Shown here: positions 1-64,000 of the stretch, one piece after another
Layout of the letters: each line of letters opens with the position of its first letter
How positions within the stretch are numbered: position 1 is the first letter of the stretch
Virus record (IMG/VR): IMGVR_UViG_3300034063_001075
Span: 1-64,000 of that record
From: a virus
Length of the DNA: 64,000 nucleotides
Direction: 5' to 3' (one strand)
Position numbers and translations under genes: made by a program
Notes under the pieces: generated by a model
Database searches by the model: none
Told to the model about the DNA's origin: nothing
The model's input: the letters and a program-made list of their open reading frames with translations, nothing else

Positions 1-2572
1 CGCTAGCAGGCTGCGGTGCTACGACAGGTGGAGCAGCTTCGGGTTCGTCTTCTTTGGCTTTGAGTCCCTCTTCAACGGCGTCTAGTCCGGCCTTGCCGAG
101 AGCCGCTTTCAGGTCTTCTACGGCTTTGTTAGTCGCCACGTTTTCTTCGGATATCTGTGTGGCTAGCTCGACCGTCGGCTCCTCTTTGTAATCCTGCGGG
201 TTCTGCGCGAAGTCTTGTTTCAGGCCCTCGAAAATCTGTTCGGGAGATTCTTCGAGGGGCATCGTGTAACCCACAAATTCGGCAAGTCTTTCCGCCTGTG
301 CGGTATCCCCGCGATTAACAAGAGCTTCGTGAAGTTCTTGAACGCCTTGTAGTGCTTCAGGAGTTCTTTGGATTAGGCCGTCTGCGTTGACGTTATCGCG
401 AGCGGCACTCCAAACTTTGAACGTGTCAGCATCAGCCAAGTCTGTAGCGTTGCTCGGTAGCTTCTGAACTTCGCTTACCCATTGTTTGTCCTGCTCGACA
501 ATCTTCTGCTCATCAGGCGAAAGAGGCTGGTTTTGCATGACCTTCTGTTGAACAGCCTTGCGCTGTTCTTCGTCAGGTCTCTCGACTGTTACGGTCGGCG
601 TAGACGATGTAGTTGGTGTGGCTGAAACGGGTTTTGTCTCCTGTGCTGTTTCGAGACTGTCTAGCGCCTTGTTTGCTGCTTCGATTGTTTTGGAAAGAAC
701 ATCCCTATCCACGTCCTCGCCCACTGTTTCCGACTTCTCGCGTAGCACGGAAGCGGTCATTGGGCTTCCTGTCTGCTCTGCTTGATCGGCACGACGTCTC
801 AAAAGAACGGAAGCAAATTTCTGAATACCATCCCTAGCCACGTTCACGCCGCCGCCGAGAAGACCTCCGTACACAGCGGCTTGCACACTTTCGCCGACAA
901 TGTCTCCCAGCGTCGCTTCGGGGCGATAAGACGCAATGCCGACCATGCCTTGAACAAACTGATCGATACCTTCTTCGGTAGCTTCCATCCCCGCTTCTTT
1001 GAGATACCTCCCAAGGCGGCTCTTGAAGCCTTTCGTTTTCGCGGCGGAAAACAGAGCGTCTACACCCGTTTTCCCGAAAGCAGAGGTGACGATTGCTGTG
1101 CTTACGCCAGAGGCTACTGCCGGAAGTTGGGCGCGATTCAAAGCGTCCTGCATCATTTCGTCTTCCGACATGACTCCAGCGCCTGCCTTCATGTTTTGAT
1201 CCATGTTGGCTTCGTACGCGTCGATGAACGTTCCGCCGTAAGACTGCATAGCTGATATACCAACCGAGGTTTTGAAACCCGCGTCGCTTACGATCTTGGG
1301 GAGAATGGTTCGGGCAGCTTGCGCCTGAATTGCAGGGTTTGCAATTCCTGCACCGCTGAACCCTGATGGGTTTCTAGCTGTAAGAGCATTCGCCAGTTGC
1401 CGTCCCGCAACGGCTCTTGTACCGCCAGCGACCACGCCACCCGCCAGTAAGGGGATTACTACGCTCGACGAAGTGGCTACGAAGTCTCCGGGGTCGCCTA
1501 TAACAGGCGTGGATTTTACGCCGAGAGCTTCGCGATATTGGCTTGCTTCTTCCAACCCCTCTCCAATTTTATCAGCAGTAGCGAGGAGCGATTTTGTAGT
1601 GTCGCTCGGTTTGCCGGATACAACATTGTCTACCGCAGAGGAGGCTCCAGCCGCTAACCCAATCGCAGGTTGGATAAGCGTCCCCATGAACGAATCCTTA
1701 ACGCCTGATCCGACGGCCCTCGCAAATGCGCCAACATCACCAATCTTATCCCGGTATGCGTTGACCGCATCCGCACTTGAAGCAAAGTCCCCTTGCGCTT
1801 CGAACGTTGAGAAATCACTGGTGTTTTTACGGAGCGCTTGAGCCATCCGTTCGCCTGTTGCTTCCCGATTAGCAGCAAAGTCTGCTAGAGCGCTTTGCTT
1901 CATCGCTGGGGTTGCTTCGGGGATGGAATTGATTGCGGACCTAAATTTGTTCTCGTCTAGCTGGTTATCCGGTGTGACAGCGATGCGCCCGTTTACAACC
2001 GCCCCTTGGATTTGATTGCGTGAGAGCTTTGCCAGCTTGTCTGCGGATTCCAAAAAGTTTCTGCGAACATCGGGGTCTTGGTATTCGTCTGCTAGGTCGG
2101 CGTACGCTTTCCGAAGCTGCGTTTCCTTAACTCTGATTGGGTCTTCGTTGTATCTTTGAATTTCTCCGTCCTTACCGATGCCCGTCATCCGAGCAAACGG
2201 CGAAAGTTTGTCTTCGTCCGCTATTTCGGGGAGAGGCCGGGGGTCGAATTTGTCCCAAGGCTCGAATCCGGGTCTGACGGCGTCTCCCTTTCCGTCTCCT
2301 TGAAAAAATCTCTGAGATTTAGTCGGTTCCTGTTGGGCAATAATCGCGGCTGCTTGCGAGACTTTATCTAGGTCGAATTGAACAACGCGCCCGAGAATTT
2401 CTTTACGTTTTTCCGCGTGTTTTTCGTCGGACCAAGTCGGTCCAATGCGCTTCTTCGCTTCTTCAGACCACGCATCTAAAATACTGACCTTCTTTGAAGG
2501 GTCAGCTTCCCCGAAGCGGGGGGATGCTTCGATATCAGCCCACTTCGGAAACGGGTCGGTTGGCCGAGACAT
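1..2572 (-). CDS. Large internal virion/DNA ejection protein (partial; runs off the left edge)
   Basis: ATG at 2572 (MSRPTDPFPKWADIEASPRF...), read manually as open towards position 1. Ala/Gly-rich helical segments (EAGMEATEEGIDQFVQG, GGLLGGG) are typical of podovirus-type ejection proteins. Absent from the ORF track, presumably because no stop lies in the window. Confidence 0.7.
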   Translation of the reverse strand, partial: MSRPTDPFPKWADIEASPRFGEADPSKKVSILDAWSEEAKKRIGPTWSDEKHAEKRKEILGRVVQFDLDKVSQAAAIIAQQEPTKSQRFFQGDGKGDAVRPGFEPWDKFDPRPLPEIADEDKLSPFARMTGIGKDGEIQRYNEDPIRVKETQLRKAYADLADEYQDPDVRRNFLESADKLAKLSRNQIQGAVVNGRIAVTPDNQLDENKFRSAINSIPEATPAMKQSALADFAANREATGERMAQALRKNTSDFSTFEAQGDFASSADAVNAYRDKIGDVGAFARAVGSGVKDSFMGTLIQPAIGLAAGASSAVDNVVSGKPSDTTKSLLATADKIGEGLEEASQYREALGVKSTPVIGDPGDFVATSSSVVIPLLAGGVVAGGTRAVAGRQLANALTARNPSGFSGAGIANPAIQAQAARTILPKIVSDAGFKTSVGISAMQSYGGTFIDAYEANMDQNMKAGAGVMSEDEMMQDALNRAQLPAVASGVSTAIVTSAFGKTGVDALFSAAKTKGFKSRLGRYLKEAGMEATEEGIDQFVQGMVGIASYRPEATLGDIVGESVQAAVYGGLLGGGVNVARDGIQKFASVLLRRRADQAEQTGSPMTASVLREKSETVGEDVDRDVLSKTIEAANKALDSLETAQETKPVSATPTTSSTPTVTVERPDEEQRKAVQQKVMQNQPLSPDEQKIVEQDKQWVSEVQKLPSNATDLADADTFKVWSAARDNVNADGLIQRTPEALQGVQELHEALVNRGDTAQAERLAEFVGYTMPLEESPEQIFEGLKQDFAQNPQDYKEEPTVELATQISEENVATNKAVEDLKAALGKAGLDAVEEGLKAKEDEPEAAPPVVAPQPAS

Positions 2573-2577
2573 GAAAT

Positions 2578-3777
2578 TTAGTTGCCGTAGGCGTCGTCTT
2601 GTTGCGTTCTAGGAGCTTGCGGATTGGTGTTTCCCTGCGGAGTGTTGTCCACGCCGTCCAAGAAAGCGTTCACTGCGTCTTGGGCTTGCGTCACGGGGTT
2701 GTCGCCCATGACTCGCCTCTCAACGACGGACTTGGCTTTCTGAATTCCTTCCATCGCCTTTTCGTATTCCGCAATGACCGAAGTCTTTTTGTCGGACGCC
2801 AAGTCATCCAGCTTTCCGCCGCTGCCAGACTTGAGGGCCTTGATCCGGTCTGAATAATTTGTCAAAGCTTCGTTGGCCTGCTTGATAAAACCGATGTCGC
2901 TCTGCAACTCGCCAAGCTTCTCACGGTTGAAAAACTGCTCTCCGGTGGTCGGGTCTTTCTCAACCATCCCGTCCAAAACAGATTTCCCGACGCCCATACC
3001 ACGCAGCTTGTTCGCTTCTTCCGAGAAGGACTGACCCCGTTCAATAGCCGCCATCGCTTGCGAGGGGCTCATACCGTTGTTCACAGCCTCGTTGAACTTC
3101 GCACGTAAGTCAGGCGATAGGAGGTCACCCGCCTGCTGCATTTTCCAATTCATGTCATCCGTCGCCTGCTGCCTTTGGAACGGAACCGCACCAACTGCGG
3201 TTGCTTGCTCTTGCTCTTGTTTGCGACGGGCCTCCCAATCTGACTTTAGGTCAGTCATGTAGTCTGTGTCTTTGACCGCCTTGATATCTGGAGAATACTT
3301 CGCGAACGGATATTTCTTATCTAGATCAACGATGCCCTCGTAATTAAGGGTTCCTTGCTCATTCAGATCGTTGTAATCCGCCATCCACCCAACGCCGTCA
3401 TTGTCGATTTTGTTCTGCTGAATGCGTCCTTGGTTGTACCGCTCTAGCTGCAAACGCTTTTGAAGCTCGTCACCGATAATTTCCCGGCGCTCTAAAACAA
3501 GGTCACGGGTGCGGTCTTCAACTGCTAGCTCTCTAGCAGCACGATACCTTTTCTCCATCTCGTCAGGCATGGCATCACGGGCCTGCCTTCCGGGGTTCAT
3601 CACAAAGTCATCAAAACCGTAAAGCGGCCTGCCGCGAGTAACGTTAGCCTTTACGTCCAACCCGTAGTCGCCGTAAGAGCCTCGCTCTCTCGCCGACGCA
3701 CGGGTCTGCGGAATGAGGTCGTTCAGGGCCTCGGAGAGGGCTGAATACATATCATCGTCAGCCATATTATTCTTCAA
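2578..3777 (-). CDS. Putative internal virion protein (helical)
   Basis: 399-aa ORF, charged and helical, directly upstream of the large ejection protein. Confidence 0.55.
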   Translation of the reverse strand: MKNNMADDDMYSALSEALNDLIPQTRASARERGSYGDYGLDVKANVTRGRPLYGFDDFVMNPGRQARDAMPDEMEKRYRAARELAVEDRTRDLVLERREIIGDELQKRLQLERYNQGRIQQNKIDNDGVGWMADYNDLNEQGTLNYEGIVDLDKKYPFAKYSPDIKAVKDTDYMTDLKSDWEARRKQEQEQATAVGAVPFQRQQATDDMNWKMQQAGDLLSPDLRAKFNEAVNNGMSPSQAMAAIERGQSFSEEANKLRGMGVGKSVLDGMVEKDPTTGEQFFNREKLGELQSDIGFIKQANEALTNYSDRIKALKSGSGGKLDDLASDKKTSVIAEYEKAMEGIQKAKSVVERRVMGDNPVTQAQDAVNAFLDGVDNTPQGNTNPQAPRTQQDDAYGN

Positions 3778-4300
3778 CTTCCGAAGTTGGGGCCGGAGTC
3801 GGTACAGCTTCGTCCTGCTTTTTCTGCGCTATCGCTAACGCGGCCTTCATAGCGGCGGAGAGTTTGTCGGGGTCTAAAAGGTCGGTGTTTTCTTTGTACA
3901 TCTCCGCTAGACGGGAATCGAAAGCCTCGGGTCTTTGGCCTGTTGGGTTCAGTTTCTCCTTTTCGTAAAAGTCTTTAAGATAATTTGTCGTGGCTTCTTC
4001 CGGGCTTTCCATGCCCGTTTTGAATTTGCGATCAATCGCGGATCGACGTTCATCTAAGCTATTCTTCGCTACAAGAAGCTGAGGGTCGTACTCCCCAAAT
4101 TGCACTGCTCTCTGGTAAGCGTTACGGACCATGCGTCTAGCGTTGTTTTCGCTTTTAAGGAACGCACGTGCTTCGTCTTCTAGATTTTCCCGCTCGCGGA
4201 TGCGTTCGAAAAAACCCGGAGCAGCGCGGCCACCTGCTTCCGTATTAAGGCTTTGAAGGCGCTGTCCGCGTGATAGTGGTTGAGTGGGTGTCGGCTCCAT
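3767..4300 (-). CDS. Putative internal virion protein
   Basis: 177-aa ORF coupled to its neighbours. Confidence 0.5.
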   Translation of the reverse strand: MEPTPTQPLSRGQRLQSLNTEAGGRAAPGFFERIRERENLEDEARAFLKSENNARRMVRNAYQRAVQFGEYDPQLLVAKNSLDERRSAIDRKFKTGMESPEEATTNYLKDFYEKEKLNPTGQRPEAFDSRLAEMYKENTDLLDPDKLSAAMKAALAIAQKKQDEAVPTPAPTSEVEE

Positions 4301-4303
4301 ACG

Positions 4304-5482
4304 TTATGCTACTTGTCCTTTCGATTTCTTTGCTCTGTCTGACGCGGCTTGCGCCTCTTCGGGGCTGTTCCATTGACGGGCATACCCAATGACCTGTCCG
4401 CTCGGAGCAGTAATCATCCTGCTGACGTTGTCAGGTAAGGGACCCGTCGGAGTGGTCGCTGTCCCCCCGCGTGGAAGTGGAACCTGTTGCGGTGTGGCTG
4501 GCTTGGGCTCCAAAGGGACTTGCCCAATTCCCTGCACGTTTCCGGTTTGAGGGGTGGGGGCGTTCTGCTTCGCGTAAATGTCTCGCGCAGTTTCGAGTGA
4601 CGCGCCTGAGAAAATTGAGCCGGAATAGCCAACCCCCGGTCTGTAGGTGTCTGTGCGACCATCGGGTTGATTGATGTTTGTTCCTTCTATGCCGGGAACG
4701 AAAACGTTTCGGGAAGCGGGTGTTAGCGTACTTTTTGTGACTGGGTCGTAGGCTGGCTGTAACTCTGGCATCCCTTTTCCGGAAGCGATTGCGCCGTCTA
4801 TCTCCATTCTCTGGCCCATGATGTCCGTGTTGGCCCACGATTTTCTAAACGGGTCTGACTCCCCAACAGGGGTTTCTGGACTGCCTGCGGCTTGCCAATC
4901 CTCGTAACGCTTTTTCGTTTCGTTGTTTATTACCTGCCGCCAATAATCGTTGTTTTGTTCAGAACGGTCTTTGAAGTCCCCGACAACGGTGTCCTTAACC
5001 GCTTCTGGCGTAGCGTTTGCCTTGTAGAACTCATCAAGATAGGCCCCGATATTTGAGGGGCTTCCCTGCGTCGGGTCGAAGTTGCCCGTCATGGACGGAG
5101 GGGGAGTATCGGGAAGCCGATTGGTGACGTCTTGATTCCCCATCGTCGGCAGAAACCCCCCTCCCGGCCCGATGCGCTGAATACCTTGTTCTGGCGATGA
5201 TTCAAACCCACCCCCCGGAGCGACGTCTTGGGCGATAGCCGCTTGTCGGGCGACTCCAATGTCACGGTCAGATGGGCCGACTAAGCCACCCGGAGTTTGG
5301 GCGGGGCCTTCGTAGCCACCCACGACAACGGGACCCGTAATATTCGGAGGCGTGAAAGTCGCCCCGGCTGGGGCCGGGGTTGGGGAGAAATTCGGAACGC
5401 CAGCAGTGTCCCTAGCAGCCGTCAACGCCTCGCTAGCAATGTCGAAAGGGCTTTTCGGGGGTTTACGTGGTTGTGGCGGCAT
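4304..5482 (-). CDS. Pro/Gly-rich putative internal virion protein
   Basis: 392-aa ORF preceded by an AT-rich promoter-like spacer (TTGCAT-N16-TATTAT on the minus strand). Confidence 0.5.
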   Translation of the reverse strand: MPPQPRKPPKSPFDIASEALTAARDTAGVPNFSPTPAPAGATFTPPNITGPVVVGGYEGPAQTPGGLVGPSDRDIGVARQAAIAQDVAPGGGFESSPEQGIQRIGPGGGFLPTMGNQDVTNRLPDTPPPSMTGNFDPTQGSPSNIGAYLDEFYKANATPEAVKDTVVGDFKDRSEQNNDYWRQVINNETKKRYEDWQAAGSPETPVGESDPFRKSWANTDIMGQRMEIDGAIASGKGMPELQPAYDPVTKSTLTPASRNVFVPGIEGTNINQPDGRTDTYRPGVGYSGSIFSGASLETARDIYAKQNAPTPQTGNVQGIGQVPLEPKPATPQQVPLPRGGTATTPTGPLPDNVSRMITAPSGQVIGYARQWNSPEEAQAASDRAKKSKGQVA

Positions 5483-5529
5483 AACAATAGATAATAGAAA
5501 TACTTAGGGTAAATGCAACTCGCATATAC

Positions 5530-6528
5530 CTAGTAAAAATTACGAAGCCTTCGGATTTGAAAAGAGGACGGGTCGATCTGACCGCGATTGATAGCCCCGC
5601 CACGGAACTCCCGCATTTCTAGATTGAGGGTCGAAAAAGCTTTTTGCCAGTAGTCTTCGGCTCGTTCGAGGTCATTTTTGTTTTCGTAGTTAATCGCTAG
5701 CATCCCAAGCTTCAAGGCCCCCAAGTTGCCGGGGATGATGATTTCGTCCTTGTTACCGTCCACCGGGACAAACCTGCGTTTACAGACGGCGCGGACATGG
5801 GTGACGGGAAGAAGCGACGACACTTTGTATCGCCGAAACGACGGTGATGTGTCCTCGGGAACGTATACCGACAGAGGTGTTAGCTCTCCCGGTGCTGGTG
5901 ATGCGCCTACATACGCTGTGCTCCACCCATACATGGCAACATCTCCATAAGTAATAGGCTTTATAACAGAGGTAATCCGTTCAAACACTTCTGTAGAAAC
6001 GAAAGGAGTCGAAGGTGTTGGCAATGGAATCTCTAACTCGACGGGGGTTGGGGAGCCCCCTGAAGAAACCGTGGTCCCATAGCCCTTGACATACATCTTA
6101 CCGGGGGTGTTGGGGTCCAAGGGGTCGTAAGCATCGGCAGGGTTAAAGGTTTGAATTACGATTCGAACGGGCGTTTCAAAATCCTTTTCAAGAGGATGCC
6201 CTTCTCCCTCATCCACAAGCATTTGCATTCCTGCGCCTACGTCTGGCGAAATATGCCCCGGACCCCCGGTGATATATTCGTGAAACCGCCCATACACCTG
6301 TGTTCCGCGCCCTTCGATTTGGGCTGCTAGAATGCTAGAAAACTGCTTGGGGAGAGCTATTCGACCCTGCGAAGCTTCGAAGTCCAAAACCTCGGTCGTC
6401 CCCAACCACTTGCCGCTGGACAGAAATCGTTCGCAAACCTCGTTCAGGATACGAATAAACTCCGCCGTTGTCGGTGGAGCGTAACTTTGTAGAGCGCCGT
6501 AGGCGCGATCGAAAGTGAGACGATTCAT
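5530..6528 (-). CDS. Putative head-tail adaptor / tail tubular protein A-like
   Basis: 332 aa with helical N- and C-termini (LNEVCERFL; LAINYENKNDLERAEDYWQKAFSTLN) around a beta-rich core, as in podovirus adaptors. Confidence 0.55.
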   Translation of the reverse strand: MNRLTFDRAYGALQSYAPPTTAEFIRILNEVCERFLSSGKWLGTTEVLDFEASQGRIALPKQFSSILAAQIEGRGTQVYGRFHEYITGGPGHISPDVGAGMQMLVDEGEGHPLEKDFETPVRIVIQTFNPADAYDPLDPNTPGKMYVKGYGTTVSSGGSPTPVELEIPLPTPSTPFVSTEVFERITSVIKPITYGDVAMYGWSTAYVGASPAPGELTPLSVYVPEDTSPSFRRYKVSSLLPVTHVRAVCKRRFVPVDGNKDEIIIPGNLGALKLGMLAINYENKNDLERAEDYWQKAFSTLNLEMREFRGGAINRGQIDPSSFQIRRLRNFY

Positions 6529-6559
6529 CGGTTACTTATACTGTTATATCGTGCTCAAA

Positions 6560-6766
6560 TCAAGCAGGTTCGGAAGGCGCTGCATGGGGGGTAGCCATTT
6601 GCGGAATTACCCTATCCTCCGGAGGAGTACCCGCTTCGCGGATCGCATTTACGATGGAAATGAAGAAAGGAACCTCTTTCCCCTTTATCTCAGTTCTTTC
6701 CAAAAATGTCTGGAGCCATTCGAACTGATCGGCGGTAAGCCTGAGTGTAAACATATTAAGATTCAT
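6560..6766 (-). CDS. Hypothetical protein
   Basis: ATG at 6766 overlapping the end of the upstream gene; 68 aa. Confidence 0.5.
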   Translation of the reverse strand: MNLNMFTLRLTADQFEWLQTFLERTEIKGKEVPFFISIVNAIREAGTPPEDRVIPQMATPHAAPSEPA

Positions 6767-7178
6767 TGGATGTGCTTTCTGCTTGAACTGGACCCCACTT
6801 GTCAATGGGGCATTTTTCGTGGGGCATACGGAGTTTGAATTTAGTAGAACACCCACATTTCAAACATCGTCCGCCCCCCATCATAGCTTTTTCGCTCCAG
6901 AACTCGCAACCTTTACACACAGATTGCCTCGCGTCAAATTGCTCGTCGCTTAGAACTTTGCCACCGTCTTCAATCCACTTTTTAATACTGAACCCTGCGG
7001 TACGTGCCTGTTTTAAGAAACCCGGAGCGCTATACTTTTTGACCAACATCTCATGGTCTTCGTCAGTTAAAGACAACAGATCGCCGTCTGCCGTGGCGTA
7101 TTTCAAAACGTCTTCAATATAGCCTTTAGGGCGCTGCGTGGCTCTTACTTCTAGCTGAGCTTTAGTAAATGTTTTCAT
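6756..7178 (-). CDS. Cys-cluster (DUF6171-like) metal-binding protein
   Basis: RQSVCKGCEF...RCLKCGC...EKCPIDKW motif. Confidence 0.6.
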   Translation of the reverse strand: MKTFTKAQLEVRATQRPKGYIEDVLKYATADGDLLSLTDEDHEMLVKKYSAPGFLKQARTAGFSIKKWIEDGGKVLSDEQFDARQSVCKGCEFWSEKAMMGGGRCLKCGCSTKFKLRMPHEKCPIDKWGPVQAESTSNES

Positions 7179-7705
7179 GGTGCTTGATTTTCTGCTGAAG
7201 GGTCGGGACCTCCAATGCTGTTAAAAACGCGTAGGGAGCGAGACGTCCGAGACGATTGCCCCGCTAGGCAGGTGCGTAGATTATCAACCATGCTCTCGGT
7301 AATTACAAAAGTGCCTCCCCATCTATAACACTCATCACAACACCGTCCACAGTTGTCGTTGCCGGAGCGATAACAATCGCCATTATTAAGGTTGATTGTG
7401 CCTAATTCTTGACCACAAGAAGTTTCTTCTGTGCAAGAGTCGAGTACGACATCAAACACAGCGCGGTCGCAAACGTGCGAACCAGCACAAGGTCCTTCGC
7501 AGTGATTATACTCGATATCAACGGTAATAGGATACCGCGCTTGACAAGCTAATTCCAAAACGTTGCCGGAACCGCAGCCGTTGTAAATTTCGGACCCGGT
7601 AGCATCCCGCGCTTTTATCCAACCGACTCCTGAATGACAGTTGTCTTGTACAGACTCGTCACACTGGAACACTAGGCAAACTGGGCAACAAGCAAGGCTA
7701 GCCAT
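7175..7705 (-). CDS. Cys-rich putative tail-associated protein
   Basis: 176 aa with 18 Cys, located in the tail gene block. Confidence 0.55.
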   Translation of the reverse strand: MASLACCPVCLVFQCDESVQDNCHSGVGWIKARDATGSEIYNGCGSGNVLELACQARYPITVDIEYNHCEGPCAGSHVCDRAVFDVVLDSCTEETSCGQELGTINLNNGDCYRSGNDNCGRCCDECYRWGGTFVITESMVDNLRTCLAGQSSRTSRSLRVFNSIGGPDPSAENQAP

Positions 7706-7709
7706 TATA

Positions 7710-10700
7710 TTACTCTGGTTGGCTCATTAGCACATAAGCGTATTTCGGTTCCCCATTGACGCAAACTTCGACTTGCTGAAAGTACGCGTCTTTGCCATAG
7801 GGCGGTCTAACGTCTACGTAGTTCGAGCCATTATTCACATATAAACCGCCACCGAACAGTCGGCTGTAAGCTCCGGACGAATAATTGACGTACAGAGAAC
7901 CGGGGGTGAGGGTCGAGTGGTCTCCGTTGGCATACTGAATACGAAGAGTAGTTTGCGTCAGATAACTGAAATCGTTGTTCGCTGAGGCCCGAAAAGTAGA
8001 ATTTGAGCCCTGTATTTCCATCGTTGCAAACGGGCCGCTAGAACTCCACACCTCACACTTACTTAGTGAGCCCGTCGAACGTATGCGGAAGTTTTGTTGG
8101 GCGTTAGTAGTGTATCCATACAAATAGGATTCACTCGCCTTAATCCCGCGATCTGACCAGTTATTAGAGTTGCTGAAGAGTTGTACAGAAATTTCGTTCT
8201 GCTTAGCCGACATCTTGTAATTCTGATTGTTATTACAGTAGGCCCATAAATACGCTTCGGTTTCTTTCAAACATAACTCTGCAAAGTTCTTAGAATTCTG
8301 ACCCCAGTACGTCTGAAACCCGCATTTATCAGCTTCAGCGAGCGTAGCTGCGAATCGGTCGTAAGTGTCATTACCGACGCCCCTATTACAACCTGTGTGT
8401 CGAACCGCTCTCCATGCCGCTTTTGTAGTCTGAACGTTTTCGCTGGTGGGCTCCGGAGTGATGTACCCAATAATGTCCATCGGACATCCGCTAGGGAGAC
8501 CCGCTGTGTAGTATCCCGCTTTGTCTGGAAGCGACCCTGCTCTTTCGCTTCCCTCGCGACCAAAAATAACTTCGGTGTGCGAAGTCTGCGACATGAGTAA
8601 AACTTTTCTCCGTCGGTCACCGCGCCCTATAAAAACGGGAACATAGCCTTGGCTAAAATATGTCGTATCTCCCGCTCGCACCGCCGCTCTCGCTTCGGGG
8701 CCGAGGCTTCTCAATATTTCTCTACGCTCTCGAAATTCGTCGCGGGTTTCGTACCCCCGGTTTTGTCGATCATTCCCAAGAAATTGAGCCGTCTGCGTGA
8801 AGTCGATTTTATCGTTCTTCTCCGTCATCGAGGCTCCCGCGCTTCCAGCGGGGTTGCTAGCAGGAGTAGTTTGACCTCCGCCTCCGCTATCCTGAGCGGT
8901 CCCGCCGTAAACGCGGTAATACGCTTCTTTTTCTTCGTTGCTAGCGAGTGCTGAAGGGCCCCAACCCCATTGAGAGTATGCCGGGTCGTTGCGGACGTTA
9001 TTGTCCATCCGAGCGTCGTTGTCGCTCCCAAACGGACGGTTTTCAGGTGCTTGATATCCGGAGCCGAACGACGACGGGGCCGTAGTCGGCGCAGGAGGCT
9101 CTGAAGTTGGGGCCGTAGTCGGCGCAGGAGTTGGAGTGGGTGCAGGTGCAGGTGCAGGTGCAGGTGCAGGTGCAGGTGCAGGCGCAGGTGCGGTGGCCGC
9201 TGGCGTAGGAGCAGGTGCTGGGTTTTCTGGCTGGGGGACGGGGGGAGGCGGAGTTGGTGTGGGGGCCACCGCAGGAGTAGCCGTTGGGAGAGGGGCCGTC
9301 CCGACATCCGGAACAACGGGTCCCGTTGATGGCGCAGAAATAGGTGTTGGCGCAGGCGCAGGTGTGGGTGCAGGAGCAGGAGCAGGCGTGGGAGCAGGCG
9401 CGGGTGCGGTGGGAGTCGGAGTGGGCGGAGGGGTCGGTGCGGGAGCAGGAGCAGGCGCGGGAGCAGGCGCGGGAGCAGGAGCAGGCGCGGGAGCAGGCGC
9501 GGGTGCGGGAGCAGGAGCAGGCGCGGGAGCAGGCGCGGGTGCGGGAGCAGGAGCAGGCGCGGGTGCGGGAGCAGGCGCGGGAGCGGGAGCAGGCGCGGGT
9601 GCGGGAGCAGGAGCAGGCGCGGGTGCAGGGGTCGGCGGAGTTGTGGCAGGCGCAGGGGTCGGCGGAGTTGTGGCAGGCGCGGGTGCGGGTTCCGCCGCAG
9701 GAGCCGTGGTGGGGGCGGGTGGGTTTGCGGGTTGAAGAGTTTGAGGTGCGGGAGGCGTAGCGGGTGGCGGAACGGGTACAGGTTCCGGGTTCGAGGGTGT
9801 CGGGAAAAAGGTCTGCGGAGGAGGAGGCGGGGTTGGAACTGACGTAGTCGTGGTCGCAGGTGAGGCAGATTCCGAGTCTGCTGAGTTCTGCGATTGGGTG
9901 GTTGAACTTGTCGAAGAAGAGCCAGCGCTTACAACAACTGGGACGAATAAAGTTTCGGAAGCCGTAAGGGGGGTCGGCGAAGCAGAAGAGGTTGAAGAAG
10001 GCTCAACTAGGGGTGCAGATTCGTTAAAAGTCGAGCTAGGGCGGGACGTGGGGTTAAGTTGAAAACTGCTTTCAGGTTCAAAACGAGGGAAAGGAGTCGA
10101 GATCGGTGTAAGAGCACCAAACATAGCCGACGTCTCCACCATACTAGGTGGTGCGGACTCTCCAGAACGACCCGAATCAGAGGGTCGGACGTCGCGATCT
10201 GTATTTGTGTTTTGTTGCGACGCATTGCTAGCATTATTCGAAAACGCAGATGGGAAAAACGCAGAAGGGGACATAGCCCCCATGAAAACATTTGTGGCTT
10301 CTGGAACTCCGGCGGAGATAGCGGCGGAACGGGAGTCTGGGTCCAAACGTATTGGCTCCTCGGAACGCTGTAGCGCGGGAGTTACTGGGGGTGCGGTAAC
10401 TTGAACAGGTTCTGAATTGAGTGCGGTCGATTGCGTGGAGGGGGGAGTCGGTCGCGATACTATTTCCGGAATTTCAACCGGACTTGTCGGTATGTTTAGC
10501 AGTGGGAGGGGGTTTGAATTTTGAATGGGCGGGGAAACAACTTGCGGCCCGACGTCCAGAGAAAAAAGACTCGGCGCATTTGAAGGTTTGGGTGTGAACA
10601 GCGCTTCTGCCGGAATAGAAATATCAAGGTTACCGTTTTGGAAATTCACCGGGTAACCGTTGAAAGTTAAGTTTTTAAGAGCGTCAGAAACCGCTGATTG

Positions 10701-11006
10701 AACGGCAGACTCAATCGGAGCACTTCCTGAAGATTGCCCCGAAACAGGAGCCGCTAGCATTTGTGCTACAAAAGAATCAGGAGCCCTCGAAGAGGGGGAA
10801 GCCGGGATGAACTGTTGGCCTTGATCGAATAGAAACGGAAGTTGAGGTGTCCCAATTACCGAAGGGGGAGGCGCAGGTGGCTTGGAAAACCGCGTATCGG
10901 AAACGGGGGTCTCAAGCCGACGCTCCTGTTCAACTACCGGGCTGGGTTGCCTAACAACCTGCTCCGGTAAGTTTGAAGTTTTTACAATGTCGTCTCTGTC
11001 AGCCAT
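7710..11006 (-). CDS. Pro/Ala-rich tail protein with C-terminal beta-rich (spike-like) domain
   Basis: 1098 aa; about 700 aa of Pro/Ser/Ala low complexity including (PA)n; C-terminus has short beta-strand repeats ending EVCVNGEPKYAYVLMS. Confidence 0.6.
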   Translation of the reverse strand: MADRDDIVKTSNLPEQVVRQPSPVVEQERRLETPVSDTRFSKPPAPPPSVIGTPQLPFLFDQGQQFIPASPSSRAPDSFVAQMLAAPVSGQSSGSAPIESAVQSAVSDALKNLTFNGYPVNFQNGNLDISIPAEALFTPKPSNAPSLFSLDVGPQVVSPPIQNSNPLPLLNIPTSPVEIPEIVSRPTPPSTQSTALNSEPVQVTAPPVTPALQRSEEPIRLDPDSRSAAISAGVPEATNVFMGAMSPSAFFPSAFSNNASNASQQNTNTDRDVRPSDSGRSGESAPPSMVETSAMFGALTPISTPFPRFEPESSFQLNPTSRPSSTFNESAPLVEPSSTSSASPTPLTASETLFVPVVVSAGSSSTSSTTQSQNSADSESASPATTTTSVPTPPPPPQTFFPTPSNPEPVPVPPPATPPAPQTLQPANPPAPTTAPAAEPAPAPATTPPTPAPATTPPTPAPAPAPAPAPAPAPAPAPAPAPAPAPAPAPAPAPAPAPAPAPAPAPAPAPAPAPAPAPAPAPAPTPPPTPTPTAPAPAPTPAPAPAPTPAPAPTPISAPSTGPVVPDVGTAPLPTATPAVAPTPTPPPPVPQPENPAPAPTPAATAPAPAPAPAPAPAPAPAPTPTPAPTTAPTSEPPAPTTAPSSFGSGYQAPENRPFGSDNDARMDNNVRNDPAYSQWGWGPSALASNEEKEAYYRVYGGTAQDSGGGGQTTPASNPAGSAGASMTEKNDKIDFTQTAQFLGNDRQNRGYETRDEFRERREILRSLGPEARAAVRAGDTTYFSQGYVPVFIGRGDRRRKVLLMSQTSHTEVIFGREGSERAGSLPDKAGYYTAGLPSGCPMDIIGYITPEPTSENVQTTKAAWRAVRHTGCNRGVGNDTYDRFAATLAEADKCGFQTYWGQNSKNFAELCLKETEAYLWAYCNNNQNYKMSAKQNEISVQLFSNSNNWSDRGIKASESYLYGYTTNAQQNFRIRSTGSLSKCEVWSSSGPFATMEIQGSNSTFRASANNDFSYLTQTTLRIQYANGDHSTLTPGSLYVNYSSGAYSRLFGGGLYVNNGSNYVDVRPPYGKDAYFQQVEVCVNGEPKYAYVLMSQPE
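9105..9690 (-). repeat. (Pro-Ala)n coding repeat
   Basis: GCAGGT/GCAGGC/GCGGGA/GCGGGT hexamer runs on the plus strand encode PAPAPA on the minus strand. Confidence 0.95.
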
Positions 11007-11011
11007 AAATC

Positions 11012-14000
11012 CTACGCAACAAGGTCCGGAAGTTTCACTTCAACAACCTCCTCCACCCAAACGCCGAGCCGCCAATGTTCTGCGCTTCGGGCAACCTCAA
11101 CCCACTGGCCCCAAGGAAGCCCAGTAGGTTCAGTCGCCGGAATAACAACTAGCTCTCCCCCAACGTTCGCAACGATTTGAGGGTGCAAACATTTACCCAC
11201 GCTGATTCTCACAACCTCCTTGGAAGTAGATTCGGTCGAGCTATCTGCGGTGGTGGTTGAAGCGTTGTTCGTCTGGGAAGAAGATGTTCCCGAGGAAACC
11301 GAATTAGTTGAGGACTGCGATTGCCCACTCTGCTGCCCCTGCGTCTGGGACTGACTTGTTTGTTGTCCTTGGGTCTGGGAGTTTGCCGCAACGTTGGTGT
11401 TGCTATCCGACGTGCTGCTCGAAGAAGAATTCGAAGTTCCGTTAGAGTTACTCTGGGTAGTTGTTGTCGAATTGTTGGTCCCTGAAGACGAAGAAACCGA
11501 AGACGAGTTTGTCGTTGAAGCGGTTTGAGAAGAAGACTGCCCCGAAGACTGCGATGTAGTGGCGACTTGCGAAGTACCGTTTGAAGTCGTGCTAGCAGTA
11601 GAGGTTCCTGAAGACTGCGACTGGGACTGACTCTGGCTTTGTCCTTGCGACTGGGACTGACTCTGACTCTGACTCTGGCCTTGCGATTGGGACTGGGCTT
11701 GGCCTTGGCTTTGGGACTGGCTTTGCCCCTGAGACTGGCTCTGACTCTGGCCTTGGCTTTGGGACTGGCTTTGCCCCTGAGACTGGCTCTGACTCTGGCC
11801 TTGCGATTGGGACTGGGCTTGGCCTTGGCTTTGGGACTGGCTTTGCCCCTGAGACTGGCTCTGGCTTTGCCCCTGAGACTGACTCTGGCTTTGCCCCTGA
11901 GACTGCCCCTGCGTATTTGTTTGGCTTTGCCCCTGAGATTGATTTTGACCTTGGTTCTGGCTCTGCGACTGAGACTGACTATTAGAAGACGAAGTCCCGT
12001 TAGAAGTTGAGGTAGATGAACCCGTTGAGGTTGAAGTGCTGCTTGAAGTCGAAGTTCCGGTAGATGTGGACGTCGAGGTTGATGTTCCCGTTGAAGTAGA
12101 AGTTCCGGTAGAAGTTGACGAAGACGTCGAGCTACTCGTTGAAGTTGAGCTTCCTGTAGAACTCCCACTAGAAGTCGAAGAGGAGGTCGAACTAGAAGTC
12201 GAAGTTCCGCTGCTGGTGGAGCTAGAAGTCGAAGAGGAGGTCGAACTAGAAGTCGAAGAGGAGGTCGAACTAGAAGTCGATGAAGACGTTCCGCTGCTGG
12301 TAGAGCTAGAACTAGAAGTCGAAGTTCCGCTGCTGGTGGAGCTAGAAGTCGAAGAAGACGTTGAAGAAGAGGTAGAACTGGATGTTCCGCTGCTGGTAGA
12401 GCTAGAACTAGAAGTCGATGAAGACGTTCCACTGCTGGTAGAGCTAGAAGTCGATGAAGACGTTCCGCTTGACGTCGAGCTAGATGTTCCGCTGCTGGTA
12501 GAGCTAGAAGTCGAAGAGGAAGTCGAGCTTCCACTGCTAGTAGAGCTAGAAGTCGAAGAAGACGTTGAAGAAGAGGTAGAACTGGATGTTCCGCTGCTGG
12601 TAGAGCTAGAAGTCGAAGAGGAAGTCGAGCTAGAAGTAGAACTGGATGTTCCGCTGCTGGTAGAGGTACCGCTTGAGGTCGAGGTGGAGGAAGTGGAGGA
12701 GGTGGAAGTGGATGTTCCTGTATTAGTCGAAGTAGAAGTCGAATTTCCCGTGGAAGTTGACGTCCCTGTGGAGGTGGAAGTGGAAGTCGAGGTGGAGGTT
12801 GACGTTCCGGTGGATGTTGAAGTTCCGGTAGAAGTAGACGTCGAAGTAGACGTTCCGGTGGAAGTCGATGTCCCGGTGGAAGTGGAAGTGGAAGTTCCGG
12901 TAGATGTGGACGTTGAAGTCGATGTCCCGGTGGAAGTGGAAGTTCCGGTAGATGTCGAAGTGGAAGTTCCAGTGGAGGTAGACGTGCTTGTAGACGTAGA
13001 AGTTCCAGTGGAAGTAGATGTCCCGGTTGACGTTGAAGTAGAGGTAGAGGTCGAGGTGCTGGTGGACGTTCCTGTCGAAGTGCTGGTGGACGTTCCTGTC
13101 GAAGTCCCGGTAGACGTCGAGGTGCTAGTGGAGGTGCTTGTTCCGGTTGAGGTAGATGTTCCGGTGGAAGTTGATGTCCCCGTAGTCGTAGAAGTGGACG
13201 TCGAGGTGCTGGTGGACGTTCCTGTCGAGGTAGAGGTCGAGGTAGAGGTCGAGGTGCTGGTGGACGTTCCGGTAGAGGTAGACGTTCCAGTTGAGGTAGA
13301 TGTCGAAGTGCTGGTAGACGTTCCAGTTGAGGTAGATGTTCCGGTAGAGGTAGACGTTCCAGTTGAGGTAGACGTTCCTGTCGTTGTGCTTGTACTCGTC
13401 GAAGTAGACGTTCCGGTGGAAGTGTTAGTTCCTGTCGTTGTGCTTGTACCCGTCGAAGTGTTAGTTCCGCTCGTTGTGCCACTCGATGTTCCCGAAGAAC
13501 TACTGCTTCCGGAACTTTGAACGGTCGCGTTTGAAGTTCGGTTTTCTGTCGGGTCGCTGGTCAGAGGAGCGCCTCTGCGAGATGACGTGACCGAATCTCT
13601 TGAACCAGTTTGGGTGGTAGACTGGCTCTGCCCTTGAGATTGGTTCTGAGACTGGCTCTGCCCCTGAGACTGGTTCTGGCTCTGCGACTGACTTTGTCCT
13701 TGGGATTGAGACTGGCCTTGGCTCTGGCTCTGGGACTGGCTCTGGCTCTGTCCTTGAGATTGAGACTGGCCTTGGCTCTGACTTTGAGACTGGGATTGGT
13801 TCTGGCTCTGCGACTGACTCTGAGACTGGGATTGGTTCTGGCTCTGGGATTGGTTTTGGCTCTGAGACTGGCTCTGGCTCTGAGACTGGCCTTGGCTCTG
13901 CGACTGACTCTGAGACTGGCTCTGAGACTGACTCTGGCCCTGAGACTGGCCTTGGCTCTGACTTTGAGACTGGCTCTGGTTTTGGCTCTGGCTCTGGGAC

Positions 14001-16981
14001 TGGCCTTGGCTCTGCGACTGACTCTGAGACTGGCTTTGAGACTGACTCTGGTTCTGGCTCTGCGACTGACTTTGTCCTTGGGATTGAGATTGTGACTGAT
14101 TCTGGCTCTGAGATTGGTTTTGGCTTTGAGACTGGCTCTGCCCTTGCGACTGACTCTGAGACTGGCTCTGCGACTGGTTCTGCGATTGGCTCTGACTCTG
14201 AGACTGGCTCTGCCCTTGCGACTGACTCTGAGACTGACTCTGCGACTGGTTCTGCGATTGGCTCTGAGACTGGCCTTGGCTCTGCGACTGGCTTTGGTTC
14301 TGGCTCTGCGACTGATTTTGAGACTGGGACTGGCCTTGGCTCTGACTTTGAGACTGGCTCTGAGACTGGCTCTGGCTTTGTCCCTGCGTCTGACTCTGCC
14401 CTTGGTTCTGCGACTGACTCTGACTTTGTCCTTGGCTTTGACTCTGGGACTGAGACTGGCTCTGAGATTGCGATTGAGACTGCGACTGGCTCTGCCCTTG
14501 GCTCTGGGACTGGCTCTGCCCTTGGCTCTGGGACTGACTCTGGGACTGGGCTTGGCCTTGGCTTTGGGACTGGCTCTGCCCTTGGCTCTGGGACTGACTC
14601 TGGGACTGGCTCTGCCCTTGTGATTGAGACTGCGATTGAGACTGGCTCTGCGACTGGCTTTGAGACTGTGATTGGGACTGGCTCTGCGACTGGCTTTGAG
14701 ACTGTGATTGGGACTGGCTCTGTCCCTGCGACTGTGATTGGGACTGGCTCTGTCCCTGCGACTGGGACTGACTCTGATTCTGTCCTTGGGATTGGTTTTG
14801 GGACTGGCTCTGCGACTGCCCTTGGCTCTGGGACTGGCTCTGAGACTGGCCTTGGCTCTGCGACTGCCCTTGGCTCTGACTTTGAGACTGGCTCTGACTC
14901 TGTCCCTGAGATTGATTTTGGGACTGACTCTGAGACTGGCCCTGTCCCTGAGATTGGTTTTGGGACTGACTCTGCGACTGGCTTTGCCCCTGAGACTGGC
15001 TTTGCCCCTGAGACTGGTTTTGAGACTGGCTCTGGCTCTGGGACTGGCTCTGCCCTTGACTCTGGTTCTGGCTCTGGCTCTGAGACTGACTTTGCCCTTG
15101 GGACTGGTTCTGACTTTGTGACTGATTCTGGCCCTGCGTCTGAGACTGCGATGTAGAGGATCCGGTTGAAGAGGAGGTTCCGTTAGAGGTCCCAGTAGAG
15201 TTCGTGCTTGAAACAGAGTTAAATACCGTATTCGAATTCGACGTCGCGGAGGTATTCGAAACAGTATTCGAGTTTGTGTTCGAATTGGTATTCGAATTAG
15301 ACGAAGAGTTCGACGTCGAGTTAGAAGTAGAATTTGTATTTGAAACCGTATTCGAAGTGGACGAAGAGTTTGACGACGAGTTTGTGTTTGAAAAAGATGT
15401 TGAACTAGTAGTAGCGGAAGTTGTCGAAGAGCTATTTGAAGTCGAAGTTGAGTTAGTAAGTGCGTTCGAATTCGAAAGAATATTCGACGTAGTAAGAGAA
15501 TTAGAAGTAGAGCTTACAGAGGACGTGGTAGAAGTCGTGTTAGTGTTGCTAGAAGAAGATATGGAATTGTTGCTCCCGCTCGTCGTTGAGGATGAATTGC
15601 CCGTAGACGAAACACTTGAAGTGCCACTCGAAGTAGACTGCGACGTATTCGAAATAGTCCCGCTTGAAGTTCCAGTCGAAAAATTGGTAGCGGAACTTGT
15701 GGAGTTAACTGTAGACGTACCCGAAGAAAGACTTTGAGTATTTGTCGTAGACTGATTGCTTCCGCTCGTTGTCGAATTTGATATAACCGAGCTATTGGTT
15801 GTAGAGGAGTTTGTTCCCGTGCTCGAAGTAGTGAGGTTGCTGGACGATGTAGAATTATTTGAACCTTCCGAAGAAACTTCGGACTCCGAATGAGTTGAAC
15901 TGTTTCTAGTAATTTCTATCTCAACAGCCGTAGAAAAAGACTGGGCGTTGAAGATTTGAGCAGAAGGCTGATTTGTTGGAGGGCCGTAGTAAAAAGACCG
16001 AGTAAAGCGAGCGAGCAACGCACCGTCAGGAGCCGAGCGATACCGGGGAATAACCACCGGGGTTTCTGTCCCGACAACCTCCAACTCAAGCAATTCATCG
16101 GGGAGAGACGCTTCCCGGCGACGGCCATACCAAACTTGAGGTTGAGGGAGGACAATACTGCTAGCAACGCGAACGGAACGGAAGCTATCGACAGGGTCTA
16201 CCTCAGTAGCGATAACACGGTTTTGAGCCGTAATCTGAAGACCGCCTTCGGTCCCAGCAGATACAACCTTACGCTCAATGCGAATCGGAATACCCAGACG
16301 CTGATCAATCTGAGTTCCGACCAGTGTCGGCCAATCAGAATCGGCAAGTTCCGACTTCTCCAAGACGGACTTCCCACCCCCAAGCGGCTTGATGCTAGCA
16401 TCGATGACATCTTCGCCAAGTTGGATAGGTGTATCTGAATCAACGACTTGCTGCGTCGTATTGACCTTTACCCCACCGAAATCTTTTACCCAACCCTCAC
16501 CTGTCTGGGCAGGCCCCGGAAGCGTCTCGTAAACCCGAACAACCTTTACGAAAAGACTGTCCAAGGTTTGGTCATCAATCCTCTGGACTTCCTGCTCTAC
16601 GAGCTTGGCTGACGAATAAACAGGGTCGGGGGTTCCTGCTGCTAGCGGGGCGTAATCCTCTCGGGGGATTACGTACGACCGGATATAAATCGGGTGGTCT
16701 TTTGAGTTCCCCGAATACTTGATCGCGAAGTTGTACGCGTCTTGGTCTACGCGGTCTGTAGCGTAAACATTTCGAATCCAATTACCATCAATAGGCTGCT
16801 GGAAAACTAGTTTTAGATTAGGGTAGCGGAAGGTGTCCGGATGCGCGGTCCCGTACTCTTTGGCTACATACCCCGGAAGACGCGTATCCTCCTCCTGCAC
16901 CAACACCAAATCCGAAATATTCGGCGTCGGGTACGAGACGACTACTTCATTCGGACTAGGGTTACGAGGGCTCCGCATCAT
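11012..16981 (-). CDS. Giant tail protein with about 1570-aa alternating Ser-X repeat region (predicted beta-hairpin tube former)
   Basis: 1989-aa ORF; folded N-terminal ~350 aa and C-terminal ~65 aa flank SN/SQ/ST dipeptide tracts that are symmetric about RRGAPLTSDPTE. Confidence 0.8.
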   Translation of the reverse strand: MMRSPRNPSPNEVVVSYPTPNISDLVLVQEEDTRLPGYVAKEYGTAHPDTFRYPNLKLVFQQPIDGNWIRNVYATDRVDQDAYNFAIKYSGNSKDHPIYIRSYVIPREDYAPLAAGTPDPVYSSAKLVEQEVQRIDDQTLDSLFVKVVRVYETLPGPAQTGEGWVKDFGGVKVNTTQQVVDSDTPIQLGEDVIDASIKPLGGGKSVLEKSELADSDWPTLVGTQIDQRLGIPIRIERKVVSAGTEGGLQITAQNRVIATEVDPVDSFRSVRVASSIVLPQPQVWYGRRREASLPDELLELEVVGTETPVVIPRYRSAPDGALLARFTRSFYYGPPTNQPSAQIFNAQSFSTAVEIEITRNSSTHSESEVSSEGSNNSTSSSNLTTSSTGTNSSTTNSSVISNSTTSGSNQSTTNTQSLSSGTSTVNSTSSATNFSTGTSSGTISNTSQSTSSGTSSVSSTGNSSSTTSGSNNSISSSSNTNTTSTTSSVSSTSNSLTTSNILSNSNALTNSTSTSNSSSTTSATTSSTSFSNTNSSSNSSSTSNTVSNTNSTSNSTSNSSSNSNTNSNTNSNTVSNTSATSNSNTVFNSVSSTNSTGTSNGTSSSTGSSTSQSQTQGQNQSQSQNQSQGQSQSQSQSQNQSQGQSQSQSQSQSQNQSQGQSQSQGQSQSQSQSQNQSQGQGQSQSQSQNQSQGQSQSQSQSQSQGQSQSQGQSQSQSQSQGQSQSQSQNQSQGQNQSQSQSQGQSQSQSQSQGQSQSQSQSQSQSQSQSQSQSQSQSQSQSQSQSQSQGQSQSQSQSQSQGQSQSQSQGQAQSQSQSQSQGQSQSQSQGQSQSQSQSQSQSQSQSQSQSQGQSQSQSQNQGQSQTQGQSQSQSQSQSQSQSQGQSQSQNQSQSQNQSQSQSQGQSQSQSQNQSQSQSQSQSQGQSQSQSQSQSQNQSQSQSQSQSQGQSQSQSQNQSQSQNQSQSQSQGQSQSQSQNQSQSQSQSQSQSQSQGQSQSQSQNQSQSQSQSQGQSQGQSQSQSQSQSQSQSQGQSQSQSQSQSQNQSQSQNQSQSQSQSQSQNQSQSQSQSQGQSQSQGQSQSQSQSQSQGQSQSQGQSQSQSQNQSQGQSQSQNQSQGQSQSTTQTGSRDSVTSSRRGAPLTSDPTENRTSNATVQSSGSSSSSGTSSGTTSGTNTSTGTSTTTGTNTSTGTSTSTSTSTTTGTSTSTGTSTSTGTSTSTGTSTSTSTSTSTGTSTSTGTSTSTSTSTSTSTSTGTSTSTSTSTSTTTGTSTSTGTSTSTGTSTSTSTSTSTGTSTGTSTSTSTGTSTSTSTSTSTSTSTGTSTSTGTSTSTSTSTSTGTSTSTSTGTSTSTGTSTSTSTSTGTSTSTSTGTSTSTGTSTSTSTSTGTSTSTGTSTSTSTSTSTSTGTSTSTGNSTSTSTNTGTSTSTSSTSSTSTSSGTSTSSGTSSSTSSSTSSSTSSSTSSGTSSSTSSSTSSSTSSSTSSGSSTSSSTSSSTSSGTSSSTSSGTSSSTSSSTSSGTSSSTSSSSSTSSGTSSSTSSSTSSSTSSSTSSGTSTSSSSSTSSGTSSSTSSSTSSSTSSSTSSSTSSSTSSGTSTSSSTSSSTSSGSSTGSSTSTSSSTSSSTSTGTSTSTGTSTSTSTSTGTSTSSSTSTSTGSSTSTSNGTSSSNSQSQSQSQNQGQNQSQGQSQTNTQGQSQGQSQSQSQGQSQSQSQGQSQSQSQGQAQSQSQGQSQSQSQGQSQSQSQGQSQSQSQGQSQSQSQGQAQSQSQGQSQSQSQSQSQGQSQSQSQSQSSGTSTASTTSNGTSQVATTSQSSGQSSSQTASTTNSSSVSSSSGTNNSTTTTQSNSNGTSNSSSSSTSDSNTNVAANSQTQGQQTSQSQTQGQQSGQSQSSTNSVSSGTSSSQTNNASTTTADSSTESTSKEVVRISVGKCLHPQIVANVGGELVVIPATEPTGLPWGQWVEVARSAEHWRLGVWVEEVVEVKLPDLVA
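11220..15900 (-). repeat. SQ / ST / SS / SN dipeptide coding repeats
   Basis: Hexamer periodicity with diversified synonymous codons. Confidence 0.95.
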
Positions 16982-16998
16982 AAGCGACCAACATATAC

Positions 16999-17694
16999 CT
17001 AGACGTGCAATTTAACAAGATCAGCTTCTGCGTCTCTTCTGCGGACTAACCCTTTGAACTTTGTGCCAACCCACAAGCGTTTCATCCGACGGATAAGGCC
17101 CTCAATTTGTTCGATGTCCCCAACGCGTACGGCTTCTCGAAGCATTGCCATTTCTTTTCGACGCGAACCAGTCAAAGAAGACCCCCGGTTAAAGACAATA
17201 GAAACCAGAGCCCCCAGAACGTCCGGATGGAGTTTCTCAGAACCGGGATACGTTTTCAAAGTAAGATCGACAAATCGTGGAAGCGTAGAGTGCCGAAATA
17301 CTTGCAGGGCTGACTCCCAAGGAATACGGATATCGGAAAGACTTTTAATTAGTGTCGAAGCCCGGACCCCCTTGACCGACAAAGTAGCGGCAAGGCGCTT
17401 GAATGTGACGCTCGACATCAGATTCCCACCCCAATCGCGGGAAAACTGCATGGGGGTGTTGTAACCAAGATCATACCCGATCCCAATAGTAACCCCCGAC
17501 GCGAGCCCCGGCCACGTGGGTTTAGAAAGATAGCGTTCGTAATAAGCTTTAGAACTGACCTCGTACTTTACGATCAGGTCGAACGCCTTGTCGGAAATCG
17601 CTGGCTTGCTAACAGATTGAGGAGGCGCTGTGGGAGAGTCCCAGAAAGACTTAACCCAGTCGGAGAATTGCGTGAAGAGGTCGAACCGCGCCAT
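16999..17694 (-). CDS. Lysozyme/muramidase (endolysin, T4-lysozyme-like fold)
   Basis: LIVKYE...SGVTIGIGYDLG; ALVSIVFNRG; GLVRRRDAEADL motifs. Confidence 0.85.
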   Translation of the reverse strand: MARFDLFTQFSDWVKSFWDSPTAPPQSVSKPAISDKAFDLIVKYEVSSKAYYERYLSKPTWPGLASGVTIGIGYDLGYNTPMQFSRDWGGNLMSSVTFKRLAATLSVKGVRASTLIKSLSDIRIPWESALQVFRHSTLPRFVDLTLKTYPGSEKLHPDVLGALVSIVFNRGSSLTGSRRKEMAMLREAVRVGDIEQIEGLIRRMKRLWVGTKFKGLVRRRDAEADLVKLHV

Positions 17695-17697
17695 AAA

Positions 17698-18165
17698 CTA
17701 GGGGGTGCTGATTACAGTGACCGCTTCCTGCGAAGCGGCTTCGTAAGTCACAGGCGGTTCGGGCCAGCCACTTTTGGGGCTTGGGTCGATTGACGAAGCT
17801 AATAAGATTCCTTCAAGCCATTGTTTCATCGCCATCATGGCGGGGCCGAGAGTCTGGCCGCTAGTAACCAAGGCCATCTCTAGCCGCTGAAGACCAATGA
17901 TCTGAAGGCTCGTCAAGAATCGGGAAGTCCACTGCTCTGCGGTATAGGTGAGATCGGTGACGGTCCAAGTGCGCGTCACGGTTTGCGCTTCGACATCTAC
18001 GACATCCGATTGAGTGAGCACTTGGGTTTCGGAGTTGTAAGCAGGCGGTTCGCTTTCCACCACAGTCATCTCCAAAAGCTCTGGAGCAAGGCCGACAATC
18101 GGCTCCTCATCAATGCGCGGCCACGGAAGGACTTGTTCTGTTTGGGTATTGTAGAGAAGTTTCAT
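17698..18165 (-). CDS. Tail fibre assembly-like protein
   Basis: PPAYNSETQVL...TRTWTVTDL motif typical of genes downstream of fibres. Confidence 0.5.
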   Translation of the reverse strand: MKLLYNTQTEQVLPWPRIDEEPIVGLAPELLEMTVVESEPPAYNSETQVLTQSDVVDVEAQTVTRTWTVTDLTYTAEQWTSRFLTSLQIIGLQRLEMALVTSGQTLGPAMMAMKQWLEGILLASSIDPSPKSGWPEPPVTYEAASQEAVTVISTP

Positions 18166-18167
18166 AC

Positions 18168-18689
18168 TTAGAATATTACGCTGACATTAGAAAGACCGGG
18201 GGTTTGAGCCGCTGCCCCTTTCCAAAAGTTGATGCGAACCACATGACCCGCAGGCACGTTGGACGCTGTAAGCGTGACGGTCTGTGGCGTATTAAAGGCA
18301 GGTTGCACTGCAAGTTGCTGACCACCAGTAGTTCTATTCACAATGTTCGCAGCCATTGCCCACGCGTTTCCATTGAATGGATTTGAGCCGTTCCATGAGA
18401 GAATGAAATCAGACGTTGCAGGCATTGTGAAATCTTGGAAAAACGTCAACAGCCCCCCCGCCTCTTGAGGTGAACGTGTAAGGCCCTGAAGATTTGCGTA
18501 ATAGACGCCCCCAAGTAATCGAACCAATGAGTCGTTTGTAGCCACATTTACAAACGTGCCCCAGCCAAAAGGCACTGCTCTGCCCCACCAATTCGCAACA
18601 TTGCTGGTCATGCCAGTGACATTTGAAAAGTCACCGTTTACGACGCGTTCTTCAGCAAAGGCATACGGATTGATTACGAAAGCACTCAT
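18168..18689 (-). CDS. Beta-sandwich (carbohydrate-binding-like) virion protein
   Basis: Starts FVINPY then VVNGDFS; alternating beta-strand pattern. Confidence 0.5.
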   Translation of the reverse strand: MSAFVINPYAFAEERVVNGDFSNVTGMTSNVANWWGRAVPFGWGTFVNVATNDSLVRLLGGVYYANLQGLTRSPQEAGGLLTFFQDFTMPATSDFILSWNGSNPFNGNAWAMAANIVNRTTGGQQLAVQPAFNTPQTVTLTASNVPAGHVVRINFWKGAAAQTPGLSNVSVIF

Positions 18690-20392
18690 AAAGGACGGGT
18701 TCCCTCCAAATATACTTTCAATCCTTTTCCTGCAAAAGAGCCGCCGACCTGTTGGACAAAAATGTTGAGCGCAATTGGTTGATCACCAAATATAGTCATG
18801 CTGTCAATGCTTGAAGCATGAGTTGTTCCGGCTGCTATAGTTACAGTTGCTAAATTATTAGTCCCCTGACGAAGATGCACGATTAGCGAAGATCCAGTCG
18901 GGGCTTCAGTGACCGAAGCACGGAAAGTCGAGAATTCCCACTCGAAAAAGTTGGTGAACACGAGCTTTTGTCCAGTAGTCAAAGGGGATGACTCGTTCGA
19001 ACAAGCGGCGATGATTTGGTAAGGGACGTTTTCGACAGGAGGATAATACTGTATGAGACTCCACCCGTTTACGGTATCCCAGACTATAGTCGCCCACTGA
19101 AACTTGGTACTCGCAAAGGCGGGGTCTAACTCCCCGAATTCCGTCTTAGTAAGAACGTTGGGTTTGTTAAGAATCTCCGCATCACCCGAAGTTGCGTTCC
19201 AGTCGGCCTTTGGAATATTCGCAATGTCCCGTCCATCAATATTCAGCCGATTACCCGGCCCTAAGTCCTGCCAATATACCGGATCGGTTACAGGTATAGA
19301 TTCATTGTCGAATTTCGCCCGATAAATCCGCCCTCCTGAATGCACTACATCCCCCGCAAGGTAGCGGGTTCCGTCAACAAGTGTATGGTTGGCAGTCCAC
19401 GGAACGGCGGCGTTGAAATAGAGGTCGTCGTGATTGTGGGCAGAAGGCGGAAACGAGGAGGGTTTATTTAGGATCTGCGCGTCCCCCGAGTTGGCGTTCC
19501 AATTAGCCTGCACGTTTGGACTGATCTCACTGTAAGAAGTGCCGTTCCAGACATATACTTTACCGTTGTCTGAAGTCACATACACGGAGCCACCTTGAGA
19601 AACAGCAACGCCAGTTGTAGGAAGAGCGGCAAAATTGGCTACGCTAACAAGTATATCCAAAGCGTCTCGTTGAGCTTGTGCATTTGCGGCAAGCAACAAA
19701 GCGCGGCCTGCGGCGGTGCTGTCGGAGATGGCCGAGGCGGGGTGAGTATGCTTTGAGGGGTTCTTGATCGACCAAGTGACGGGAGTGCTACCACCACCGA
19801 CTGCAACCAGTTCGACAGTCTCTCCATCAGCCAGAGTTATCAGGTCTGTAAAGCCAGTGCCGTATTGCGGACTCCCTTGGGGGGCGACTACCTCATATTG
19901 TCTGAGAACAACGCTCCACGGCCCACCAGCGTGAAACTGCGCGTTGTGGGTAAAGGTCAGGGTATCTCCGGGCTGCGCCCCATCATTCGACCTTGGCAAA
20001 GTGACCTTTCTGTTTTGTGAGAAGTTGTATGAGTTAAACGTGATAATTTGGTTCCTTCCGGCATTCACTACGGAATTGGCATTTGTCGTCCCCCCGATAT
20101 CGAAAGATATTCTAGACTCTTTCTGCCCTAGCGCGGTCTCCAACCCGGTCACTTCGCTTATGCTGGCCGCGACTACCTTCTCAACGAAATGCGAGTTATC
20201 GACACCGTCTTTGAACCAATACTCCACGACAGAGTTGCCGCTTTTGATACCGACGGTTAAGCCCTGATAACGTAAGCCGGACGAGAGGTCAGCGAGCGCG
20301 AGCGCGGTAGTATCGTAAGGCCCGTACTTCGCATCGATGGGTTTAGGGGAGCCAACGACTACGCCGCTTGAAAGTTGAATTCCAGTAGGCAT
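18686..20392 (-). CDS. Tail fibre protein
   Basis: HTHPASAI and HNHDDLY metal-knot motifs, duplicated A(N/D)WNAxSGDAxILNKP, C-terminal APTGSSL...AGKGLKVYL. Confidence 0.7.
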   Translation of the reverse strand: MPTGIQLSSGVVVGSPKPIDAKYGPYDTTALALADLSSGLRYQGLTVGIKSGNSVVEYWFKDGVDNSHFVEKVVAASISEVTGLETALGQKESRISFDIGGTTNANSVVNAGRNQIITFNSYNFSQNRKVTLPRSNDGAQPGDTLTFTHNAQFHAGGPWSVVLRQYEVVAPQGSPQYGTGFTDLITLADGETVELVAVGGGSTPVTWSIKNPSKHTHPASAISDSTAAGRALLLAANAQAQRDALDILVSVANFAALPTTGVAVSQGGSVYVTSDNGKVYVWNGTSYSEISPNVQANWNANSGDAQILNKPSSFPPSAHNHDDLYFNAAVPWTANHTLVDGTRYLAGDVVHSGGRIYRAKFDNESIPVTDPVYWQDLGPGNRLNIDGRDIANIPKADWNATSGDAEILNKPNVLTKTEFGELDPAFASTKFQWATIVWDTVNGWSLIQYYPPVENVPYQIIAACSNESSPLTTGQKLVFTNFFEWEFSTFRASVTEAPTGSSLIVHLRQGTNNLATVTIAAGTTHASSIDSMTIFGDQPIALNIFVQQVGGSFAGKGLKVYLEGTRPL

Positions 20393-21417
20393 TAGGTGGG
20401 GTTCCTTAGCTGAAGTGTTGTGTTGGAGTTAGTGAGCGGAAGAGGCGTAATGTGCATCTTGTACTCTACGGACCACAACGACGTAGCCACATCCTGTTGA
20501 GTAGCCACTGCGTTGAAAACAGACGTTATCGACCCGTTGTCCAAATCTGTGACGTAATACGTGGCTTTAGTAGTCAGCGCAGACTGATAAGCCACCCCGA
20601 GAAACTGATTGCTTAGGTTGTAGGGGACCGAAATTGTGCCACTCGCATCCCCAACGACTTTCGAAAGAACCGCTGACGTATGAATGGCCGTGGCATTACC
20701 TGCCATAATAGCTGCCTTAAACTGGGCGGGAGTAAATGAGACGGGAGACTTGAGGTAATACCACGGATAAACCCCGGTAATGATAGGTGAACTAGTGCTA
20801 TCCGATACAGTGCCGTTTGGTTGACCGACATTCCGGTCAGCATCAAGCGCAGTGCTAGCATTTCCTTTGTTATCGAAATACAACCCCGTTCCCGGCTGAT
20901 GAACCACAGTAACAGCCCAATTATTTGAACCGAGAACAACCGGGACGTTTCCTAACGAATGCGTCCCTACATTAGGGACGGGTGTCCCCATTGCTGTACC
21001 AGAATACGTGAAAGATATTGCGGGGCCTACTAGTTCAGGCCCTAAAGTGCCATTGCCGTTAGTAATACGCCCACGATCAAAAGTCGCCGTAAGCGTTCGG
21101 TTCACTACTGTGCCAACTTCCAAAACTCCTGAAAGCCCACTAACCGTGAGTGCAACAGACTTAGCTGTGCTTATAGAAGGAGAGACTGTCGGGAACAGAA
21201 TGACATCCAGAGCTTCCGAGAGCGTACGGGTCTTCCAAACGCTGGCTAATTCTGGGTCCGCTCCTCCGACTTCTGTGCTAAGAACGCTGTCTCCAACACC
21301 GCTAGCATACAGTAGGGAAGCGCTTTCCCCCGGAGGACCCTGCGGACCTTGTGGGCCGACCGTGTTTACCTGAACAACAGTCGCAGCGGTAGAGATAACT
21401 TCGATGACGTCAGCCAT
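20392..21417 (-). CDS. Virion fibre/decoration protein
   Basis: Short collagen-like GPQGPQGPPG followed by beta-rich Ig-like sequence. Confidence 0.55.
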   Translation of the reverse strand: MADVIEVISTAATVVQVNTVGPQGPQGPPGESASLLYASGVGDSVLSTEVGGADPELASVWKTRTLSEALDVILFPTVSPSISTAKSVALTVSGLSGVLEVGTVVNRTLTATFDRGRITNGNGTLGPELVGPAISFTYSGTAMGTPVPNVGTHSLGNVPVVLGSNNWAVTVVHQPGTGLYFDNKGNASTALDADRNVGQPNGTVSDSTSSPIITGVYPWYYLKSPVSFTPAQFKAAIMAGNATAIHTSAVLSKVVGDASGTISVPYNLSNQFLGVAYQSALTTKATYYVTDLDNGSITSVFNAVATQQDVATSLWSVEYKMHITPLPLTNSNTTLQLRNPT

Positions 21418-21776
21418 TATCTCGTAACCTCCGGTGTAACTTCAGAGGGGCCTTCCAAAATACGAAGAACTTCACCTGAAGGGGAAACTAACTCCAAGTC
21501 CCAAACACCAGACCCCGCTGGTATATTTTGGGTCAAAATAGCAGTGGAGAACATATCAATACGGCCAAGCGCTCCCTCGGCTTGTAGCGTGATGCCTCCG
21601 TTCTCAGTATTCCACGTCGCCCAAACTGTGTTTGAAGAATACGAAGGACGCATCATCGAACGGGCGGTCCATCCCGTCAAATTTACAGGCGTTGCATTAG
21701 ACGCAGTTGTCCCTGCCTTATAAATAAAGGTCTGCCGAAAAGTAGCGCCTTGATCGATTACGAGTTTATAAGTCAT
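21417..21776 (-). CDS. BppU-like beta-sandwich fibre-anchoring protein
   Basis: IDQGATF...PVNLTGWTAR...WDLEL...RILEG...PEVTR pattern. Confidence 0.65.
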   Translation of the reverse strand: MTYKLVIDQGATFRQTFIYKAGTTASNATPVNLTGWTARSMMRPSYSSNTVWATWNTENGGITLQAEGALGRIDMFSTAILTQNIPAGSGVWDLELVSPSGEVLRILEGPSEVTPEVTR

Positions 21777-21956
21777 GGGAGTCGTCTAACCATACTCTAT
21801 CTCGTTTATGTTTGCGAGAAGTTCGTGAACGTTTTTTAGATGAGTCGCGAAAAGAATAATTATGTGAGTGATTGCGAGACTCGCGACGATGCTCGTCGTG
21901 TCTGTACTCGTCGTCCTCGAAAAGCTCGCGGTCGCGAACGCGGGGCATAAACGAAA

Positions 21957-22247
21957 TTACGGCGTGGTGGGGCCGAATTTAAGTTTAAGCACTTCTTCGA
22001 TTCGTTTTGTGCGTTCGTCGATACGAATCAAAGTTTCCGCTCGCTCTGCCGCTGCTTTTTCGATGGCTGTGAGTCGCGCCTCTTGCCGCCCGTTTTCTTG
22101 GTTAATGTGCTGAATTTGGGTGGGTAAAACAATCCACCCATTCAACGCCACGAAACAGGTAACAAGAAGCGCGACCCCGGCGATTAACTCCCCGGCAGTC
22201 AAACGCAAGAGGTGTGTGGTACGAACCGCCTCCATTGTTATACTCAC
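21957..22247 (-). CDS. Single-TM coiled-coil protein (holin/lysis accessory-like)
   Basis: One hydrophobic helix followed by a coiled coil. Confidence 0.45.
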   Translation of the reverse strand: MSITMEAVRTTHLLRLTAGELIAGVALLVTCFVALNGWIVLPTQIQHINQENGRQEARLTAIEKAAAERAETLIRIDERTKRIEEVLKLKFGPTTP

Positions 22248-22606
22248 CCGACAGCTTCGTCTTTCGCGTCAGCGAAGCCCTTTTCAACCGCCGCCATGAA
22301 GTCAGGATCAGCAGGCTCTTCTTCCGCAACTTCAGCCTCTTCGGGTTCTGGAGCAGAAGCTGTAACGGGCAAGCCGTCGATAGCTTCCAAAAGAAGTTTT
22401 CCGCCAGACATCTTCACAGTTGCTAGCACGTCGAAGGGGCGCTCGTCGCCTGCTTCTTCCGGAGCCTCAAAACCAGCGGGGACGGGAATCTCAATAGCTG
22501 AGCCCTCATTCATCTCCGGGGTTTCTGGGGTTTCTTCCGAAGCTGCGGCCATCGCATCCTCCAAACCCGGCATCTCCTCCGGGGCCATTTCGGTGTCTTT
22601 AGCCAT
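22244..22606 (-). CDS. Acidic hypothetical protein
   Basis: 120-aa Glu-rich ORF following the capsid gene. Confidence 0.55.
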   Translation of the reverse strand: MAKDTEMAPEEMPGLEDAMAAASEETPETPEMNEGSAIEIPVPAGFEAPEEAGDERPFDVLATVKMSGGKLLLEAIDGLPVTASAPEPEEAEVAEEEPADPDFMAAVEKGFADAKDEAVG

Positions 22607-22624
22607 AAAAAAGTATTCGGTCGG

Positions 22625-22654
22625 AGTGGGGGCAGGCCGAAGCCCACCCCCACT
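22625..22654 (-). terminator. Stem-loop with cUUCGg tetraloop after the capsid gene
   Basis: Minus strand AGTGGGGGTGGGC-TTCG-GCCTGCCCCCACT, with a T-run shortly downstream. Confidence 0.6.
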
Positions 22655-22669
22655 AACAACCGATGTTAA

Positions 22670-23869
22670 TTAGGCCGTAACCGTTCCGGCGCGTTTGAAC
22701 CGGATGACGTAACCGTACTCAGGCTTAATCGGCTTGGAACCGTTAGACATAACCGAGCGGAAGTAACCGATCGTTTTGTCCGGATTCAAGACTCGATCCT
22801 GAATATTCAACCATTTGAAGTCACCTTTATAGGCAACTGCGTCGAATTTGGTGTTGCCGCCCGGAGCCGTGATCGGCTTCGGAACCATGCTCACAAACAC
22901 GTCGCGATGGTAGACAATGGCGTCCTCGAACTCTGCTAGCTCGTAAGCCGGATTAACGATCCAGCCGCGAGCGCTAGCCGAGGTGTCCTTGATGAACGGA
23001 TAGACCCGCACCCACTTGTTGCCAGCAGTGTTGCCAGTAACGAAGTTGTACCTCGGAGCGAAGTCGTCAACCATGTGGTAGAAACCACGGAAGCTGCGTT
23101 CGATGCCGAGAGGAGTGAGAAGCTCATTGGCGCGAGTCGAGTAACGGAAGTCGTAACGAACGTTACCGTCGTTGTCGCGAATGAGGTTCATCGAAGCCTC
23201 AGAACCGAGGATGACGCCGAACTCAGGGCGACCATCCGCACGACCGAGAGGATTCAGGCCAGCACCGTCGCGAACGAGGCGCAGGTAAACTTTATCCAAC
23301 TGGGCTTGGGTGAGGGTGGCGGTAGGAGCCGTTTCAGCAATAGTGCTGGCAAACGTCTGTGCGCCGTGGGTGGCAACGCCCTTGTTCTCAGAGAGACGGA
23401 CGTACTCGTTACGATAGCGCTCTTTCCAGCTATAAGCGACGTTCTCAGTGAGGATGTCGAAGATGTTGGAAAGCTGCTCCTTGCGTTTGAAGGAGTAGCG
23501 CAGGTCGTTGATACAGAGCGGAGGACTCTCCAACGCGGTCTGCTTGAGGTTGTAGGTACGCAGGTAATGAGTGAACTCAATGACCGAAGCCTGCGGAACG
23601 CAGTTCGCCGGATCGTTGACCACCGTATTGAAGGAAACGTCGTTCCACTTCGAGGTGATGTCACCACTGTTGTCAGAGACCGTAGGAAGCGAGCGACCGT
23701 AGGTGAGAACCGAAATGGTCTCGCCCATTTCATCGGGCCACGCTTCTTGTTTGGTCAGTTTGAGCCAGACGCTGGTGTCCAACGTCTTGCGATGGATGTC
23801 AGGGCCGATACGTCCGGCTTCTGCTTCCAGAATACTATTGATTTGATAATTGCTAAAGCTAGCAGGCAT
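22670..23869 (-). CDS. Major capsid protein
   Basis: ATG at 23869 after a strong SD (AAGGAGG); 399 aa; follows portal and scaffold; 3' hairpin. Confidence 0.8.
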   Translation of the reverse strand: MPASFSNYQINSILEAEAGRIGPDIHRKTLDTSVWLKLTKQEAWPDEMGETISVLTYGRSLPTVSDNSGDITSKWNDVSFNTVVNDPANCVPQASVIEFTHYLRTYNLKQTALESPPLCINDLRYSFKRKEQLSNIFDILTENVAYSWKERYRNEYVRLSENKGVATHGAQTFASTIAETAPTATLTQAQLDKVYLRLVRDGAGLNPLGRADGRPEFGVILGSEASMNLIRDNDGNVRYDFRYSTRANELLTPLGIERSFRGFYHMVDDFAPRYNFVTGNTAGNKWVRVYPFIKDTSASARGWIVNPAYELAEFEDAIVYHRDVFVSMVPKPITAPGGNTKFDAVAYKGDFKWLNIQDRVLNPDKTIGYFRSVMSNGSKPIKPEYGYVIRFKRAGTVTA

Positions 23870-24035
23870 AAAACCTCCTTTGTTGAGTGTGAGACCCGCA
23901 TACATCCGAAACACCACACAGCGCCCAGAGACGCGGGTTTGATTCAGTCGGATGAGCGATACCGACACCCCGGAAAGGGGCTGCGCTCTAAAATACTGTC
24001 AGTGGTTTTTACGACTCCACAGAAGTCGCGCAGGA

Positions 24036-24090
24036 TTGACTGCTCCTGCTAGCATGATGCAACCATCACATACCGCTAGCAGGATGTCAA
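24036..24090 (-). promoter_or_regulatory. Capsid promoter with inverted-repeat operator candidate
   Basis: Minus-strand TTGACA at 24085-24090; inverted repeat TCCTGCTAGC...GCTAGCAGGA flanked by TTGAC/GTCAA. Confidence 0.5.
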
Positions 24091-24098
24091 ATAATTTT

Positions 24099-25307
24099 TT
24101 AGGACCCTATTCCGGCTTCGATGGCATCCAAAAAGGAAAGACCTTCGGGGGCAGCAGGGACGCCACCATCAGAAGTTCCCGCACCCGCTTTTGGCTTACT
24201 CTTAGTGTACTTCGCCAAAGAAGTTTGCAATTCCTTAACTTTAGCATTGGCCTCTTTAACTTGACGGAGCACACCGGGCAAAAGAGCGGCTGCGAACGAG
24301 CTATAACTCTTCACATCGTTTGAAGCGTCTCCCAAAGTTGCGACTGCACTTCTAGCCATCTCGTAGGCCTTTGTCCGGTCAGACTCAGGCATATTCTTAA
24401 TGGGGCCGAGTTCGCTCAGCTTCTTCCAGACATCTTCAGAAGCCGAGAGAACTGCTTTTCGTTGTTCTGCGACGGTGGTTTCGTAAGCTTGCTTAGCCTC
24501 TGCCTGCTTCTGCGATACAAACTCTTTGTGATTATCGCGATACCAAGCTTTGCGCTCCATGATATTCCGCATCCCCCGAACCAGAAGATGAAGCTCCTGT
24601 TGGTCGAAAGTGTTCATGGAGGTGGCGACGTCTGTAAGCTCGTCGGAGGGTGTTCCCTTTTCAGCGCTCTCTTCAATAGCCCGCTCCAGAAGTCGTTTGG
24701 ACACGCTGTACTTCTCGGAAAGAGCACCCGCACTACGCAAGGTATCAACCAAAGGGCGGATGACCTGCTCTTTATACTCAGGGGTCGTCTCTACAGAGAT
24801 AGTGGACAGTTCGGTCGAAACCTCTTCCAGCTTGGATTTAAGGACTTTGTTCTCTTCAGCTAGCTTCTGGACCTGTTCCGTATCTGCTGGCTTTTCGGAA
24901 GGCGACTCTTTGAGTTTTTGAAGCTCGGCCTTGGTCGTTTCAAGCTGCTTGGACAACTCCCGGTTCTTGACGCGGTACTCTTTGAAAGCCCGTCTCGCCT
25001 CGACAGACATATTCGTCGGCTCCGTTTCCTCGGAAGTTTCTTCGGAAGATGACTCTGTTTTATCGTCGGCACTCTCTGACTTTTCGTCCGACTTTTCAGT
25101 TTCCTTGGCTTCCTCGGAAGTGGGCTCTTCGACGTTTTCTTCCCCAAAGACATTATCCAGACGATCCAACCACGACTCAGAAGAACTCGAAGAAGAGTCA
25201 GCGGTTTGAGAAGTCGCTTCGCTAGTGCTAGCAACATCGGATGTGGTTTGAGGAGTTTCGGAAACCGGGGCTTCCGACAACGGGGCTTGTGCATTTTCTG
25301 TGGACAT
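24099..25307 (-). CDS. Capsid scaffolding protein
   Basis: Acidic disordered N-terminus plus long coiled coil, between portal and MCP. Confidence 0.75.
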   Translation of the reverse strand: MSTENAQAPLSEAPVSETPQTTSDVASTSEATSQTADSSSSSSESWLDRLDNVFGEENVEEPTSEEAKETEKSDEKSESADDKTESSSEETSEETEPTNMSVEARRAFKEYRVKNRELSKQLETTKAELQKLKESPSEKPADTEQVQKLAEENKVLKSKLEEVSTELSTISVETTPEYKEQVIRPLVDTLRSAGALSEKYSVSKRLLERAIEESAEKGTPSDELTDVATSMNTFDQQELHLLVRGMRNIMERKAWYRDNHKEFVSQKQAEAKQAYETTVAEQRKAVLSASEDVWKKLSELGPIKNMPESDRTKAYEMARSAVATLGDASNDVKSYSSFAAALLPGVLRQVKEANAKVKELQTSLAKYTKSKPKAGAGTSDGGVPAAPEGLSFLDAIEAGIGS

Positions 25308-25313
25308 AAAGGT

Positions 25314-25601
25314 TTACTTGTTTGCTCCAGTTCGTCTCCAAGGCTGGAGGTCAACTGTTTCGGGTTTGATCGGCTGAACTGCCAAAGACTGGAAATTGCG
25401 AAGACACTCGAAATAGCCCTCTCGACGGGCGTTAATAAGAGCCCCGTGCTGAATCGGGTCTGTTCCCTGTGGAACAGGCTTCATAACTGGGAGCCCGTGG
25501 TCTCTCAAAACAGCGACGGCTTCCTGCATAACAGGATTCGCTAAAGCTTCTTTGAAGAGGATGACTTTATCCTCGTTCGCGTACCATTCCGCGAGGGTCA
25601 T
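25314..25601 (-). CDS. Small conserved head-module protein
   Basis: 95 aa between portal and scaffold. Confidence 0.55.
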   Translation of the reverse strand: MTLAEWYANEDKVILFKEALANPVMQEAVAVLRDHGLPVMKPVPQGTDPIQHGALINARREGYFECLRNFQSLAVQPIKPETVDLQPWRRTGANK

Positions 25602-25604
25602 AAA

Positions 25605-27866
25605 TTAAACAGAGGCGAGGTTGGATGCAGTTTCAGCGTCTTTCAGACTCATTTTCTGACGGGCTTCCGCCGCCCGAATAGACATTTTGGCTTCAGCGGC
25701 CTCCTGCATAAGCTGTAGTTTCAAGCGGTGCTCGGAGATTTTTGCTTCGAGTTGGGGGTCTACGGCAGGTGCAGCGGGGGCCGGAGCGCCGGAACCTGCT
25801 TGAGAAGCTTGGGCTCTACGGGCGGCTGCTTGAACTTTCTTGATCCCGTTGGTCACAATCTCACCCAGATTCTGCAAAGCTTTGCGGAGCATCGCAGCTT
25901 CTTCCGCGAGTAAGGCATCTTTCGAAGCTTCAGCGACGTGGGGTTCGGTATGTGCAAAGCAACGAGACAGGAAATCAATGACCTGCTCAACAGGGACCTG
26001 CCCCTGCTCAACAGCCCCAGCGACCATTGTCATCGCCTCAATGTGAACCCGCGCATGAACCATGTGGTTGTCGTTGGGGAGCACGGCCATGTCGCTGCCT
26101 GTCCGCATCACGGCATTTTCAATCTCTGCAAACTTAACATCCATCGGAGGCCTACCCTCGTCGGAAACTTTGGGCGCGTAGCGGCTAGCAGCCTCGTATC
26201 CAATTCTAGCAGCAAAGCGGTCACGAATCAGGTTCTTGCGACCAACGTCGTCCAACGACCCCAGCATCTCGGTAAACTCAGTGAGGGCCATCGTCCGCAT
26301 GGACTCGCTGCCATTACCGATTGCCCGAACAGCTTTAACTGAGGCGACGTCCACCGCATGAATTGCCTCACTAGGAACTCCGCGTTTGTGGCAACGCTTG
26401 CGAAAATCAATCACAGCGCGGCCACCGGGCTCCAACACGTTGTAGTCGCGGCGGATCAAACGGCTGACAACCGAACGAAGAAGACGAGTCCACGGCTCGT
26501 AAAACAGATTGAGGGACGCGGTGGAAACGCGATTCTGCGCCTGAAGCTGCGCTTGCACCTCAAACCGAGTGCGCTCTTTACTGCCAGCAAAATTCTCGCT
26601 GACGTTGTATTGGCCGACCTTCTTGGAAACAATGTCCGCCATATCGTTGAGGACAGGCAGCACGTTTTTCGAAAAATCAGGAACCGTACGCTCGGCGACA
26701 TCGAAGCCGGGGTTCAAAATCGCGTAGGGGCCGTAGTAGGAGAAGGCCAGTGAGTCGAGAGCGTCTTCGGTCTGCGGCACAATCAACAAACTGCTAGCGA
26801 GCATGGAGCCATCAACCAACTGGCTACGAAGGCGGTTGCTAACTTGGATATGTGGGAAAATGCGGTGACCCAAGCCTCGGATACTGTGATAGTAACCGTT
26901 GGTCCCAATGCCGTAAGGGAACACAACAAAGGCGTGGCTGGGCGATTCGAAGCGGGAACGGCAAGAATAAAGAAACGTGTTGTTCTTATCGTCAGCGTCA
27001 TCTTCTAAAGCAATGTAGTGGCTGACGGTCCCGTCAAACTCCTGAACCCAACCGTGAATAACGCGGACTTCAGATGAGGTGGCATACGAATGATACAAGT
27101 CGTTGTTTTTGACTTCCGTTTGAAACTGCTCCCAGTCTCCGTACCCAGACTCGCCCAAGTGTTTCGGCTGGGCCTCCATGATGGCTTTCTTCGTAGCCTC
27201 GACATCCCAACCTGCTTTGATCGCTGTTTCTTCGTCTTCGATATATCGGAACAACTGCTGAACTTGGAAAGACCTGCGAGCAACCGCGACTTCCAACTCC
27301 TGCTCGGAGGCCTGCGTTTTCCTCGGCATGAGGAAATCGCCAAGACCAATAACTTTCCAACGCCAATCTACGTCGTCCTCAAAAAGAGCAATCCCGACTC
27401 CGTGAGCAATAAAGTGATGTGCTAGCAACAGATAGTTGTAATGGAAGTCGGGCCAACTCCGGAGCAGGTGTGAAATCTCTTCGGCGATGATTGGTTCCCA
27501 TTCAGATCGTTGAGCTTCCGACCCAACGGTCGTTTTAACGGAGACCAAATTCTCCACCGCGTTGAGCAAATCCACATATTGGCCGACCGATGCTTCTAGC
27601 ATCGACGAAGCCTCATCGAAGTTCAGGTTACACCGGAACGATTGGCCTGTGGCCTGCAACTCGTTTTCATCATACGGGGGCTGACCATCGAACATCGCCT
27701 GCACTTCAGCACGATGTTCCGCAGCGCGGCGGTCGGCTTCACGAAGCCGTTGATAAATCTCACGTAAACTTTTCGCATCCTTGACGCGTGAACACGGCGG
27801 AATCCCCGACTCGGAATCGAGACCGGGGACGAGCAAATCAGAGGAATGGGAAACGAAGTCGCTCAA
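25605..27866 (-). CDS. Portal protein
   Basis: 753 aa directly downstream of TerL; ERTRFEV motif and Q/A-rich C-terminal helical barrel. Confidence 0.8.
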   Translation of the reverse strand: MSDFVSHSSDLLVPGLDSESGIPPCSRVKDAKSLREIYQRLREADRRAAEHRAEVQAMFDGQPPYDENELQATGQSFRCNLNFDEASSMLEASVGQYVDLLNAVENLVSVKTTVGSEAQRSEWEPIIAEEISHLLRSWPDFHYNYLLLAHHFIAHGVGIALFEDDVDWRWKVIGLGDFLMPRKTQASEQELEVAVARRSFQVQQLFRYIEDEETAIKAGWDVEATKKAIMEAQPKHLGESGYGDWEQFQTEVKNNDLYHSYATSSEVRVIHGWVQEFDGTVSHYIALEDDADDKNNTFLYSCRSRFESPSHAFVVFPYGIGTNGYYHSIRGLGHRIFPHIQVSNRLRSQLVDGSMLASSLLIVPQTEDALDSLAFSYYGPYAILNPGFDVAERTVPDFSKNVLPVLNDMADIVSKKVGQYNVSENFAGSKERTRFEVQAQLQAQNRVSTASLNLFYEPWTRLLRSVVSRLIRRDYNVLEPGGRAVIDFRKRCHKRGVPSEAIHAVDVASVKAVRAIGNGSESMRTMALTEFTEMLGSLDDVGRKNLIRDRFAARIGYEAASRYAPKVSDEGRPPMDVKFAEIENAVMRTGSDMAVLPNDNHMVHARVHIEAMTMVAGAVEQGQVPVEQVIDFLSRCFAHTEPHVAEASKDALLAEEAAMLRKALQNLGEIVTNGIKKVQAAARRAQASQAGSGAPAPAAPAVDPQLEAKISEHRLKLQLMQEAAEAKMSIRAAEARQKMSLKDAETASNLASV

Positions 27867-27898
27867 AGATTAAGAATTAGGCAGGTAACATATACCTA

Positions 27899-29659
27899 TT
27901 AAAAAGGCAAGCGCAACTCTTGTTTAGAGAGATTCACAGGCCGGGAGGCGGCGACTCGGTTGAACTTCTCTAGCAGCTTCCGCTTCGTAGCTCGTTGCCC
28001 TCCGAAGTCATCCCCGTAACCTGTTGAATCCGCCGTCATAGCATGACGCTGACGGGCCAAATCCAAAAGGATGAACGCGGCATCTGCTACGTCGGGGGAC
28101 TTCCCTGTGCGCTCTTTCATGTCAGACTTCGGCTCCACCCGGAGACGGAGGCTACCGCTCTTATCTGTAATATAGCGTCGCTCGCACATCTCCCGTGCTA
28201 GCTCCTTGCAGACGCCTCGAATCTGCCCGGTTCGCATCATCTCCTTTGCGGAAAACCAAATCTCAGTGACTCGGTTTCCGTACCGCTCATCAGAAGGCGT
28301 ACGGTCAGTAAGTGAAACTGGGAGTTTGCTAGCTCGGCCCCCAAACTGAACTCGCAAAACATCCCGGCTCCACAAAGCATCGACAATGTCACCGAAAGGG
28401 TTTCCGGCTCCTGTGGCGTCGTAAGCGGCATTTCGGGCAGACACCCCTTCCTGCTCGCAACGAGCCCGGAACTGGCGGACGATCTGGTAAGCCCTCGGCT
28501 CCTTCGAAGACACGTCCTCTACGAGGTGCTCATAACGATCGAAGCAAACGGTGCGAAGTTTAGTATTCGCATCGATTCCGACATAGCCAAAGTAAAGGAT
28601 ACTTCTGTCGCCGCCGTTGGTGAAAGCAGGGTCGAGTGCAGCAATAGGGGTGGGTGGGGAAAGCCAGAGCGGGGGAGCATCCGCTTGGGTCCGCACAATA
28701 TCGGCTTCGGCGTAAATACAGTCTTCAGAACCGCTCGGACACCAGAACCCACGAAACATCCGCCAGAAAGCGACTGATTTCTCGCCAAATTTTTGACGGG
28801 CGTCCTCCAACTTGTCTTCCGTAATCATCCACGGATAAACGGTGCGACCCGCTAGGATGTTTGGGCTCTTGATTCCGTCCAAATGGATGCAAATTCCTCG
28901 CTCGGTCTCCCACTCGTCATCGTTGACGGTCACCGTAGCCCACCCATTCTTAGGCTGGGCCAAAAGACCGAACGCGTCGTAGTAAGAGTTGGGGTTTCCT
29001 AGCCCGACCAACTGAAAATACGGGTTCGCCGACAGGTTTGAATAGGCTGCTTGTAGGATCGCTTCCGACAACTCAGGCAACTCGTCCGCGATGAGAAAAA
29101 CCCTCTTCTGCTTCAGACCAATCAACTTGCCAATCGCCTCTTTTTCGCGCTTCCGCTCGGCGGCGACTAGTGTGATCCCCGCTTTATCGGACAAAGCATT
29201 GCCCTCGGCGTCTTCAAAGCGAATCTGGCCGACTGAATCAACCAGCTTACCGGGAAGCCCCGGAACTGCCTGAAAATATTCTCTGACAGAGCCCCAAATA
29301 CGTTTTCGTGACTCCTTCAGGGTGGTCGAAGTGACCAAAATCATTGTCTCGGTGGGGGCGCACAGCCAATTCACAATGCTCCAAACCGCAAAAAAATCAG
29401 TTTTTCCCGAGCTAGCGCACCCGGCAACGGCCAGATAGTTTGAACGGCAAGCCCCGTCCAGCATCTGCTCCGCCCACGGATGCCAAGTCCACGGTTTGGG
29501 ACTGCCGGGATGCCAAAGAACATTGACAATGTTCCGAAAATGCCCAGCCTTACCGAGACCGCCTTGCTCGACGGTTCTACCATGCCGGAAGCAATAAAGC
29601 TCAATGTTCAGCGCATCTATGCCTTCGGGCCATTCTCGCCCATATCGGGTAATCCCCAT
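27899..29659 (-). CDS. terL: Terminase large subunit
   Basis: Walker A GCASSGKT, Walker B LIADE, GLGNP coupling motif, nuclease ALDPA and SPDVADA. Confidence 0.92.
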   Translation of the reverse strand: MGITRYGREWPEGIDALNIELYCFRHGRTVEQGGLGKAGHFRNIVNVLWHPGSPKPWTWHPWAEQMLDGACRSNYLAVAGCASSGKTDFFAVWSIVNWLCAPTETMILVTSTTLKESRKRIWGSVREYFQAVPGLPGKLVDSVGQIRFEDAEGNALSDKAGITLVAAERKREKEAIGKLIGLKQKRVFLIADELPELSEAILQAAYSNLSANPYFQLVGLGNPNSYYDAFGLLAQPKNGWATVTVNDDEWETERGICIHLDGIKSPNILAGRTVYPWMITEDKLEDARQKFGEKSVAFWRMFRGFWCPSGSEDCIYAEADIVRTQADAPPLWLSPPTPIAALDPAFTNGGDRSILYFGYVGIDANTKLRTVCFDRYEHLVEDVSSKEPRAYQIVRQFRARCEQEGVSARNAAYDATGAGNPFGDIVDALWSRDVLRVQFGGRASKLPVSLTDRTPSDERYGNRVTEIWFSAKEMMRTGQIRGVCKELAREMCERRYITDKSGSLRLRVEPKSDMKERTGKSPDVADAAFILLDLARQRHAMTADSTGYGDDFGGQRATKRKLLEKFNRVAASRPVNLSKQELRLPF

Positions 29660-29724
29660 GACCGTATGCAGGTATCATACCTCTGTAGACAAGTCAAACA
29701 TACCTCGACGGACGAAACATCCGT

Positions 29725-30022
29725 TACAGGGGACAACTTCACTGTCCCCAAAGCGTCCCCATACCCCTTTTTAGAGCACGACAGCATGAATATAAGTTGT
29801 TGTAAATGAACATTTTGCCGGCGTGGCGGAACTGGCAGACGCGACGGACTCAAAACCCTATAAGCGCGGAGCATATACCCACATATACCGCGCAAGTTGC
29901 GGAGAAAGAGCAACTAAACCACAAGGCGAAAATTTTTGATATTTCGCCAGTAATTCGTTTTCAACGACTTACAACAACTTCGAGTGCAACCCGTCCCCCT
30001 ATCGCACAAACGGGGGACAATT
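29725..30022. mobile_element. attP: attP region: 5' half of tRNA-Leu(CAA) with arm-type repeats
   Basis: tRNA fragment at 29817-29855; GGGGAC/GTCCCC repeats near 29729, 29745, 29755, 29993 and 30013; adjacent to the integrase. Confidence 0.7.
29817..29855 (+). pseudogene. tRNA-Leu(CAA) 5' fragment
   Basis: GCCGGCG-TG-GCGGAACTGGCAGACGC-G-ACGGA-CTCAAAA; the expected TCCGT and 3' half are absent. Confidence 0.8.
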
Positions 30023-30071
30023 TTGTTTGAACAGATGGTCGCATCTCCTGTCATATACCAGTACCAAGCCA

Positions 30072-31295
30072 ATGAAGACTGACGTGTTATCCTACCCGCA
30101 AACTATACCTACACCGCTGGGTCCGGTGAAAATCTATTGCTGCCGCAACGGTTTCAAAACCGAGTACGTCGTAAACTGGAGCATAGCGAAGCAACGAAAG
30201 CGGGAAAAATTCGCGGATGAACTCAAAGCGCTAAACCGTGCTCAGGAAGTAGCCAAAGACTTGAGCAAAGGGCGCATTGAGAGAACGGCGATCTCACCCG
30301 CAGATATTGCCGAGTTCATGGCGGCTAAACAGCTACTTAGTGGGGGTTCTTTGCTCCGAGCCGCTGAGTTTTTCGTGGAAAGCAACACAGGCCTCGTTCA
30401 GAAAACGGTCAAAGAAGTATGTGAACATCACTTGGCAGAACTCGCCATAGGGAGTAGCGAACGTCACAAAGCCACAACAAAGTGGAGGCACGGGGTTATC
30501 AACGAGGTCTTTGAAAACCGTATCATTAGCTCAATAACAAGGGACGAAATCATCGACTTCCTTAAAAAGGCGAAATGCCGATCCAAGCAGAAAGCAGGAG
30601 TGGCGATGAGCGGCAAAAGCAAAAACAACCTAGCGAACGCCTTCGGTGCGGTCTGGAACCACGCCCAAACCCGAATGAGCGCCCTACCTAAAAATATGCC
30701 ACACGCAGCGACAGAACTACCGACATTCGAGGAATCCCGAGAGAAACGGATATACACACCGGAACAAATGACAGCCATACTCCATTGGTTGGAAGATGAG
30801 GTCACCGCCCATCGCATCCCCAAATGGGTTCTCGCCACCGTAGCAATCAAAGCCTTTACAGGCATTCGAACGGCAGAGATTGAAAGACTTCAGTGGGAAG
30901 ACGTGCGTTCCGACGCGGGTACAATCCTCCTCCATAGGGGGCTGACCAAAACTCAGGAGGGACGTATCCTCCCCATCCGACCAGCCCTAAACGAATGGCT
31001 TCAACTTTGCGCGAAGAGGTCGGGCAAGGTAGCAGAAGACCAATTCTTCACGTACACAAAAAAAATCGCCGAAGGCGTGTTCGGCAAAGGGGCTCCGTGG
31101 GAGAAGAACGCTTTGCGTCATAGCTTCATTTCTTACTCAATGGCCGAAACCGGAAACGCGGCTACCACGGCAGACATTAGCGGCAACTCAATCCGGATGG
31201 TTAAAGCCGTTTATCAAACCTTGGCCGTCCCGAGCGATGCTCATAAATACTTCAACATCAAACCGAAAGGAGGTGTAGGTGACCTGCCGTCTTGA
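30072..31295 (+). CDS. int: Tyrosine integrase
   Basis: TGIRTAEI (R), TKT (K), NALRHSF, GNS, KAVY (Y) catalytic pattern. Confidence 0.9.
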   Translation: MKTDVLSYPQTIPTPLGPVKIYCCRNGFKTEYVVNWSIAKQRKREKFADELKALNRAQEVAKDLSKGRIERTAISPADIAEFMAAKQLLSGGSLLRAAEFFVESNTGLVQKTVKEVCEHHLAELAIGSSERHKATTKWRHGVINEVFENRIISSITRDEIIDFLKKAKCRSKQKAGVAMSGKSKNNLANAFGAVWNHAQTRMSALPKNMPHAATELPTFEESREKRIYTPEQMTAILHWLEDEVTAHRIPKWVLATVAIKAFTGIRTAEIERLQWEDVRSDAGTILLHRGLTKTQEGRILPIRPALNEWLQLCAKRSGKVAEDQFFTYTKKIAEGVFGKGAPWEKNALRHSFISYSMAETGNAATTADISGNSIRMVKAVYQTLAVPSDAHKYFNIKPKGGVGDLPS

Positions 31296-31346
31296 CTACC
31301 AACGAGACGGTATGCTAGGTTGCAGACACCAATACCAACCACGACT

Positions 31347-31574
31347 ATGCCTAACCAAATAAGCGCACACACCAAAAGGGTAACCTTTTGCGTAGATAAA
31401 ACGGACTACGTAAAATTAGAGCGCCTTGCATCCGAATCCGGATTGAATACTTCGGAACTAATACGCGAAGCGCTGTGGGAATACGTTGTCAAAAACCAAG
31501 ACGCCGAGTTTATCCAACTCCGGAGAAGTACCGTCAAAAGTAAGTTTGTCCGGAACCGCTTCAAAAGAAGCTAA
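31347..31574 (+). CDS. Ribbon-helix-helix DNA-binding protein
   Basis: KRVTFCVD...LERLA...SELIREAL; upstream TTGACT-N18-TAGGTT with extended TG. Confidence 0.7.
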   Translation: MPNQISAHTKRVTFCVDKTDYVKLERLASESGLNTSELIREALWEYVVKNQDAEFIQLRRSTVKSKFVRNRFKRS

Positions 31575-31715
31575 CAACATAAGGAAAACGCGACCACTTT
31601 TCGCGACTAAGAAATATGCAACCTGCACATTTGCGCTTGCACATGAATATTATCTAGATACGATTGCCGTTTCAGTTAGTAAAACTAATTAGTAACCACC
31701 CACCACATTACACCT

Positions 31716-31886
31716 ATGTCGTCCCATACGTGCCTAATAGAACATCCACCAACCAAAACCAAAGCCACAATATCACTCCCCAACACTCTGTACGATAAAA
31801 TCCTCGAACGGGCGCACCAACAAAACAAATCGTTGGAAGACCTCATCGCTGAAGTCGTTCAACAATCAATTCCTAGCAATGAGTGA
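31716..31886 (+). CDS. Second ribbon-helix-helix protein (not in ORF track)
   Basis: MSSHTCLIEHPPTKTKATISLPNTLYDKILERAHQQNKSLEDLIAEVVQQSIPSNE, 56 aa. Confidence 0.6.
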   Translation: MSSHTCLIEHPPTKTKATISLPNTLYDKILERAHQQNKSLEDLIAEVVQQSIPSNE

Positions 31887-32364
31887 AAAGCGCCCCATCC
31901 TCGGCGTTGATCCCGGCTTAGAACAATCGGGGTTTGTCCTTTGGGATGGGAACAAGATTATTGAGTCGGGGGTTATCGACAATGAACAACTCCGCGCAAA
32001 AATCGAAACAACGCCCGACAGTACCCACATCGTTTGTGAAATGATCGCCTCGTACGGAATGGCCGTTGGGCGAAGCGTGTTTGAGACGTGTGTTTGGATT
32101 GGGCGCTTCATGGAAGCTGCTTTGCGGAGAAATTTGGATTGGAAATGTCTCTTCCGACAAGAAATCAAAATCCACCTCTGCCATTCGGCGAAAGCCAAAG
32201 ACTCCAACATTAGGCAAGCTTTGATCGATCGGTTTGGTGAGCCCGGAACAAAGAAAAATCCCGGCCCCCTTTTTGGGGTCAAATCCCACGCATGGGCCGC
32301 GCTCGCCGTCGCTGTCACATTTTGTGATTTCAAATATGCAACCAGCATATACCCGCCCGAATGA
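31879..32364 (+). CDS. RuvC-like Holliday junction resolvase
   Basis: ILGVDPG, IVCE, HAWAALAVA motifs. Confidence 0.75.
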   Translation: MSEKRPILGVDPGLEQSGFVLWDGNKIIESGVIDNEQLRAKIETTPDSTHIVCEMIASYGMAVGRSVFETCVWIGRFMEAALRRNLDWKCLFRQEIKIHLCHSAKAKDSNIRQALIDRFGEPGTKKNPGPLFGVKSHAWAALAVAVTFCDFKYATSIYPPE

Positions 32365-32606
32365 AAAAACGCGGAGTCAAAGTCATCCGAAGGAAACTTG
32401 GTCGGGAACAAGCCGACGGGCTCTGCACTTTCGACGGGAAAGTCCACGTCGATGAAAGACTTAGGGGAATCAAACACATGGAGACGCTTCTCCATGAACT
32501 TCTCCACCACGAATTCCCGTTCCTGAGCGAAGACGCAGTGGATGCGTCAGCGAAAAGCATGGCAACGACCATGTATGACGACCATTGGCGGCGAGTGGAA
32601 CAATGA
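32361..32606 (+). CDS. Small HEXXH zincin-like protein
   Basis: ETLLHELLH...SEDAV. Confidence 0.6.
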   Translation: MKKRGVKVIRRKLGREQADGLCTFDGKVHVDERLRGIKHMETLLHELLHHEFPFLSEDAVDASAKSMATTMYDDHWRRVEQ

Positions 32607-32612
32607 AACCTT

Positions 32613-33359
32613 ATGCTAAACATACTGAAAAAGAACAACCCCCTCGAAATCTACTGGTGGACCGACGTCGAAGGGCTCGCTGAGGTATGTCCGATCCTAA
32701 GAGGTCACGAAGTTCCGCCCCCTGACTACTGGACTAAAATCCCGAAAATTCCGGACCTCAGCAACGTAAAGGACCGAGGGACCGCAAAGAACTGTCCCGC
32801 CATTCCCGATATGTGGAACATGGGGTATGTCCTTCCGCTTTGGTGTGACACAAAGTTTACGTTTTCCGAAGGGGGCAAATACACAATCGTTCCTTCAGAC
32901 AACAGGTTCTCTTTTACGCACCACGGCGACAGTCAGTACAAAGACCACCTCCCAAAAAAAGTTCAGGACGCTGTGAAAATGGTGATCAAGGCGAACTGTC
33001 CGTGGAGGGTCCGGACCCCGGAGGGGTACAGTATGATGCAGTTGCCGATGTACTACCACCACGACGAGCTTTTCGAAGTGATGCCGGGGACCATCTGGAC
33101 GGATATCCACCATGAAATCAACCAGCAGATGGTGATCAAAAAGCATGGGGAGTTCATCCTCAAGCGAGGACACCCACTCGCGGCTTACATCCCGTTCCGA
33201 AGGGACAACTTCAAAACAATCATTGAGGGACCCAACCCCCGCAACAGAGCGTGGGACTTGGAATCTCGGACACGTCTTTGGACTAAGTTTCGGTTTGGAT
33301 ATCGAATGGGTCAGGCTGAGCACAAGAAGAAGTGCCCGTTTCACTCACTGTTCCAATGA
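32613..33359 (+). CDS. DUF6065 / dUTPase-like fold protein
   Basis: KNCPAI..GYVLPLW, PWRVRTPEGYS, PGTIWTD, KRGHPLAAYIPF. Confidence 0.55.
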   Translation: MLNILKKNNPLEIYWWTDVEGLAEVCPILRGHEVPPPDYWTKIPKIPDLSNVKDRGTAKNCPAIPDMWNMGYVLPLWCDTKFTFSEGGKYTIVPSDNRFSFTHHGDSQYKDHLPKKVQDAVKMVIKANCPWRVRTPEGYSMMQLPMYYHHDELFEVMPGTIWTDIHHEINQQMVIKKHGEFILKRGHPLAAYIPFRRDNFKTIIEGPNPRNRAWDLESRTRLWTKFRFGYRMGQAEHKKKCPFHSLFQ

Positions 33360-33362
33360 GCT

Positions 33363-33581
33363 ATGAAAGCCATTTTAGAATTCAATCTGCCTGAAGACAA
33401 AGACGACTTCGAAGTGGCCCAGCAAGGTTGGCAGTGGAAACTGATCGTGTCTGATCTGCTCGACTTTTTGCGGAGTGAAACCAAGTACAAGGATCACACC
33501 GCCGAAGAGTACGCGGTCTTTGACCTGATACGCGACCGCCTTTCGGACGAAATACGGGATAGAAACCTCTCCGTTTGGTGA
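33363..33581 (+). CDS. Hypothetical phage protein
   Basis: MKAILEFNLPED start; 72 aa. Confidence 0.6.
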   Translation: MKAILEFNLPEDKDDFEVAQQGWQWKLIVSDLLDFLRSETKYKDHTAEEYAVFDLIRDRLSDEIRDRNLSVW

Positions 33582-33724
33582 TGAGTGGGCCGTTAATCCT
33601 CTTCGTAATGGTCATCTACGGAATCATCTCCGTTGATCAGTTTCTTCGAGGAAACATGGGAATGGGGATCACGTGGGCTGGATACAGTTTGGCGAACATT
33701 GGGCTATACCTCGCATCCCGGTGA
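33581..33724 (+). CDS. Small two-TM membrane protein (not in ORF track)
   Basis: MSGPLILFVMVIYGIISVDQFLRGNMGMGITWAGYSLANIGLYLASR; start/stop overlaps with both neighbours. Confidence 0.6.
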   Translation: MSGPLILFVMVIYGIISVDQFLRGNMGMGITWAGYSLANIGLYLASR

Positions 33725-36204
33725 AAAAACTTTACCCAGTGCAGGAGGCTAGCAGGGAACGCCTCCTATTTGCTATTCGCGAATACCGATCGGCGCTGGA
33801 TGCCAGCGAAACAGGGACGGGTAAAACCATCGTGGGGGCCGACGTTGCCAGAGTGCTTGAGCGCCCAACCCTTGTAGTCTGTCCTAAGATTGTTATCCCG
33901 GCATGGAAGGCGGAGCTAGCAGAACGTGGGGTCAACGTGATCGGTGTGATCAACTACGAACTTCTCCGCACAGGGAAAACAAAGTTTGGACACTGGGACG
34001 GGAAGCTTTGGGTTTGGACGCTTCCGGAGGAGCCGTTGATTATCTGGGACGAAGTCCACAGGTGTCAGGGAGTGTCTACCAAGAACGCCAAAATGCTCAT
34101 CGCCGCCAAGCCGCTCTTAAACTTGATGTGCTCTGCCACAGCCGCCGAGGACCCGACAGAGATGCGAGCGCTAGGGTATGTCCTCGGACTGCACAGCTTG
34201 GCAAACTTTTGGTCTTGGGCTCAAAGACACGGATGCTTCAGGAACCACTGGGGAGGCTTTGAGTTTCGAGGCACAGCCCAACTTCTCAAGACTATTGCCG
34301 ATCAAATATTTCCTAAAAGGGGGTCGTTGGTGACGAAGGTGATGCTAGCAGACCACTTCACTGAAACTCAGATAATCACGACACCTTTGGACATCGGTGA
34401 CGGTGGGAAGATTCAGAAAGTCTACGAAGACATGGAGCGGGAGCTTCAAAAACTAGAGCTTCAGGCCGCAGGGGACCGCAAGGGCCACGAACACGAAAAG
34501 CTGGTTGCCATGTTGCGAGCGCGGCAAAAAGTGGAATTGTTAAAAGTGCCTGTCTTTATTGAACTTGCGGAGGACCTCCTGCGTGAGGGGTACAGTTTAG
34601 CCATCTTTGTGAACTTCGACGCGACCGCCGAGGCGCTGAAAGAAAGGTTGGAAAACCCCGACATCATTCGTGGGGGTCAATCGGCTAAGGAGCGACAAGA
34701 GATAATAGAGAGATTTCAAAACAATGAAAAAAAAGTCATCATCGCAAACATCGCCGCAGGCGGGGTGGGCGTCTCGCTCCACGACCAAAAAGGCGGTCAC
34801 CCGAGAGCGGCGATCATCTCGCCGTCGTGGAACGCGAAAGACCTCGTCCAAACGCTCGGGCGCGTCCACAGAGCGGGGGGCAAAACGCCGTCGCTCCAAA
34901 AAATTGTCTTCGCTGCTGGGACCATTGAGGAAGAAATTGAGCGAAGTGTGCGGTCAAAGCTGGCGCAACTAAAAGTTCTCAATCCGGAACAAGCGAATTT
35001 GAACGACTTGACTTTTTTTGAGTCTGGTATATGTTACCCGCCATCACCCTGCCATACATCTCAAAAACCGCCCAACCCAATGTCTGAGCCTACGCAAAAG
35101 AAACACGCCGAGTTCTCCCCAAGTGGTTTGAAATATTTTGAAATGTGCCCGTCGTTCACGCGACGCGAAGGCACTAACGTAATCGCCGAGAGGGGCACAC
35201 GAATCCACGAAGCGCTCGAAACGGGAGACTTCAGCAAGTTGGAAAATGATGAAGAGGTCAACATTGCTTCGCTATGCCGATCGTTCGTGGCGGACCTCAT
35301 TGAATCGAAGGGCTGGAAATCAATCAAGCGGATCAACGAGCTTCGCCTAGAAGTCGATCTAGGCCAAGGCGTCGATACTTTCGGGACCTGCGACGTTTTT
35401 GTCCAGAGTGGCAACGAAGCCGTCATGGTCGATTTCAAGACGGGATGGGGAAGGGTAGATGACGCTGAAGAAAACGCCCAAGCCCAATGCTATGTGCTCG
35501 GGGCGTTCCAACGATTTCCGGAGTTGGAAACCATAGAGTTCTACTTCGCCATCCCGCACCGAGACGAAATCTCTTACGCGACCTACAAAAGGTCGGATTG
35601 CGATAAAATCGCCCTCCGATTCAACACCGTTATCCGTCGGGCGAGAGCGGCAAGGAGTGGAAAACTCCCACCAGTTGAAGCCTATTCACCGTCCCACGGA
35701 CTTTGTGAGTATTGCGGATTCCAAAGTTCCTGCCCCGCGCTCGCCGACAAGGTTCTTTCGATAGCCAAAAGGTACCAGCCCGACAGGATTGAACTTCCAG
35801 AGACGGTCGATGGGGCTGCGACAAACGACCCTGAAGTGCTAGCAACCCTTCTCAAGCTAGCACCGATTGCGGAGGAATGGGCCTCGTCGATCCGTAAACG
35901 CTGTATCGAACTGGCGGTGCAAGAAGGGGTGAATTTCCCCGGTTTCAAACGCGTTGAACGAAGGGCGGCTCGGAAAATCCTGTCTGTAAGTGGGGCCTTT
36001 GATCAGGTCAAGGACGTCATGCCCTTCGAAGAATTTCTAAAAGCTTGTGACACCGTGTCGATAAGCAAACTGGAAGAAGCATTTGCGAGTCACGCTGCGA
36101 AGGGAAAAAAGAGCAACTCGCGCCAAATTTTAGAATGTCGGCTTAAAGACGCTGGCCTTCTGAAAGAAGAACAGGGGTTCATCTATTTGAAACAAATCAA
36201 GTAG
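33721..36204 (+). CDS. SF2 (SNF2-like) helicase in frame with a Cas4-like PD-(D/E)XK nuclease
   Basis: TGTGKT, WDEVH, SAT, QTLGRVHR; then SPS..CP, GTCD, VDFKTG, CEYC..CP; probable internal start at 35080. Confidence 0.85.
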   Translation: MKKLYPVQEASRERLLFAIREYRSALDASETGTGKTIVGADVARVLERPTLVVCPKIVIPAWKAELAERGVNVIGVINYELLRTGKTKFGHWDGKLWVWTLPEEPLIIWDEVHRCQGVSTKNAKMLIAAKPLLNLMCSATAAEDPTEMRALGYVLGLHSLANFWSWAQRHGCFRNHWGGFEFRGTAQLLKTIADQIFPKRGSLVTKVMLADHFTETQIITTPLDIGDGGKIQKVYEDMERELQKLELQAAGDRKGHEHEKLVAMLRARQKVELLKVPVFIELAEDLLREGYSLAIFVNFDATAEALKERLENPDIIRGGQSAKERQEIIERFQNNEKKVIIANIAAGGVGVSLHDQKGGHPRAAIISPSWNAKDLVQTLGRVHRAGGKTPSLQKIVFAAGTIEEEIERSVRSKLAQLKVLNPEQANLNDLTFFESGICYPPSPCHTSQKPPNPMSEPTQKKHAEFSPSGLKYFEMCPSFTRREGTNVIAERGTRIHEALETGDFSKLENDEEVNIASLCRSFVADLIESKGWKSIKRINELRLEVDLGQGVDTFGTCDVFVQSGNEAVMVDFKTGWGRVDDAEENAQAQCYVLGAFQRFPELETIEFYFAIPHRDEISYATYKRSDCDKIALRFNTVIRRARAARSGKLPPVEAYSPSHGLCEYCGFQSSCPALADKVLSIAKRYQPDRIELPETVDGAATNDPEVLATLLKLAPIAEEWASSIRKRCIELAVQEGVNFPGFKRVERRAARKILSVSGAFDQVKDVMPFEEFLKACDTVSISKLEEAFASHAAKGKKSNSRQILECRLKDAGLLKEEQGFIYLKQIK

Positions 36205-36244
36205 GCCCCCACCAACTAAACACAAACAATCAAATCAACAAATT

Positions 36245-36997
36245 ATGGCTACAATGTCATTCCGTAATAAAAACACCGAAGAAAAAACCGAGCCCGTCAT
36301 CGAAGTCGTTGCTGAAACGACAGCAATAACCCCCGCCACTGAAAAAACAGTCGCGGTCCCTGTAAGTGCTTCAGGTGACGTTCGCGGTGAGTTCGGTATT
36401 TCCGATATCAAACTCCCCTACCTCAAGATCGTCCAAAAGATCAGCAACGATGCTGAGAGATTCGGGGCGGGAAGTATCCTCTTTAACGGGGAAGTCAAAG
36501 TCGGAGGAGAGAACCAGCCTTTTAGTGCCACGTTCCTCTCGCTCGACAAAATGTATGAGGAGAAGCTCCCAATGGACGCTCAGAAACGCCCGTTGGTGTT
36601 CGACAAAGCTGACGACGTTATTCAGGCGGGTGGCAGCTTCAACCCAAACGACGAGCACTACTTCCAAGACGTCGCGCTCATGCGTGTTGTCATCGAAAAA
36701 CCGGAGAACGCGTCCGACCAAGACTCACTCCTGTTCCCGTACAAAGCACCGAACGGCAAGTGGTACGCACAATCGCTGTGGTCCGCACGGGGTACTTCGT
36801 ATTCGCAAACGGGTCCGGTTCTCTACACCGCAAGCATGAACTTCCTCGCCAACGGACTGTATCGCGGTCAGTGGGCGGTCAGCACGGAGAAACGCACGAA
36901 CAGTAAGGGTTCTTGGCACATTCCGTCGCTCCGGTTCATGGGAGAGCACGAAGAAGAAATGCAAAACTTCTTCCTGAAACTTCGCGGGAGCAAGTAG
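36245..36997 (+). CDS. Putative single-stranded DNA-binding protein
   Basis: DIKLPYLKIVQ...NSKGSWHIP, in the replication block. Confidence 0.55.
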   Translation: MATMSFRNKNTEEKTEPVIEVVAETTAITPATEKTVAVPVSASGDVRGEFGISDIKLPYLKIVQKISNDAERFGAGSILFNGEVKVGGENQPFSATFLSLDKMYEEKLPMDAQKRPLVFDKADDVIQAGGSFNPNDEHYFQDVALMRVVIEKPENASDQDSLLFPYKAPNGKWYAQSLWSARGTSYSQTGPVLYTASMNFLANGLYRGQWAVSTEKRTNSKGSWHIPSLRFMGEHEEEMQNFFLKLRGSK

Positions 36998-37000
36998 CAC

Positions 37001-37324
37001 ATGAAGCTACGACGCACATACGAGCGCTTCGTAGTATGGCTCATCGGGAAGCTGGCGGACACGATCGTCCGTCCAGCGCCCCTTGAGCTAGTATCGAAGC
37101 TGGAACTCAAACCGTTCATGCACGTTGTCTTCGGAGACAACGGTGTCCGGCACATCGGAATCTATTGTGACGGTGTGTGGAAGGCGCTTAATGGCTATCC
37201 CGAGATGGGAATCCGAGGCGAGTTCGGTTTGAAATTTGTGGGTAACCCACCAAAACCGAAACGTGTGAGATTGGAAACCAAAAAGAAAAAGCACGGAAAG
37301 CGTGGAGTTGCTAATGCAAGCTGA
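37001..37324 (+). CDS. Hypothetical protein
   Basis: 107-aa ORF within the operon. Confidence 0.45.
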   Translation: MKLRRTYERFVVWLIGKLADTIVRPAPLELVSKLELKPFMHVVFGDNGVRHIGIYCDGVWKALNGYPEMGIRGEFGLKFVGNPPKPKRVRLETKKKKHGKRGVANAS

Positions 37325-37664
37325 CGCCGTCATTACATATAATCCCGAAGAATTCGTCGATGCGACCGTTGACGATCTAGCTGCCAAACTCGGTCTCCAG
37401 ACCGACATGGGTAAGGCGGCGTTGAAGGTAGCCCTTGAAAACATTAAACTGCTGGATCGAAAACAGCAGGATTATGGATCAGGCAACATCGCGACCTTCG
37501 GGGAAAAAGGGGTCTTAGTCCGTTGTGTGGACAAGACTGAACGACTAAAACAGTTGGTGTGGAAATCCAAGACCGCTAAGAACGAGACCATTTACGACTC
37601 GTGGCAGGACTTGGCTAACTACGCCGTAATTGCACAACTCTGTTCGCAGGGTTTGTGGAAATAA
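37302..37664 (+). CDS. Nucleotide modification associated domain 1 (DUF1599) protein
   Basis: KQQDYG, VRCVDKTERL, DSWQDLANYAVI. Confidence 0.75.
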   Translation: MELLMQADAVITYNPEEFVDATVDDLAAKLGLQTDMGKAALKVALENIKLLDRKQQDYGSGNIATFGEKGVLVRCVDKTERLKQLVWKSKTAKNETIYDSWQDLANYAVIAQLCSQGLWK

Positions 37665-37780
37665 GAAAATAATTCTTCGTGGGCGGGACGTATGCTGACC
37701 GGAGAGATTCCGGTAGACGTGTAAAAAAAGGCAAGACAACGGACGTGCATAGGCGTCCGAAAGGTGGGTCTGCCGTTGGC

Positions 37781-38227
37781 ATGGTGAAACAAAGTCTCGC
37801 TCACGAACTCCCCAAAGCTCGTTACGCAAACCATCAACAGTCCGAAATCGTCGAGAACTTCGTGGCGCAAGAACTCATCGGCCAAGGATGGTCTATCGCG
37901 TACCCACGCACGGAAAAATACCCCTTTGATCTAATCGCCGTGAAGGGGACCACCGTTCTTCGAATCCAAGCCAAATCCACCAAAGGACGCAAAACAGATG
38001 CACGACTTCAGTTCTGTACTAATCGGTACCAAGCAGGAGGGGGGAAACGGAGGGGTTTGTCGTGCGAAGACTGCGACGTGCTGGCGCTTGTGAGCGTCAA
38101 AGATATGTCTCTTTTCTTAGTCCCTGTAGATGACGCCATCTCAATAGCAACTTTTACAATAAACTCAAAAAACAAAAGCCGATACTACCGCAAATTCTCA
38201 AATCTAAAACCATGCAAAACCACCTAA
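37781..38227 (+). CDS. PD-(D/E)XK endonuclease (free-standing homing-type)
   Basis: PFDLIAV...RIQAKS...CDVLALV; overlaps the polymerase start; start codon uncertain. Confidence 0.7.
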   Translation: MVKQSLAHELPKARYANHQQSEIVENFVAQELIGQGWSIAYPRTEKYPFDLIAVKGTTVLRIQAKSTKGRKTDARLQFCTNRYQAGGGKRRGLSCEDCDVLALVSVKDMSLFLVPVDDAISIATFTINSKNKSRYYRKFSNLKPCKTT

Positions 38228-39996
38228 TCTACGCAATCGACTTTGAAACGTACTACTCTAAGACGGTTGGCATTAACTCACAGGGGACGTGGCACTACCT
38301 CATGCACCCCGAGTTCGAGGCCTACCGCGTCAGCATTGTGGGCTCCAACGGGTTCAAATTTGTTGGAAGCCCTAAAGACGTAGACTGGAAAGTGATCTGT
38401 GAAGCGGACGTCTGGGTCTCCCACAATGCGAGCTTCGACGAACCTGTATATCACTTCCTCCAACAGACAGAGCAGATCGAAGCACCGGAGGTCACCCCAG
38501 TCTGGCAGTGTACGGCAGACTTGAGTGCCTTCCTCGCAAGTCCACGCAGCTTAAAGCAAGCGGCGGGGGTTCTTTTGAACGAAGAGGTAACGAAAGACAT
38601 CCGAGATGCGATGAAGGGTAAACGGTGGACGGATATGACCCCAGAGTTTCAAAAAGAGGTGGACGAGTATGCTTTGAAGGACTCGGAATTGTGCTTACGG
38701 CTCTGGCTTGAATTCTCAGACAAATGGCCGGAGCACGAACGGCGCATCTCCCACCATACGCGAGAGATGGGGGCTGAGGGATTGATGATTGATAAGGACA
38801 GCGTCGAGGAGGGTATCACGACACTGCGCCGACAAATTTGGGAAGCAGAACAAAAGATTCCGTGGGCGGATACCGACGCGAAAACGCTGTCGGCCAAAGC
38901 GCTAGCGATAGAATGCCGGAACGTCGGAATCGAACCCCCGTCGTCCTTGGCAATCGACTCTGAAGAGTGTGCCGCGTGGGAGGAGAAGTACGGGGATCAG
39001 TATCCGTGGGTTGGGGCGATGCGTACCTACCGCAGGTGCAATGCTCTCCTCAAGAAGGTCGAAAACATCAACAACAGGATAAGGCCGGACGGAAGACTGG
39101 GATACTCCCTGATGTATTGCGGGGCACATACGGGTCGGTTCAGCGGAGGGGGCTCCGGAATCAACTTCCAGAATCTCCCAAGGGAAGAGCTTTTCGGGGT
39201 CAACCTCCGTGGGATGATTGTCGCGCCAAAAGACAAAAAGCTGATCATCGCCGACCTAGCACAAATCGAACCGCGAGTTCTGGCGTGGTTTGCTGAGGAC
39301 TGGGAAACCCTCAAGATGGTTGAAAGCGGGGTAGACATTTACGAATCCCACGCACGAATGACAATGGGCTACGACTTGGACATCTCGCTCAAGCAAGCCG
39401 CAGAGAACGACCCAAAGTACAAAAAGCTACGGCAACTGGCGAAGGCTAGGGTATTGGGGCTGGGTTATGGGTGCGGCCCGGACAAGTTCGTTATTGTCGC
39501 CAAAACCCTAGCGGGTCTCGACATCACCCGAGAAGAATCTGAGGTGATCGTCAGCAACTGGCGGGAGAGCAACCCCAAGATTATCGCGTTTTGGAGAAAG
39601 CTAGAAAACCACTTCAAGATGCGCGTCCCCGAACCCGTCGAGATAGGCCTACCGAGCGGGAGGGAGATTCGCTACCGCGACACTCAAAGTCTTGCCGGAA
39701 ACCTCACTGCACGGATTCCCAGACAGGGAAAACTCATCCCCGTAAAAATTTGGGGCGGAGTTATCTGTGAAAATGTCGTTCAAGGCGCGAGTCGAGATGT
39801 GTTTTGTGACGGCGTTTTGCGGCTGGAAGATGCTGGATATAAAGTCATCTTAACCGTTCACGACGAAGTAGTTGTCGAAGCCGAACCGCATCAGTCCGCC
39901 GACGAAGTGGTCAAAATTCTTTGCCAGACCCCGGAGTGGATGCCGGGGCTACCCGTAGATGCAGAAGCCGTCGAATCCTCTGTCTACGTCAAGTAA
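38212..39996 (+). CDS. DNA polymerase family A with 3'-5' exonuclease
   Basis: IDFETY, HNASFD; motif A ADLAQIE; motif B RQLAKARVLGLGYG (Leu at the 762-equivalent position); motif C VHDE. Confidence 0.92.
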   Translation: MQNHLIYAIDFETYYSKTVGINSQGTWHYLMHPEFEAYRVSIVGSNGFKFVGSPKDVDWKVICEADVWVSHNASFDEPVYHFLQQTEQIEAPEVTPVWQCTADLSAFLASPRSLKQAAGVLLNEEVTKDIRDAMKGKRWTDMTPEFQKEVDEYALKDSELCLRLWLEFSDKWPEHERRISHHTREMGAEGLMIDKDSVEEGITTLRRQIWEAEQKIPWADTDAKTLSAKALAIECRNVGIEPPSSLAIDSEECAAWEEKYGDQYPWVGAMRTYRRCNALLKKVENINNRIRPDGRLGYSLMYCGAHTGRFSGGGSGINFQNLPREELFGVNLRGMIVAPKDKKLIIADLAQIEPRVLAWFAEDWETLKMVESGVDIYESHARMTMGYDLDISLKQAAENDPKYKKLRQLAKARVLGLGYGCGPDKFVIVAKTLAGLDITREESEVIVSNWRESNPKIIAFWRKLENHFKMRVPEPVEIGLPSGREIRYRDTQSLAGNLTARIPRQGKLIPVKIWGGVICENVVQGASRDVFCDGVLRLEDAGYKVILTVHDEVVVEAEPHQSADEVVKILCQTPEWMPGLPVDAEAVESSVYVK

Positions 39997-40015
39997 TCAG
40001 CAACCAACATATACC

Positions 40016-42136
40016 ATGCCCTTATTCTCCATCAAAAATCTCCGTAGCTCCGAGGCGAACACCTGTGAGCCGTGGGCCTTGAATCAAAAGAGGCCCCTCT
40101 TCCCAAACAAAGAGGCTTTCCGAAAATGGAGCGCGGACGCGGCTACAGACTGGGTCTTCTTCTCCGCTTTCGAAGGAACAAACCAGAATGTCCGAATATC
40201 GCGTCAAAACCCCGCGATCAAAATACACGGAATCATTGCTGACTACGACGCGAAGGTGTCCGCAACCGAAATAGCTTCACTGATCGACAAGAATGCTCCC
40301 GTTAAGCCGAAATACTACAGTCAGACGTTTTCCGGAGGGGCGCGGTTGGTGTGGTTACTAGAAGAGTCCACATATATCGACAATGGGAAGATTTCAGAGA
40401 ACTTCGTTAAGATTGCGGCCAAAGAGTTAAAACTCAAAAGCGTAATTCCGGGGTTCGATCCTTCTTCGTTGGAATCGACCCAATACTTCGAACTCGGGGA
40501 AAACTGGGTCGAGATTCCGGACGCCGAACCGATCGACAGCGTCACAGTCGGTTTCTGGATGCACGAAGCTTGTAAGAAAATAGACGTATCGTCTGAAGGA
40601 ACGGAAATACCTGTCGAAGTAATCAAAGAAGAAATCGACAGGCAGTTCCCCGGACGCTGGACCGGAAACTTCAGCATTGGGACACGTGGCCCCCTGTTCT
40701 GGATTCAAGACGGCATAGACCGCACAGGCTGTGAAGTAGCTAGCACGGGGATGATCTGCTACTCCTCCCGCGCCGGAACAAGCTTTGCTACTTGGGAGAT
40801 GATCTTTGGCAAGGGGTTCGTCAAAGCCTACGAGGAGAAAAAATATGGCTCCGTCGTTAACGACTTCTTCTACGACGGATCGTTCTACTGGTGGAGGAAG
40901 GAGAACGGTGATTGGAGGTCGGCGAACAAAGAAGACACCATCCTGCACCTCAAGGTTGCACAGAAGATGTCGTGCAAAACCAAGCAGAACGAGACGGCCA
41001 GTGAAGTAGACAAAATCCTCTATTCGATCCAGAGCAACAAGCTCATCGATGCGGCCCTTCCGTTCCTCTACCAAAAAGAACTAATCGTAGAAAACAACGG
41101 TCTGCGTCACCTGAACATCAACAGGCGTCAAGTCATGCAACCTGCGGATTGTACACACAAACTCGCATGGGGTGAAAACTTCCCGTGGATAGCCAATTTC
41201 ATCGACAACAGCTTCGACCCAACTAACCAGAAATACTTCCTCATCGAATGGTTGCGGCGGCTTTATCAACCTGCCTACGAGGGAAACCTACAGCCGGGTC
41301 ACACACTGTTCATCGCTGGCCCCCACGGTCGAGGTAAGTCGTTCTTCGGAATGCAAATCCTCCGTCAGATGATGGGCGGTGGAACTGACGCATCCTCGTT
41401 CTTGATGAGCGAAACGTCCTTCAACAAGGAGATGCTCGAAGTTCCCATTTGGAATGTGGATGACGGAACGTCGTCTTCGGATTGGAAGAGTCATCGCCGC
41501 TTTTCGGAAATGGTGAAGAAGGCTGCGGCGAACCAGTACTTCAACTACCACCCGAAGTACAAAGACTCGCAGACAATGCCGTGGCGGGGGCGCGTAGTTG
41601 TCACGCTAAACGACGACCCGCATTCGTTGAACCTCATCCCCGCGACTGACGGAACAATCATGGACAAGATCATGCTGCTCAAGATGTCCCCCAAGTTTGA
41701 GCCTCACTTCTCGCCGAACCAAGACGAGAACAATGCTATGATCGCCAGAGAACTGCCGTGGTTCTTGCGTTGGCTTCTTGATTCCGAACCGGACTCACAA
41801 ATCAAGGGGTCCGCACGTTTCGGGTTTGAGCCCTACCACCACAACTCGTTGGTGCAAGCTTCGTTGGATCAAAACCCCTCGTTCCGGTTTATCGAAACCC
41901 TCGACGTCTTCCGCAGGGAATACAAACGACACCACGACGACAAGGTGATGTTTGAGGGGACGGTGACCGAGCTTGTGCGTGAGATCAACAAGATCGACGG
42001 ACTTAAAGACGTTAACAAAGAGCACGTGAACGTTATTGGCCGCTGGCTTCACCAACTCCACGCGCACGTGGACTGGCTTCACAAACCCCGCACCCTTGAC
42101 GGGAGAACTATGTGGAAAATCGATTTACCTGTATGA
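40016..42136 (+). CDS. Primase-helicase (SF3/DUF5906-type P-loop)
   Basis: IADYD (primase-like), GPHGRGKS, NVDD, VTLN. Confidence 0.8.
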   Translation: MPLFSIKNLRSSEANTCEPWALNQKRPLFPNKEAFRKWSADAATDWVFFSAFEGTNQNVRISRQNPAIKIHGIIADYDAKVSATEIASLIDKNAPVKPKYYSQTFSGGARLVWLLEESTYIDNGKISENFVKIAAKELKLKSVIPGFDPSSLESTQYFELGENWVEIPDAEPIDSVTVGFWMHEACKKIDVSSEGTEIPVEVIKEEIDRQFPGRWTGNFSIGTRGPLFWIQDGIDRTGCEVASTGMICYSSRAGTSFATWEMIFGKGFVKAYEEKKYGSVVNDFFYDGSFYWWRKENGDWRSANKEDTILHLKVAQKMSCKTKQNETASEVDKILYSIQSNKLIDAALPFLYQKELIVENNGLRHLNINRRQVMQPADCTHKLAWGENFPWIANFIDNSFDPTNQKYFLIEWLRRLYQPAYEGNLQPGHTLFIAGPHGRGKSFFGMQILRQMMGGGTDASSFLMSETSFNKEMLEVPIWNVDDGTSSSDWKSHRRFSEMVKKAAANQYFNYHPKYKDSQTMPWRGRVVVTLNDDPHSLNLIPATDGTIMDKIMLLKMSPKFEPHFSPNQDENNAMIARELPWFLRWLLDSEPDSQIKGSARFGFEPYHHNSLVQASLDQNPSFRFIETLDVFRREYKRHHDDKVMFEGTVTELVREINKIDGLKDVNKEHVNVIGRWLHQLHAHVDWLHKPRTLDGRTMWKIDLPV

Positions 42137-42323
42137 GACCTATACTCCGACAACTACACCCTAAACACCCACTCCTCAAAGCAACCCGCGCATATAAACG
42201 TGTGTGGAAAGGCATCTGTGGTGGGGCTACTTGGAACGACCTATCGCATAACGCGACACCTATGCTCGCGAGAATGCAACGCGAGGCTCGGGAACGGGAG
42301 AACCCAACGTCGAGGATTGCCGT

Positions 42324-42737
42324 ATGATGTGCTACCGAGACATGACGTTCTGTGAGGGGGAGGGATGCCTCAAGTTCAACGAGTGCCCCCGTGCCCTGAC
42401 ACAAGACGTGCGGGAAAGAGCAAAAATGCTTGGCCTATTTGTATCGCGGTTTACAGAGCCTACGAAACTTCACTGCTACCGAGCGTCTTCAATTAACCGC
42501 CTCCTGAAGGAGGTTGGCAAAGAAGAAATCCTGCTAGCAGATGGGTTCGATGACGCCTTGATTGGAACAGCCCGTCGAACGAGCGGAACCCTCGTTGCCG
42601 TATACGACCGGGCCAAGTGCATCGAAATCCTCTCCCGCGAAATGTCCCCGGAGGAAGCTGAAGAATATTTCTCCTTCAACACCGAGGGGGCTTGGGTCGG
42701 GGAACAAACACCAATTTTCACGGAAATAAAACTATGA
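42324..42737 (+). CDS. Hypothetical phage protein
   Basis: Cys-rich N-terminus plus LADGFDDALIG...VGEQTPIF module. Confidence 0.6.
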   Translation: MMCYRDMTFCEGEGCLKFNECPRALTQDVRERAKMLGLFVSRFTEPTKLHCYRASSINRLLKEVGKEEILLADGFDDALIGTARRTSGTLVAVYDRAKCIEILSREMSPEEAEEYFSFNTEGAWVGEQTPIFTEIKL

Positions 42738-43036
42738 GTATACGAACCACAACTACTACGACCAATCTGAAAAAGTACACCATCGTCATCAACAAGGATG
42801 TGCCCCTCGTCCCGAAATCAACACTGTCTTCGAGAACGATGCACCCATTGTCGTTTCTCTTAAAGAAGCTCGAAGTAGGTGAAAGTTTTCAATGGCCCGT
42901 GGAAGCTGGTGGCGACTTCAACAAGCTGAGGTCCGTAGCAGCTTACTGGGGTAAGAAATGGGGCCGCTCGTTTACGGGGCGACAAGTTACAGCCACCAAA
43001 GGACGTAAAGGTCTTAGATTTTGGAGGACAGCATGA
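42734..43036 (+). CDS. Putative small DNA-binding protein
   Basis: KLEVGESF...GLRFWRT. Confidence 0.5.
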   Translation: MSIRTTTTTTNLKKYTIVINKDVPLVPKSTLSSRTMHPLSFLLKKLEVGESFQWPVEAGGDFNKLRSVAAYWGKKWGRSFTGRQVTATKGRKGLRFWRTA

Positions 43037-43340
43037 GCGCGGGTTGGCTCCTCTTAGGGATAGCCATAGGGATACCCTTGGGTGGGTTGGCTACGTATGG
43101 AGCTATCTTTGCGTGGGCTGTTCGCTGCGCCAAAGCGGAAGGAGAAAACAACGATGCCGAGTGATCCTGATCAAGACCGGGACGAAGCGCAGGGGATGGA
43201 CGCCGAAGAGGCCCATTACTGGAAGCGCCGAATGGACCCAATGGAAGAGTATTGCGAATACTGCGAAGGGTTCTACGGCGAGTGCGAGTGTGAAGAAAAA
43301 AGAGAAGCGGAGCGCAAGGCGGAAGAGGAGGAAGACGAGG

Positions 43341-43709
43341 ATGAATGAACAAGTAATGGAAATCCTCCGCGTACTAGCGGAGAAGTTCGGGACCACCACG
43401 GAGTTCTTGTGGGGGGTCTTGATCCGGCAGGCTTACGTCCACGGGGTCACGGCAATCGTTTGCTTCCTCATCACTTCAGTCTTAATCTTCGGATGGAACT
43501 GGGTCTGGTGGCGAGCGGAAGTCGGAGAAGAAGTCAGCCACCGCGACAAAGGCGATCGAATGTTCGCTATATTCATGTGCCGACTCGGTGGTCTAGGTCT
43601 GGTGTTCATCTGGACCTGCTTTTTCCTGAGCGGAATGTTCGAGGTCACGACCGCGCTCCTCAATCCGGAATATTGGGCGCTTAAACAAGTCTTGGGAGGG
43701 TTGAAATGA
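43341..43709 (+). CDS. Two-TM membrane protein
   Basis: LAEKFGTTTEFLWGVL...LNPEYWAL with two hydrophobic segments. Confidence 0.6.
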   Translation: MNEQVMEILRVLAEKFGTTTEFLWGVLIRQAYVHGVTAIVCFLITSVLIFGWNWVWWRAEVGEEVSHRDKGDRMFAIFMCRLGGLGLVFIWTCFFLSGMFEVTTALLNPEYWALKQVLGGLK

Positions 43710-43891
43710 GTGAAACCCCCAGAACAGACGAAGCCGTCGAACGCTGGAGGCAGGGAAAAATAAACCTCTGGGAAGAGACGGCTCGGCTGGAGCGGGAGCT
43801 ACGGTTAGCCCAAAAGGAGATTAAAGAACTTCGGGAGGAACGGGACCTGTTCCGAAAGATGTTCGAGAAGAGCGGAGCTTGGCATCCATGA
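43706..43891 (+). CDS. Coiled-coil hypothetical protein
   Basis: MSETPRTD...ARLEREL. Confidence 0.55.
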   Translation: MSETPRTDEAVERWRQGKINLWEETARLERELRLAQKEIKELREERDLFRKMFEKSGAWHP

Positions 43892-44178
43892 TGCTAGAAT
43901 TTCAACGTCCGTTCTGTGTAAAAACACCTATCGGGTATGGGTGGGTTATCTACGTTTGCAAAGAAAGCCATCTGGCAAACGACATCTGGACGGTGGCAAT
44001 GGAACAAGGGGGTAGCGTCGCCCACTTCCGGTCGGACCAGATCAAGGCGCTACCTAACGGAACGTTAGACATTGTCGAAAATGCAGAGGTGGCTCCCCGA
44101 AAGGAACCACCTCGCGTCCGGTTGCCGAAGCGCCCGGAGGGGCGTCTAGCTAGAAAAGCAAAGCATGAAGACGAGTAA
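43888..44178 (+). CDS. Hypothetical protein
   Basis: Start overlaps the previous stop; VKTPIGYG...NDIWTV. Confidence 0.5.
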   Translation: MMLEFQRPFCVKTPIGYGWVIYVCKESHLANDIWTVAMEQGGSVAHFRSDQIKALPNGTLDIVENAEVAPRKEPPRVRLPKRPEGRLARKAKHEDE

Positions 44179-44698
44179 TAAGCCGTTTGAACCTAGAGCA
44201 ACGGGAAACTCGGGGCGGAGTCACGACACCGCCTTGAGTTCTCCGCTGTTGGACAATACAGCCGATTCCGCCATAGGGACCGTAAACAATCCCCAAGTGG
44301 TTGATAATATACATTGTAAAGCACCTCCTTTCAATTTTGTGTTCCTCAATCGGTATTGTAGCATCTTTCGAACCACCCCTAAAACATTTTATCTGGGGAT
44401 TCTATTATTTCTAATCTACTGGTTCATCGGGTTTTTCCTTCTGGGATGCGCTAGCATGGTCCCCGAAAGACCGATGGCGAAGCCGTGGAATTTTCCCCCG
44501 CTGAGGGAATGGAACGCGCCCTTTGAATTCGCGTGGCAAAATGGTGTCGATAACTGGCGAAAACTGACAGTTAAGAGAACGAAAACGATCGAAGGTATGG
44601 TCTACGAGTACGACGAAGTGACACAGCTATACTTTCCAGACCTCATTCGATACGCCGAGGAGCCGCAGTGTGGGAGCACGATGGTTGACTCGTTGTGA
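44165..44698 (+). CDS. Putative membrane/lipoprotein
   Basis: Hydrophobic stretch ending in LLGC; true start uncertain. Confidence 0.35.
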   Translation: MKTSNKPFEPRATGNSGRSHDTALSSPLLDNTADSAIGTVNNPQVVDNIHCKAPPFNFVFLNRYCSIFRTTPKTFYLGILLFLIYWFIGFFLLGCASMVPERPMAKPWNFPPLREWNAPFEFAWQNGVDNWRKLTVKRTKTIEGMVYEYDEVTQLYFPDLIRYAEEPQCGSTMVDSL

Positions 44699-44907
44699 GT
44701 TGGGTATATGATACCAACGTATGAGCTTCGAACCCCAAGGACCGATGGACCCAGAAGAGTTCATTCTGGCCTTACTTTTAGGGCTGCTCGCCCTCTCAGT
44801 AATGATGAGCTACATGGTCAAGAACCTGATTTGGTAACCTGCGGAATTTATCACTTTAGAAGCACGGATTAGACTACGCTTTAACAACTACTCTTTTTCT
44901 ACTCAAT

Positions 44908-44978
44908 GATGGGGGTGCATGGCAGCGGCCTCTAAAGCCGAAGGAGCCAGCTTTACTGGGGATTACCCGGACCCCATC
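44908..44978 (+). ncRNA. tRNA-like cloverleaf with a CUA anticodon loop
   Basis: GATGGGG/CCCCATC closing stem; CGGC-CTCTAAA-GCCG; CTGGG-GATTA-CCCGG; D and T arms non-canonical. Confidence 0.3.
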
Positions 44979-45001
44979 CCCTCTAGCCACCGTATCGTTA
45001 A

Positions 45002-45403
45002 ATGAGACCTTCATGGGCTGAATTTGCAATGAGCGCGGCTGAAGTAGCCTCCTCTCGGTCGGAAGACCCGTGGGTCAAAGTCGGGGCCTGTGTCCTCCGA
45101 AAGGACCACAGCATAGCCGGGGTTGGGTACAACGGAGCGCCCTCTGGAGTCGAAATCGACTGGTCCGACCGGGAGAAACGAAGGCTCTATGTGATCCACG
45201 CGGAGGCCAATGCACTGAGGTATTTGAGGCCTGACGAGGGGGATATCATAGCCGTCACCCTAGCCCCATGTCCGAACTGCCTTACGCTAATTGCTTCCTA
45301 CCGCATTCCGACAGTGTTCTACAGAGATACATCGGAAACATACCCGATCGGGATAACGGAAAATGTTGCATCAGAGTTAGGCGTCGTGCTGCACCAGATT
45401 TAG
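45002..45403 (+). CDS. dCMP deaminase
   Basis: GYNG, HAEANAL, PCPNC zinc motifs. Confidence 0.9.
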   Translation: MRPSWAEFAMSAAEVASSRSEDPWVKVGACVLRKDHSIAGVGYNGAPSGVEIDWSDREKRRLYVIHAEANALRYLRPDEGDIIAVTLAPCPNCLTLIASYRIPTVFYRDTSETYPIGITENVASELGVVLHQI

Positions 45404-45504
45404 TTCCCGTTCGGGTATATGTCGGAGGTAGCCGACATCCTGTAAAAGTCGGAGAACGGCGACTCCCGCCCCATCAAGTGCGAAAGCGTTATCGAAAGTA
45501 AGGG

Positions 45505-45870
45505 GGAAGAGCCCCACTTTCCCACTGCCTCCCCACTGCATATTCGAAGGCCTACAGAGTAAAAGTGGGAGTGGGGTAAGGGGGGTGGGAAAATAATCCC
45601 GGCAAAAATCTAAGAGGCGTTGGGGGCCTTCCCTTATATTATAATTTTTAGTCCATAAATGTTACTTTTCTTCATTTATCTCCACTTCTGGCTACCCATC
45701 CGTCCCGTGCAAGACTCCGATTTACTCTGTTGAATGAGGGTCTTTCGGGGCGGGGGCTGGGCCTTTTTGGGAGTGGGGGTAAGTGGGGGTCCCCTCTGTA
45801 GCGTTGTCCCACTTCAACCCCACTTTTTAGGCCTACCCCACTTCCAGACCAAAAATTTTTTCTATCCCCC
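45505..45870. other. Putative replication origin
   Basis: Non-coding; CCCACT/AGTGGG repeats on both sides of an AT-rich core (about 45634-45680). Confidence 0.45.
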
Positions 45871-46016
45871 TAATTAAAGTAAAGACATTGCCGATTTCCC
45901 CCCTCCGGTCCTACCCGCGTGGTGGATGCTAGCTCCGTCTCTGCTTCTCTGTCGAGAGCTAAAGGGGGACGGTCGGGGGACAGATGACGGGACCAACAGA
46001 CAGGGGCCAGAGCGCC

Positions 46017-46805
46017 TCAGACAGGGGGCGGAGCAGGCAGGGCGAGGAGCGGCTCCCCGCTCTCTGTTGGCGACCCGCTCTCACATTCTTGCGGCCTTCT
46101 CTGTAGCGGCCTGCTTTGGACGTCAATCTGCTCCTCTGCTAGCTGAGACAGGAAGCCGATGTTCACTATGGTCTTCGACTCCTTGTCTCCTTGGTCTAGG
46201 CCCAAGGTCTGTCTGGCTACAGAGTTGAGGGAAGAGATATCTTTGGCCTTGGACAGAAGCTGAGGGCCGTTCATCTTCGCTACTGAGTCCGCAAAGACTA
46301 GGGAGGCCCTTGCCATCTTCTCTCTGTAGCTCTTACCCTGCTCGACTAGCTTAGAGACGGCGGCATTGGTCGCCGATTCGAATCTCGCCTGTGCCGCCTC
46401 ATGGAGGGCGTCTATCTCCCTAGCCCACCCCTCCCTGCTGAACCTAGCTGTGAGGGTCTGCACCCCGCACCCCATGTCCGCCGCTATGTCTGCATAGGTG
46501 TCGCCACGGGCACGGCGAATCCTAGCCAACATCCAATCGATTGAATCAGTAAAGGTATCGGTCCCCGACTTCATTCGCTTCTTCGTCGCATAGCTCCTCT
46601 TCTTCTTCTTAGCCGGAGGCGATTCAGGATCAGGGGACTCAGGAGAATCAGGCGTGCTAGCACTGCTAGCAACTTCAGACCCGGCAGCCTCCGGGTCAAT
46701 CGCCGGGTCAATCGCCGGGTCTTCCGGGGGAAGCGCTGGGTCACTGTTGTGGAGCGCTAGCACAGTATCGAGAAACTCTTCTGACGGTTGGTCGTTCTGT
46801 TCCAT
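46017..46805 (-). CDS. Terminase small subunit-like HTH protein
   Basis: GDTYADIAADMGCGVQTLTARFSREGW helix-turn-helix, helical oligomerisation-like region, ARQTLGL; upstream TTGCAA-N16-TAGCGT. Confidence 0.55.
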   Translation of the reverse strand: MEQNDQPSEEFLDTVLALHNSDPALPPEDPAIDPAIDPEAAGSEVASSASTPDSPESPDPESPPAKKKKRSYATKKRMKSGTDTFTDSIDWMLARIRRARGDTYADIAADMGCGVQTLTARFSREGWAREIDALHEAAQARFESATNAAVSKLVEQGKSYREKMARASLVFADSVAKMNGPQLLSKAKDISSLNSVARQTLGLDQGDKESKTIVNIGFLSQLAEEQIDVQSRPLQRRPQECESGSPTESGEPLLALPAPPPV

Positions 46806-46852
46806 TCGATCAAAGGACGCTAGCAGCAAATCACTGATTTGCAAGAGGTTTG

Positions 46853-46880
46853 TGATACCTGCTAGCAGGTTGGGGATAAG
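46853..46880 (+). promoter_or_regulatory. Early promoter motif, copy 1
   Basis: TGATAC-N14-GGGATAAG with ATG 7 nt downstream; overlaps the palindrome ACCTGCTAGCAGGT. Confidence 0.65.
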
Positions 46881-46887
46881 TCGCTGT

Positions 46888-47976
46888 ATGGAAAACATCA
46901 ACACCACAATCAACCTCACAGCAACTGAACTCAGCGCTCTCTCTGTTAAAGAGCTTCGCAAGCTCGCCAACGAACAGAGCCTCGGGTCCGGAGGCTGGAG
47001 GGCCACCGCAACCAAGGACGCTCTCGTCACCGCGCTCTCGACCGGACAGGTTCCCGCTTCGCCGACGAACTCGGCTGCTAGCGCGGCAACTCTCGCCGAT
47101 GCCATCGAACGTGTGATTTCCTCGGTCACACCTTCGCTCGACGAAGACCGTGTCCGCGAACTGATCGCGGAGATCGTCCCCACAATCGACTCCAACCGCC
47201 CCCGAGAGATTGAGGTCATCCGCCTCGACACCTCCAAGGTCAACGTGGGTCGCCAGCACTACCTGTTCGCACAGCTTCTTCAGTGGGCTGCTCTCCGGAT
47301 TCCGGTCATGCTCGTCGGCCCCGCTGGCTCTGGCAAATCGACCGCCGCTGAATTTATCGCCAAAGCGCTCACTCTGGAATTCTACCCGATGAGCGTGACG
47401 AACCAGACGAGCAAGTCCGATCTGATTGGCTACAAAGACGCGACCGGAAACTACCATCCTAGCATCTTCCGCCGCGCCTTCGAATTCGGTGGGGTCTTCA
47501 ACCTCGACGAGGTGGACAAGGGTAACGCGAACGTCCTCGCCGTGCTGAACTCGGCCTCGGCGAACGGTTACTGCTCGTTCCCCGACCGTGTCGTGCAAGC
47601 GCACCCCGACTTCGTCTTCATCGCCGCTGGCAACACCTACGGCCTCGGGCGGAACGCTCAGTTCGTCGGCTCCAATCAACTCGACGCCGCTACGCTCAAC
47701 CGTTTCGCCACTCTGTCGTGGGGTTACGACGAGTCGCTGGAGAGCGAAATCACCGCGCCGTTCGGTCAGACCGATTGGGTTCGGTTCGTCCAGAAGGTCC
47801 GCTCTGTCGTGGATTCGCTGGGCATCCGCCACATCGTCTCGCCCCGCGCTAGCATCCAAGGTTCACAGGCCCTCGCTGCGGGAATCGACCGCCATGACGT
47901 CGAGTCCGCCGTGCTCTGGAAAGGCCTCGACTCCGCTTCAGTGGAGAAGGTCCGCCAGAACCTCATCGCCGCCTAA
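46888..47976 (+). CDS. MoxR-type AAA+ ATPase (CobS-like) with N-terminal HEH/SAP-like domain
   Basis: GPAGSGKS, NLDEVD, DAATLNRF; N-terminal LSALSVKELRKLA..GSGGWR..ATKDALVTAL. Confidence 0.85.
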   Translation: MENINTTINLTATELSALSVKELRKLANEQSLGSGGWRATATKDALVTALSTGQVPASPTNSAASAATLADAIERVISSVTPSLDEDRVRELIAEIVPTIDSNRPREIEVIRLDTSKVNVGRQHYLFAQLLQWAALRIPVMLVGPAGSGKSTAAEFIAKALTLEFYPMSVTNQTSKSDLIGYKDATGNYHPSIFRRAFEFGGVFNLDEVDKGNANVLAVLNSASANGYCSFPDRVVQAHPDFVFIAAGNTYGLGRNAQFVGSNQLDAATLNRFATLSWGYDESLESEITAPFGQTDWVRFVQKVRSVVDSLGIRHIVSPRASIQGSQALAAGIDRHDVESAVLWKGLDSASVEKVRQNLIAA

Positions 47977-48025
47977 CCGGATTGGCACAGGGTCCGACCC
48001 CCTGTGCTAGCACCTCAACCAACTC

Positions 48026-48053
48026 TGAAACTCTGAAAACCTCTGTGGATAAG
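48026..48053 (+). promoter_or_regulatory. Early promoter motif, copy 2 (contains TGTGGATAA)
   Basis: TGAAAC-N14-TGGATAAG with ATG 6 nt downstream. Confidence 0.65.
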
Positions 48054-48059
48054 AACCCG

Positions 48060-48950
48060 ATGAAAACCAGCACCACCTTCGAAACCGATCACACGCTCGT
48101 CCGATTCCCTTCGTTCGCCGACTACGTGGCCGCATCTGAGGCCCCGAACCCGAGTTCCGAAATCGGCAACCATTTCGGCAAGGGCAACGAGTGGGCGGGA
48201 TACGCGACCCTCACCCAAGCCCGAGACCTCATGTCCTCCGGTTGGGAAGAAGGCGCGGCCCGAGTCCGCTCAATCTCCGACCGTGTCAAGCAAGCCATCC
48301 CCGATGCCGTGCTCAGCGCCTTCCGCCCCGAACAGGTTTGGGACGTCACAGGCGAGCAACTCGACGTGGGTCGCTTTCTCGACGGCGAGCCCGAGTGCTT
48401 CATGGACGAGGTGGTCCCCGATCGTTCCGAGCAAATCGACGGCAACGGCATTGTCCGCATCACGATCAACCTGTGGGCCTCTGCTGGAATCTCGCCCGAC
48501 GAACTCCGGACGCGAGGCGTCTTCGTCGCAGCACTGGCGGACGTGCTGGAATCGATCGGCTACCGCGCTCAGATCGACGGCTACGTTGCTAGCGCCACCC
48601 ATCACGACGTCAAAGGCAAGATGCTCAAGCGTCCGCTCGTCATCGCGTTCCCGATCAAACGCCCCGACGAGGCTCTGGAAATCGACCGCCTGTCGTTCGT
48701 GCTAGCTCACGCCGCCTCGCTTCGCCAGATCGGTTTCCATGTCATGGACGTTGTCGGGTCTCGCGCCAAATACTACGGCTCGCCCTGCACCTTGCCCAAA
48801 GTTTACGAGGGCCACGTTCCGGTCAACGCCCTGCACTTCCGTGACCTCACCGACAAGGATACGGCCAAGCAAATCCTCGACCAACTCAAACAGCTTGGGG
48901 TGGACCTCGACACCGACGACCTCTTCGAATCCAACGACGAGTGCTTCTGA
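48060..48950 (+). CDS. VWA-like partner of the AAA+ ATPase
   Basis: GEQLDVGRFLDGEPECF, RITINLWASAG (degenerate MIDAS); adjacent to MoxR. Confidence 0.6.
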   Translation: MKTSTTFETDHTLVRFPSFADYVAASEAPNPSSEIGNHFGKGNEWAGYATLTQARDLMSSGWEEGAARVRSISDRVKQAIPDAVLSAFRPEQVWDVTGEQLDVGRFLDGEPECFMDEVVPDRSEQIDGNGIVRITINLWASAGISPDELRTRGVFVAALADVLESIGYRAQIDGYVASATHHDVKGKMLKRPLVIAFPIKRPDEALEIDRLSFVLAHAASLRQIGFHVMDVVGSRAKYYGSPCTLPKVYEGHVPVNALHFRDLTDKDTAKQILDQLKQLGVDLDTDDLFESNDECF

Positions 48951-48987
48951 GGAATCCGGTGCGGGGTCCGATCCCCCGCGCCCCCGC

Positions 48988-49015
48988 TGATACACGCGCA
49001 ACCCCTGTGGATAAG
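48988..49015 (+). promoter_or_regulatory. Early promoter motif, copy 3
   Basis: TGATAC-N14-TGGATAAG. Confidence 0.65.
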
Positions 49016-49024
49016 ACTGAGACC

Positions 49025-49117
49025 ATGAACATATTCATCCCCATGCTTTTCTTCGTGATCATTCCCGCCGCTGGAGCGATCGCCATTCTCATCGCCGACC
49101 ATTACCGCAACGACTAA
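49025..49117 (+). CDS. 30-aa single-TM peptide (not in ORF track)
   Basis: MNIFIPMLFFVIIPAAGAIAILIADHYRND directly after promoter copy 3. Confidence 0.5.
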   Translation: MNIFIPMLFFVIIPAAGAIAILIADHYRND

Positions 49118-49121
49118 CAAC

Positions 49122-49379
49122 ATGACCGCCGAACCCACACTTCAAATCCGTCACGACCACCCCTCGCTTCGCCCGACCTTGGAAGAGGCTCAGCAATATG
49201 TCGGGGGGCTCGTCGAAATAGCTCCGGTCTACAACTCCGAATACCGTGACGCACAGCTTCTGGTCAACGAGGAGGGCCTCGTCCACGACCTACCACCCAA
49301 CGTCCTCGCTAGCATCTTCGCAGGTTACGAGATTCGCGGCAACGCCATGATCCTCTTGGGCGCGGCCAGATGGGATTGA
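49122..49379 (+). CDS. DUF3846-like protein
   Basis: TLEEAQQYVGGLVE, LVNEEGL, IRGNA. Confidence 0.7.
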   Translation: MTAEPTLQIRHDHPSLRPTLEEAQQYVGGLVEIAPVYNSEYRDAQLLVNEEGLVHDLPPNVLASIFAGYEIRGNAMILLGAARWD

Positions 49380-49425
49380 CCATGAACTCTTTCACCCGCT
49401 TCGAATCTCTGACCAGCACTGTGCG

Positions 49426-49453
49426 TGATATCTTCGAAACCCCTGTGGATAAG
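49426..49453 (+). promoter_or_regulatory. Early promoter motif, copy 4
   Basis: TGATAT-N14-TGGATAAG with ATG 6 nt downstream. Confidence 0.65.
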
Positions 49454-49459
49454 ACTACG

Positions 49460-49759
49460 ATGAAAAACCAATTCAGCCGCAAACATTACGAGGCGATCGC
49501 CTCCGCTCTCGCCAACCGCATCGCCCTTGAGGGCGCTCAGTCACCCGCCGCTGGCGGCATTCGCCTCGCCGCTCTCGACCTGTCCTACGTCTTCGCCGCC
49601 GATAATCCGCGCTTTGACCGTGGCCGATTCCTGTCCTCCGCTGGCGCAATCGACACGACCTTCCGACCGTTTCGCCGCCCCGAGCCCGACAACGGCCAGC
49701 GCACCCCCCGCTTCAGTGCGCTTCAGCCTTCCGGATCGCCCTTCGCTCGTTCTTATTGA
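49460..49759 (+). CDS. Hypothetical early protein
   Basis: SRKHYEAIA...ADNPRFDRGRF. Confidence 0.65.
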   Translation: MKNQFSRKHYEAIASALANRIALEGAQSPAAGGIRLAALDLSYVFAADNPRFDRGRFLSSAGAIDTTFRPFRRPEPDNGQRTPRFSALQPSGSPFARSY

Positions 49760-50023
49760 CCGACTGCCATCAACCCGCATATACCAATCATCACCTTGCC
49801 ATCTATGAATCTCGATCTTCTCCAGTCCGTGCTTGAGGCGTTCGTTTTCCTCACCGTGCTCATCGCTACTGCGATTGCGCTATGGCCCGAACCCGCCGTC
49901 GAACCCGAACCCGAGCATGATAGTCCGTTCGACGACTTCGATACTCAGCCTCAGTGCGAGGAGTTTTACGCCGACTAGTAAGCAACCTTCCATACACCAA
50001 CACCAACCAACACACCAACAACC

Positions 50024-50227
50024 ATGCCCGAAACCATCGAACCCAACGCCGTCCTTCCTACGATTGACGGACCACTCAAGCTGAGCCAGCAACACGTGGC
50101 GTTCCTCGCCGTGCTAGCTGCTCTCAGCGGCGACCCGAGCGAGGCTTTGCAATTTGCACAGACCGAGCCCGACTACTTCATTTCACAGTCCAACGACTGG
50201 GCGGCGGAACAGGAGGTGTCGCTTTGA
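50024..50227 (+). CDS. Hypothetical early protein
   Basis: Follows a C/A-rich leader. Confidence 0.55.
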   Translation: MPETIEPNAVLPTIDGPLKLSQQHVAFLAVLAALSGDPSEALQFAQTEPDYFISQSNDWAAEQEVSL

Positions 50228-50544
50228 GAAACGGACCCTTCACTCTTGACGAGGTCTTCGACCGGATCGCCGAAATCCTCGACCTCCCCGAGGAAACGAA
50301 CGACCTCTTCAATGCGTTTCTAGACGAGGCTCCCTGCGGCGAGGAAGAGGACGAGAGTCCACTTCTTGATATCCTCCCGAACGCAGAGCAAGTCGAGGAC
50401 GGCTTCGTCTATCGCGTCTCAGTCAATGAATCGGAAAGCGGCAACACGCTAGCAAGCGCCGTCTTCCAAACAGAGGAGCAGGGCCAGCAAGCCATCGACC
50501 TTCTCCTTCTTCTCCAAGAACTCAACGAACACGGACTGCACTAA
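50224..50544 (+). CDS. Acidic hypothetical protein
   Basis: 106 aa, very D/E-rich. Confidence 0.5.
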   Translation: MRNGPFTLDEVFDRIAEILDLPEETNDLFNAFLDEAPCGEEEDESPLLDILPNAEQVEDGFVYRVSVNESESGNTLASAVFQTEEQGQQAIDLLLLLQELNEHGLH

Positions 50545-50548
50545 ACTT

Positions 50549-50926
50549 ATGATACCACTGCACAACACAGTAATGGGCCAGCGATTGATTGAGGGCACGT
50601 TGCCCGACATCGCTCGCGAACTGAAAGCGCTCAACGTGAACATGAATCGGATTGCAGAAGCGTTCGAAAAGAAAGAGGTCTTTTCTTCTTCGTCCTCTTC
50701 TAGCTCTTCGGTGACTACCGTGGCGACCTGTCCGCCACCTCCGGTTTGTCCGGTTCCGGAAGGGACCTGTCCGGTCTGCGTAGTTGAAGCGCTTGTCGAA
50801 CACTTCGAAAGCATACATGGCGAGGGCGCTTGCGATTGTCGCCCCGAACCCGAGAACGAGGGATACACCTGCCCGATCTGTATCGCTCGCCTGTTTATTG
50901 ACGAGAACGATGGGAGGGAACACTGA
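50549..50926 (+). CDS. Hypothetical protein with Cys motifs
   Basis: MGQRLIEGTLPDIAREL; CPVC, CDC, CPIC. Confidence 0.55.
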   Translation: MIPLHNTVMGQRLIEGTLPDIARELKALNVNMNRIAEAFEKKEVFSSSSSSSSSVTTVATCPPPPVCPVPEGTCPVCVVEALVEHFESIHGEGACDCRPEPENEGYTCPICIARLFIDENDGREH

Positions 50927-51123
50927 TGGAACCCAAAGAAGTCACAGAGCTAGAACGTGCGCGTCAGATGAATCACCGCCACATCAACCTCACGTTCCGC
51001 ACCGAGATTACCACCGACGACATACCGGACGCCGCGCTGTTGGGATACCTCAAGAAGCGTTCGCTGTCCGAACTGTCGCAACGCCGCACCGAGATCATCG
51101 ACGACGAAGGGAGGGGACAATGA
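50926..51123 (+). CDS. Hypothetical protein
   Basis: Coupled stop/start junctions. Confidence 0.5.
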   Translation: MEPKEVTELERARQMNHRHINLTFRTEITTDDIPDAALLGYLKKRSLSELSQRRTEIIDDEGRGQ

Positions 51124-51392
51124 TGCTAGCAGACTTTGACCCCAAACCTTTCGTGGGGTGGGCGCGGAACATGGCATCCATCCTCAAGGACGGCGGCACG
51201 TGGGCTGTGCCTATGAACCAAACAGCGTATCGCTTCGACCACAAAGCCAAGCAACTTGTCTTGGTCTATGGTCCGGAGGACGAGTTGTTTGAAAAGACCC
51301 GCTCTGTCTTTTCCGAAATTGGCTACACCGTCATCGCCGATCCCGACCGTCCTTTGGGCGGCGAGTGTCCTGCGACCATCTTCTCCATCTGA
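51120..51392 (+). CDS. Hypothetical protein
   Basis: ATGA overlap; LKDGGTWAVP. Confidence 0.55.
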   Translation: MMLADFDPKPFVGWARNMASILKDGGTWAVPMNQTAYRFDHKAKQLVLVYGPEDELFEKTRSVFSEIGYTVIADPDRPLGGECPATIFSI

Positions 51393-51397
51393 CCACC

Positions 51398-51802
51398 ATG
51401 CACCTCTCCGAGTTACCCGACCAGACCACCCCGCTTTGCCTCTTGTATCACAACGGCACGGTCAACATGGTCAATGACCGAGAGGACACGATGGAGATTT
51501 CTCCGGTCCAGACCCTAGCTGTGGCCCAACTTATGGACCGCGATAACCTTTGGGAAAGTTTCCGAGCGAACGACAGCTTCATGCAGTTGTTCCGCTTTGT
51601 CTTTCCGGAGGAACATATCGCCCCCGAACGCAAAGCTAGCACCGGAGTGCGGCACGTGTCGGGCATGATAGTCCTGTTGGCCGCAGCTAGGCGGGATCGG
51701 CTCCGCGCTTTTCTCCGTTTCCCCGAATCCTATTTACACCCCAAGGCACAGTTAGGACTGGCCGACATGATGATAAGCCTGTCGAAACCAAGCTGTTGCT
51801 GA
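51398..51802 (+). CDS. Hypothetical protein
   Basis: ATG shortly after the previous stop. Confidence 0.45.
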   Translation: MHLSELPDQTTPLCLLYHNGTVNMVNDREDTMEISPVQTLAVAQLMDRDNLWESFRANDSFMQLFRFVFPEEHIAPERKASTGVRHVSGMIVLLAAARRDRLRAFLRFPESYLHPKAQLGLADMMISLSKPSCC

Positions 51803-51826
51803 TTTCTAAAACTCCCTGTGGATAAG
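51800..51826 (+). promoter_or_regulatory. Early promoter motif, copy 5
   Basis: TGATTT-N13-TGGATAAG with ATG 6 nt downstream. Confidence 0.6.
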
Positions 51827-51832
51827 ACTACG

Positions 51833-52051
51833 ATGAACGCTGAATTTACACCCACCGCTTGCGATAAGGAGAGTTATTACATCACCGTGGGCGACTACGT
51901 TGCCCACAACCGGAAGCTTTATCGCGTTGTCCGCATATTCGAAGACCCGAGTATCGAACCTCCCGCTGGTAATACCTTTCTAGAACTTATCAGCATCAAA
52001 AACCTTTCTATCTTGGTCGTCCGTGACAACACCGTCGAAGTGCTGGAATGA
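51833..52051 (+). CDS. Small SH3-like beta protein
   Basis: ITVGDYV...YRVVRI; starts directly after the promoter motif. Confidence 0.5.
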   Translation: MNAEFTPTACDKESYYITVGDYVAHNRKLYRVVRIFEDPSIEPPAGNTFLELISIKNLSILVVRDNTVEVLE

Positions 52052-52439
52052 CATGAAGCGCCACTACCTTGTTCACACTCGCGGCCACTCCTATGCGTTC
52101 ACCGCAGAAGAAGGCAAAGAGCTACAGCTTCCCCCTCGTTTGCGGAAGCGGGTCGCCGCTCACCTCAAAATTCACGATATGCTTTTGGATGAATCGGTAA
52201 CGATTTTCCAAGGCAGCACCGGAATCGTTCTTCAACGAGTCCGCCCCGATTGGAGTCACGCTTATGAAAATTAAAATCAACACAACCGTTGACGTCGATC
52301 CGGTGAAGTGGGTTTTGAACCGCTACGGAACGACCGTGAAGTCCGACCGCAATGTCCAGTGCCGGAAGCTAGCAGAGGAGATTCGTGAAGGCTGCTTGCG
52401 AGCCATCGATGAATATTTAGAGCAATACGACCCAAGCAA

Positions 52440-52694
52440 ATGAAAACTCAACTCACCCAAGAAGAGGTATCCACCCTCCAAACGGAACACCAAGAAATGT
52501 TCGTCGCGTTGCTAGAAGCTGTGTCGGCTCTCGACCGGATCGATGAGTTGCTGTTGGAACAAACCAACAGCCCCCGCGAATGCGCCCTTGGCGAAGTGAG
52601 TCGTGGCCTCGCTGTGATTTGCCGCGTAGCCGCTCGTCACCGCGACTCCGTTTACCGCCACACCATAAGTCGTTTGGAATCAAGGGGTTCGTGA
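52440..52694 (+). CDS. Hypothetical protein
   Basis: ATGA overlap with a small upstream ORF (52264-52443). Confidence 0.5.
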   Translation: MKTQLTQEEVSTLQTEHQEMFVALLEAVSALDRIDELLLEQTNSPRECALGEVSRGLAVICRVAARHRDSVYRHTISRLESRGS

Positions 52695-52719
52695 TACTTT
52701 GATTTGCCCTGTGGATAAG
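52692..52719 (+). promoter_or_regulatory. Early promoter motif, copy 6
   Basis: TGATAC-N14-TGGATAAG. Confidence 0.65.
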
Positions 52720-52761
52720 TAACTGTCAGCACACCAACCATCAACCAACACATCAACAACC

Positions 52762-53106
52762 ATGCCTAAAAAATCCGCCTCCGAAATCGCCGCTGAGAAT
52801 CTTGAGAAAGACCTCACGTCGAAATACCCGACTCCGAAGATCGTTGCCGAGTTGATCGAAAAGGAATTCATCGCGGCCCCTTCGTTGTCCCGCATCGTGA
52901 CGCAGTTGGCTTATTACGCCTTCCGCGACACGTCTGACAAGGAACGCACCGTGAAAGCGTTCAGTGACCTCATTCACTTCTGTGAAATGGCTGAGGATCA
53001 AGTCAAAGAGGGTCTCACAGCCATCGGCATTCTCAATGGCTTGGCCGAAGACTTGGTTGACACGGCAACAAAGCGGGAGGCCAACCCCTTTGCGGGGGTG
53101 AACTGA
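52762..53106 (+). CDS. Hypothetical early protein
   Basis: C/A-rich leader; 114 aa helical. Confidence 0.6.
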   Translation: MPKKSASEIAAENLEKDLTSKYPTPKIVAELIEKEFIAAPSLSRIVTQLAYYAFRDTSDKERTVKAFSDLIHFCEMAEDQVKEGLTAIGILNGLAEDLVDTATKREANPFAGVN

Positions 53107-53210
53107 TCCCGCTGCGGCGGAGTCGTCCGGTGGTTTTATGTCCCACTGGTTCTCCACGACTCCGCCGCCCAACTTTCAAAATCCAACTAACCACTAACTA
53201 ACCTAGCACC

Positions 53211-53456
53211 ATGCCACTAACTAAAACTGAACTGACAAAACGCCGCCTTGAATTCTACCGAGGATACGAAGCGGATCGTGAAGAAGAAGTCGCCACGCTC
53301 AAACGTGGGCAAGACGAACTGATTAACCTCATTCGCGCTCTTGTCCTCGTTTCCCGCCGCGACGAAACGATCAACAACATCATTAAAGAACGCGAGTCGT
53401 TTGTGGATCACTCTTACGACTCCGAATGTGAGGAATACGAAAAGAAGAACAACTAA
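53211..53456 (+). CDS. Hypothetical coiled-coil protein
   Basis: Leader ACTAACTAACCTAGCACC-ATG shared with the next gene. Confidence 0.6.
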   Translation: MPLTKTELTKRRLEFYRGYEADREEEVATLKRGQDELINLIRALVLVSRRDETINNIIKERESFVDHSYDSECEEYEKKNN

Positions 53457-53473
53457 CTAACTAACCTAGCACC

Positions 53474-54613
53474 ATGTCAACTACCGAACACAGCCACGCA
53501 ATCGTGGAATCCAGCACACCCTCGACCGCCAGCATCGATCTTTCGACGCTAACCGTTGCGGGTCTCCGCAAGCTCGCTTCTAATCGCGGGATTGGAACGG
53601 GTGGGTGGCGGGTCTCCGCGACTCGCGACCAACTCATCAACGCGATCACCCTTGGTCACGTCCCGACCCCCACGCCCGTTGCTCCGGCTCCGGCCTCCGT
53701 TGCTCCTGCTCCTGCTCCGGTCGCCCCGAGCGCTAGCACCGTGGTCTCACCTGCGATCCAACCGTCCCGACCCGCACCCGTGCTGGTTTATCCGGACGTC
53801 GATCCTAGCTTCGTCGTTTCCAAGGAGGTTGCCGAACTCGTCGATGTCGTTCTGCAAATCCCCAACGGCAAGATTCGCAACGTCCTTGTCACCGGACCTG
53901 CGGGTTGCGGCAAGACTGAGCTAGCACGTTTCTCTGCGGCTACGGGCAAAGCTCCGTTCTTTGAGTTTTCCATGCCGCTGTATCGTGAACCTCTCGACCT
54001 CTTCGGCGAGAAGTGCGTAGCGGACGGCAAGACGTTCTTCCTGCCTAGCTTGTTCATCCAAGCTTTGGAAACACCTCACGCTGTTATCCTCCTCGACGAG
54101 GTTAACCGTGTTGCTCCGCTCCTCGCCAACGGTCTGCTTCCGTTGCTCGACCACCGCAAGGAGGTTTATGTGGAAGGCCTTAACCGGATCGTCCGTGTTG
54201 CCGAGAACGTCACGTTCTTCGCCACGGCGAACATCGGCGTCGAATACACCGGAACATTCCGCCTCGACTCCGCTCTGGCCTCGCGCTTCCCGTATCGCAT
54301 TGAGGTGACCTACCTCGACCGCGAGTCCGAATCCAAGTTGCTTGCCGAGCGTTGCGGGATTACCCCCGAGGATGCTCAGATGCTAGCAACCGTGGCCGAG
54401 ACGATCCGCGCCAAATCCGCCGACTTCGGTGGAACCCTGTCGCACTCAGTCTCGACCCGCGAACTCATCGGCGCGGGGTGGCTGGTCGCTGGCGGTCTGC
54501 CTACGGGCAAGGCCCTCACGCACACCATTGTCCCCACCTTCGATCCCGAGGGTGCGGAGTCTTCGGAACGGGCACAAGTCCTTCAAACTGTTCAGCTTGT
54601 CTGTGGTCTCTGA
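53474..54613 (+). CDS. MoxR-type AAA+ ATPase (CbbQ/NirQ/NorQ-like) with N-terminal HEH/SAP-like domain
   Basis: GPAGCGKT, LLDEVNR, LDSALASRF, STRELI; N-terminal LSTLTVAGLRKLA..GTGGWR..ATRDQLINAI. Confidence 0.85.
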   Translation: MSTTEHSHAIVESSTPSTASIDLSTLTVAGLRKLASNRGIGTGGWRVSATRDQLINAITLGHVPTPTPVAPAPASVAPAPAPVAPSASTVVSPAIQPSRPAPVLVYPDVDPSFVVSKEVAELVDVVLQIPNGKIRNVLVTGPAGCGKTELARFSAATGKAPFFEFSMPLYREPLDLFGEKCVADGKTFFLPSLFIQALETPHAVILLDEVNRVAPLLANGLLPLLDHRKEVYVEGLNRIVRVAENVTFFATANIGVEYTGTFRLDSALASRFPYRIEVTYLDRESESKLLAERCGITPEDAQMLATVAETIRAKSADFGGTLSHSVSTRELIGAGWLVAGGLPTGKALTHTIVPTFDPEGAESSERAQVLQTVQLVCGL

Positions 54614-54638
54614 TACCAGATAGCAACCTGTGGATAAG
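54611..54638 (+). promoter_or_regulatory. Early promoter motif, copy 7
   Basis: TGATAC-N14-TGGATAAG. Confidence 0.65.
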
Positions 54639-54737
54639 TAACTGAACAGAACTTTCCATCCACCCCTCGCCGGAAGGGGTAAAGCTCCCAACAGAGCATC
54701 CGGCCAACTTTCCAAAAACACCAACCAACAACTGACC

Positions 54738-56849
54738 ATGTCTCAATATTCATCATTCGCCGATTACCACCGTCAACGTGCGGCTAGCTCCGGTGCAGCT
54801 ATGAAGCGCCGTGCCTCTACTTGGTTCTACGAAGAGAAGACTGAGGACCGTAGCGACCGTAGCTGGAAGAACTACGAAGATGACGAACTCTTCGATGCCG
54901 AGGCCTACGATGGTTCCAAGTATTCAGCCTCCGCTTCCCTTGGCCGCTATTGGGGTAGCTACTCCTCCTACGGGGACTCCGATAAAAAGAAATCCAAGAA
55001 GCAGGAGAACTCCGAAAAGCTAGCTCGCTCACTCAAAGCTGTGGCGCGGTCATGCAATGCGATTCGGTCTACCGTTGGGCGCGGCAAAGACCTTTCCCTC
55101 AAGGTGAAATGGAGCAGTGGCTTTGACGGTAACAACGTCCGTCAGAATGACGTGATAGTGCTTTCGCCCGATACGATCTTACAGACCAAGGTCAAAGAGA
55201 ACTGGGACGAAGGCAAACGCTCTGACGCTCTCGTTGGTGACGCACTTACCGCCGCCGCTCAGAAACGCACGATCACTCCCTCTGTTGTGGCGGAAGCTGT
55301 ATTGGCCTCCCAAACCGACCCCGATGCCGAGACTGCCCGACTACTGTGGTCCGCTGTCGAGACGGACGTTGCCCAATCCGCCCTGCTTAACGACTACCGT
55401 GGCGCGGCTGTTTACTTTGCTGCTAGCAACGCGTTCCACTCTTCCGACGAATACCGGACAGTCGTGGAAAACTCTTTCACGGACGGTCAAACCCGCAAGT
55501 CTGATGCCGCTACCGTGGCGCTGGCTTGGAACATCCTCCACCAGAAAAAGCTAGAGCTTCCGGAGGACGTTAGAGAACTCACTGCTACTGCGATGCGTGA
55601 ATTCGCAAAAGCCAAGACGTGTCGCGATCGTTGGAACGCTTCTCTTCGCGCCGTCAAACTTCTCCGCTCGCTTGATCCCGAGCAACCTCCGCAGGAGAAC
55701 CCGCCCTCCCCACCCGAGGAAGAAAGCGCAAACCAAAACCCCAACGGGGAGGGCGGGGATGCGGAGCAGGATGCTTCCGAGGAAACTAGCGTAGTTAAAA
55801 ATGGCGCTGGGCAGATTGGTATGTCCGATCTCCTTGGCGACCTCGTTGAGAACACAACAGGTCCGGTTCAATCGAACACCCAAGACGTGGAAGAGATTGC
55901 CGAGGAAGACGAGTCGTCCCTCAACTCCCGAAACACCATCGACGATGAGTCTAGGCACACCCGTTTGCACGACCACCAACAACTAAACGGTTGCCGCTCT
56001 GCGGTTGTGGCCCCCGCAACCAAGGCCCTGCTAGCAGGTTACAACGGGTTGGTTCGCCGCCTTTCCGGCTTGGCCGATTTGTTCTCTACCGTCAACACAG
56101 TCGAATCCTACGGTCGCCGTTCCGGTGTGCTTGACGATGCCAAGCTGTGGTCCGTTCCGTCCGGTGAAACAAACGTCTTCATCCGCCGAGACGAGACAGG
56201 CGAAAAACGGGAGGTTTCAATCGCTGTGCTTGTCGATCTTTCCGGTTCGACCGGATGCCAGATAGACACGTCTTTCGGCGGTTTCGCCGACTTTAGAGAA
56301 AGTGTATCGTTCGAAGAGCGTGTAAAGCGCCTTAACAAAACGGATGAGGACTATCCGCAACACGTTCCGATTTCCGTTCATCTTAAACGGGCGGCGTCCA
56401 TCTTAACTGAGGCTCTCCGTGCTTCTGATACCAACACTGGCGTCCGCATTCAAACTTACGGACATTATTGTGGGCACGTCGAGTATTACGGCCAGACCGC
56501 CAACTTGGTTCAAGGCGACAACGGTGGCGGGACCGACGAAGCAGGTGCGCTAGCACGGACTGTCAAACACTTTACCGAAAGCGACACTCGCGATTGCCGT
56601 AAGATCGTAATCTGCATTGGGGATGGTGAGACTGATTCAGCACACCTCCGCAAGATCGTTGATGCGTCTGCCAAGCTAGGCGTCGAAGTCTATTCCATTC
56701 TTGTAGCGCATCACGAAGGGCGCATCAAACAGCACGGCGAAGTTGCCTTCGGCAAGGGCCGCTTCTGCGGTCTGTCGATTGATACCGCGAAAAACCTTCC
56801 GACTGTCCTCACTTCGTTCGTCACCCGCATCCTTTCGAAAGCCCGTTAA
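54738..56849 (+). CDS. VWA-domain protein (CobT/NorD-like partner)
   Basis: Acidic linker, RSGVLD, MIDAS VDLSGS, GGGT, IGDGE. Confidence 0.8.
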   Translation: MSQYSSFADYHRQRAASSGAAMKRRASTWFYEEKTEDRSDRSWKNYEDDELFDAEAYDGSKYSASASLGRYWGSYSSYGDSDKKKSKKQENSEKLARSLKAVARSCNAIRSTVGRGKDLSLKVKWSSGFDGNNVRQNDVIVLSPDTILQTKVKENWDEGKRSDALVGDALTAAAQKRTITPSVVAEAVLASQTDPDAETARLLWSAVETDVAQSALLNDYRGAAVYFAASNAFHSSDEYRTVVENSFTDGQTRKSDAATVALAWNILHQKKLELPEDVRELTATAMREFAKAKTCRDRWNASLRAVKLLRSLDPEQPPQENPPSPPEEESANQNPNGEGGDAEQDASEETSVVKNGAGQIGMSDLLGDLVENTTGPVQSNTQDVEEIAEEDESSLNSRNTIDDESRHTRLHDHQQLNGCRSAVVAPATKALLAGYNGLVRRLSGLADLFSTVNTVESYGRRSGVLDDAKLWSVPSGETNVFIRRDETGEKREVSIAVLVDLSGSTGCQIDTSFGGFADFRESVSFEERVKRLNKTDEDYPQHVPISVHLKRAASILTEALRASDTNTGVRIQTYGHYCGHVEYYGQTANLVQGDNGGGTDEAGALARTVKHFTESDTRDCRKIVICIGDGETDSAHLRKIVDASAKLGVEVYSILVAHHEGRIKQHGEVAFGKGRFCGLSIDTAKNLPTVLTSFVTRILSKAR

Positions 56850-56865
56850 CCACTAACCAAGAATC

Positions 56866-56893
56866 CGATACCAACAAATCGTCCGTGGATAAG
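56866..56893 (+). promoter_or_regulatory. Early promoter motif, copy 8
   Basis: CGATAC-N14-TGGATAAG with ATG 6 nt downstream. Confidence 0.6.
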
Positions 56894-56899
56894 TATTGT

Positions 56900-57136
56900 A
56901 TGGAAACACCCACAACAACAGCCCCCGTCAACCGCACCCGAATCCCCAGCCTCGTCAACCGAGCCGCTCTACGAAAGCTGCTCCTCGACATTGCGGCTGA
57001 GGAGAAGGGCCACTTGCCGTCCTGCTATCACCTCAAGCGTGTAGCAGATTCTGTCTTCGACGAGGCCGAGGCCGCGCTCCGGACCTTCGCCCGTAACAAG
57101 GTCCGCTCCGTTAGAAAGGGAAAGACCATCCAGTAA
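56900..57136 (+). CDS. Histone-fold protein (alpha3-truncated, phage-type)
   Basis: SLVNRAALRKLLL (a1) - KRVADS (L1) - long a2 - KGKTI (L2); basic; 78 aa. Confidence 0.55.
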   Translation: METPTTTAPVNRTRIPSLVNRAALRKLLLDIAAEEKGHLPSCYHLKRVADSVFDEAEAALRTFARNKVRSVRKGKTIQ

Positions 57137-57262
57137 CCCCTTTTGACAGGGAGAGGAATTGCGGCGGCGTTTGGTTCTTTGCGCTGGTTATTTTCATTCT
57201 CCTGCTCCGTAACCGCGTAAAAGCGGAGCGCCCTGTCAACCCCTTGACTTTCACCTACCAAT

Positions 57263-57484
57263 ATGCAACCATCATACACCTACACCGTGACCTATAAAAA
57301 CTTACCGTGCTGGCATCCGGTTCGCCAAATGCACCGGAACCCCTCGTTCGATCGTGAGAACGACTGGCTCTTCGACCTGTTCTCCCGCCGCCGTCCCTTG
57401 TCTCTCTGGCAACGGCTCAAAGCCTTTGTCGCGAGGGAGTTAGCTCCGGTCTCTGATCACCTTAAACGGACTGTGGATAAGTAA
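57263..57484 (+). CDS. Hypothetical protein
   Basis: 73-aa ORF between promoter copies. Confidence 0.4.
   Translation: MQPSYTYTVTYKNLPCWHPVRQMHRNPSFDRENDWLFDLFSRRRPLSLWQRLKAFVARELAPVSDHLKRTVDK
57454..57481 (+). promoter_or_regulatory. Early promoter motif, copy 9
   Basis: TGATCA-N14-TGGATAAG with ATG 7 nt downstream. Confidence 0.6.
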
Positions 57485-57488
57485 CCGT

Positions 57489-57905
57489 ATGCAAACGTTC
57501 CTACCTTATCCCAACTTTCACGACTCTGCCCGAGTCCTCGACAATCGGCGTTTAGGCAAGCAACGGGTTGAGACGCTTCAGATTCTCAAAGCTCTCAGCC
57601 TCCCCACTTACGGTTGGCAAAACCACCCCGCTGTCAAAATGTGGCGCGGCTTTGAGCGGGGGCTCGCCGTCTACGGCGTAGTGATCTGCAACGAGTGGCT
57701 TCGGCGTGGTTTCAACGACACCTGCCTCGACAAGATTCGTCTGTATCTCAACGTGCATCCGACTGGGGGCACGATCCCGCCGTGGATCGACGACGAACAA
57801 TTCTGTCGGTCTCACCAATCCAATCTCATCCGAAAGGATCGCGCTCACTACGCCCCTTTCTTCCCCAACGTTCCGGACAACCTCCCGTATGTCTGGCCCA
57901 ACTGA
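57489..57905 (+). CDS. Pyrimidine dimer DNA glycosylase-like (MSMEG_6728 family)
   Basis: MQTFLPY, LDNRRLGKQRVE, NHPAVKMWRG, SHQSNL, LPYVWP. Confidence 0.85.
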   Translation: MQTFLPYPNFHDSARVLDNRRLGKQRVETLQILKALSLPTYGWQNHPAVKMWRGFERGLAVYGVVICNEWLRRGFNDTCLDKIRLYLNVHPTGGTIPPWIDDEQFCRSHQSNLIRKDRAHYAPFFPNVPDNLPYVWPN

Positions 57906-57908
57906 TCT

Positions 57909-58127
57909 ATGAAACAACGCAACTACAAAAAGGAATACCAACAGTTCCATGCAAAGCCCGAGCAAAAGCAAAACCGCGCTCAGCGTAATGCGGCTCGCGC
58001 AAAGATGGCCGCTGCTGGCCGAGTCCACAAAGGGGACGGCAAAGACGTCCATCACGTCAAAGGCATGAGCAACAAAGCTAGCAACCTTCGGGTCATGTCT
58101 GCCTCCCGTAACCGCTCAATCAAATAA
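57909..58127 (+). CDS. Small HNH-like protein
   Basis: RNYKKEY, GDGKDVHH, SNLRV..SRNRS. Confidence 0.75.
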   Translation: MKQRNYKKEYQQFHAKPEQKQNRAQRNAARAKMAAAGRVHKGDGKDVHHVKGMSNKASNLRVMSASRNRSIK

Positions 58128-58150
58128 CCACCAACACCAACACCAAACCT

Positions 58151-58681
58151 ATGCGAACCATCCAAAGAAGTAATCCACTACAAGACCACGACAACTCAGA
58201 AGACACCGTCTCAATCATGGCCGAAGTCCTCGTATCCGAAAACGTGCGTTCCAAGCATTCACCCCGTCCGGTGATGGAGCGTGTCGTCCGTGCGATGCAG
58301 GGGGACGCTGGCGACGATCTCTCCGAGGAACAGCACAAGCGATTCGACCTATCCCGCAGGGTAGCGAAGTTCACCGTGAGCCGATTCGAATTGGAAAGCG
58401 GCTCAATCTTCGTGCTGATCTTCTTGGACGCTAGCGGCGTGTTCGTGGCGACGCTGAAGGACCTCGAAGACATTCTTCGTGCCGATGCTAGCAAGCCACA
58501 CCCGTTCGACTTGTCAGCCAATAGGGTCGTCATTCGATCCCTTATCCCGCTCCGTGAAGGCGAGGCCTTGGACATTTCAATGACCCCCGAGGATGCGGAG
58601 AACGACAAAGCAATGCAGCACGTGCTTCGTCTCGCGACTGTTCTCAGTCCGAGTGATGTCGTCAAACCGGAGCTTAACTAA
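58151..58681 (+). CDS. Hypothetical protein
   Basis: C/A-rich leader; 176 aa. Confidence 0.55.
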   Translation: MRTIQRSNPLQDHDNSEDTVSIMAEVLVSENVRSKHSPRPVMERVVRAMQGDAGDDLSEEQHKRFDLSRRVAKFTVSRFELESGSIFVLIFLDASGVFVATLKDLEDILRADASKPHPFDLSANRVVIRSLIPLREGEALDISMTPEDAENDKAMQHVLRLATVLSPSDVVKPELN

Positions 58682-58866
58682 TGACTACCATAGTACAGCT
58701 AATCATAGGGGGCGGCATTCTCTTCATGCTCTTCTGCGTGGTCGGACTTGTCGTCGAAATGAATCGACTCCGAGCCAAAGCGCGAAGCGCCGAGGAAGAC
58801 GCTGCGTTTTACCGCAAGTGGTTGAACCGCGCTTTGTTCAGAGACAGGGAGGACTTGTTTGTATGA
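58681..58866 (+). CDS. Single-TM protein
   Basis: Hydrophobic N-terminus; coupled to neighbours. Confidence 0.55.
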   Translation: MTTIVQLIIGGGILFMLFCVVGLVVEMNRLRAKARSAEEDAAFYRKWLNRALFRDREDLFV

Positions 58867-59426
58867 CTACTCCCTATTCTTTTGATCAAGTCCGGATTCT
58901 TTCGGAGTCGTTGGGTCGTAGTCCTTTATCGTGGGGCAATGATGCAAGTTCCTTGCGCCATCGCTCTGCGGTTGCTGCTGCCCGTTTATCCGACGAAAGC
59001 TTATTGCAGATATTCGACGAGATTCAGCTACATACGAAGGCTCTTTGTAAAGAGCTTCCCGTTCTTCGATCTTTTGCGGGTCGTTGGATACTAGAGTCGG
59101 AAGACGAGTATTATGATAGTGAGTTTGTCCGCGCTCCGTATCGCTCCGTTGTGTCGGTGCTAGCTGAAGGTGGATTGCCGCTATTCACCTCGTTGTTTGA
59201 CCTCGAAACCCAAGAGGACTGTTCCGTTTTGCAGGAGTATTTCACTGACGTCGTCAGAGTTGAGTGGGAGTTCGCTCAACTGCTGATGGACAAACCCGAG
59301 CATCTTGAGTCCTACAAAAGTCAGCTTCGCGAGGCTTATAGCCGGATCGTGGATCAGATGAAGAAGGACTTCCCGTATTTGCCGTGGTCGAGCCGCCTCC
59401 AAGTTGGAGACGCTCTAGCGGCCTAA
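58863..59426 (+). CDS. Hypothetical protein
   Basis: ATGA overlap start (MTTPYSFDQ). Confidence 0.5.
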   Translation: MTTPYSFDQVRILSESLGRSPLSWGNDASSLRHRSAVAAARLSDESLLQIFDEIQLHTKALCKELPVLRSFAGRWILESEDEYYDSEFVRAPYRSVVSVLAEGGLPLFTSLFDLETQEDCSVLQEYFTDVVRVEWEFAQLLMDKPEHLESYKSQLREAYSRIVDQMKKDFPYLPWSSRLQVGDALAA

Positions 59427-59449
59427 CCAACAAACAAACAAAACTAAGT

Positions 59450-59752
59450 ATGGAAACAGCAAATGAGTTCGATAAATCCGTGACTCTGATAACGGATGAA
59501 AAGGAATACCATGCGTGGCGTCTCAAAATCGCCGCTGCTATGGGGCAGGGCCTTCTGGCGTCGCAAGACAAAGAGGGCTGGAATCTGGCGCGTCTGGCGT
59601 TTGTTAGCCTTCAAGCGGCTGACGCTATGCTGGAGATTGCCAGTAAACCGTTGCCCAAGCCGACTACCCGTCCTAGACAGGACGATATGAGCCCTGTTGA
59701 GCTTCAAGTGCTCGACGAAAATGGGGTGTCTGAGGGTCGCTCTTCGGACTAA
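59450..59752 (+). CDS. Hypothetical phage protein
   Basis: IAAAMGQGLLAS...AADAML; C/A-rich leader. Confidence 0.55.
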   Translation: METANEFDKSVTLITDEKEYHAWRLKIAAAMGQGLLASQDKEGWNLARLAFVSLQAADAMLEIASKPLPKPTTRPRQDDMSPVELQVLDENGVSEGRSSD

Positions 59753-60141
59753 AATAAATTTCTAACAGGCTCTGGCGGATACATCTCCGTTCAACCTGTT
59801 GGCTCGCCCCCCTCAAGGGGGGTGTGATGTCGGTGCTGCCAGAAGCACGGAAATATAGGGTGGGGAGTCTGGCCTCCCCGCAAACATGGAGCGGGGCCGT
59901 TAACATTGTCAGTGCGATCGGCCCCGCTCTCTTTTTCTATGAAGCCTTTTGAAGCGTGTTTATTCAAACGTGGTTACGACACCGAGGCCGAAGCGTTGCA
60001 GAACGGGATGGAAGTATACTTTTGCTTGTATTGCTGTAAGTTCCATTCCCGTATGTCCCTAGCCAACAAACGCAAAGAAAACCGATTCGCGCATAGAGAG
60101 CGCTTCTTTGCTTGTGCTAAGCGTCGCAGGGCTGCTAGCTG

Positions 60142-60357
60142 ATGGACATTATTCGTGAGACCGTCGCCTCGTTGGACCGCCAAGACTTGGAGAACAAAGA
60201 CTGGGCGCGGTTTCTCGTTCGTTCGATTCCGGAGGATACGGGGGGCGCGATGTCCCGACTATTCAAGTCCGTGCGTCCCTCTGTTGCGTTTTCCATCAAC
60301 TCAGAAACGGGCAAGCCTACCTTGAAGCTAGGGATTACCGCCTCAGTGCGTTGGTGA
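60142..60357 (+). CDS. Hypothetical protein
   Basis: Last plus-strand ORF before the convergent junction. Confidence 0.45.
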   Translation: MDIIRETVASLDRQDLENKDWARFLVRSIPEDTGGAMSRLFKSVRPSVAFSINSETGKPTLKLGITASVRW

Positions 60358-60363
60358 ATTTAG

Positions 60364-60433
60364 CGAGCGTGGCAGGATTCCATACCTGCAACTTTCTGGT
60401 TGTGCCCATTGCGTCTAGTTCCGCCACACGCTC
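60364..60433 (-). tRNA. Degenerate tRNA-like element (anticodon arm collapsed)
   Basis: Acceptor GAGCGTG/CACGCTC; D arm GCG-GAACTAGA-CGC; T arm GCAGG-TATGGAAT-CCTGC; no proper anticodon arm or CCA. Confidence 0.45.
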
Positions 60434-60522
60434 AAAGTAAGAAGGGGGGTGGGGGCTGGGGTTTCACCATATCTGCGCCCTCAGTCATACGCCGAGAGTA
60501 ATCGCACCCCCACCATTAAGTA

Positions 60523-60918
60523 TTAAGGCTCTGGCGCTACTTCTTGCGGCCCCGTTGTTGGGGGCTCTGCTAGCACGTCCGTAGTCAAATCCTCTACGTA
60601 AAAGTCGAATATTGTTCGCATCCGGACAATGTCTCGTTCCCCACTACCTTGAGTCCGTCGTTCGTCAAACTCTTTACCGACACCCATTTTACGGGGCCAG
60701 TCCTCAGGAGGCTTAGCCATGAACGCCGCGTGTAGCGCCTCTGTAATTGCAAAATAGACTTTTCGGATATCTCCCGTTGCCGCACTTACTTCGCTGGCTT
60801 GTAGCTTGGGGAGACTGCTAAGGGGGATGAATAAGCCTGTCGTCGGGGACCCAGAAACTGTTGCAGTAACAACATCTATGCCTGCAATCCACGCTTGCGG
60901 TATCTTATTAAATGCCAT
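60523..60918 (-). CDS. Hypothetical virion-associated protein (full-length paralogue)
   Basis: MAFNKIPQAWIAG...IPLSSLPKL...GDIRKVYFA. Confidence 0.6.
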   Translation of the reverse strand: MAFNKIPQAWIAGIDVVTATVSGSPTTGLFIPLSSLPKLQASEVSAATGDIRKVYFAITEALHAAFMAKPPEDWPRKMGVGKEFDERRTQGSGERDIVRMRTIFDFYVEDLTTDVLAEPPTTGPQEVAPEP

Positions 60919-60925
60919 TGGCTCT

Positions 60926-61204
60926 TTAAGCGTCCTCCGGCGCGACTTCAGCGGCGTCTATGAAAGTCTCGAACGAGAAATTGTAGGCTCTGTCAATTTG
61001 GTTGACGTTTGCGCTCGTCTGTCTCCGCATTTCCATTCGTGCCGGAAGCTGGTTTGGTAATTTCGAGCGATAGGAATCATACATTGCCTCAGCCAGTGCG
61101 TAGAAAACTTTGCGAACATCCGCATTAGGCCCCTGCACTTCTTCAGCGGTTAGCATAGGAATGCTAGAGAGCGGAATACATAACCACTGTTCGTCGTTTG
61201 GCAT
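60926..61204 (-). CDS. Paralogue of 60523-60918 lacking the N-terminus
   Basis: IPLSSIPML...ADVRKVFYA...EVAPE. Confidence 0.6.
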   Translation of the reverse strand: MPNDEQWLCIPLSSIPMLTAEEVQGPNADVRKVFYALAEAMYDSYRSKLPNQLPARMEMRRQTSANVNQIDRAYNFSFETFIDAAEVAPEDA

Positions 61205-61209
61205 AAGGC

Positions 61210-63393
61210 TTATGGAACGGTCACACCCATGAGGACCCCGTTAGTGAAGCGCAGCGTATTGGTGACGTTGCTTGGTCGGAGAACTGTGATGTTAGTAGTA
61301 AGCCCCCCGCCGATACCTAAGTTATTCAGAGTATTTGTTCTAACAGCGTTGTTAATAAATTCGATGCCTTTCGTGCCAACTATAGTAAAGGAGTTGCTGA
61401 ACACATAAGCAACGTCAGTATTATAAACCTCAAACACCATTCGGTCAGGACCTTGCATTCTCCAGATTCTATGATTCGTGCTTCCGATGTTAACTCCGGA
61501 AAAGAAAGGTGTATCATTCGTGCCGAGTCCTAAATTATCTCTAGTCGTGTGTAGGACCGTGTTAGTGGACGCAAACCCGTCACCGAATACGAGAGGGACA
61601 TACGTGGTAAATTCGTTGTCTCCTACTCGAAACTTAGTGTTGTTGTTGTGGATGTAAGTCAAATCACCGCTGTTCTCTCCCGGCCACCCAAAACCATAAT
61701 TAAGGGGGTTTTCAAGATACCAAGCAGAAATAGTGTGGCCGATCGAGTATTCGTTTGCGAAGTAAGTTTGAGCTACCCTCACTGTACTGACGTGAATGTC
61801 GGTAGTGCCAGTGCCGTTTGTAAGAAAGGCGGTATACTGTGCGGGGTCTACCCACTCAGTACCGCTTTCCCACTCGTTCACGCTAAGAAGTTTGTTAGCA
61901 TTCCCGCTAAGCGACGGTACTTCATCGGGTGGAACGGGCACATCAACCCACCCAACGTCGGAGCCTACAACTCCCAGCAACTTGTTATTGTTGCCACTCA
62001 ATGACGGCAATATGAGCGCACGTGCCTCTTGCAGCGTCCAGTTTGTGAGGCCGTCACCGACGTTGCCTATGATGTAAGTTTCGAACCAAGTGTCGTTTAG
62101 TGTGGTCTTAGTGAAATTACCTGCTTGGCTCGCTCCGACAATGAGGCTTCCCCCTAAGAGGTTTGTACTACCACCCACATTGACGGTAAGTTCAGGTAAC
62201 GCGCCGTCTTTGTCTTTATGAACAACCTCACCCCAGTCTGTGCGGTTTGTGCCGTACTTCACTAAGAGTCGCTGTCCGTCTATTCCAAGAGAGCCTATAT
62301 AGCCTGTTGGCGACCAAGGGTCTGACTGTGGGCTGATCTCGGACGGGAAAAGCCATATACCAAAACGTAAGTCCGGTTCGTCCCAGTCGTTGTCCACGAC
62401 GAAAGGGGCTACTGAGCCCCCGTTGGTCCCCAATGGAAATGGCGGGATTCGCACATGAAAACGGTGCTCGGGGGCGTTGACATTGAACCCCGCTTTGCCG
62501 TCAGCTTTTACAACAAAGCGTGTTGTAATATTTACCTGTTCGCCGTCTTCTTCATCGTACAAGGGGACGCCAGATGACGCCTTCACCAAATAGCCGTCGT
62601 TAACTGGCGCTGTGGAGTGAGACAGGTTAACAAAGAGGCCCTTACCGGATGGGTGGGTATGCTCAAGACGGGCAGTGTGAAGCCCTCCTGTGTCCTCCTT
62701 AACGTTGAATGCGGAGCCCGCCCACAAAGGGTCGTTGATGGTTAGCCTGCCGCCGAGCACAGTGTTTCCGTTAACGTTTAGTGATTTAACCTTAGTGTCA
62801 TTCAAAAAGGCCTTTGGCCCCCAATAGTACACCTCGTTCGTCGGCCACGTGCCCCAAACCAACTCGTTCGTGAGTTCCGGAGCTTTTATGCTAGCTGTAT
62901 TCGGCATGAGTAGATTGTCCGAAATACGCGTGTCTCCCGCGACATGAAGCGTGTGCTGGGGAGACGAAATGTTAATGCCTACTTTCCCGTCTGCTAGGAC
63001 AATGAAACGGGACACGGCGGTGTTGGTGTTGGTGTTAGCTCCCCCGTCCTTGGAAGTGGCGTGAAATAAAATCGAACCGGGGTTGTTGTTGTTAATCATC
63101 GAGACCAAAAGGCCTCTCGTTCCGACGTTCGTGTTGGTGTTATACACCAAAAGGGAATGCGGCGGGAGCCCGTATTCTTGAAAGAGCATTGATTGCGGGG
63201 ACGGAGAAATGGTGACGGAATTCGTGAACTTCAACGAGTTAAAGTTCGTGCCCATCGGCGCTACTACGGTTCCGTTGGTTGGGAAAAACGAAAGGGTACG
63301 TAGTGACGTTCCGTAGGTCCCAAATTGTGCGTGTGATAGTTGCGTTGTGGCAAACATAGCCGCTGCTCCTATGATGGCTGATGCGATTTTCAT
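61210..63393 (-). CDS. Thr-Asn-rich fibre-like protein with N-terminal signal peptide
   Basis: MKIASAIIGAAAMFATTQLSHA/Q; repeated DGKVGIN..P.HTLHV / DGKAGFN..P.HRFHV and PSLSGNxNKLL. Confidence 0.65.
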   Translation of the reverse strand: MKIASAIIGAAAMFATTQLSHAQFGTYGTSLRTLSFFPTNGTVVAPMGTNFNSLKFTNSVTISPSPQSMLFQEYGLPPHSLLVYNTNTNVGTRGLLVSMINNNNPGSILFHATSKDGGANTNTNTAVSRFIVLADGKVGINISSPQHTLHVAGDTRISDNLLMPNTASIKAPELTNELVWGTWPTNEVYYWGPKAFLNDTKVKSLNVNGNTVLGGRLTINDPLWAGSAFNVKEDTGGLHTARLEHTHPSGKGLFVNLSHSTAPVNDGYLVKASSGVPLYDEEDGEQVNITTRFVVKADGKAGFNVNAPEHRFHVRIPPFPLGTNGGSVAPFVVDNDWDEPDLRFGIWLFPSEISPQSDPWSPTGYIGSLGIDGQRLLVKYGTNRTDWGEVVHKDKDGALPELTVNVGGSTNLLGGSLIVGASQAGNFTKTTLNDTWFETYIIGNVGDGLTNWTLQEARALILPSLSGNNNKLLGVVGSDVGWVDVPVPPDEVPSLSGNANKLLSVNEWESGTEWVDPAQYTAFLTNGTGTTDIHVSTVRVAQTYFANEYSIGHTISAWYLENPLNYGFGWPGENSGDLTYIHNNNTKFRVGDNEFTTYVPLVFGDGFASTNTVLHTTRDNLGLGTNDTPFFSGVNIGSTNHRIWRMQGPDRMVFEVYNTDVAYVFSNSFTIVGTKGIEFINNAVRTNTLNNLGIGGGLTTNITVLRPSNVTNTLRFTNGVLMGVTVP

Positions 63394-63602
63394 GGGTTAC
63401 CTTGAGGCGGTGGGTTGGGGTTATCGGGCGCAGGTGCTAAAAGTGCCGTTCCTAGTGTTCCGTCGTTGTTAACGACTAGCTCCCATATCCCCCCGTCCTG
63501 AGCGATTAACTGAAGGGAGTTCAACGGAAAGTCTCCTAGTTCATTTGTTGAGTACAGGGAAAGACCCGCGATCCACGTGCTCGGCGCTGGATTGAATGGC
63601 AT
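63390..63602 (-). CDS. Small protein sharing the N-terminus of 60523-60918
   Basis: MPFNPAPSTWIAGL; WELVVNNDGTL. Confidence 0.5.
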   Translation of the reverse strand: MPFNPAPSTWIAGLSLYSTNELGDFPLNSLQLIAQDGGIWELVVNNDGTLGTALLAPAPDNPNPPPQGNP

Positions 63603-63605
63603 GGA

Positions 63606-63845
63606 TCACAGCACGTTGCGCCAACGCAGCATGGCAAGGCTCAATTCAATCCCCAGATTGATCCACGAATCCCCAATGTTGGAGGGCAACGCTTCTCGCA
63701 TTGCCGCAAACGCCGCGTTTCTTTTCGTGGAGTTGGAAACTTTTCTCTCGCTTTGCGCGGTGACCGCAGAAACTCCAAACAGAATAAGCTCCGAGATGAG
63801 GCCCCAATTCTTCGTGATAAAGCGAATGACCGTGAAAAAGTTCAT
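63606..63845 (-). CDS. Holin-like protein
   Basis: Hydrophobic N-terminus; STKRNAAF...INLGIELSL. Confidence 0.5.
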   Translation of the reverse strand: MNFFTVIRFITKNWGLISELILFGVSAVTAQSERKVSNSTKRNAAFAAMREALPSNIGDSWINLGIELSLAMLRWRNVL

Positions 63846-64000
63846 TTGGCTTTGTCAGTTACCGCAGCGGCTGTTTTGACTAGCACAACCCCGTCAACTT
63901 TGAGGGATGCGCCAGCGTCGTTTAGCACAGTTTGGATTTGCTTCCCGTATGTTTTGAGAATCTTCGCCGGAAGCATGGAAACGAGTTCCGAAACCGCTAG
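63842..64000 (-). CDS. Partial CDS (C-terminus only)
   Basis: LAVSELVSMLPAKILKTYGKQIQTVLNDAGASLKVDGVVLVKTAAAVTDKAK-stop overlapping the next ATG. Confidence 0.45.
   Translation of the reverse strand, partial: LAVSELVSMLPAKILKTYGKQIQTVLNDAGASLKVDGVVLVKTAAAVTDKAK

Follow-up and report, generated by a model that had tools for sequence, protein, structure and literature searches.

The window, a stretch of 64,000 nucleotides of viral DNA (positions 1 to 64,000 of IMG/VR record IMGVR_UViG_3300034063_001075), contains a gene whose product, P0001, carries an insert of 1,565 residues of Ser, Gln and Thr. The two halves of this insert (782 residues) are equal to within one residue. What kind of structure could be encoded by two equal, all-polar halves, and what might it do for the phage? 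A preliminary description of the locus had interpreted the insert as a self-measuring beta-hairpin that forms an oligomeric tail or ejection tube. We therefore examined the insert itself, its relatives, the underlying DNA and the known systems that it resembles.

The Gene and Its Product

The gene belongs to the late structural operon of an uncultured lake phage whose genome is 76 kb. Its features are as follows.

11012..16981, minus strand: whole gene, encoding 1989 amino acids (P0001)
15917..16981, minus strand: conserved N-terminal multi-domain all-beta part, amino acids 1-355, from phmmer, AlphaFold2 of the homologue P0004 and blastp; closed by the exit strand AVEI (amino acids 352-355)
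13571..15916, minus strand: arm 1 (outbound), amino acids 356-1137, 782 residues; irregular S/T/N, then (S/G/N)-Q dipeptides from 612 to 1120
13622..15148, minus strand: outbound SQ tract, amino acids 612-1120
13538..13573, minus strand: conserved tip motif, G1137-APLTSDPTEN-R1148 (family consensus xG|[AV]PLxSDPxTNR)
11222..13570, minus strand: arm 2 (return), amino acids 1138-1920, 783 residues; (S/G)-T dipeptides, then SSST units, the SQ tract and a mixed part
11615..11977, minus strand: return SQ tract, amino acids 1669-1789
11012..11221, minus strand: re-entry strand KEVVRISV-GKCLH and conserved C-terminal motif (in the family, IPATxPxxLPxG...EHWRxGVWVxExxEV), amino acids 1921-1989 plus the stop codon

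The gene is flanked by that of a lysozyme-domain protein (16999-17694) and by a giant ORF of 4173 amino acids. A neighboring protein of 1098 amino acids contains a long (AP)n and Pro-rich spacer. Pfam and PHROGs searches with the N- and C-terminal domains and with 35 neighboring proteins assigned no structural family to P0001.

Residues 358 to 1922 are 75-100% S/T/Q/G/N, and the sole Pro/charge-rich island within the insert is the central motif RRGAPLTSDPTE (1135-1146, with P1139 and P1144). The positions quoted earlier for AVEIEIT (352-358), EVVRISV (1922-1928), Q612, Q1669 and the two prolines were all correct, and the earlier statement that this only Pro/charge-rich break lies at the midpoint agrees with arms of 782 and 783 residues by family anchors. 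The arms alternate with a period of two residues. Between 612 and 1120 of arm 1, Q occupies every even position (255/255), and S (192), G (37) and N (22) occur at odd positions; between 1160 and 1789 of arm 2, odd positions are T or Q and even positions are S or G. This face parity is free of slips in both arms and is kept for more than 600 residues. Both faces are polar (S/G/N versus Q/T): the regular tracts are almost without hydrophobic residues, and the regular arms consist of S/Q/T/G/N only, without His.

The Insert Is Placed at the Tip of a Beta-Hairpin

When the N-terminal domain was compared with 1.84 billion representatives using phmmer, 871 cluster representatives were matched at E ≤ 1e-3 (best 8.5e-72), 93 of them at E < 1e-30. 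The N- and C-terminal parts of P0001 are homologous, in one frame, to this large, uncharacterized phage family, and the C-terminus (...IPATEPTGLPWGQW...EHWRLGVWVEEVVEV) agrees with the tails of most family matches, after a variable middle. The first ~160 residues are the most conserved portion of the family protein. Other searches returned little: among 50,697 phage records, tblastn matched nothing to the N-domain, a locus search with the single protein P0001 found no relatives, and a protein search with the C-terminal 75 residues found no matches. Foldseek found nothing in the PDB at E ≤ 1e-3, the only BFVD match was an uncharacterized protein, the VIA wide fold search gave Z ≤ 6.8 (noise range), a profile search of PDB sequences gave chance matches only, and unnamed viral clusters were all that the ESM Atlas offered. 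Compared with gp27-like hub, Tal and gpJ proteins, residues 1-78 and 79-157 of the P0004 model matched many hub/baseplate chains at Z 4.4-5.3, which is within the tool's noise range.

The AlphaFold2 model of the short homologue P0004 has a pLDDT of 91. Its strands 364-375 and 382-395, which are homologous to the exit and re-entry strands, are consecutive and are linked by a six-residue turn, GSGGGN. Because the two strands are adjacent in this model, the insert is located at the tip of a beta-hairpin. The turn is likewise six residues in the 448-aa proteins of L010-L012; such short-turn relatives (448-466 aa) are encoded on contigs of 66-71 kb that resemble this phage in genome size and synteny. 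For P0031, a member with a low-complexity insert, AlphaFold2 predicted the base strands on both sides of the insert (367-384 and 621-638) with confidence, and residues 384-622 as coil with a pLDDT of about 25. Coil of low pLDDT would be expected for low-complexity sequence, yet it lends no support to a structure of the arms. For a trimer of P0004 residues 218-466, complex prediction scored 0.40 (mark 0.42), a value that speaks neither for nor against such an assembly.

Other family members contain FN3 and He_PIG Ig-like domains above the Pfam cut-offs and F5/8 type C (discoidin-like) domains just below them, modules that are typical of exposed host-binding proteins. The family may accordingly be pictured as virion-surface proteins in which the N-terminal anchor and the C-terminal beta domain are conserved and the middle is hypervariable, probably associated with the tail and used for host recognition. 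Alternatively, P0001 might be an internal virion protein, like the core proteins of podoviruses, that is stored unfolded, ejected and refolded into a conduit or anchor spanning the cell envelope. The order of a lysozyme-domain gene and a giant ORF on either side of the P0001 gene is reminiscent of podovirus internal-protein modules, and a chain that is polar throughout and has no hydrophobic core could traverse a narrow channel. Against this, the FN3, Ig-like and discoidin-like modules of the family point to exposure, conservation is highest in the N-terminal ~160 residues, as it is in the virion-attachment domains of fibers, and a span of 0.25 micrometers is far beyond any cell envelope. We consider an internal role very improbable.

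Both Arms Change Length Together

Members of the low-complexity hairpin subfamily were recognized by four motifs: the exit xxE[YHI], the tip, the return PKCL[HR], and EHW. P0001 carries all four, with GKCLH in place of PKCL, and its arms are balanced about the tip Gly. With these motif-defined anchors, balance was expressed as a relation in which twice the position of the tip Gly plus 1 equals exit + return - 9. The relation is exact in 12 proteins, namely P0001, ten proteins from independent viral contigs and one protein-database entry (P0176), and holds within ±1 in 4 more. The 16 balanced proteins have arms of 128, 140, 145, 152, 161, 165, 184, 185, 196, 272, 420, 576 or 782 residues; the 15 relatives of P0001 cover 128 to 576, and a single clade stays balanced across 140 to 576. 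When the center was defined independently, asymmetry was below 5% in 20 of 28 proteins (binomial p 2e-20). The test that had been set beforehand, whether both arms change length together in homologues, was thus answered in the affirmative.

In the unbalanced proteins the arms differ by about 32, 40, 48 and 128 residues, all of them whole numbers of 8-residue units. For three of these four proteins, a closely similar one is present in the set: L041, the sister of P0048, is balanced, and L042, the sister of L059, is off by ~32. In P0177 (1070 aa), no recognizable tip motif was found at the expected center.

Since the halves are equal in P0001 and in 15 relatives, the chain very probably folds back as a two-stranded beta ribbon. 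We regard folding back into an extremely long ribbon of two strands as well supported. The regular arms offer no hydrophobic residues and hence no evident stabilizer for a ribbon of 780 residues.

Glycines Are Mirrored about the Center

The family anchors I355 (exit strand), G1137 (tip) and G1929 (GKCL) define arms of 782 + 783 residues and i + j = 2275, with an axis between G1137 and A1138. A scan of P0001 for Gly-Gly mirror pairs over 900 odd sums showed a unique peak at i + j = 2285, corresponding to an axis between S1142 and D1143, with 22 pairs from 437/1848 to 1117/1168 (about 680 residues). The runner-up register had 15 pairs, the local mean was 8.4 (sd 3.0), and shift controls gave at most 15 pairs. 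The hypergeometric p value was 1.1e-5 overall and 1.8e-6 inside residues 612-1125. Further, the mean z of the Gly mirror in 24 homologues was 2.86 at the exact anchor-defined register. The mirror is real and far beyond chance.

The Gly mirror of P0001 (2285) and the family-anchored register (2275) lie 10 residues apart, and a middle stretch of the protein prefers 2273; a single continuous register is therefore an incomplete picture. The mirror symmetry that was first described holds, in the equal arms and in the glycines, and only its axis has to be moved: the sum of 2281 proposed at that time is off by 4-6 residues, and pairing of i with 2281-i yields only 2 Gly-Gly pairs, which led us to reject that register.

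P0001 has 196 Q:T and 55 Q:S pairs, with only 4 Q:Q; in homologues, G is opposite G, T opposite S, and Q opposite T, S or N. The return SQ tract lies opposite the Asn-rich part of arm 1 (about 486-616), as had been noted. The outbound and return SQ tracts abut with hardly any overlap: a 6-residue gap separates them at 2275, and only 4 Q-Q pairs arise at 2285.

The insert could instead be an intrinsically disordered loop, perhaps carrying glycans, which acts as an entropic spacer or brush in the manner of serine-rich repeat adhesins and does no more than present the central motif; the motif would then lie near the middle because a loop reaches furthest at its midpoint. Its composition is like that of disordered linkers, AlphaFold2 predicted coil for P0031, and the (AP)n/Pro-rich spacer of the 1098-aa neighbor indicates that this phage tolerates long low-complexity spacers. 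The reach of a flexible loop, however, has a flat optimum, which fails to explain balance to one residue in 16 proteins with 13 arm lengths. Nor does disorder explain a unique Gly-Gly mirror register or a two-residue face parity without slips over more than 600 residues in non-repetitive DNA. A disordered loop thus appears unlikely, and we favor paired arms.

The Repeat DNA Is Not Repetitive

The DNA encoding the repeats of P0001 uses all six Ser codons, and its longest exact repeat is 77 nt. A DNA palindrome was rejected as the source of the mirror: there are no inverted repeats, apart from a single 19-nt pair that is 79% complementary. In four lake metagenome runs, which come from four studies, Logan contigs were 100% identical to the P0001 gene and were broken within the repeat; in three runs they skip 60 nt, from 14504 to 14565, with a 45-nt repeat flanking the skip. 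Because short-read contigs fail to span the repeat, the total length of the gene rests on one assembly and on internal symmetry.

These breaks and the skip, together with the several unbalanced homologues, are what could be cited for the symmetry being an artifact of metagenome assembly from repetitive DNA, or a chance product of low complexity. Against this, the longest exact repeat is shorter than the terminal overlap of the record (127 nt), and collapse or expansion would ruin balance rather than produce it. Moreover, the exact arm relation recurs in ten independent viral contigs and a database protein, and the glycine pairs of P0001 outnumber those of every shift control. An artifact is barely credible.

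A Surface Fiber Is Favored over a DNA Tube

The best explanation as a whole, to which we assign a probability of about 0.6, is a surface protein with a fold-back two-stranded beta ribbon that is bundled into a fiber or needle for host contact. In one subfamily, two very long all-polar arms would have grown out from the tip of a beta-hairpin in the C-terminal domain. The arms, antiparallel and in fixed register, would form the ribbon, with the conserved tip of 12-20 residues as its cap; glycines and faces of big versus small residues would hold the register. Length would be set genetically, through matched expansion of different repeats in both arms, and the ribbon of P0001 would measure ~0.25 micrometers at 0.33-0.35 nm per residue if the strands follow the fiber axis. 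Ribbons of several subunits may bundle into a thin fiber or needle that holds the tip far from the virion, where it would first touch the host. A point against this picture is the conservation of the tip motif, whereas receptor-binding tips usually vary.

The preliminary description had arrived at a different structure, in which six or twelve hairpins close into a hollow, polar-lined beta-barrel serving as a tail or ejection tube for DNA, ~200-260 nm long and self-measured, that replaces the tube and tape-measure proteins. Hairpin topology and strict arm balance are what a barrel needs, both faces of the hairpin are polar, and the second Gly register, with its 10-residue offset, could mark the neighboring chain in a closed sheet. 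Further, PHROGs and Pfam searches of the 76-kb genome revealed no tube, sheath or tape-measure family, as had been stated for the window; the same libraries also miss the capsid and portal of this phage, so the absence is weak evidence and means little for a tube.

Relatives with the same synteny (the 66-71 kb contigs) encode versions with the short turn only. DNA delivery in the family is therefore independent of the hairpin, and the hairpin is not the family's conduit. A six-fold variation of arm length among close relatives is usual for fibers and unusual for a conduit, and the adhesion-type modules of family members also speak against a tube. No partner was seen to scale with the arms: whatever the arm length, the ORFs immediately downstream in the relatives encode about 200-750 aa. 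What remains of the self-measuring hairpin is its antiparallel, in-register arms and their paired expansion, and the 200-260 nm oligomeric DNA tube is without support. Accordingly, a fiber is more likely than a DNA tube, which we judge distinctly unlikely; more doubtful still is its full form, in which an all-polar hollow beta nanotube, built from one hairpin per subunit, carries the DNA, paired repeat numbers set its length, tube, sheath and tape-measure proteins are dispensed with, and the offset Gly register is an inter-chain seam.

If the arms pair, P0001 would represent a naturally occurring all-polar beta ribbon, up to about 0.25 micrometers long and formed by a single chain, whose length can be programmed genetically. 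Sequence of the kind commonly written off as disordered low complexity can hold a code that is exact to the residue, with equal arms, mirrored glycines and face parity, and that is invisible to present structure predictors and domain libraries. For phage biology, the fiber would imply a simple rule that links the number of repeats in a gene with how far an adsorption organelle of abundant lake phages extends. In protein design, it is a possible template for polar beta nanofibers whose length is controlled by paired repeats.

Comparison with Known Systems

Serine-rich repeat adhesins of the GspB, Fap1 and SraP type have stalks of hundreds to thousands of Ser-x residues that project a binding region. 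These stalks are single-pass, glycosylated, dependent on an accessory Sec system and anchored to the wall, whereas P0001 is a balanced two-arm phage protein, and its C-terminus (...VEVKLPDLVA) is without the LPXTG of the adhesins. Beta-pore-forming toxins (aerolysin, alpha-haemolysin and anthrax protective antigen) share with P0001 the two-residue alternation and a hairpin that emerges from a folded domain and returns to it. Their stems are far shorter and alternate between polar and hydrophobic residues that face lipid; in contrast, both faces of P0001 are polar.

In the lower-collar tubes of phi29 gp11 and P68, 12 hairpins form a 24-stranded barrel, and P0001 is similar in that one polar-rich beta-hairpin per subunit could build a long hollow structure. 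The phi29 and P68 hairpins are short, of fixed length and essential to the tail channel, unlike those of the P0001 family, which range from a six-residue turn to arms of 782 residues. No phi29 gp11 or P68 lower-collar fold was listed among the matches of Foldseek (PDB) and VIA wide.

The closest known analogue of the P0001 hairpin is the needle of phage T4 gp37, which is to our knowledge the only solved fold-back needle. Bartual and colleagues reportedly described it in 2010 as six-stranded. In gp37, the tip of the T4 long tail fiber, the needle D11 is inserted in the collar D10 (residues 811-881 plus 1010-1026); the chain runs out to the distal tip and back, forming an elongated trimeric beta needle with the receptor-contacting tip at the turn, and glycines of the stem are essential for integrity (PMC6957217). 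P0001 likewise makes an out-and-back excursion from a base domain, with its tip at the turn. gp37 was absent, by sequence as well as by fold, from the matches that Foldseek (PDB), VIA wide and the profile search of PDB sequences listed. The gp37 needle has a core of hydrophobic residues and His-bound iron (HxH, seven Fe sites), in contrast to the P0001 arms, which have neither His nor hydrophobic residues. Further, the gp37 arms are about 60 residues long, compared with 128-782 residues in the P0001 subfamily; if the arms of P0001 pair, its length per arm would be ~twelve times that of the gp37 needle.

Sequence pattern of the low-complexity insert

The gene at 11012-16981 (- strand) encodes a protein of 1989 aa, in which residues 358-1922 are nearly only S, T, Q, G and N. 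When we re-checked this protein, the positions quoted in the preliminary description, which had read the insert as a mirror-symmetric hairpin, were all right. The sole Pro/charge-rich island of the insert, RRGAPLTSDPTE (aa 1135-1146), forms the tip, where the outbound arm (arm 1; aa 356-1137, 782 residues) meets the return arm (arm 2; aa 1138-1920, 783 residues). From aa 612 to 1120, every one of the 255 even positions is Q, and odd positions carry S (192), G (37) and N (22). Between aa 1160 and 1789, odd positions are T or Q and even positions S or G. Because alternation is strict in both arms, the large faces meet at any odd mirror sum (i+j of residues facing each other across the arms). There were zero slips in face parity across more than 600 residues.

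The DNA of the gene is not simple: tandem units detected by TRF match one another at only 60-90%, Ser is written with all six codons and the longest exact repeat is 77 nt. We found no inverted DNA repeat in the gene. Further, a Gly codon read in reverse complement no longer encodes Gly, and therefore the mirror belongs to the protein, not to the DNA. In three of the four lake runs, contigs skip 60 nt at window 14504-14565 (20 aa of the arm-1 Ser-Gln tract), flanked by a 45-nt repeat; the gap reflects either a genuine length variant with unbalanced arms or a shortcut in the k=31 graph.

Arm balance in relatives

A pattern scan of IMG/VR for EHWxxG[IV]W, a motif of the low-complexity subfamily, together with earlier searches, yielded 28 distinct proteins of this subfamily. 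Four elements were common to all of them: an exit xxE[YHI], a return PKCL[HR], a central island xG|[AV]PLxSDPxTNR and two low-complexity arms. When the centre was defined as the richest non-low-complexity island, arm asymmetry was below 5% in 20 of the 28 proteins (binomial p 2e-20), and the arm lengths correlated (Pearson r 0.89, the 1989-aa protein left out). When the conserved tip Gly was taken as the centre, the relation 2 × pos(G) + 1 = exit + return - 9 was exact in 11 proteins, including the 1989-aa protein, and held within ±1 in four more. P0176, a homologue from a separate protein database, also fitted exactly, with Asp at the tip-Gly position. Thus, both arms change length together in homologues, as the preliminary description had anticipated. 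The balanced arm lengths were 128, 140, 145, 152, 161, 165, 184, 185, 196, 272, 420, 576 and 782 residues, and in a single clade (L045, L051, L061, L055, L036 and L060) arms ranged from 140 to 576 residues, all balanced.

In four clear exceptions, the arm-length difference was a whole number of octapeptide units (approximately 32, 40, 48 and 128 residues). For three of the four, the set contains a close relative (the sister of P0048, L041, is balanced; that of L059, L042, is off by approximately 32). Either these assemblies have collapsed or the unbalanced variants are transient.

Near-identical proteins on different contigs (L034/L046, L059/L042 and P0048/L041) share one arm and differ in the other by approximately 48-156 residues. 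Such single-arm differences could stem from collapsed assembly, or the unbalanced proteins may be natural intermediates in the growth of the arms.

Glycine mirror and register

We counted glycines opposite glycines at all mirror sums of the 1989-aa protein. One maximum stood out: i+j=2285 had 22 pairs, the outermost being 437/1848 and the innermost 1117/1168, and the runner-up among 900 odd sums had 15 pairs. The hypergeometric p was 1.1e-5; for the regular tracts, in which a glycine lay opposite 19 of 37 arm-1 glycines, it was 1.8e-6. The mirror symmetry of the insert is thus confirmed, but the axis of 2281 proposed in the preliminary description, at which only 2 Gly pairs occur, had to be corrected. 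At 2285, the residue opposite Q was T in 196 cases, S in 55 and another Q in only 4, and the Ser-Gln tracts of the two arms abutted at equal height without overlap.

In 24 homologues, the mean Gly-Gly z reached its maximum (2.86; null sd approximately 0.2) exactly at the anchor-defined register, and lesser peaks were mostly at the 8-residue spacing of the repeat period. At this register, G lay opposite G (16/20 in homologue L041), T opposite S, S opposite T, and Q opposite T, S or N.

The family anchors give a register of 2275 for the 1989-aa protein (I355 opposite S1920; axis G1137|A1138). The Gly-mirror axis, which bisects the 12-residue tip motif, therefore lies 10 residues off, whereas in the homologues both axes coincide. 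Residues ~760-1000 locally prefer 2273. The offset may come from 10-residue bulges near the base and the tip that compensate each other, or the Gly levels may mark a second, inter-chain neighbour.

Hairpin topology and form of the arms

A phmmer search of 1.84 billion cluster representatives using aa 1-358 as the query returned 871 matches (protein lengths 94-3330 aa), in most of which a hypervariable middle precedes a shared C-terminal motif, IPATxP...WRxGxWV.... In some family members, FN3 or He_PIG Ig-like domains exceed the Pfam cut-offs, and in some, F5/8 type C domains fall just under them. The AlphaFold2 model of homologue P0004 (466 aa) was all-beta and multi-domain (pLDDT 91). By blastp alignment, the re-entry strand of the 1989-aa protein corresponds to P0004 386-397, within strand 382-395; the exit strand, short of which the alignment stops, was put on strand 364-375 by position. 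These P0004 strands are consecutive, with the turn GSGGGN between them, and by this model the low-complexity insert therefore emerges from the tip of a family-fold beta-hairpin. In the AlphaFold2 model of P0031, a low-complexity member, the base strands (367-384 and 621-638, 18 residues each) were confident and the arms were coil (pLDDT ~25).

Arms forming a disordered loop are very hard to reconcile with the strict balance and the residue-level mirror, which argue that the arms are paired antiparallel and in register. With a hairpin at the base and a period of two residues, they would most naturally form a two-stranded beta ribbon. The hairpin interpretation of the preliminary description is thus well supported by the P0004 strand topology, the arm balance and the Gly mirror.

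The same description proposed that such ribbons close into a DNA-conducting tube. Tube, sheath and tape-measure genes were indeed undetected; this is weak evidence, as the capsid and portal of this phage escape the libraries too. Against a tube, relatives with the same gene order and genomes of 66-71 kb have versions of 448-466 aa with a short turn here, close relatives vary six-fold in arm length, other family members contain adhesion modules and no neighbouring gene scales with arm length. The tube is therefore not supported, although it keeps a low probability. We favour, with a probability of roughly 0.6, a register-locked fold-back ribbon fibre, in which a long fold-back fibre or needle would project the conserved tip. 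Being conserved, the tip sequence points to a structural cap or docking site, and less to a variable surface for receptor binding.

The nearest solved analogue is the trimeric T4 gp37 needle, in which the chain runs out from collar domain D10 (811-881 + 1010-1026) and back again as domain D11, with the tip at the turn and essential stem glycines (PMC6957217). The insert is likewise an excursion from a base domain with its tip at the turn. However, the gp37 arms comprise ~60 residues, compared with 782 here, and the iron-His and hydrophobic core of gp37 are both missing in these arms. Sequence and fold searches found no similarity to gp37. The design would add a striking new variant to the fold-back needles of the gp37 type, directly testable by expression of short members and long-read sequencing.

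The protein does not belong with the phi29 gp11 and P68 collars or the stems of pore-forming toxins, with which it has only the idea of a hairpin per subunit in common; the hydrophobic alternation of toxins is absent from its arms. Serine-rich repeat adhesins share Ser-x repeats, but their stalks are single-pass, and membership was rejected.

Genomic context

The full IMG/VR virus record comprises 76,033 bp, of which the window is the first 64 kb. Exactly 127 bp are repeated at its ends (window 1-127, genome 75907-76033) and tagged 'direct terminal repeat'. The usual maximum k-mer overlap in circular short-read assembly is 127 bp, and the repeat looks like such an overlap rather than a true terminal repeat. 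As assembled, the genome is probably either circular or circularly permuted. Identical DNA was present in at least 13 lake-water or freshwater metagenome runs (2016-2024).

Genes of the late operon, in order from the terminase, followed by other genes (window coordinates unless stated)
27899-29659: terminase (weak phrog_2 match)
after the terminase: 753-aa protein, portal-sized
after the 753-aa protein: 432-aa protein, the most highly conserved among relatives
between the 432-aa and lysozyme-domain proteins: several unknown proteins
16999-17694, -: 231-aa protein with a phage-lysozyme domain, directly upstream of the 1989-aa gene
11012-16981, -: the 1989-aa protein
7710-11006, -: 1098-aa protein, immediately downstream of the 1989-aa gene
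between the 1098-aa protein and the 4173-aa ORF: five small ORFs
2-2572 (-) + L027:1957-11820 (-) (L027, the stretch into which the ORF continues) = genome 65960..2608: 4173-aa ORF, closing the operon and spanning the record ends
30027-31295, +: tyrosine-integrase-like gene (phrog_1, 9e-27)
46654-47976, 47982-48950, 53474-54613, +: two CobS/MoxR-type AAA+ ATPases (phrog_249, PF07728), one followed by a phrog_1909 protein

The phage-lysozyme domain (PF00959; 24 bits vs cut-off 22.3) is C-terminal, and its gene is located in the structural operon, not in a lysis cassette. The N-terminal third of the 1098-aa protein is Pro/Ser-rich; the protein also has ~250 residues made up nearly entirely of (AP)n and TP repeats, and its C-terminal domain (~400 residues) contains Cys. 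This protein had no match in Pfam or PHROG; partial homologues in relatives (440-530 aa) are without the AP tract. The only family match of the 4173-aa ORF was phrog_3170 (unknown function), at residues 155-311 of its distal part, and the ORF could encode a giant internal or ejected protein. The CobS/MoxR-type ATPase genes may constitute a cobaltochelatase-like auxiliary module. Further, the integrase-like gene, in divergent orientation to the late operon at its terminase end, suggests a temperate lifestyle.

Follow-up and report, generated by a model that had tools for sequence, protein, structure and literature searches.

Two separate gene pairs in one phage genome each encode a MoxR-class AAA+ ATPase and a partner protein, and both ATPases begin with the same small module. 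What such a double arrangement does for the virus is the question raised by this locus. A preliminary description proposed that the modules tether both motors to DNA and that, together with a histone-fold gene just downstream of the second pair, they form a phage chromatin or host-takeover system. Here we examine the domains, their distribution and the readings that they allow.

Two cassettes of a motor and a putative adaptor in one phage genome

The window (positions 1 to 64,000 of IMG/VR record IMGVR_UViG_3300034063_001075, a stretch of 64,000 nucleotides) comes from a complete phage genome of 76,033 bp, which holds two unrelated gene pairs, each for an AAA+ motor and a putative VWA-fold adaptor. 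The relevant features are as follows.

46888..47976, plus strand: ATPase 1, a 362-aa MoxR-class AAA+ ATPase (AAA_5; PHROG 249)
46927..47046, plus strand: SAP/HeH-like N-terminal module of ATPase 1, approximately residues 14-53, whose inter-helix loop holds a GSGGWR insert
48060..48950, plus strand: partner 1 (DUF7192/PHROG 1909), predicted VWA/MIDAS-type fold lacking the MIDAS motif
53474..54613, plus strand: ATPase 2, a 379-aa MoxR-class AAA+ ATPase of NorQ/CbbQ type (AAA_5 and CbbQ_C lid)
53537..53656, plus strand: SAP/HeH-like N-terminal module of ATPase 2, approximately residues 22-61, with a GTGGWR insert
54738..56849, plus strand: partner 2, 703 aa, with a C-terminal VWA domain and a degenerate zincin-like N-terminal domain
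56900..57136, plus strand: 78-aa basic protein with a possible alpha3-truncated histone-like fold

The boundaries previously given for pair 1 (46888-48950) and pair 2 (53474-56849) hold. The longest open reading frame of partner 1 begins at TTG 47982 and has an alternative start at ATG 48060, which is probably the true one, because it is preceded by CTGTGGATAAG at 48043-48053 and because the model shows disorder over residues 1-23 of the long form. This is the first of eight plus-strand copies of the motif; the others start at 49005, 49443, 51816, 52709, 54628, 56883 and 57471. The copies lie upstream of plus-strand genes, including those for partner 1, partner 2 and the histone-like protein, and a degenerate copy is found about 10 nt 5' of the ATPase 1 start.

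The ATPases and their shared N-terminal module

Both ATPases score well above the AAA_5 cut-off of 22 bits (64.2 and 62.7 bits), and their Walker A motifs are GPAGSGKS at residue 144 (ATPase 1) and GPAGCGKT at residue 141 (ATPase 2). ATPase 2 also carries the CbbQ_C lid (PF08406; 36.2 bits against a cut-off of 20.6), for which ATPase 1 gave no match and the relatives of ATPase 1 reach just 16.6-18.8 bits, below threshold. The G-P-G-K, DE, N, R and R columns are invariant in the family alignments and complete in both window ATPases; from sequence, the conserved N, R and R are read as the putative sensor 1, arginine finger and sensor 2. The MoxR-class assignment made earlier is thus upheld for both proteins, and among solved structures they come closest to midasin, CbbQ, CobS and NorQ.

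The modules of the two ATPases align over 43 residues without gaps, with 22 of the 43 identical (51%), 77% positives and a pairwise E value of 5e-17, compared with 30% identity across 151 columns of the AAA+ cores (12% gaps, E 6e-10), so the same module does head two otherwise divergent ATPases, as had been noticed. A six-frame scan of the 76,033-bp genome found only these two copies of the GGWR type. Recent gene conversion between them was ruled out, since their DNA agrees at only 74 of 132 columns. The ATPase 2 module most resembles its own orthologues and, next to these, the modules found in the orthologue clade of ATPase 1 (0.50-0.51 identity); to other modules of the ATPase 1 family its identity is at most 0.45.

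The module is putatively assigned to the SAP/HeH/Rho_N class by Pfam matches and by its predicted fold. Across 22 instances, Pfam SAP matches 18 at E up to 1 (best 5.6e-6), Rho_N five and HeH four; both window copies fall below the strict thresholds of these families (13.2 bits against 23.9 for ATPase 2, no Pfam match at E 1 for ATPase 1). The Ku70 SAP domain came first in a PDB profile search (E 0.0096). An AF2 model (pLDDT 82) places helices at 14-23 and 37-46, with a short turn between them at 29-34, and its fold matches include Rho-N (Z 5.8, rmsd 1.6, 42 residues), the SAP domains of Ku70 (Z 4.1) and of FAN1 and MKL1 (both Z 4.0) and LEM (Z 3.7), as well as LEM-BAF and MANF-BiP entries; for the 55-residue module these are statistically weak (Foldseek E >1, Z <=6.1), low Z values being expected for about 45 residues. 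With SAP, HeH, Rho_N and LEM domains the module shares the pattern L..L.V.eLR..a....G..a.K..Li.aL, and it differs from them in a five-residue GxGGW insert between the helices, predicted to form a short extra helical turn. The helix-extension-helix character first proposed is therefore retained.

As a putative member of this class, the module would probably bind nucleic acid. HeH/SAP-class domains can bind proteins too, and the modules carry a net charge of just +1 (ATPase 1) and +3 (ATPase 2). A Pro/Ala-rich linker follows the ATPase 2 module. In a library-wide profile search, the module class was present in many other architectures. A tblastn search with the 53-55-aa modules gave no match at E 0.05 among 50,697 deposited phage records, a search of low sensitivity for queries so short, and a DNA pattern for the GGWRVSA-type module gave no match in IMG/VR.

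Two different VWA-type partners

The partners are unrelated in sequence, in line with the divergence claimed for them. Partner 1 is a DUF7192 protein (Pfam, E 1.5e-36), a family for which a literature search gave no paper. Its model (pLDDT 81.5) is predicted to have a VWA/MIDAS-type fold closest to those of NorD and midasin. The best Foldseek matches are the NorD VWA domain within NorQD complexes (E 4.4e-5, probability 1.00), and the best VIA-align matches are MDN1-MIDAS (Z 8.0, rmsd 3.4, 154 residues), NorD (Z 7.7) and Rea1-MIDAS (Z 7.4). A Z of about 8 is a margin that the tool calls common, and support comes from the Foldseek result and from the uniform match list, in which nearly all of the other 47 rows are VWA-type domains. 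The DxSxS MIDAS motif is absent from partner 1, where N163 follows the first core strand (N in 18 and D in three of 39 relatives).

In partner 2, the MIDAS motif is present as DLSGS at residues 500-504, together with the T and D of the conserved GxT and DG motifs; no variation is seen among 35 relatives at D500, S502, S504 and D629-G630. CobT_C or VWA Pfam matches occur among these relatives, CobT_C in 11 of the 35 (best E 3e-15), and partner 2 itself scores 16.1 bits against the Pfam VWA cut-off of 23.8. By these sequence features we class it as a VWA protein of CobT_C-like type whose MIDAS motif is intact. The N-terminal domain of its family is zincin-like in most relatives (HExxH and EDRRID), and HExxH has been lost in the window protein. 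The description of both partners as VWA proteins thus stands for partner 2 and, at the level of the predicted fold, for partner 1, which is not a Pfam VWA protein but DUF7192.

Comparison with known machines and a proposed mechanism

Three known systems resemble these cassettes. ATPase 2 resembles NorQ of the NorQ/NorD machine (PDB 9qh6 and 9qhe; PMC13036017) at E 7.4e-10, with an AAA_5 core and a CbbQ_C lid in both, and partner 2, like NorD, has about 700 residues and a C-terminal, MIDAS-intact VWA domain; it is also the VWA domain of NorD that the model of partner 1 most resembles. Unlike NorQ, which lacks an N-terminal domain, the two phage ATPases have the SAP-like head and about 130 residues of linker ahead of Walker A. 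The phage cassettes also differ in having no nitric oxide reductase target, no MIDAS in partner 1 and a degenerate zincin-like N-domain in partner 2. The likeness to the CobS/CobT motor (PDB 9ujv; TIGR01650; PF11775) lies in the PHROG 249 membership of ATPase 1, its weak similarity to solved CobS (E 3.9e-8) and the CobT_C matches of partner 2 relatives; however, ATPase 1 is far under the CobS cut-off, CobN is missing from the genome and ATPase 1 is paired with DUF7192 rather than with CobT. Midasin/Rea1 provides the best sequence matches of both ATPases (its AAA modules, E 1e-21 to 5e-25) and, in the MDN1 MIDAS domain, the best structural match of partner 1, but it is a eukaryotic single-chain giant, whereas the phage encodes motor and adaptor as two small proteins and partner 1 lacks the MIDAS residues.

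We think it fairly probable that the genome encodes two independent phage MoxR-type remodelling machines, each consisting of a motor, a VWA-fold adaptor and a swappable targeting domain that probably binds nucleic acid. A mechanism is proposed, modelled on the cryo-EM of NorQD (PMC13036017), where in each cassette a hexameric MoxR-class AAA+ motor would be coupled by the VWA-fold adaptor to a protein substrate; the layout is that of NorQ/NorD, CbbQ/CbbO, CobS/CobT and the midasin AAA ring with its MIDAS domain. Cassette 1 would combine a CobS-like ATPase with DUF7192, a predicted VWA fold that has lost the metal-binding MIDAS site. DUF7192 has a conserved segment, DVxGxxxDVGRYLxGxPE, which is a candidate for a finger that would enter the motor pore as in NorQD. 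In cassette 2 the motor would be NorQ/CbbQ-like, and its adaptor a CobT_C-like VWA protein that keeps the MIDAS site but whose zincin-like domain is without HExxH. In both ATPase families, the region ahead of the AAA+ core would act as the swappable targeting domain. The common GxGGWR SAP/HeH subtype would most likely bring both machines to the same site, probably DNA or another nucleic acid, or else a common partner protein.

Distribution of the cassettes and possible counter-defence

The cassettes are conserved as units. ATPase 1 and DUF7192 occur together in 80 of 81 related viral loci, DUF7192 being the sole conserved neighbour of ATPase 1, and ATPase 2 and partner 2 occur together in 68 of 80. 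The head is optional: of the top 120 homologue clusters of each ATPase, 57 carry it in the case of ATPase 1 and 12 in that of ATPase 2, as do 20 of the 81 viral loci, and other family members have Zn-ribbon-like, other or no N-terminal domains. No locus among the relatives examined has both pairs, and the cassettes are separate everywhere else; a second NorQ-type ATPase is absent from all 20 module-bearing ATPase 1 viral records, seven of which are at least 94% complete. A module-specific association with other genes was considered and rejected, as, of 15,343 open reading frames in the loci, none outside the ATPases carries the module. A double arrangement with one common head subtype is unusual, but is a lineage-specific detail. 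Single-protein scans of IMG/VR for relatives gave no match, and metagenome and genome scans returned, among the matches listed, relatives at <=40% identity only. In cultured phages, the ATPase 1 and DUF7192 cassette is found in 101 deposited records, 88 of them from Mycobacterium phages. The same cassette occurs in Mycobacterium phage LeBron (gp128, an AAA-ATPase, and gp127) and in other Cluster L-type phages; the N-terminus of gp128 is Cys/His-rich and Zn-ribbon-like, in place of the SAP-like module.

The cassettes are mobile, with a patchy distribution and variable neighbourhoods. Together with the frequent swaps of N-terminal domains, a pattern that we infer to be typical of conflict genes, this is consistent with one or both cassettes disabling or remodelling a host anti-phage system, with the N-domain and VWA adaptor tuned to the target. 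A possible precedent is the MoxR ATPase bas54_0063 of Escherichia phage Bas54, which that phage specifically needs to overcome DS-28, a predicted defence system (PMC13716836). PADLOC gives just weak P-loop-level matches and no observation connects the SAP-like head with a defence target; we consider a counter-defence role unlikely.

A possible role in cofactor insertion

A metabolic role would have the cassettes serve a metalloenzyme of the host or the phage, either as CobS/CobT-like chelatase motors or as chaperones of metal insertion like NorQD. This would agree with the label of PHROG 249, to which ATPase 1 belongs ('porphyrin biosynthesis'/CobS-like), with the CobT_C matches in partner 2 relatives and with the wide listing of phage cobS/cobT as auxiliary metabolic genes; in addition, nrdA/nrdB and Hsp20 genes adjoin the cassette in approximately 15-20 of 80 ATPase 2-family viral loci. 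However, ATPase 1 is not a member of the CobS equivalog TIGR01650, with 32.8 bits against a cut-off of 558.55, CobN-Mg_chel has no match in the complete genome, which also lacks ribonucleotide reductase, and the metal-binding MIDAS site is absent from partner 1. A SAP-like head would also be unexpected on a metabolic chelatase motor. Taken together, cofactor insertion appears quite improbable.

The histone-like neighbour

The 78-aa gene directly downstream of partner 2 is not conserved beside either cassette, and its assignment as a histone is itself putative. Its ESM Atlas look-alikes are histone-fold clusters at 0.79-0.83 by features, below the Atlas's own lead threshold of 0.9, and the nearest named clusters all belong to CBFD_NFYB_HMF or histone families. 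A model (pLDDT 0.58) gives TM 0.57-0.58 both against a Bdellovibrionota histone cluster and against H4. The assignment is backed by no Pfam match in the protein or the genome, and a PDB profile search returned no histone. Only two homologues of the protein are detectable among 5.8 billion clusters, its profile, run against six-frame translations of 227 loci (210 fetched as ATPase relatives), has no match even at E 10, and a histone-like alignment scan of IMG/VR gave no match. A conserved 127-aa open reading frame just downstream of partner 2 in 17 relatives was rejected as a counterpart, as it gave no alignment at E 100.

These results bear on the proposal that SAP heads tether both MoxR/VWA motors to DNA and, with an alpha3-truncated histone-like protein, remodel nucleoprotein as a lineage-specific phage chromatin or host-nucleoid takeover system. 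The SAP/HeH-like module, the histone-fold look-alikes, the description of alpha3-truncated phage histones as a class (PMC11390915) and the motif shared 5' of partner 1, partner 2 and the histone-like gene, which may be co-regulated, are in keeping with it, but we regard it as highly improbable, given a head that is common and optional, cassettes that occur alone in varied contexts and loci that contain no relative of the histone-like protein. A check on co-occurrence with histone genes, suggested in the preliminary description, found the architecture to be common and without such a link in the related loci. The arrangement is real but fairly ordinary, and is most probably not a dedicated histone or chromatin system.

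Implications for phage CobS-like ATPases

Phage 'cobS/cobT' genes are routinely called auxiliary metabolic genes, a role that is putative in phages. Many CobS-like phage ATPases carry a SAP/HeH-type head or a Zn-ribbon-like alternative, and their constant partner, DUF7192, is predicted to be a MIDAS-less VWA fold closest to the NorD and midasin MIDAS domains. These heads, the DUF7192 fold, the exclusion of ATPase 1 from the CobS equivalog and the lack of CobN argue against a role in cobalamin synthesis. Targeted, possibly DNA-associated, protein remodelling is offered as an alternative, and cultured carriers such as the Cluster L-type mycobacteriophages, including LeBron with gp128/gp127, make it testable at the bench.

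Gene block around the two pairs

The virus record (76,033 bp, direct terminal repeats) is rated 100% complete, and the window covers its first 64 kb; its genes include a large terminase, an integrase, a helicase/exonuclease and a DNA polymerase. Both ATPase reading frames lie where the preliminary description had placed them, and a dCMP deaminase and a pyrimidine-dimer glycosylase are found near the two ATPase/partner pairs:

45002-45403, dCMP deaminase
46888-47976, ATPase 1, 362 aa
53474-54613, ATPase 2, 379 aa
54738-56849, partner 2, 703 aa, DLSGS at residues 500-504
56900-57136, basic 78-aa protein with C-terminus KGKTIQ
57489-57905, DenV-like pyrimidine-dimer glycosylase
48043, 49005, 49443, 51816, 52709, 54628, 56883 and 57471, plus strand, copies of CTGTGGATAAG
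about 46868-46878, degenerate copy of CTGTGGATAAG

From ~46.8 kb onward there are many small plus-strand genes, and this block holds eight exact or near-exact copies of CTGTGGATAAG on one strand, with 0.67 expected by chance. The motif contains the DnaA-box-like TGTGGATAA; TGATAC often lies ~20 nt before it and a start codon a few bases after it. Among the genes preceded by the motif are partner 1, partner 2 and the gene for the 78-aa protein. It resembles a promoter or regulatory element repeated through the block, and its placement suggests that partner 1 starts at ATG 48060. Divergent from ATPase 1 on the minus strand, ORF 46017-46709 gives weak matches to PHROG DNA-binding families (phrog_664, E 1.8e-6), has a Pro/Glu/Ser-rich N-terminal part and overlaps a long alternative GTG start of the ATPase 1 ORF.

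A shared N-terminal module on two distinct ATPases

As previously described, ATPases 1 and 2 begin with the same SAP/HeH-like module carrying a GxGGWR insert (gapless alignment, 22/43 identical, E 5e-17), of which the genome holds only these two copies. The AAA+ cores share 30% identity with 12% gaps, and the partners show no sequence relationship. At the DNA level 74 of 132 module columns are identical, which indicates that the sharing is old and rules out recent gene conversion between the two modules. Outside its own orthologues, the ATPase 2 module has its closest counterparts in the ATPase 1 orthologue clade (identity 0.50-0.51; remaining ATPase 1-family modules, at most 0.45); over 45 residues this is only suggestive, and would fit either shared selection or an old transfer from one co-resident gene to another.

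Among 22 module instances, Pfam matches were to SAP (18; best E 5.6e-6), Rho_N (five) and HeH (four), and in a profile search of PDB sequences the top match was the Ku70 SAP domain (E 0.0096) and the next a Mu-like prophage gp35. The modelled module (pLDDT 82) consists of a helix, an extended segment with a short turn contributed by the GGWR insert, and a second helix. Rho-N (Z 5.8, rmsd 1.6 over 42 residues) is prominent among its best structural matches, together with the C-terminal region of T4 endonuclease VII, the SAP domains of Ku70, FAN1, MKL1, Hcc-1, SLX4 and PIAS1, and LEM domains; the statistics of these model-based matches are weak, as expected at 45 residues, and the list is coherent.

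Of 1.84 billion representatives searched with the module profile, 589 matched at E 0.001 or better; the best 150 comprise 32 of these ATPases, 73 proteins with tandem copies in other architectures, 26 short proteins and 19 other single-copy contexts. The module is a member of a broad, mobile HeH/SAP class. Its profile also matches proteins of 150 to 3,700 aa that carry two to nine HeH/SAP-like repeats in tandem (P0247-P0392); some of these are very large, with N-termini that resemble phage virion polyvalent proteins. A module HMM placed the domain at the N-terminus of 57/120 best ATPase 1 and 12/120 best ATPase 2 homologue clusters, and on 20/81 ATPase 1 and 0/80 ATPase 2 genes among IMG/VR loci; module-free members of both families carry different N-domains, Cys-rich ones, or none.

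Motors and partners

Both ATPases are AAA_5 proteins, and ATPase 2 also has a CbbQ_C lid. Among solved structures they are closest to midasin AAA modules, CbbQ, CobS and NorQ, and the catalytic columns, invariant across both family alignments, are present in both. ATPase 1 is assigned to PHROG 249, whose label is 'porphyrin biosynthesis'; on the CobS equivalog model it reaches 32.8 bits (cut-off 558.55), and the complete genome has no CobN. From its sequence, ATPase 1 is a predicted MoxR-like motor and not a CobS.

Partner 1 belongs to DUF7192/PHROG 1909. An AlphaFold2 model built from 39 homologues (pLDDT 81.5) matches the NorD VWA domain in NorQD complexes (Foldseek E 4.4e-5) and the MIDAS domains of MDN1 (Z 8.0) and Rea1 (Z 7.4); nearly all other listed fold matches are VWA-type domains. 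Partner 1 lacks DxSxS, and the MIDAS aspartate position is Asn in 18/39 relatives; conserved instead are G124, D128, G135-P137-E138, R248-R249, E256 and Y265-G266. In partner 2 the MIDAS residues are invariant in 35 relatives, 11 of which match CobT_C. Most partner 2 relatives (e.g. L147:10857-12860) have a zincin-like N-terminal HExxH plus EDRRID-type motif in a region that matches no Pfam model. HExxH is lost in the window's partner 2 (residues ~150-230) and in some divergent relatives (L082, L083, L084, L097), including its three most similar. This fusion of a metallopeptidase-like domain to a CobT_C-type VWA domain may merit its own study.

By analogy with NorQD, a model for the motor/VWA-partner mechanism (PMC13036017), the VWA-fold partner would probably engage hexamer and substrate, and ATP hydrolysis by the motor would probably remodel the target. 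The motor's site of action would depend on its variable N-terminal domain. The SAP/HeH head suggests nucleic acid as the ligand; protein ligands are also known for the same fold.

Conservation and possible roles

Profile-guided scans yielded 80 IMG/VR loci per ATPase family. ATPase 1 occurs with DUF7192 in 80/81 loci and has no other conserved neighbour, ATPase 2 occurs with partner 2 in 68/80, and no fetched locus except this genome has both cassettes within 10 kb. None of 20 viral records whose ATPase 1 bears the module (seven at least 94% complete) contained a CbbQ_C-positive second ATPase; of the sub-threshold CbbQ_C matches there, two lie inside the ATPase 1 gene and one in a 367-aa reading frame on a fragment that is 11% complete.

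The preliminary description had read the pairs, together with a histone-fold gene, as a possible chromatin or host-takeover system. The 78-aa protein has only two detectable homologues in a large protein collection; neither Pfam nor a PDB profile search returned a histone match. In the ESM Atlas its neighbours are small viral proteins, and those clusters that have names are all histone-fold, at lead-level scores. It is a putative alpha3-truncated histone-like protein, a class described in phages; unlike the described members, it lacks a C-terminal tetramerisation helix (PMC11390915). Its profile matched nothing in six-frame translations of 227 loci, even at E 10. At the sequence level the architecture is common and shows no link to histone genes in these loci. 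The observation and most domain calls hold, but the chromatin interpretation is not supported.

A counter-defence role for the cassettes is a possible rival reading by analogy with phage Bas54, which requires a MoxR ATPase to overcome the predicted defence system DS-28 (PMC13716836). Insertion of metal cofactors would fit the nrdA/nrdB and Hsp20 genes neighbouring the cassette in ~15-20/80 ATPase 2-family viral loci, but this genome has no ribonucleotide reductase.

In those ~15-20 loci, nrdA/nrdB lie <5 kb from the cassette (L133, L110, L149, L101, L142 and others); within the family, 20 loci have an endonuclease close by and 13 an Hsp20 gene. These neighbours hint at a metalloenzyme maturation link in that phage group.

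Two common phage cassettes have been combined with a common optional head in a manner specific to this lineage. The ATPase 1/DUF7192 cassette is present in 101 deposited cultured-phage records, 88 of them Mycobacterium phages, as in LeBron:

Mycobacterium phage LeBron 64330-73453 (locus L229), cassette with gp128 at 2291-3535 and gp127 at 3758-4630 of the locus

In contrast to ATPase 1, LeBron gp128 has a Cys/His-rich N-terminus and no SAP-like module. Most records of Cluster L-type mycobacteriophages with the cassette have two DUF7192-like places, and these cultured phages provide a tractable experimental model for the cassette.
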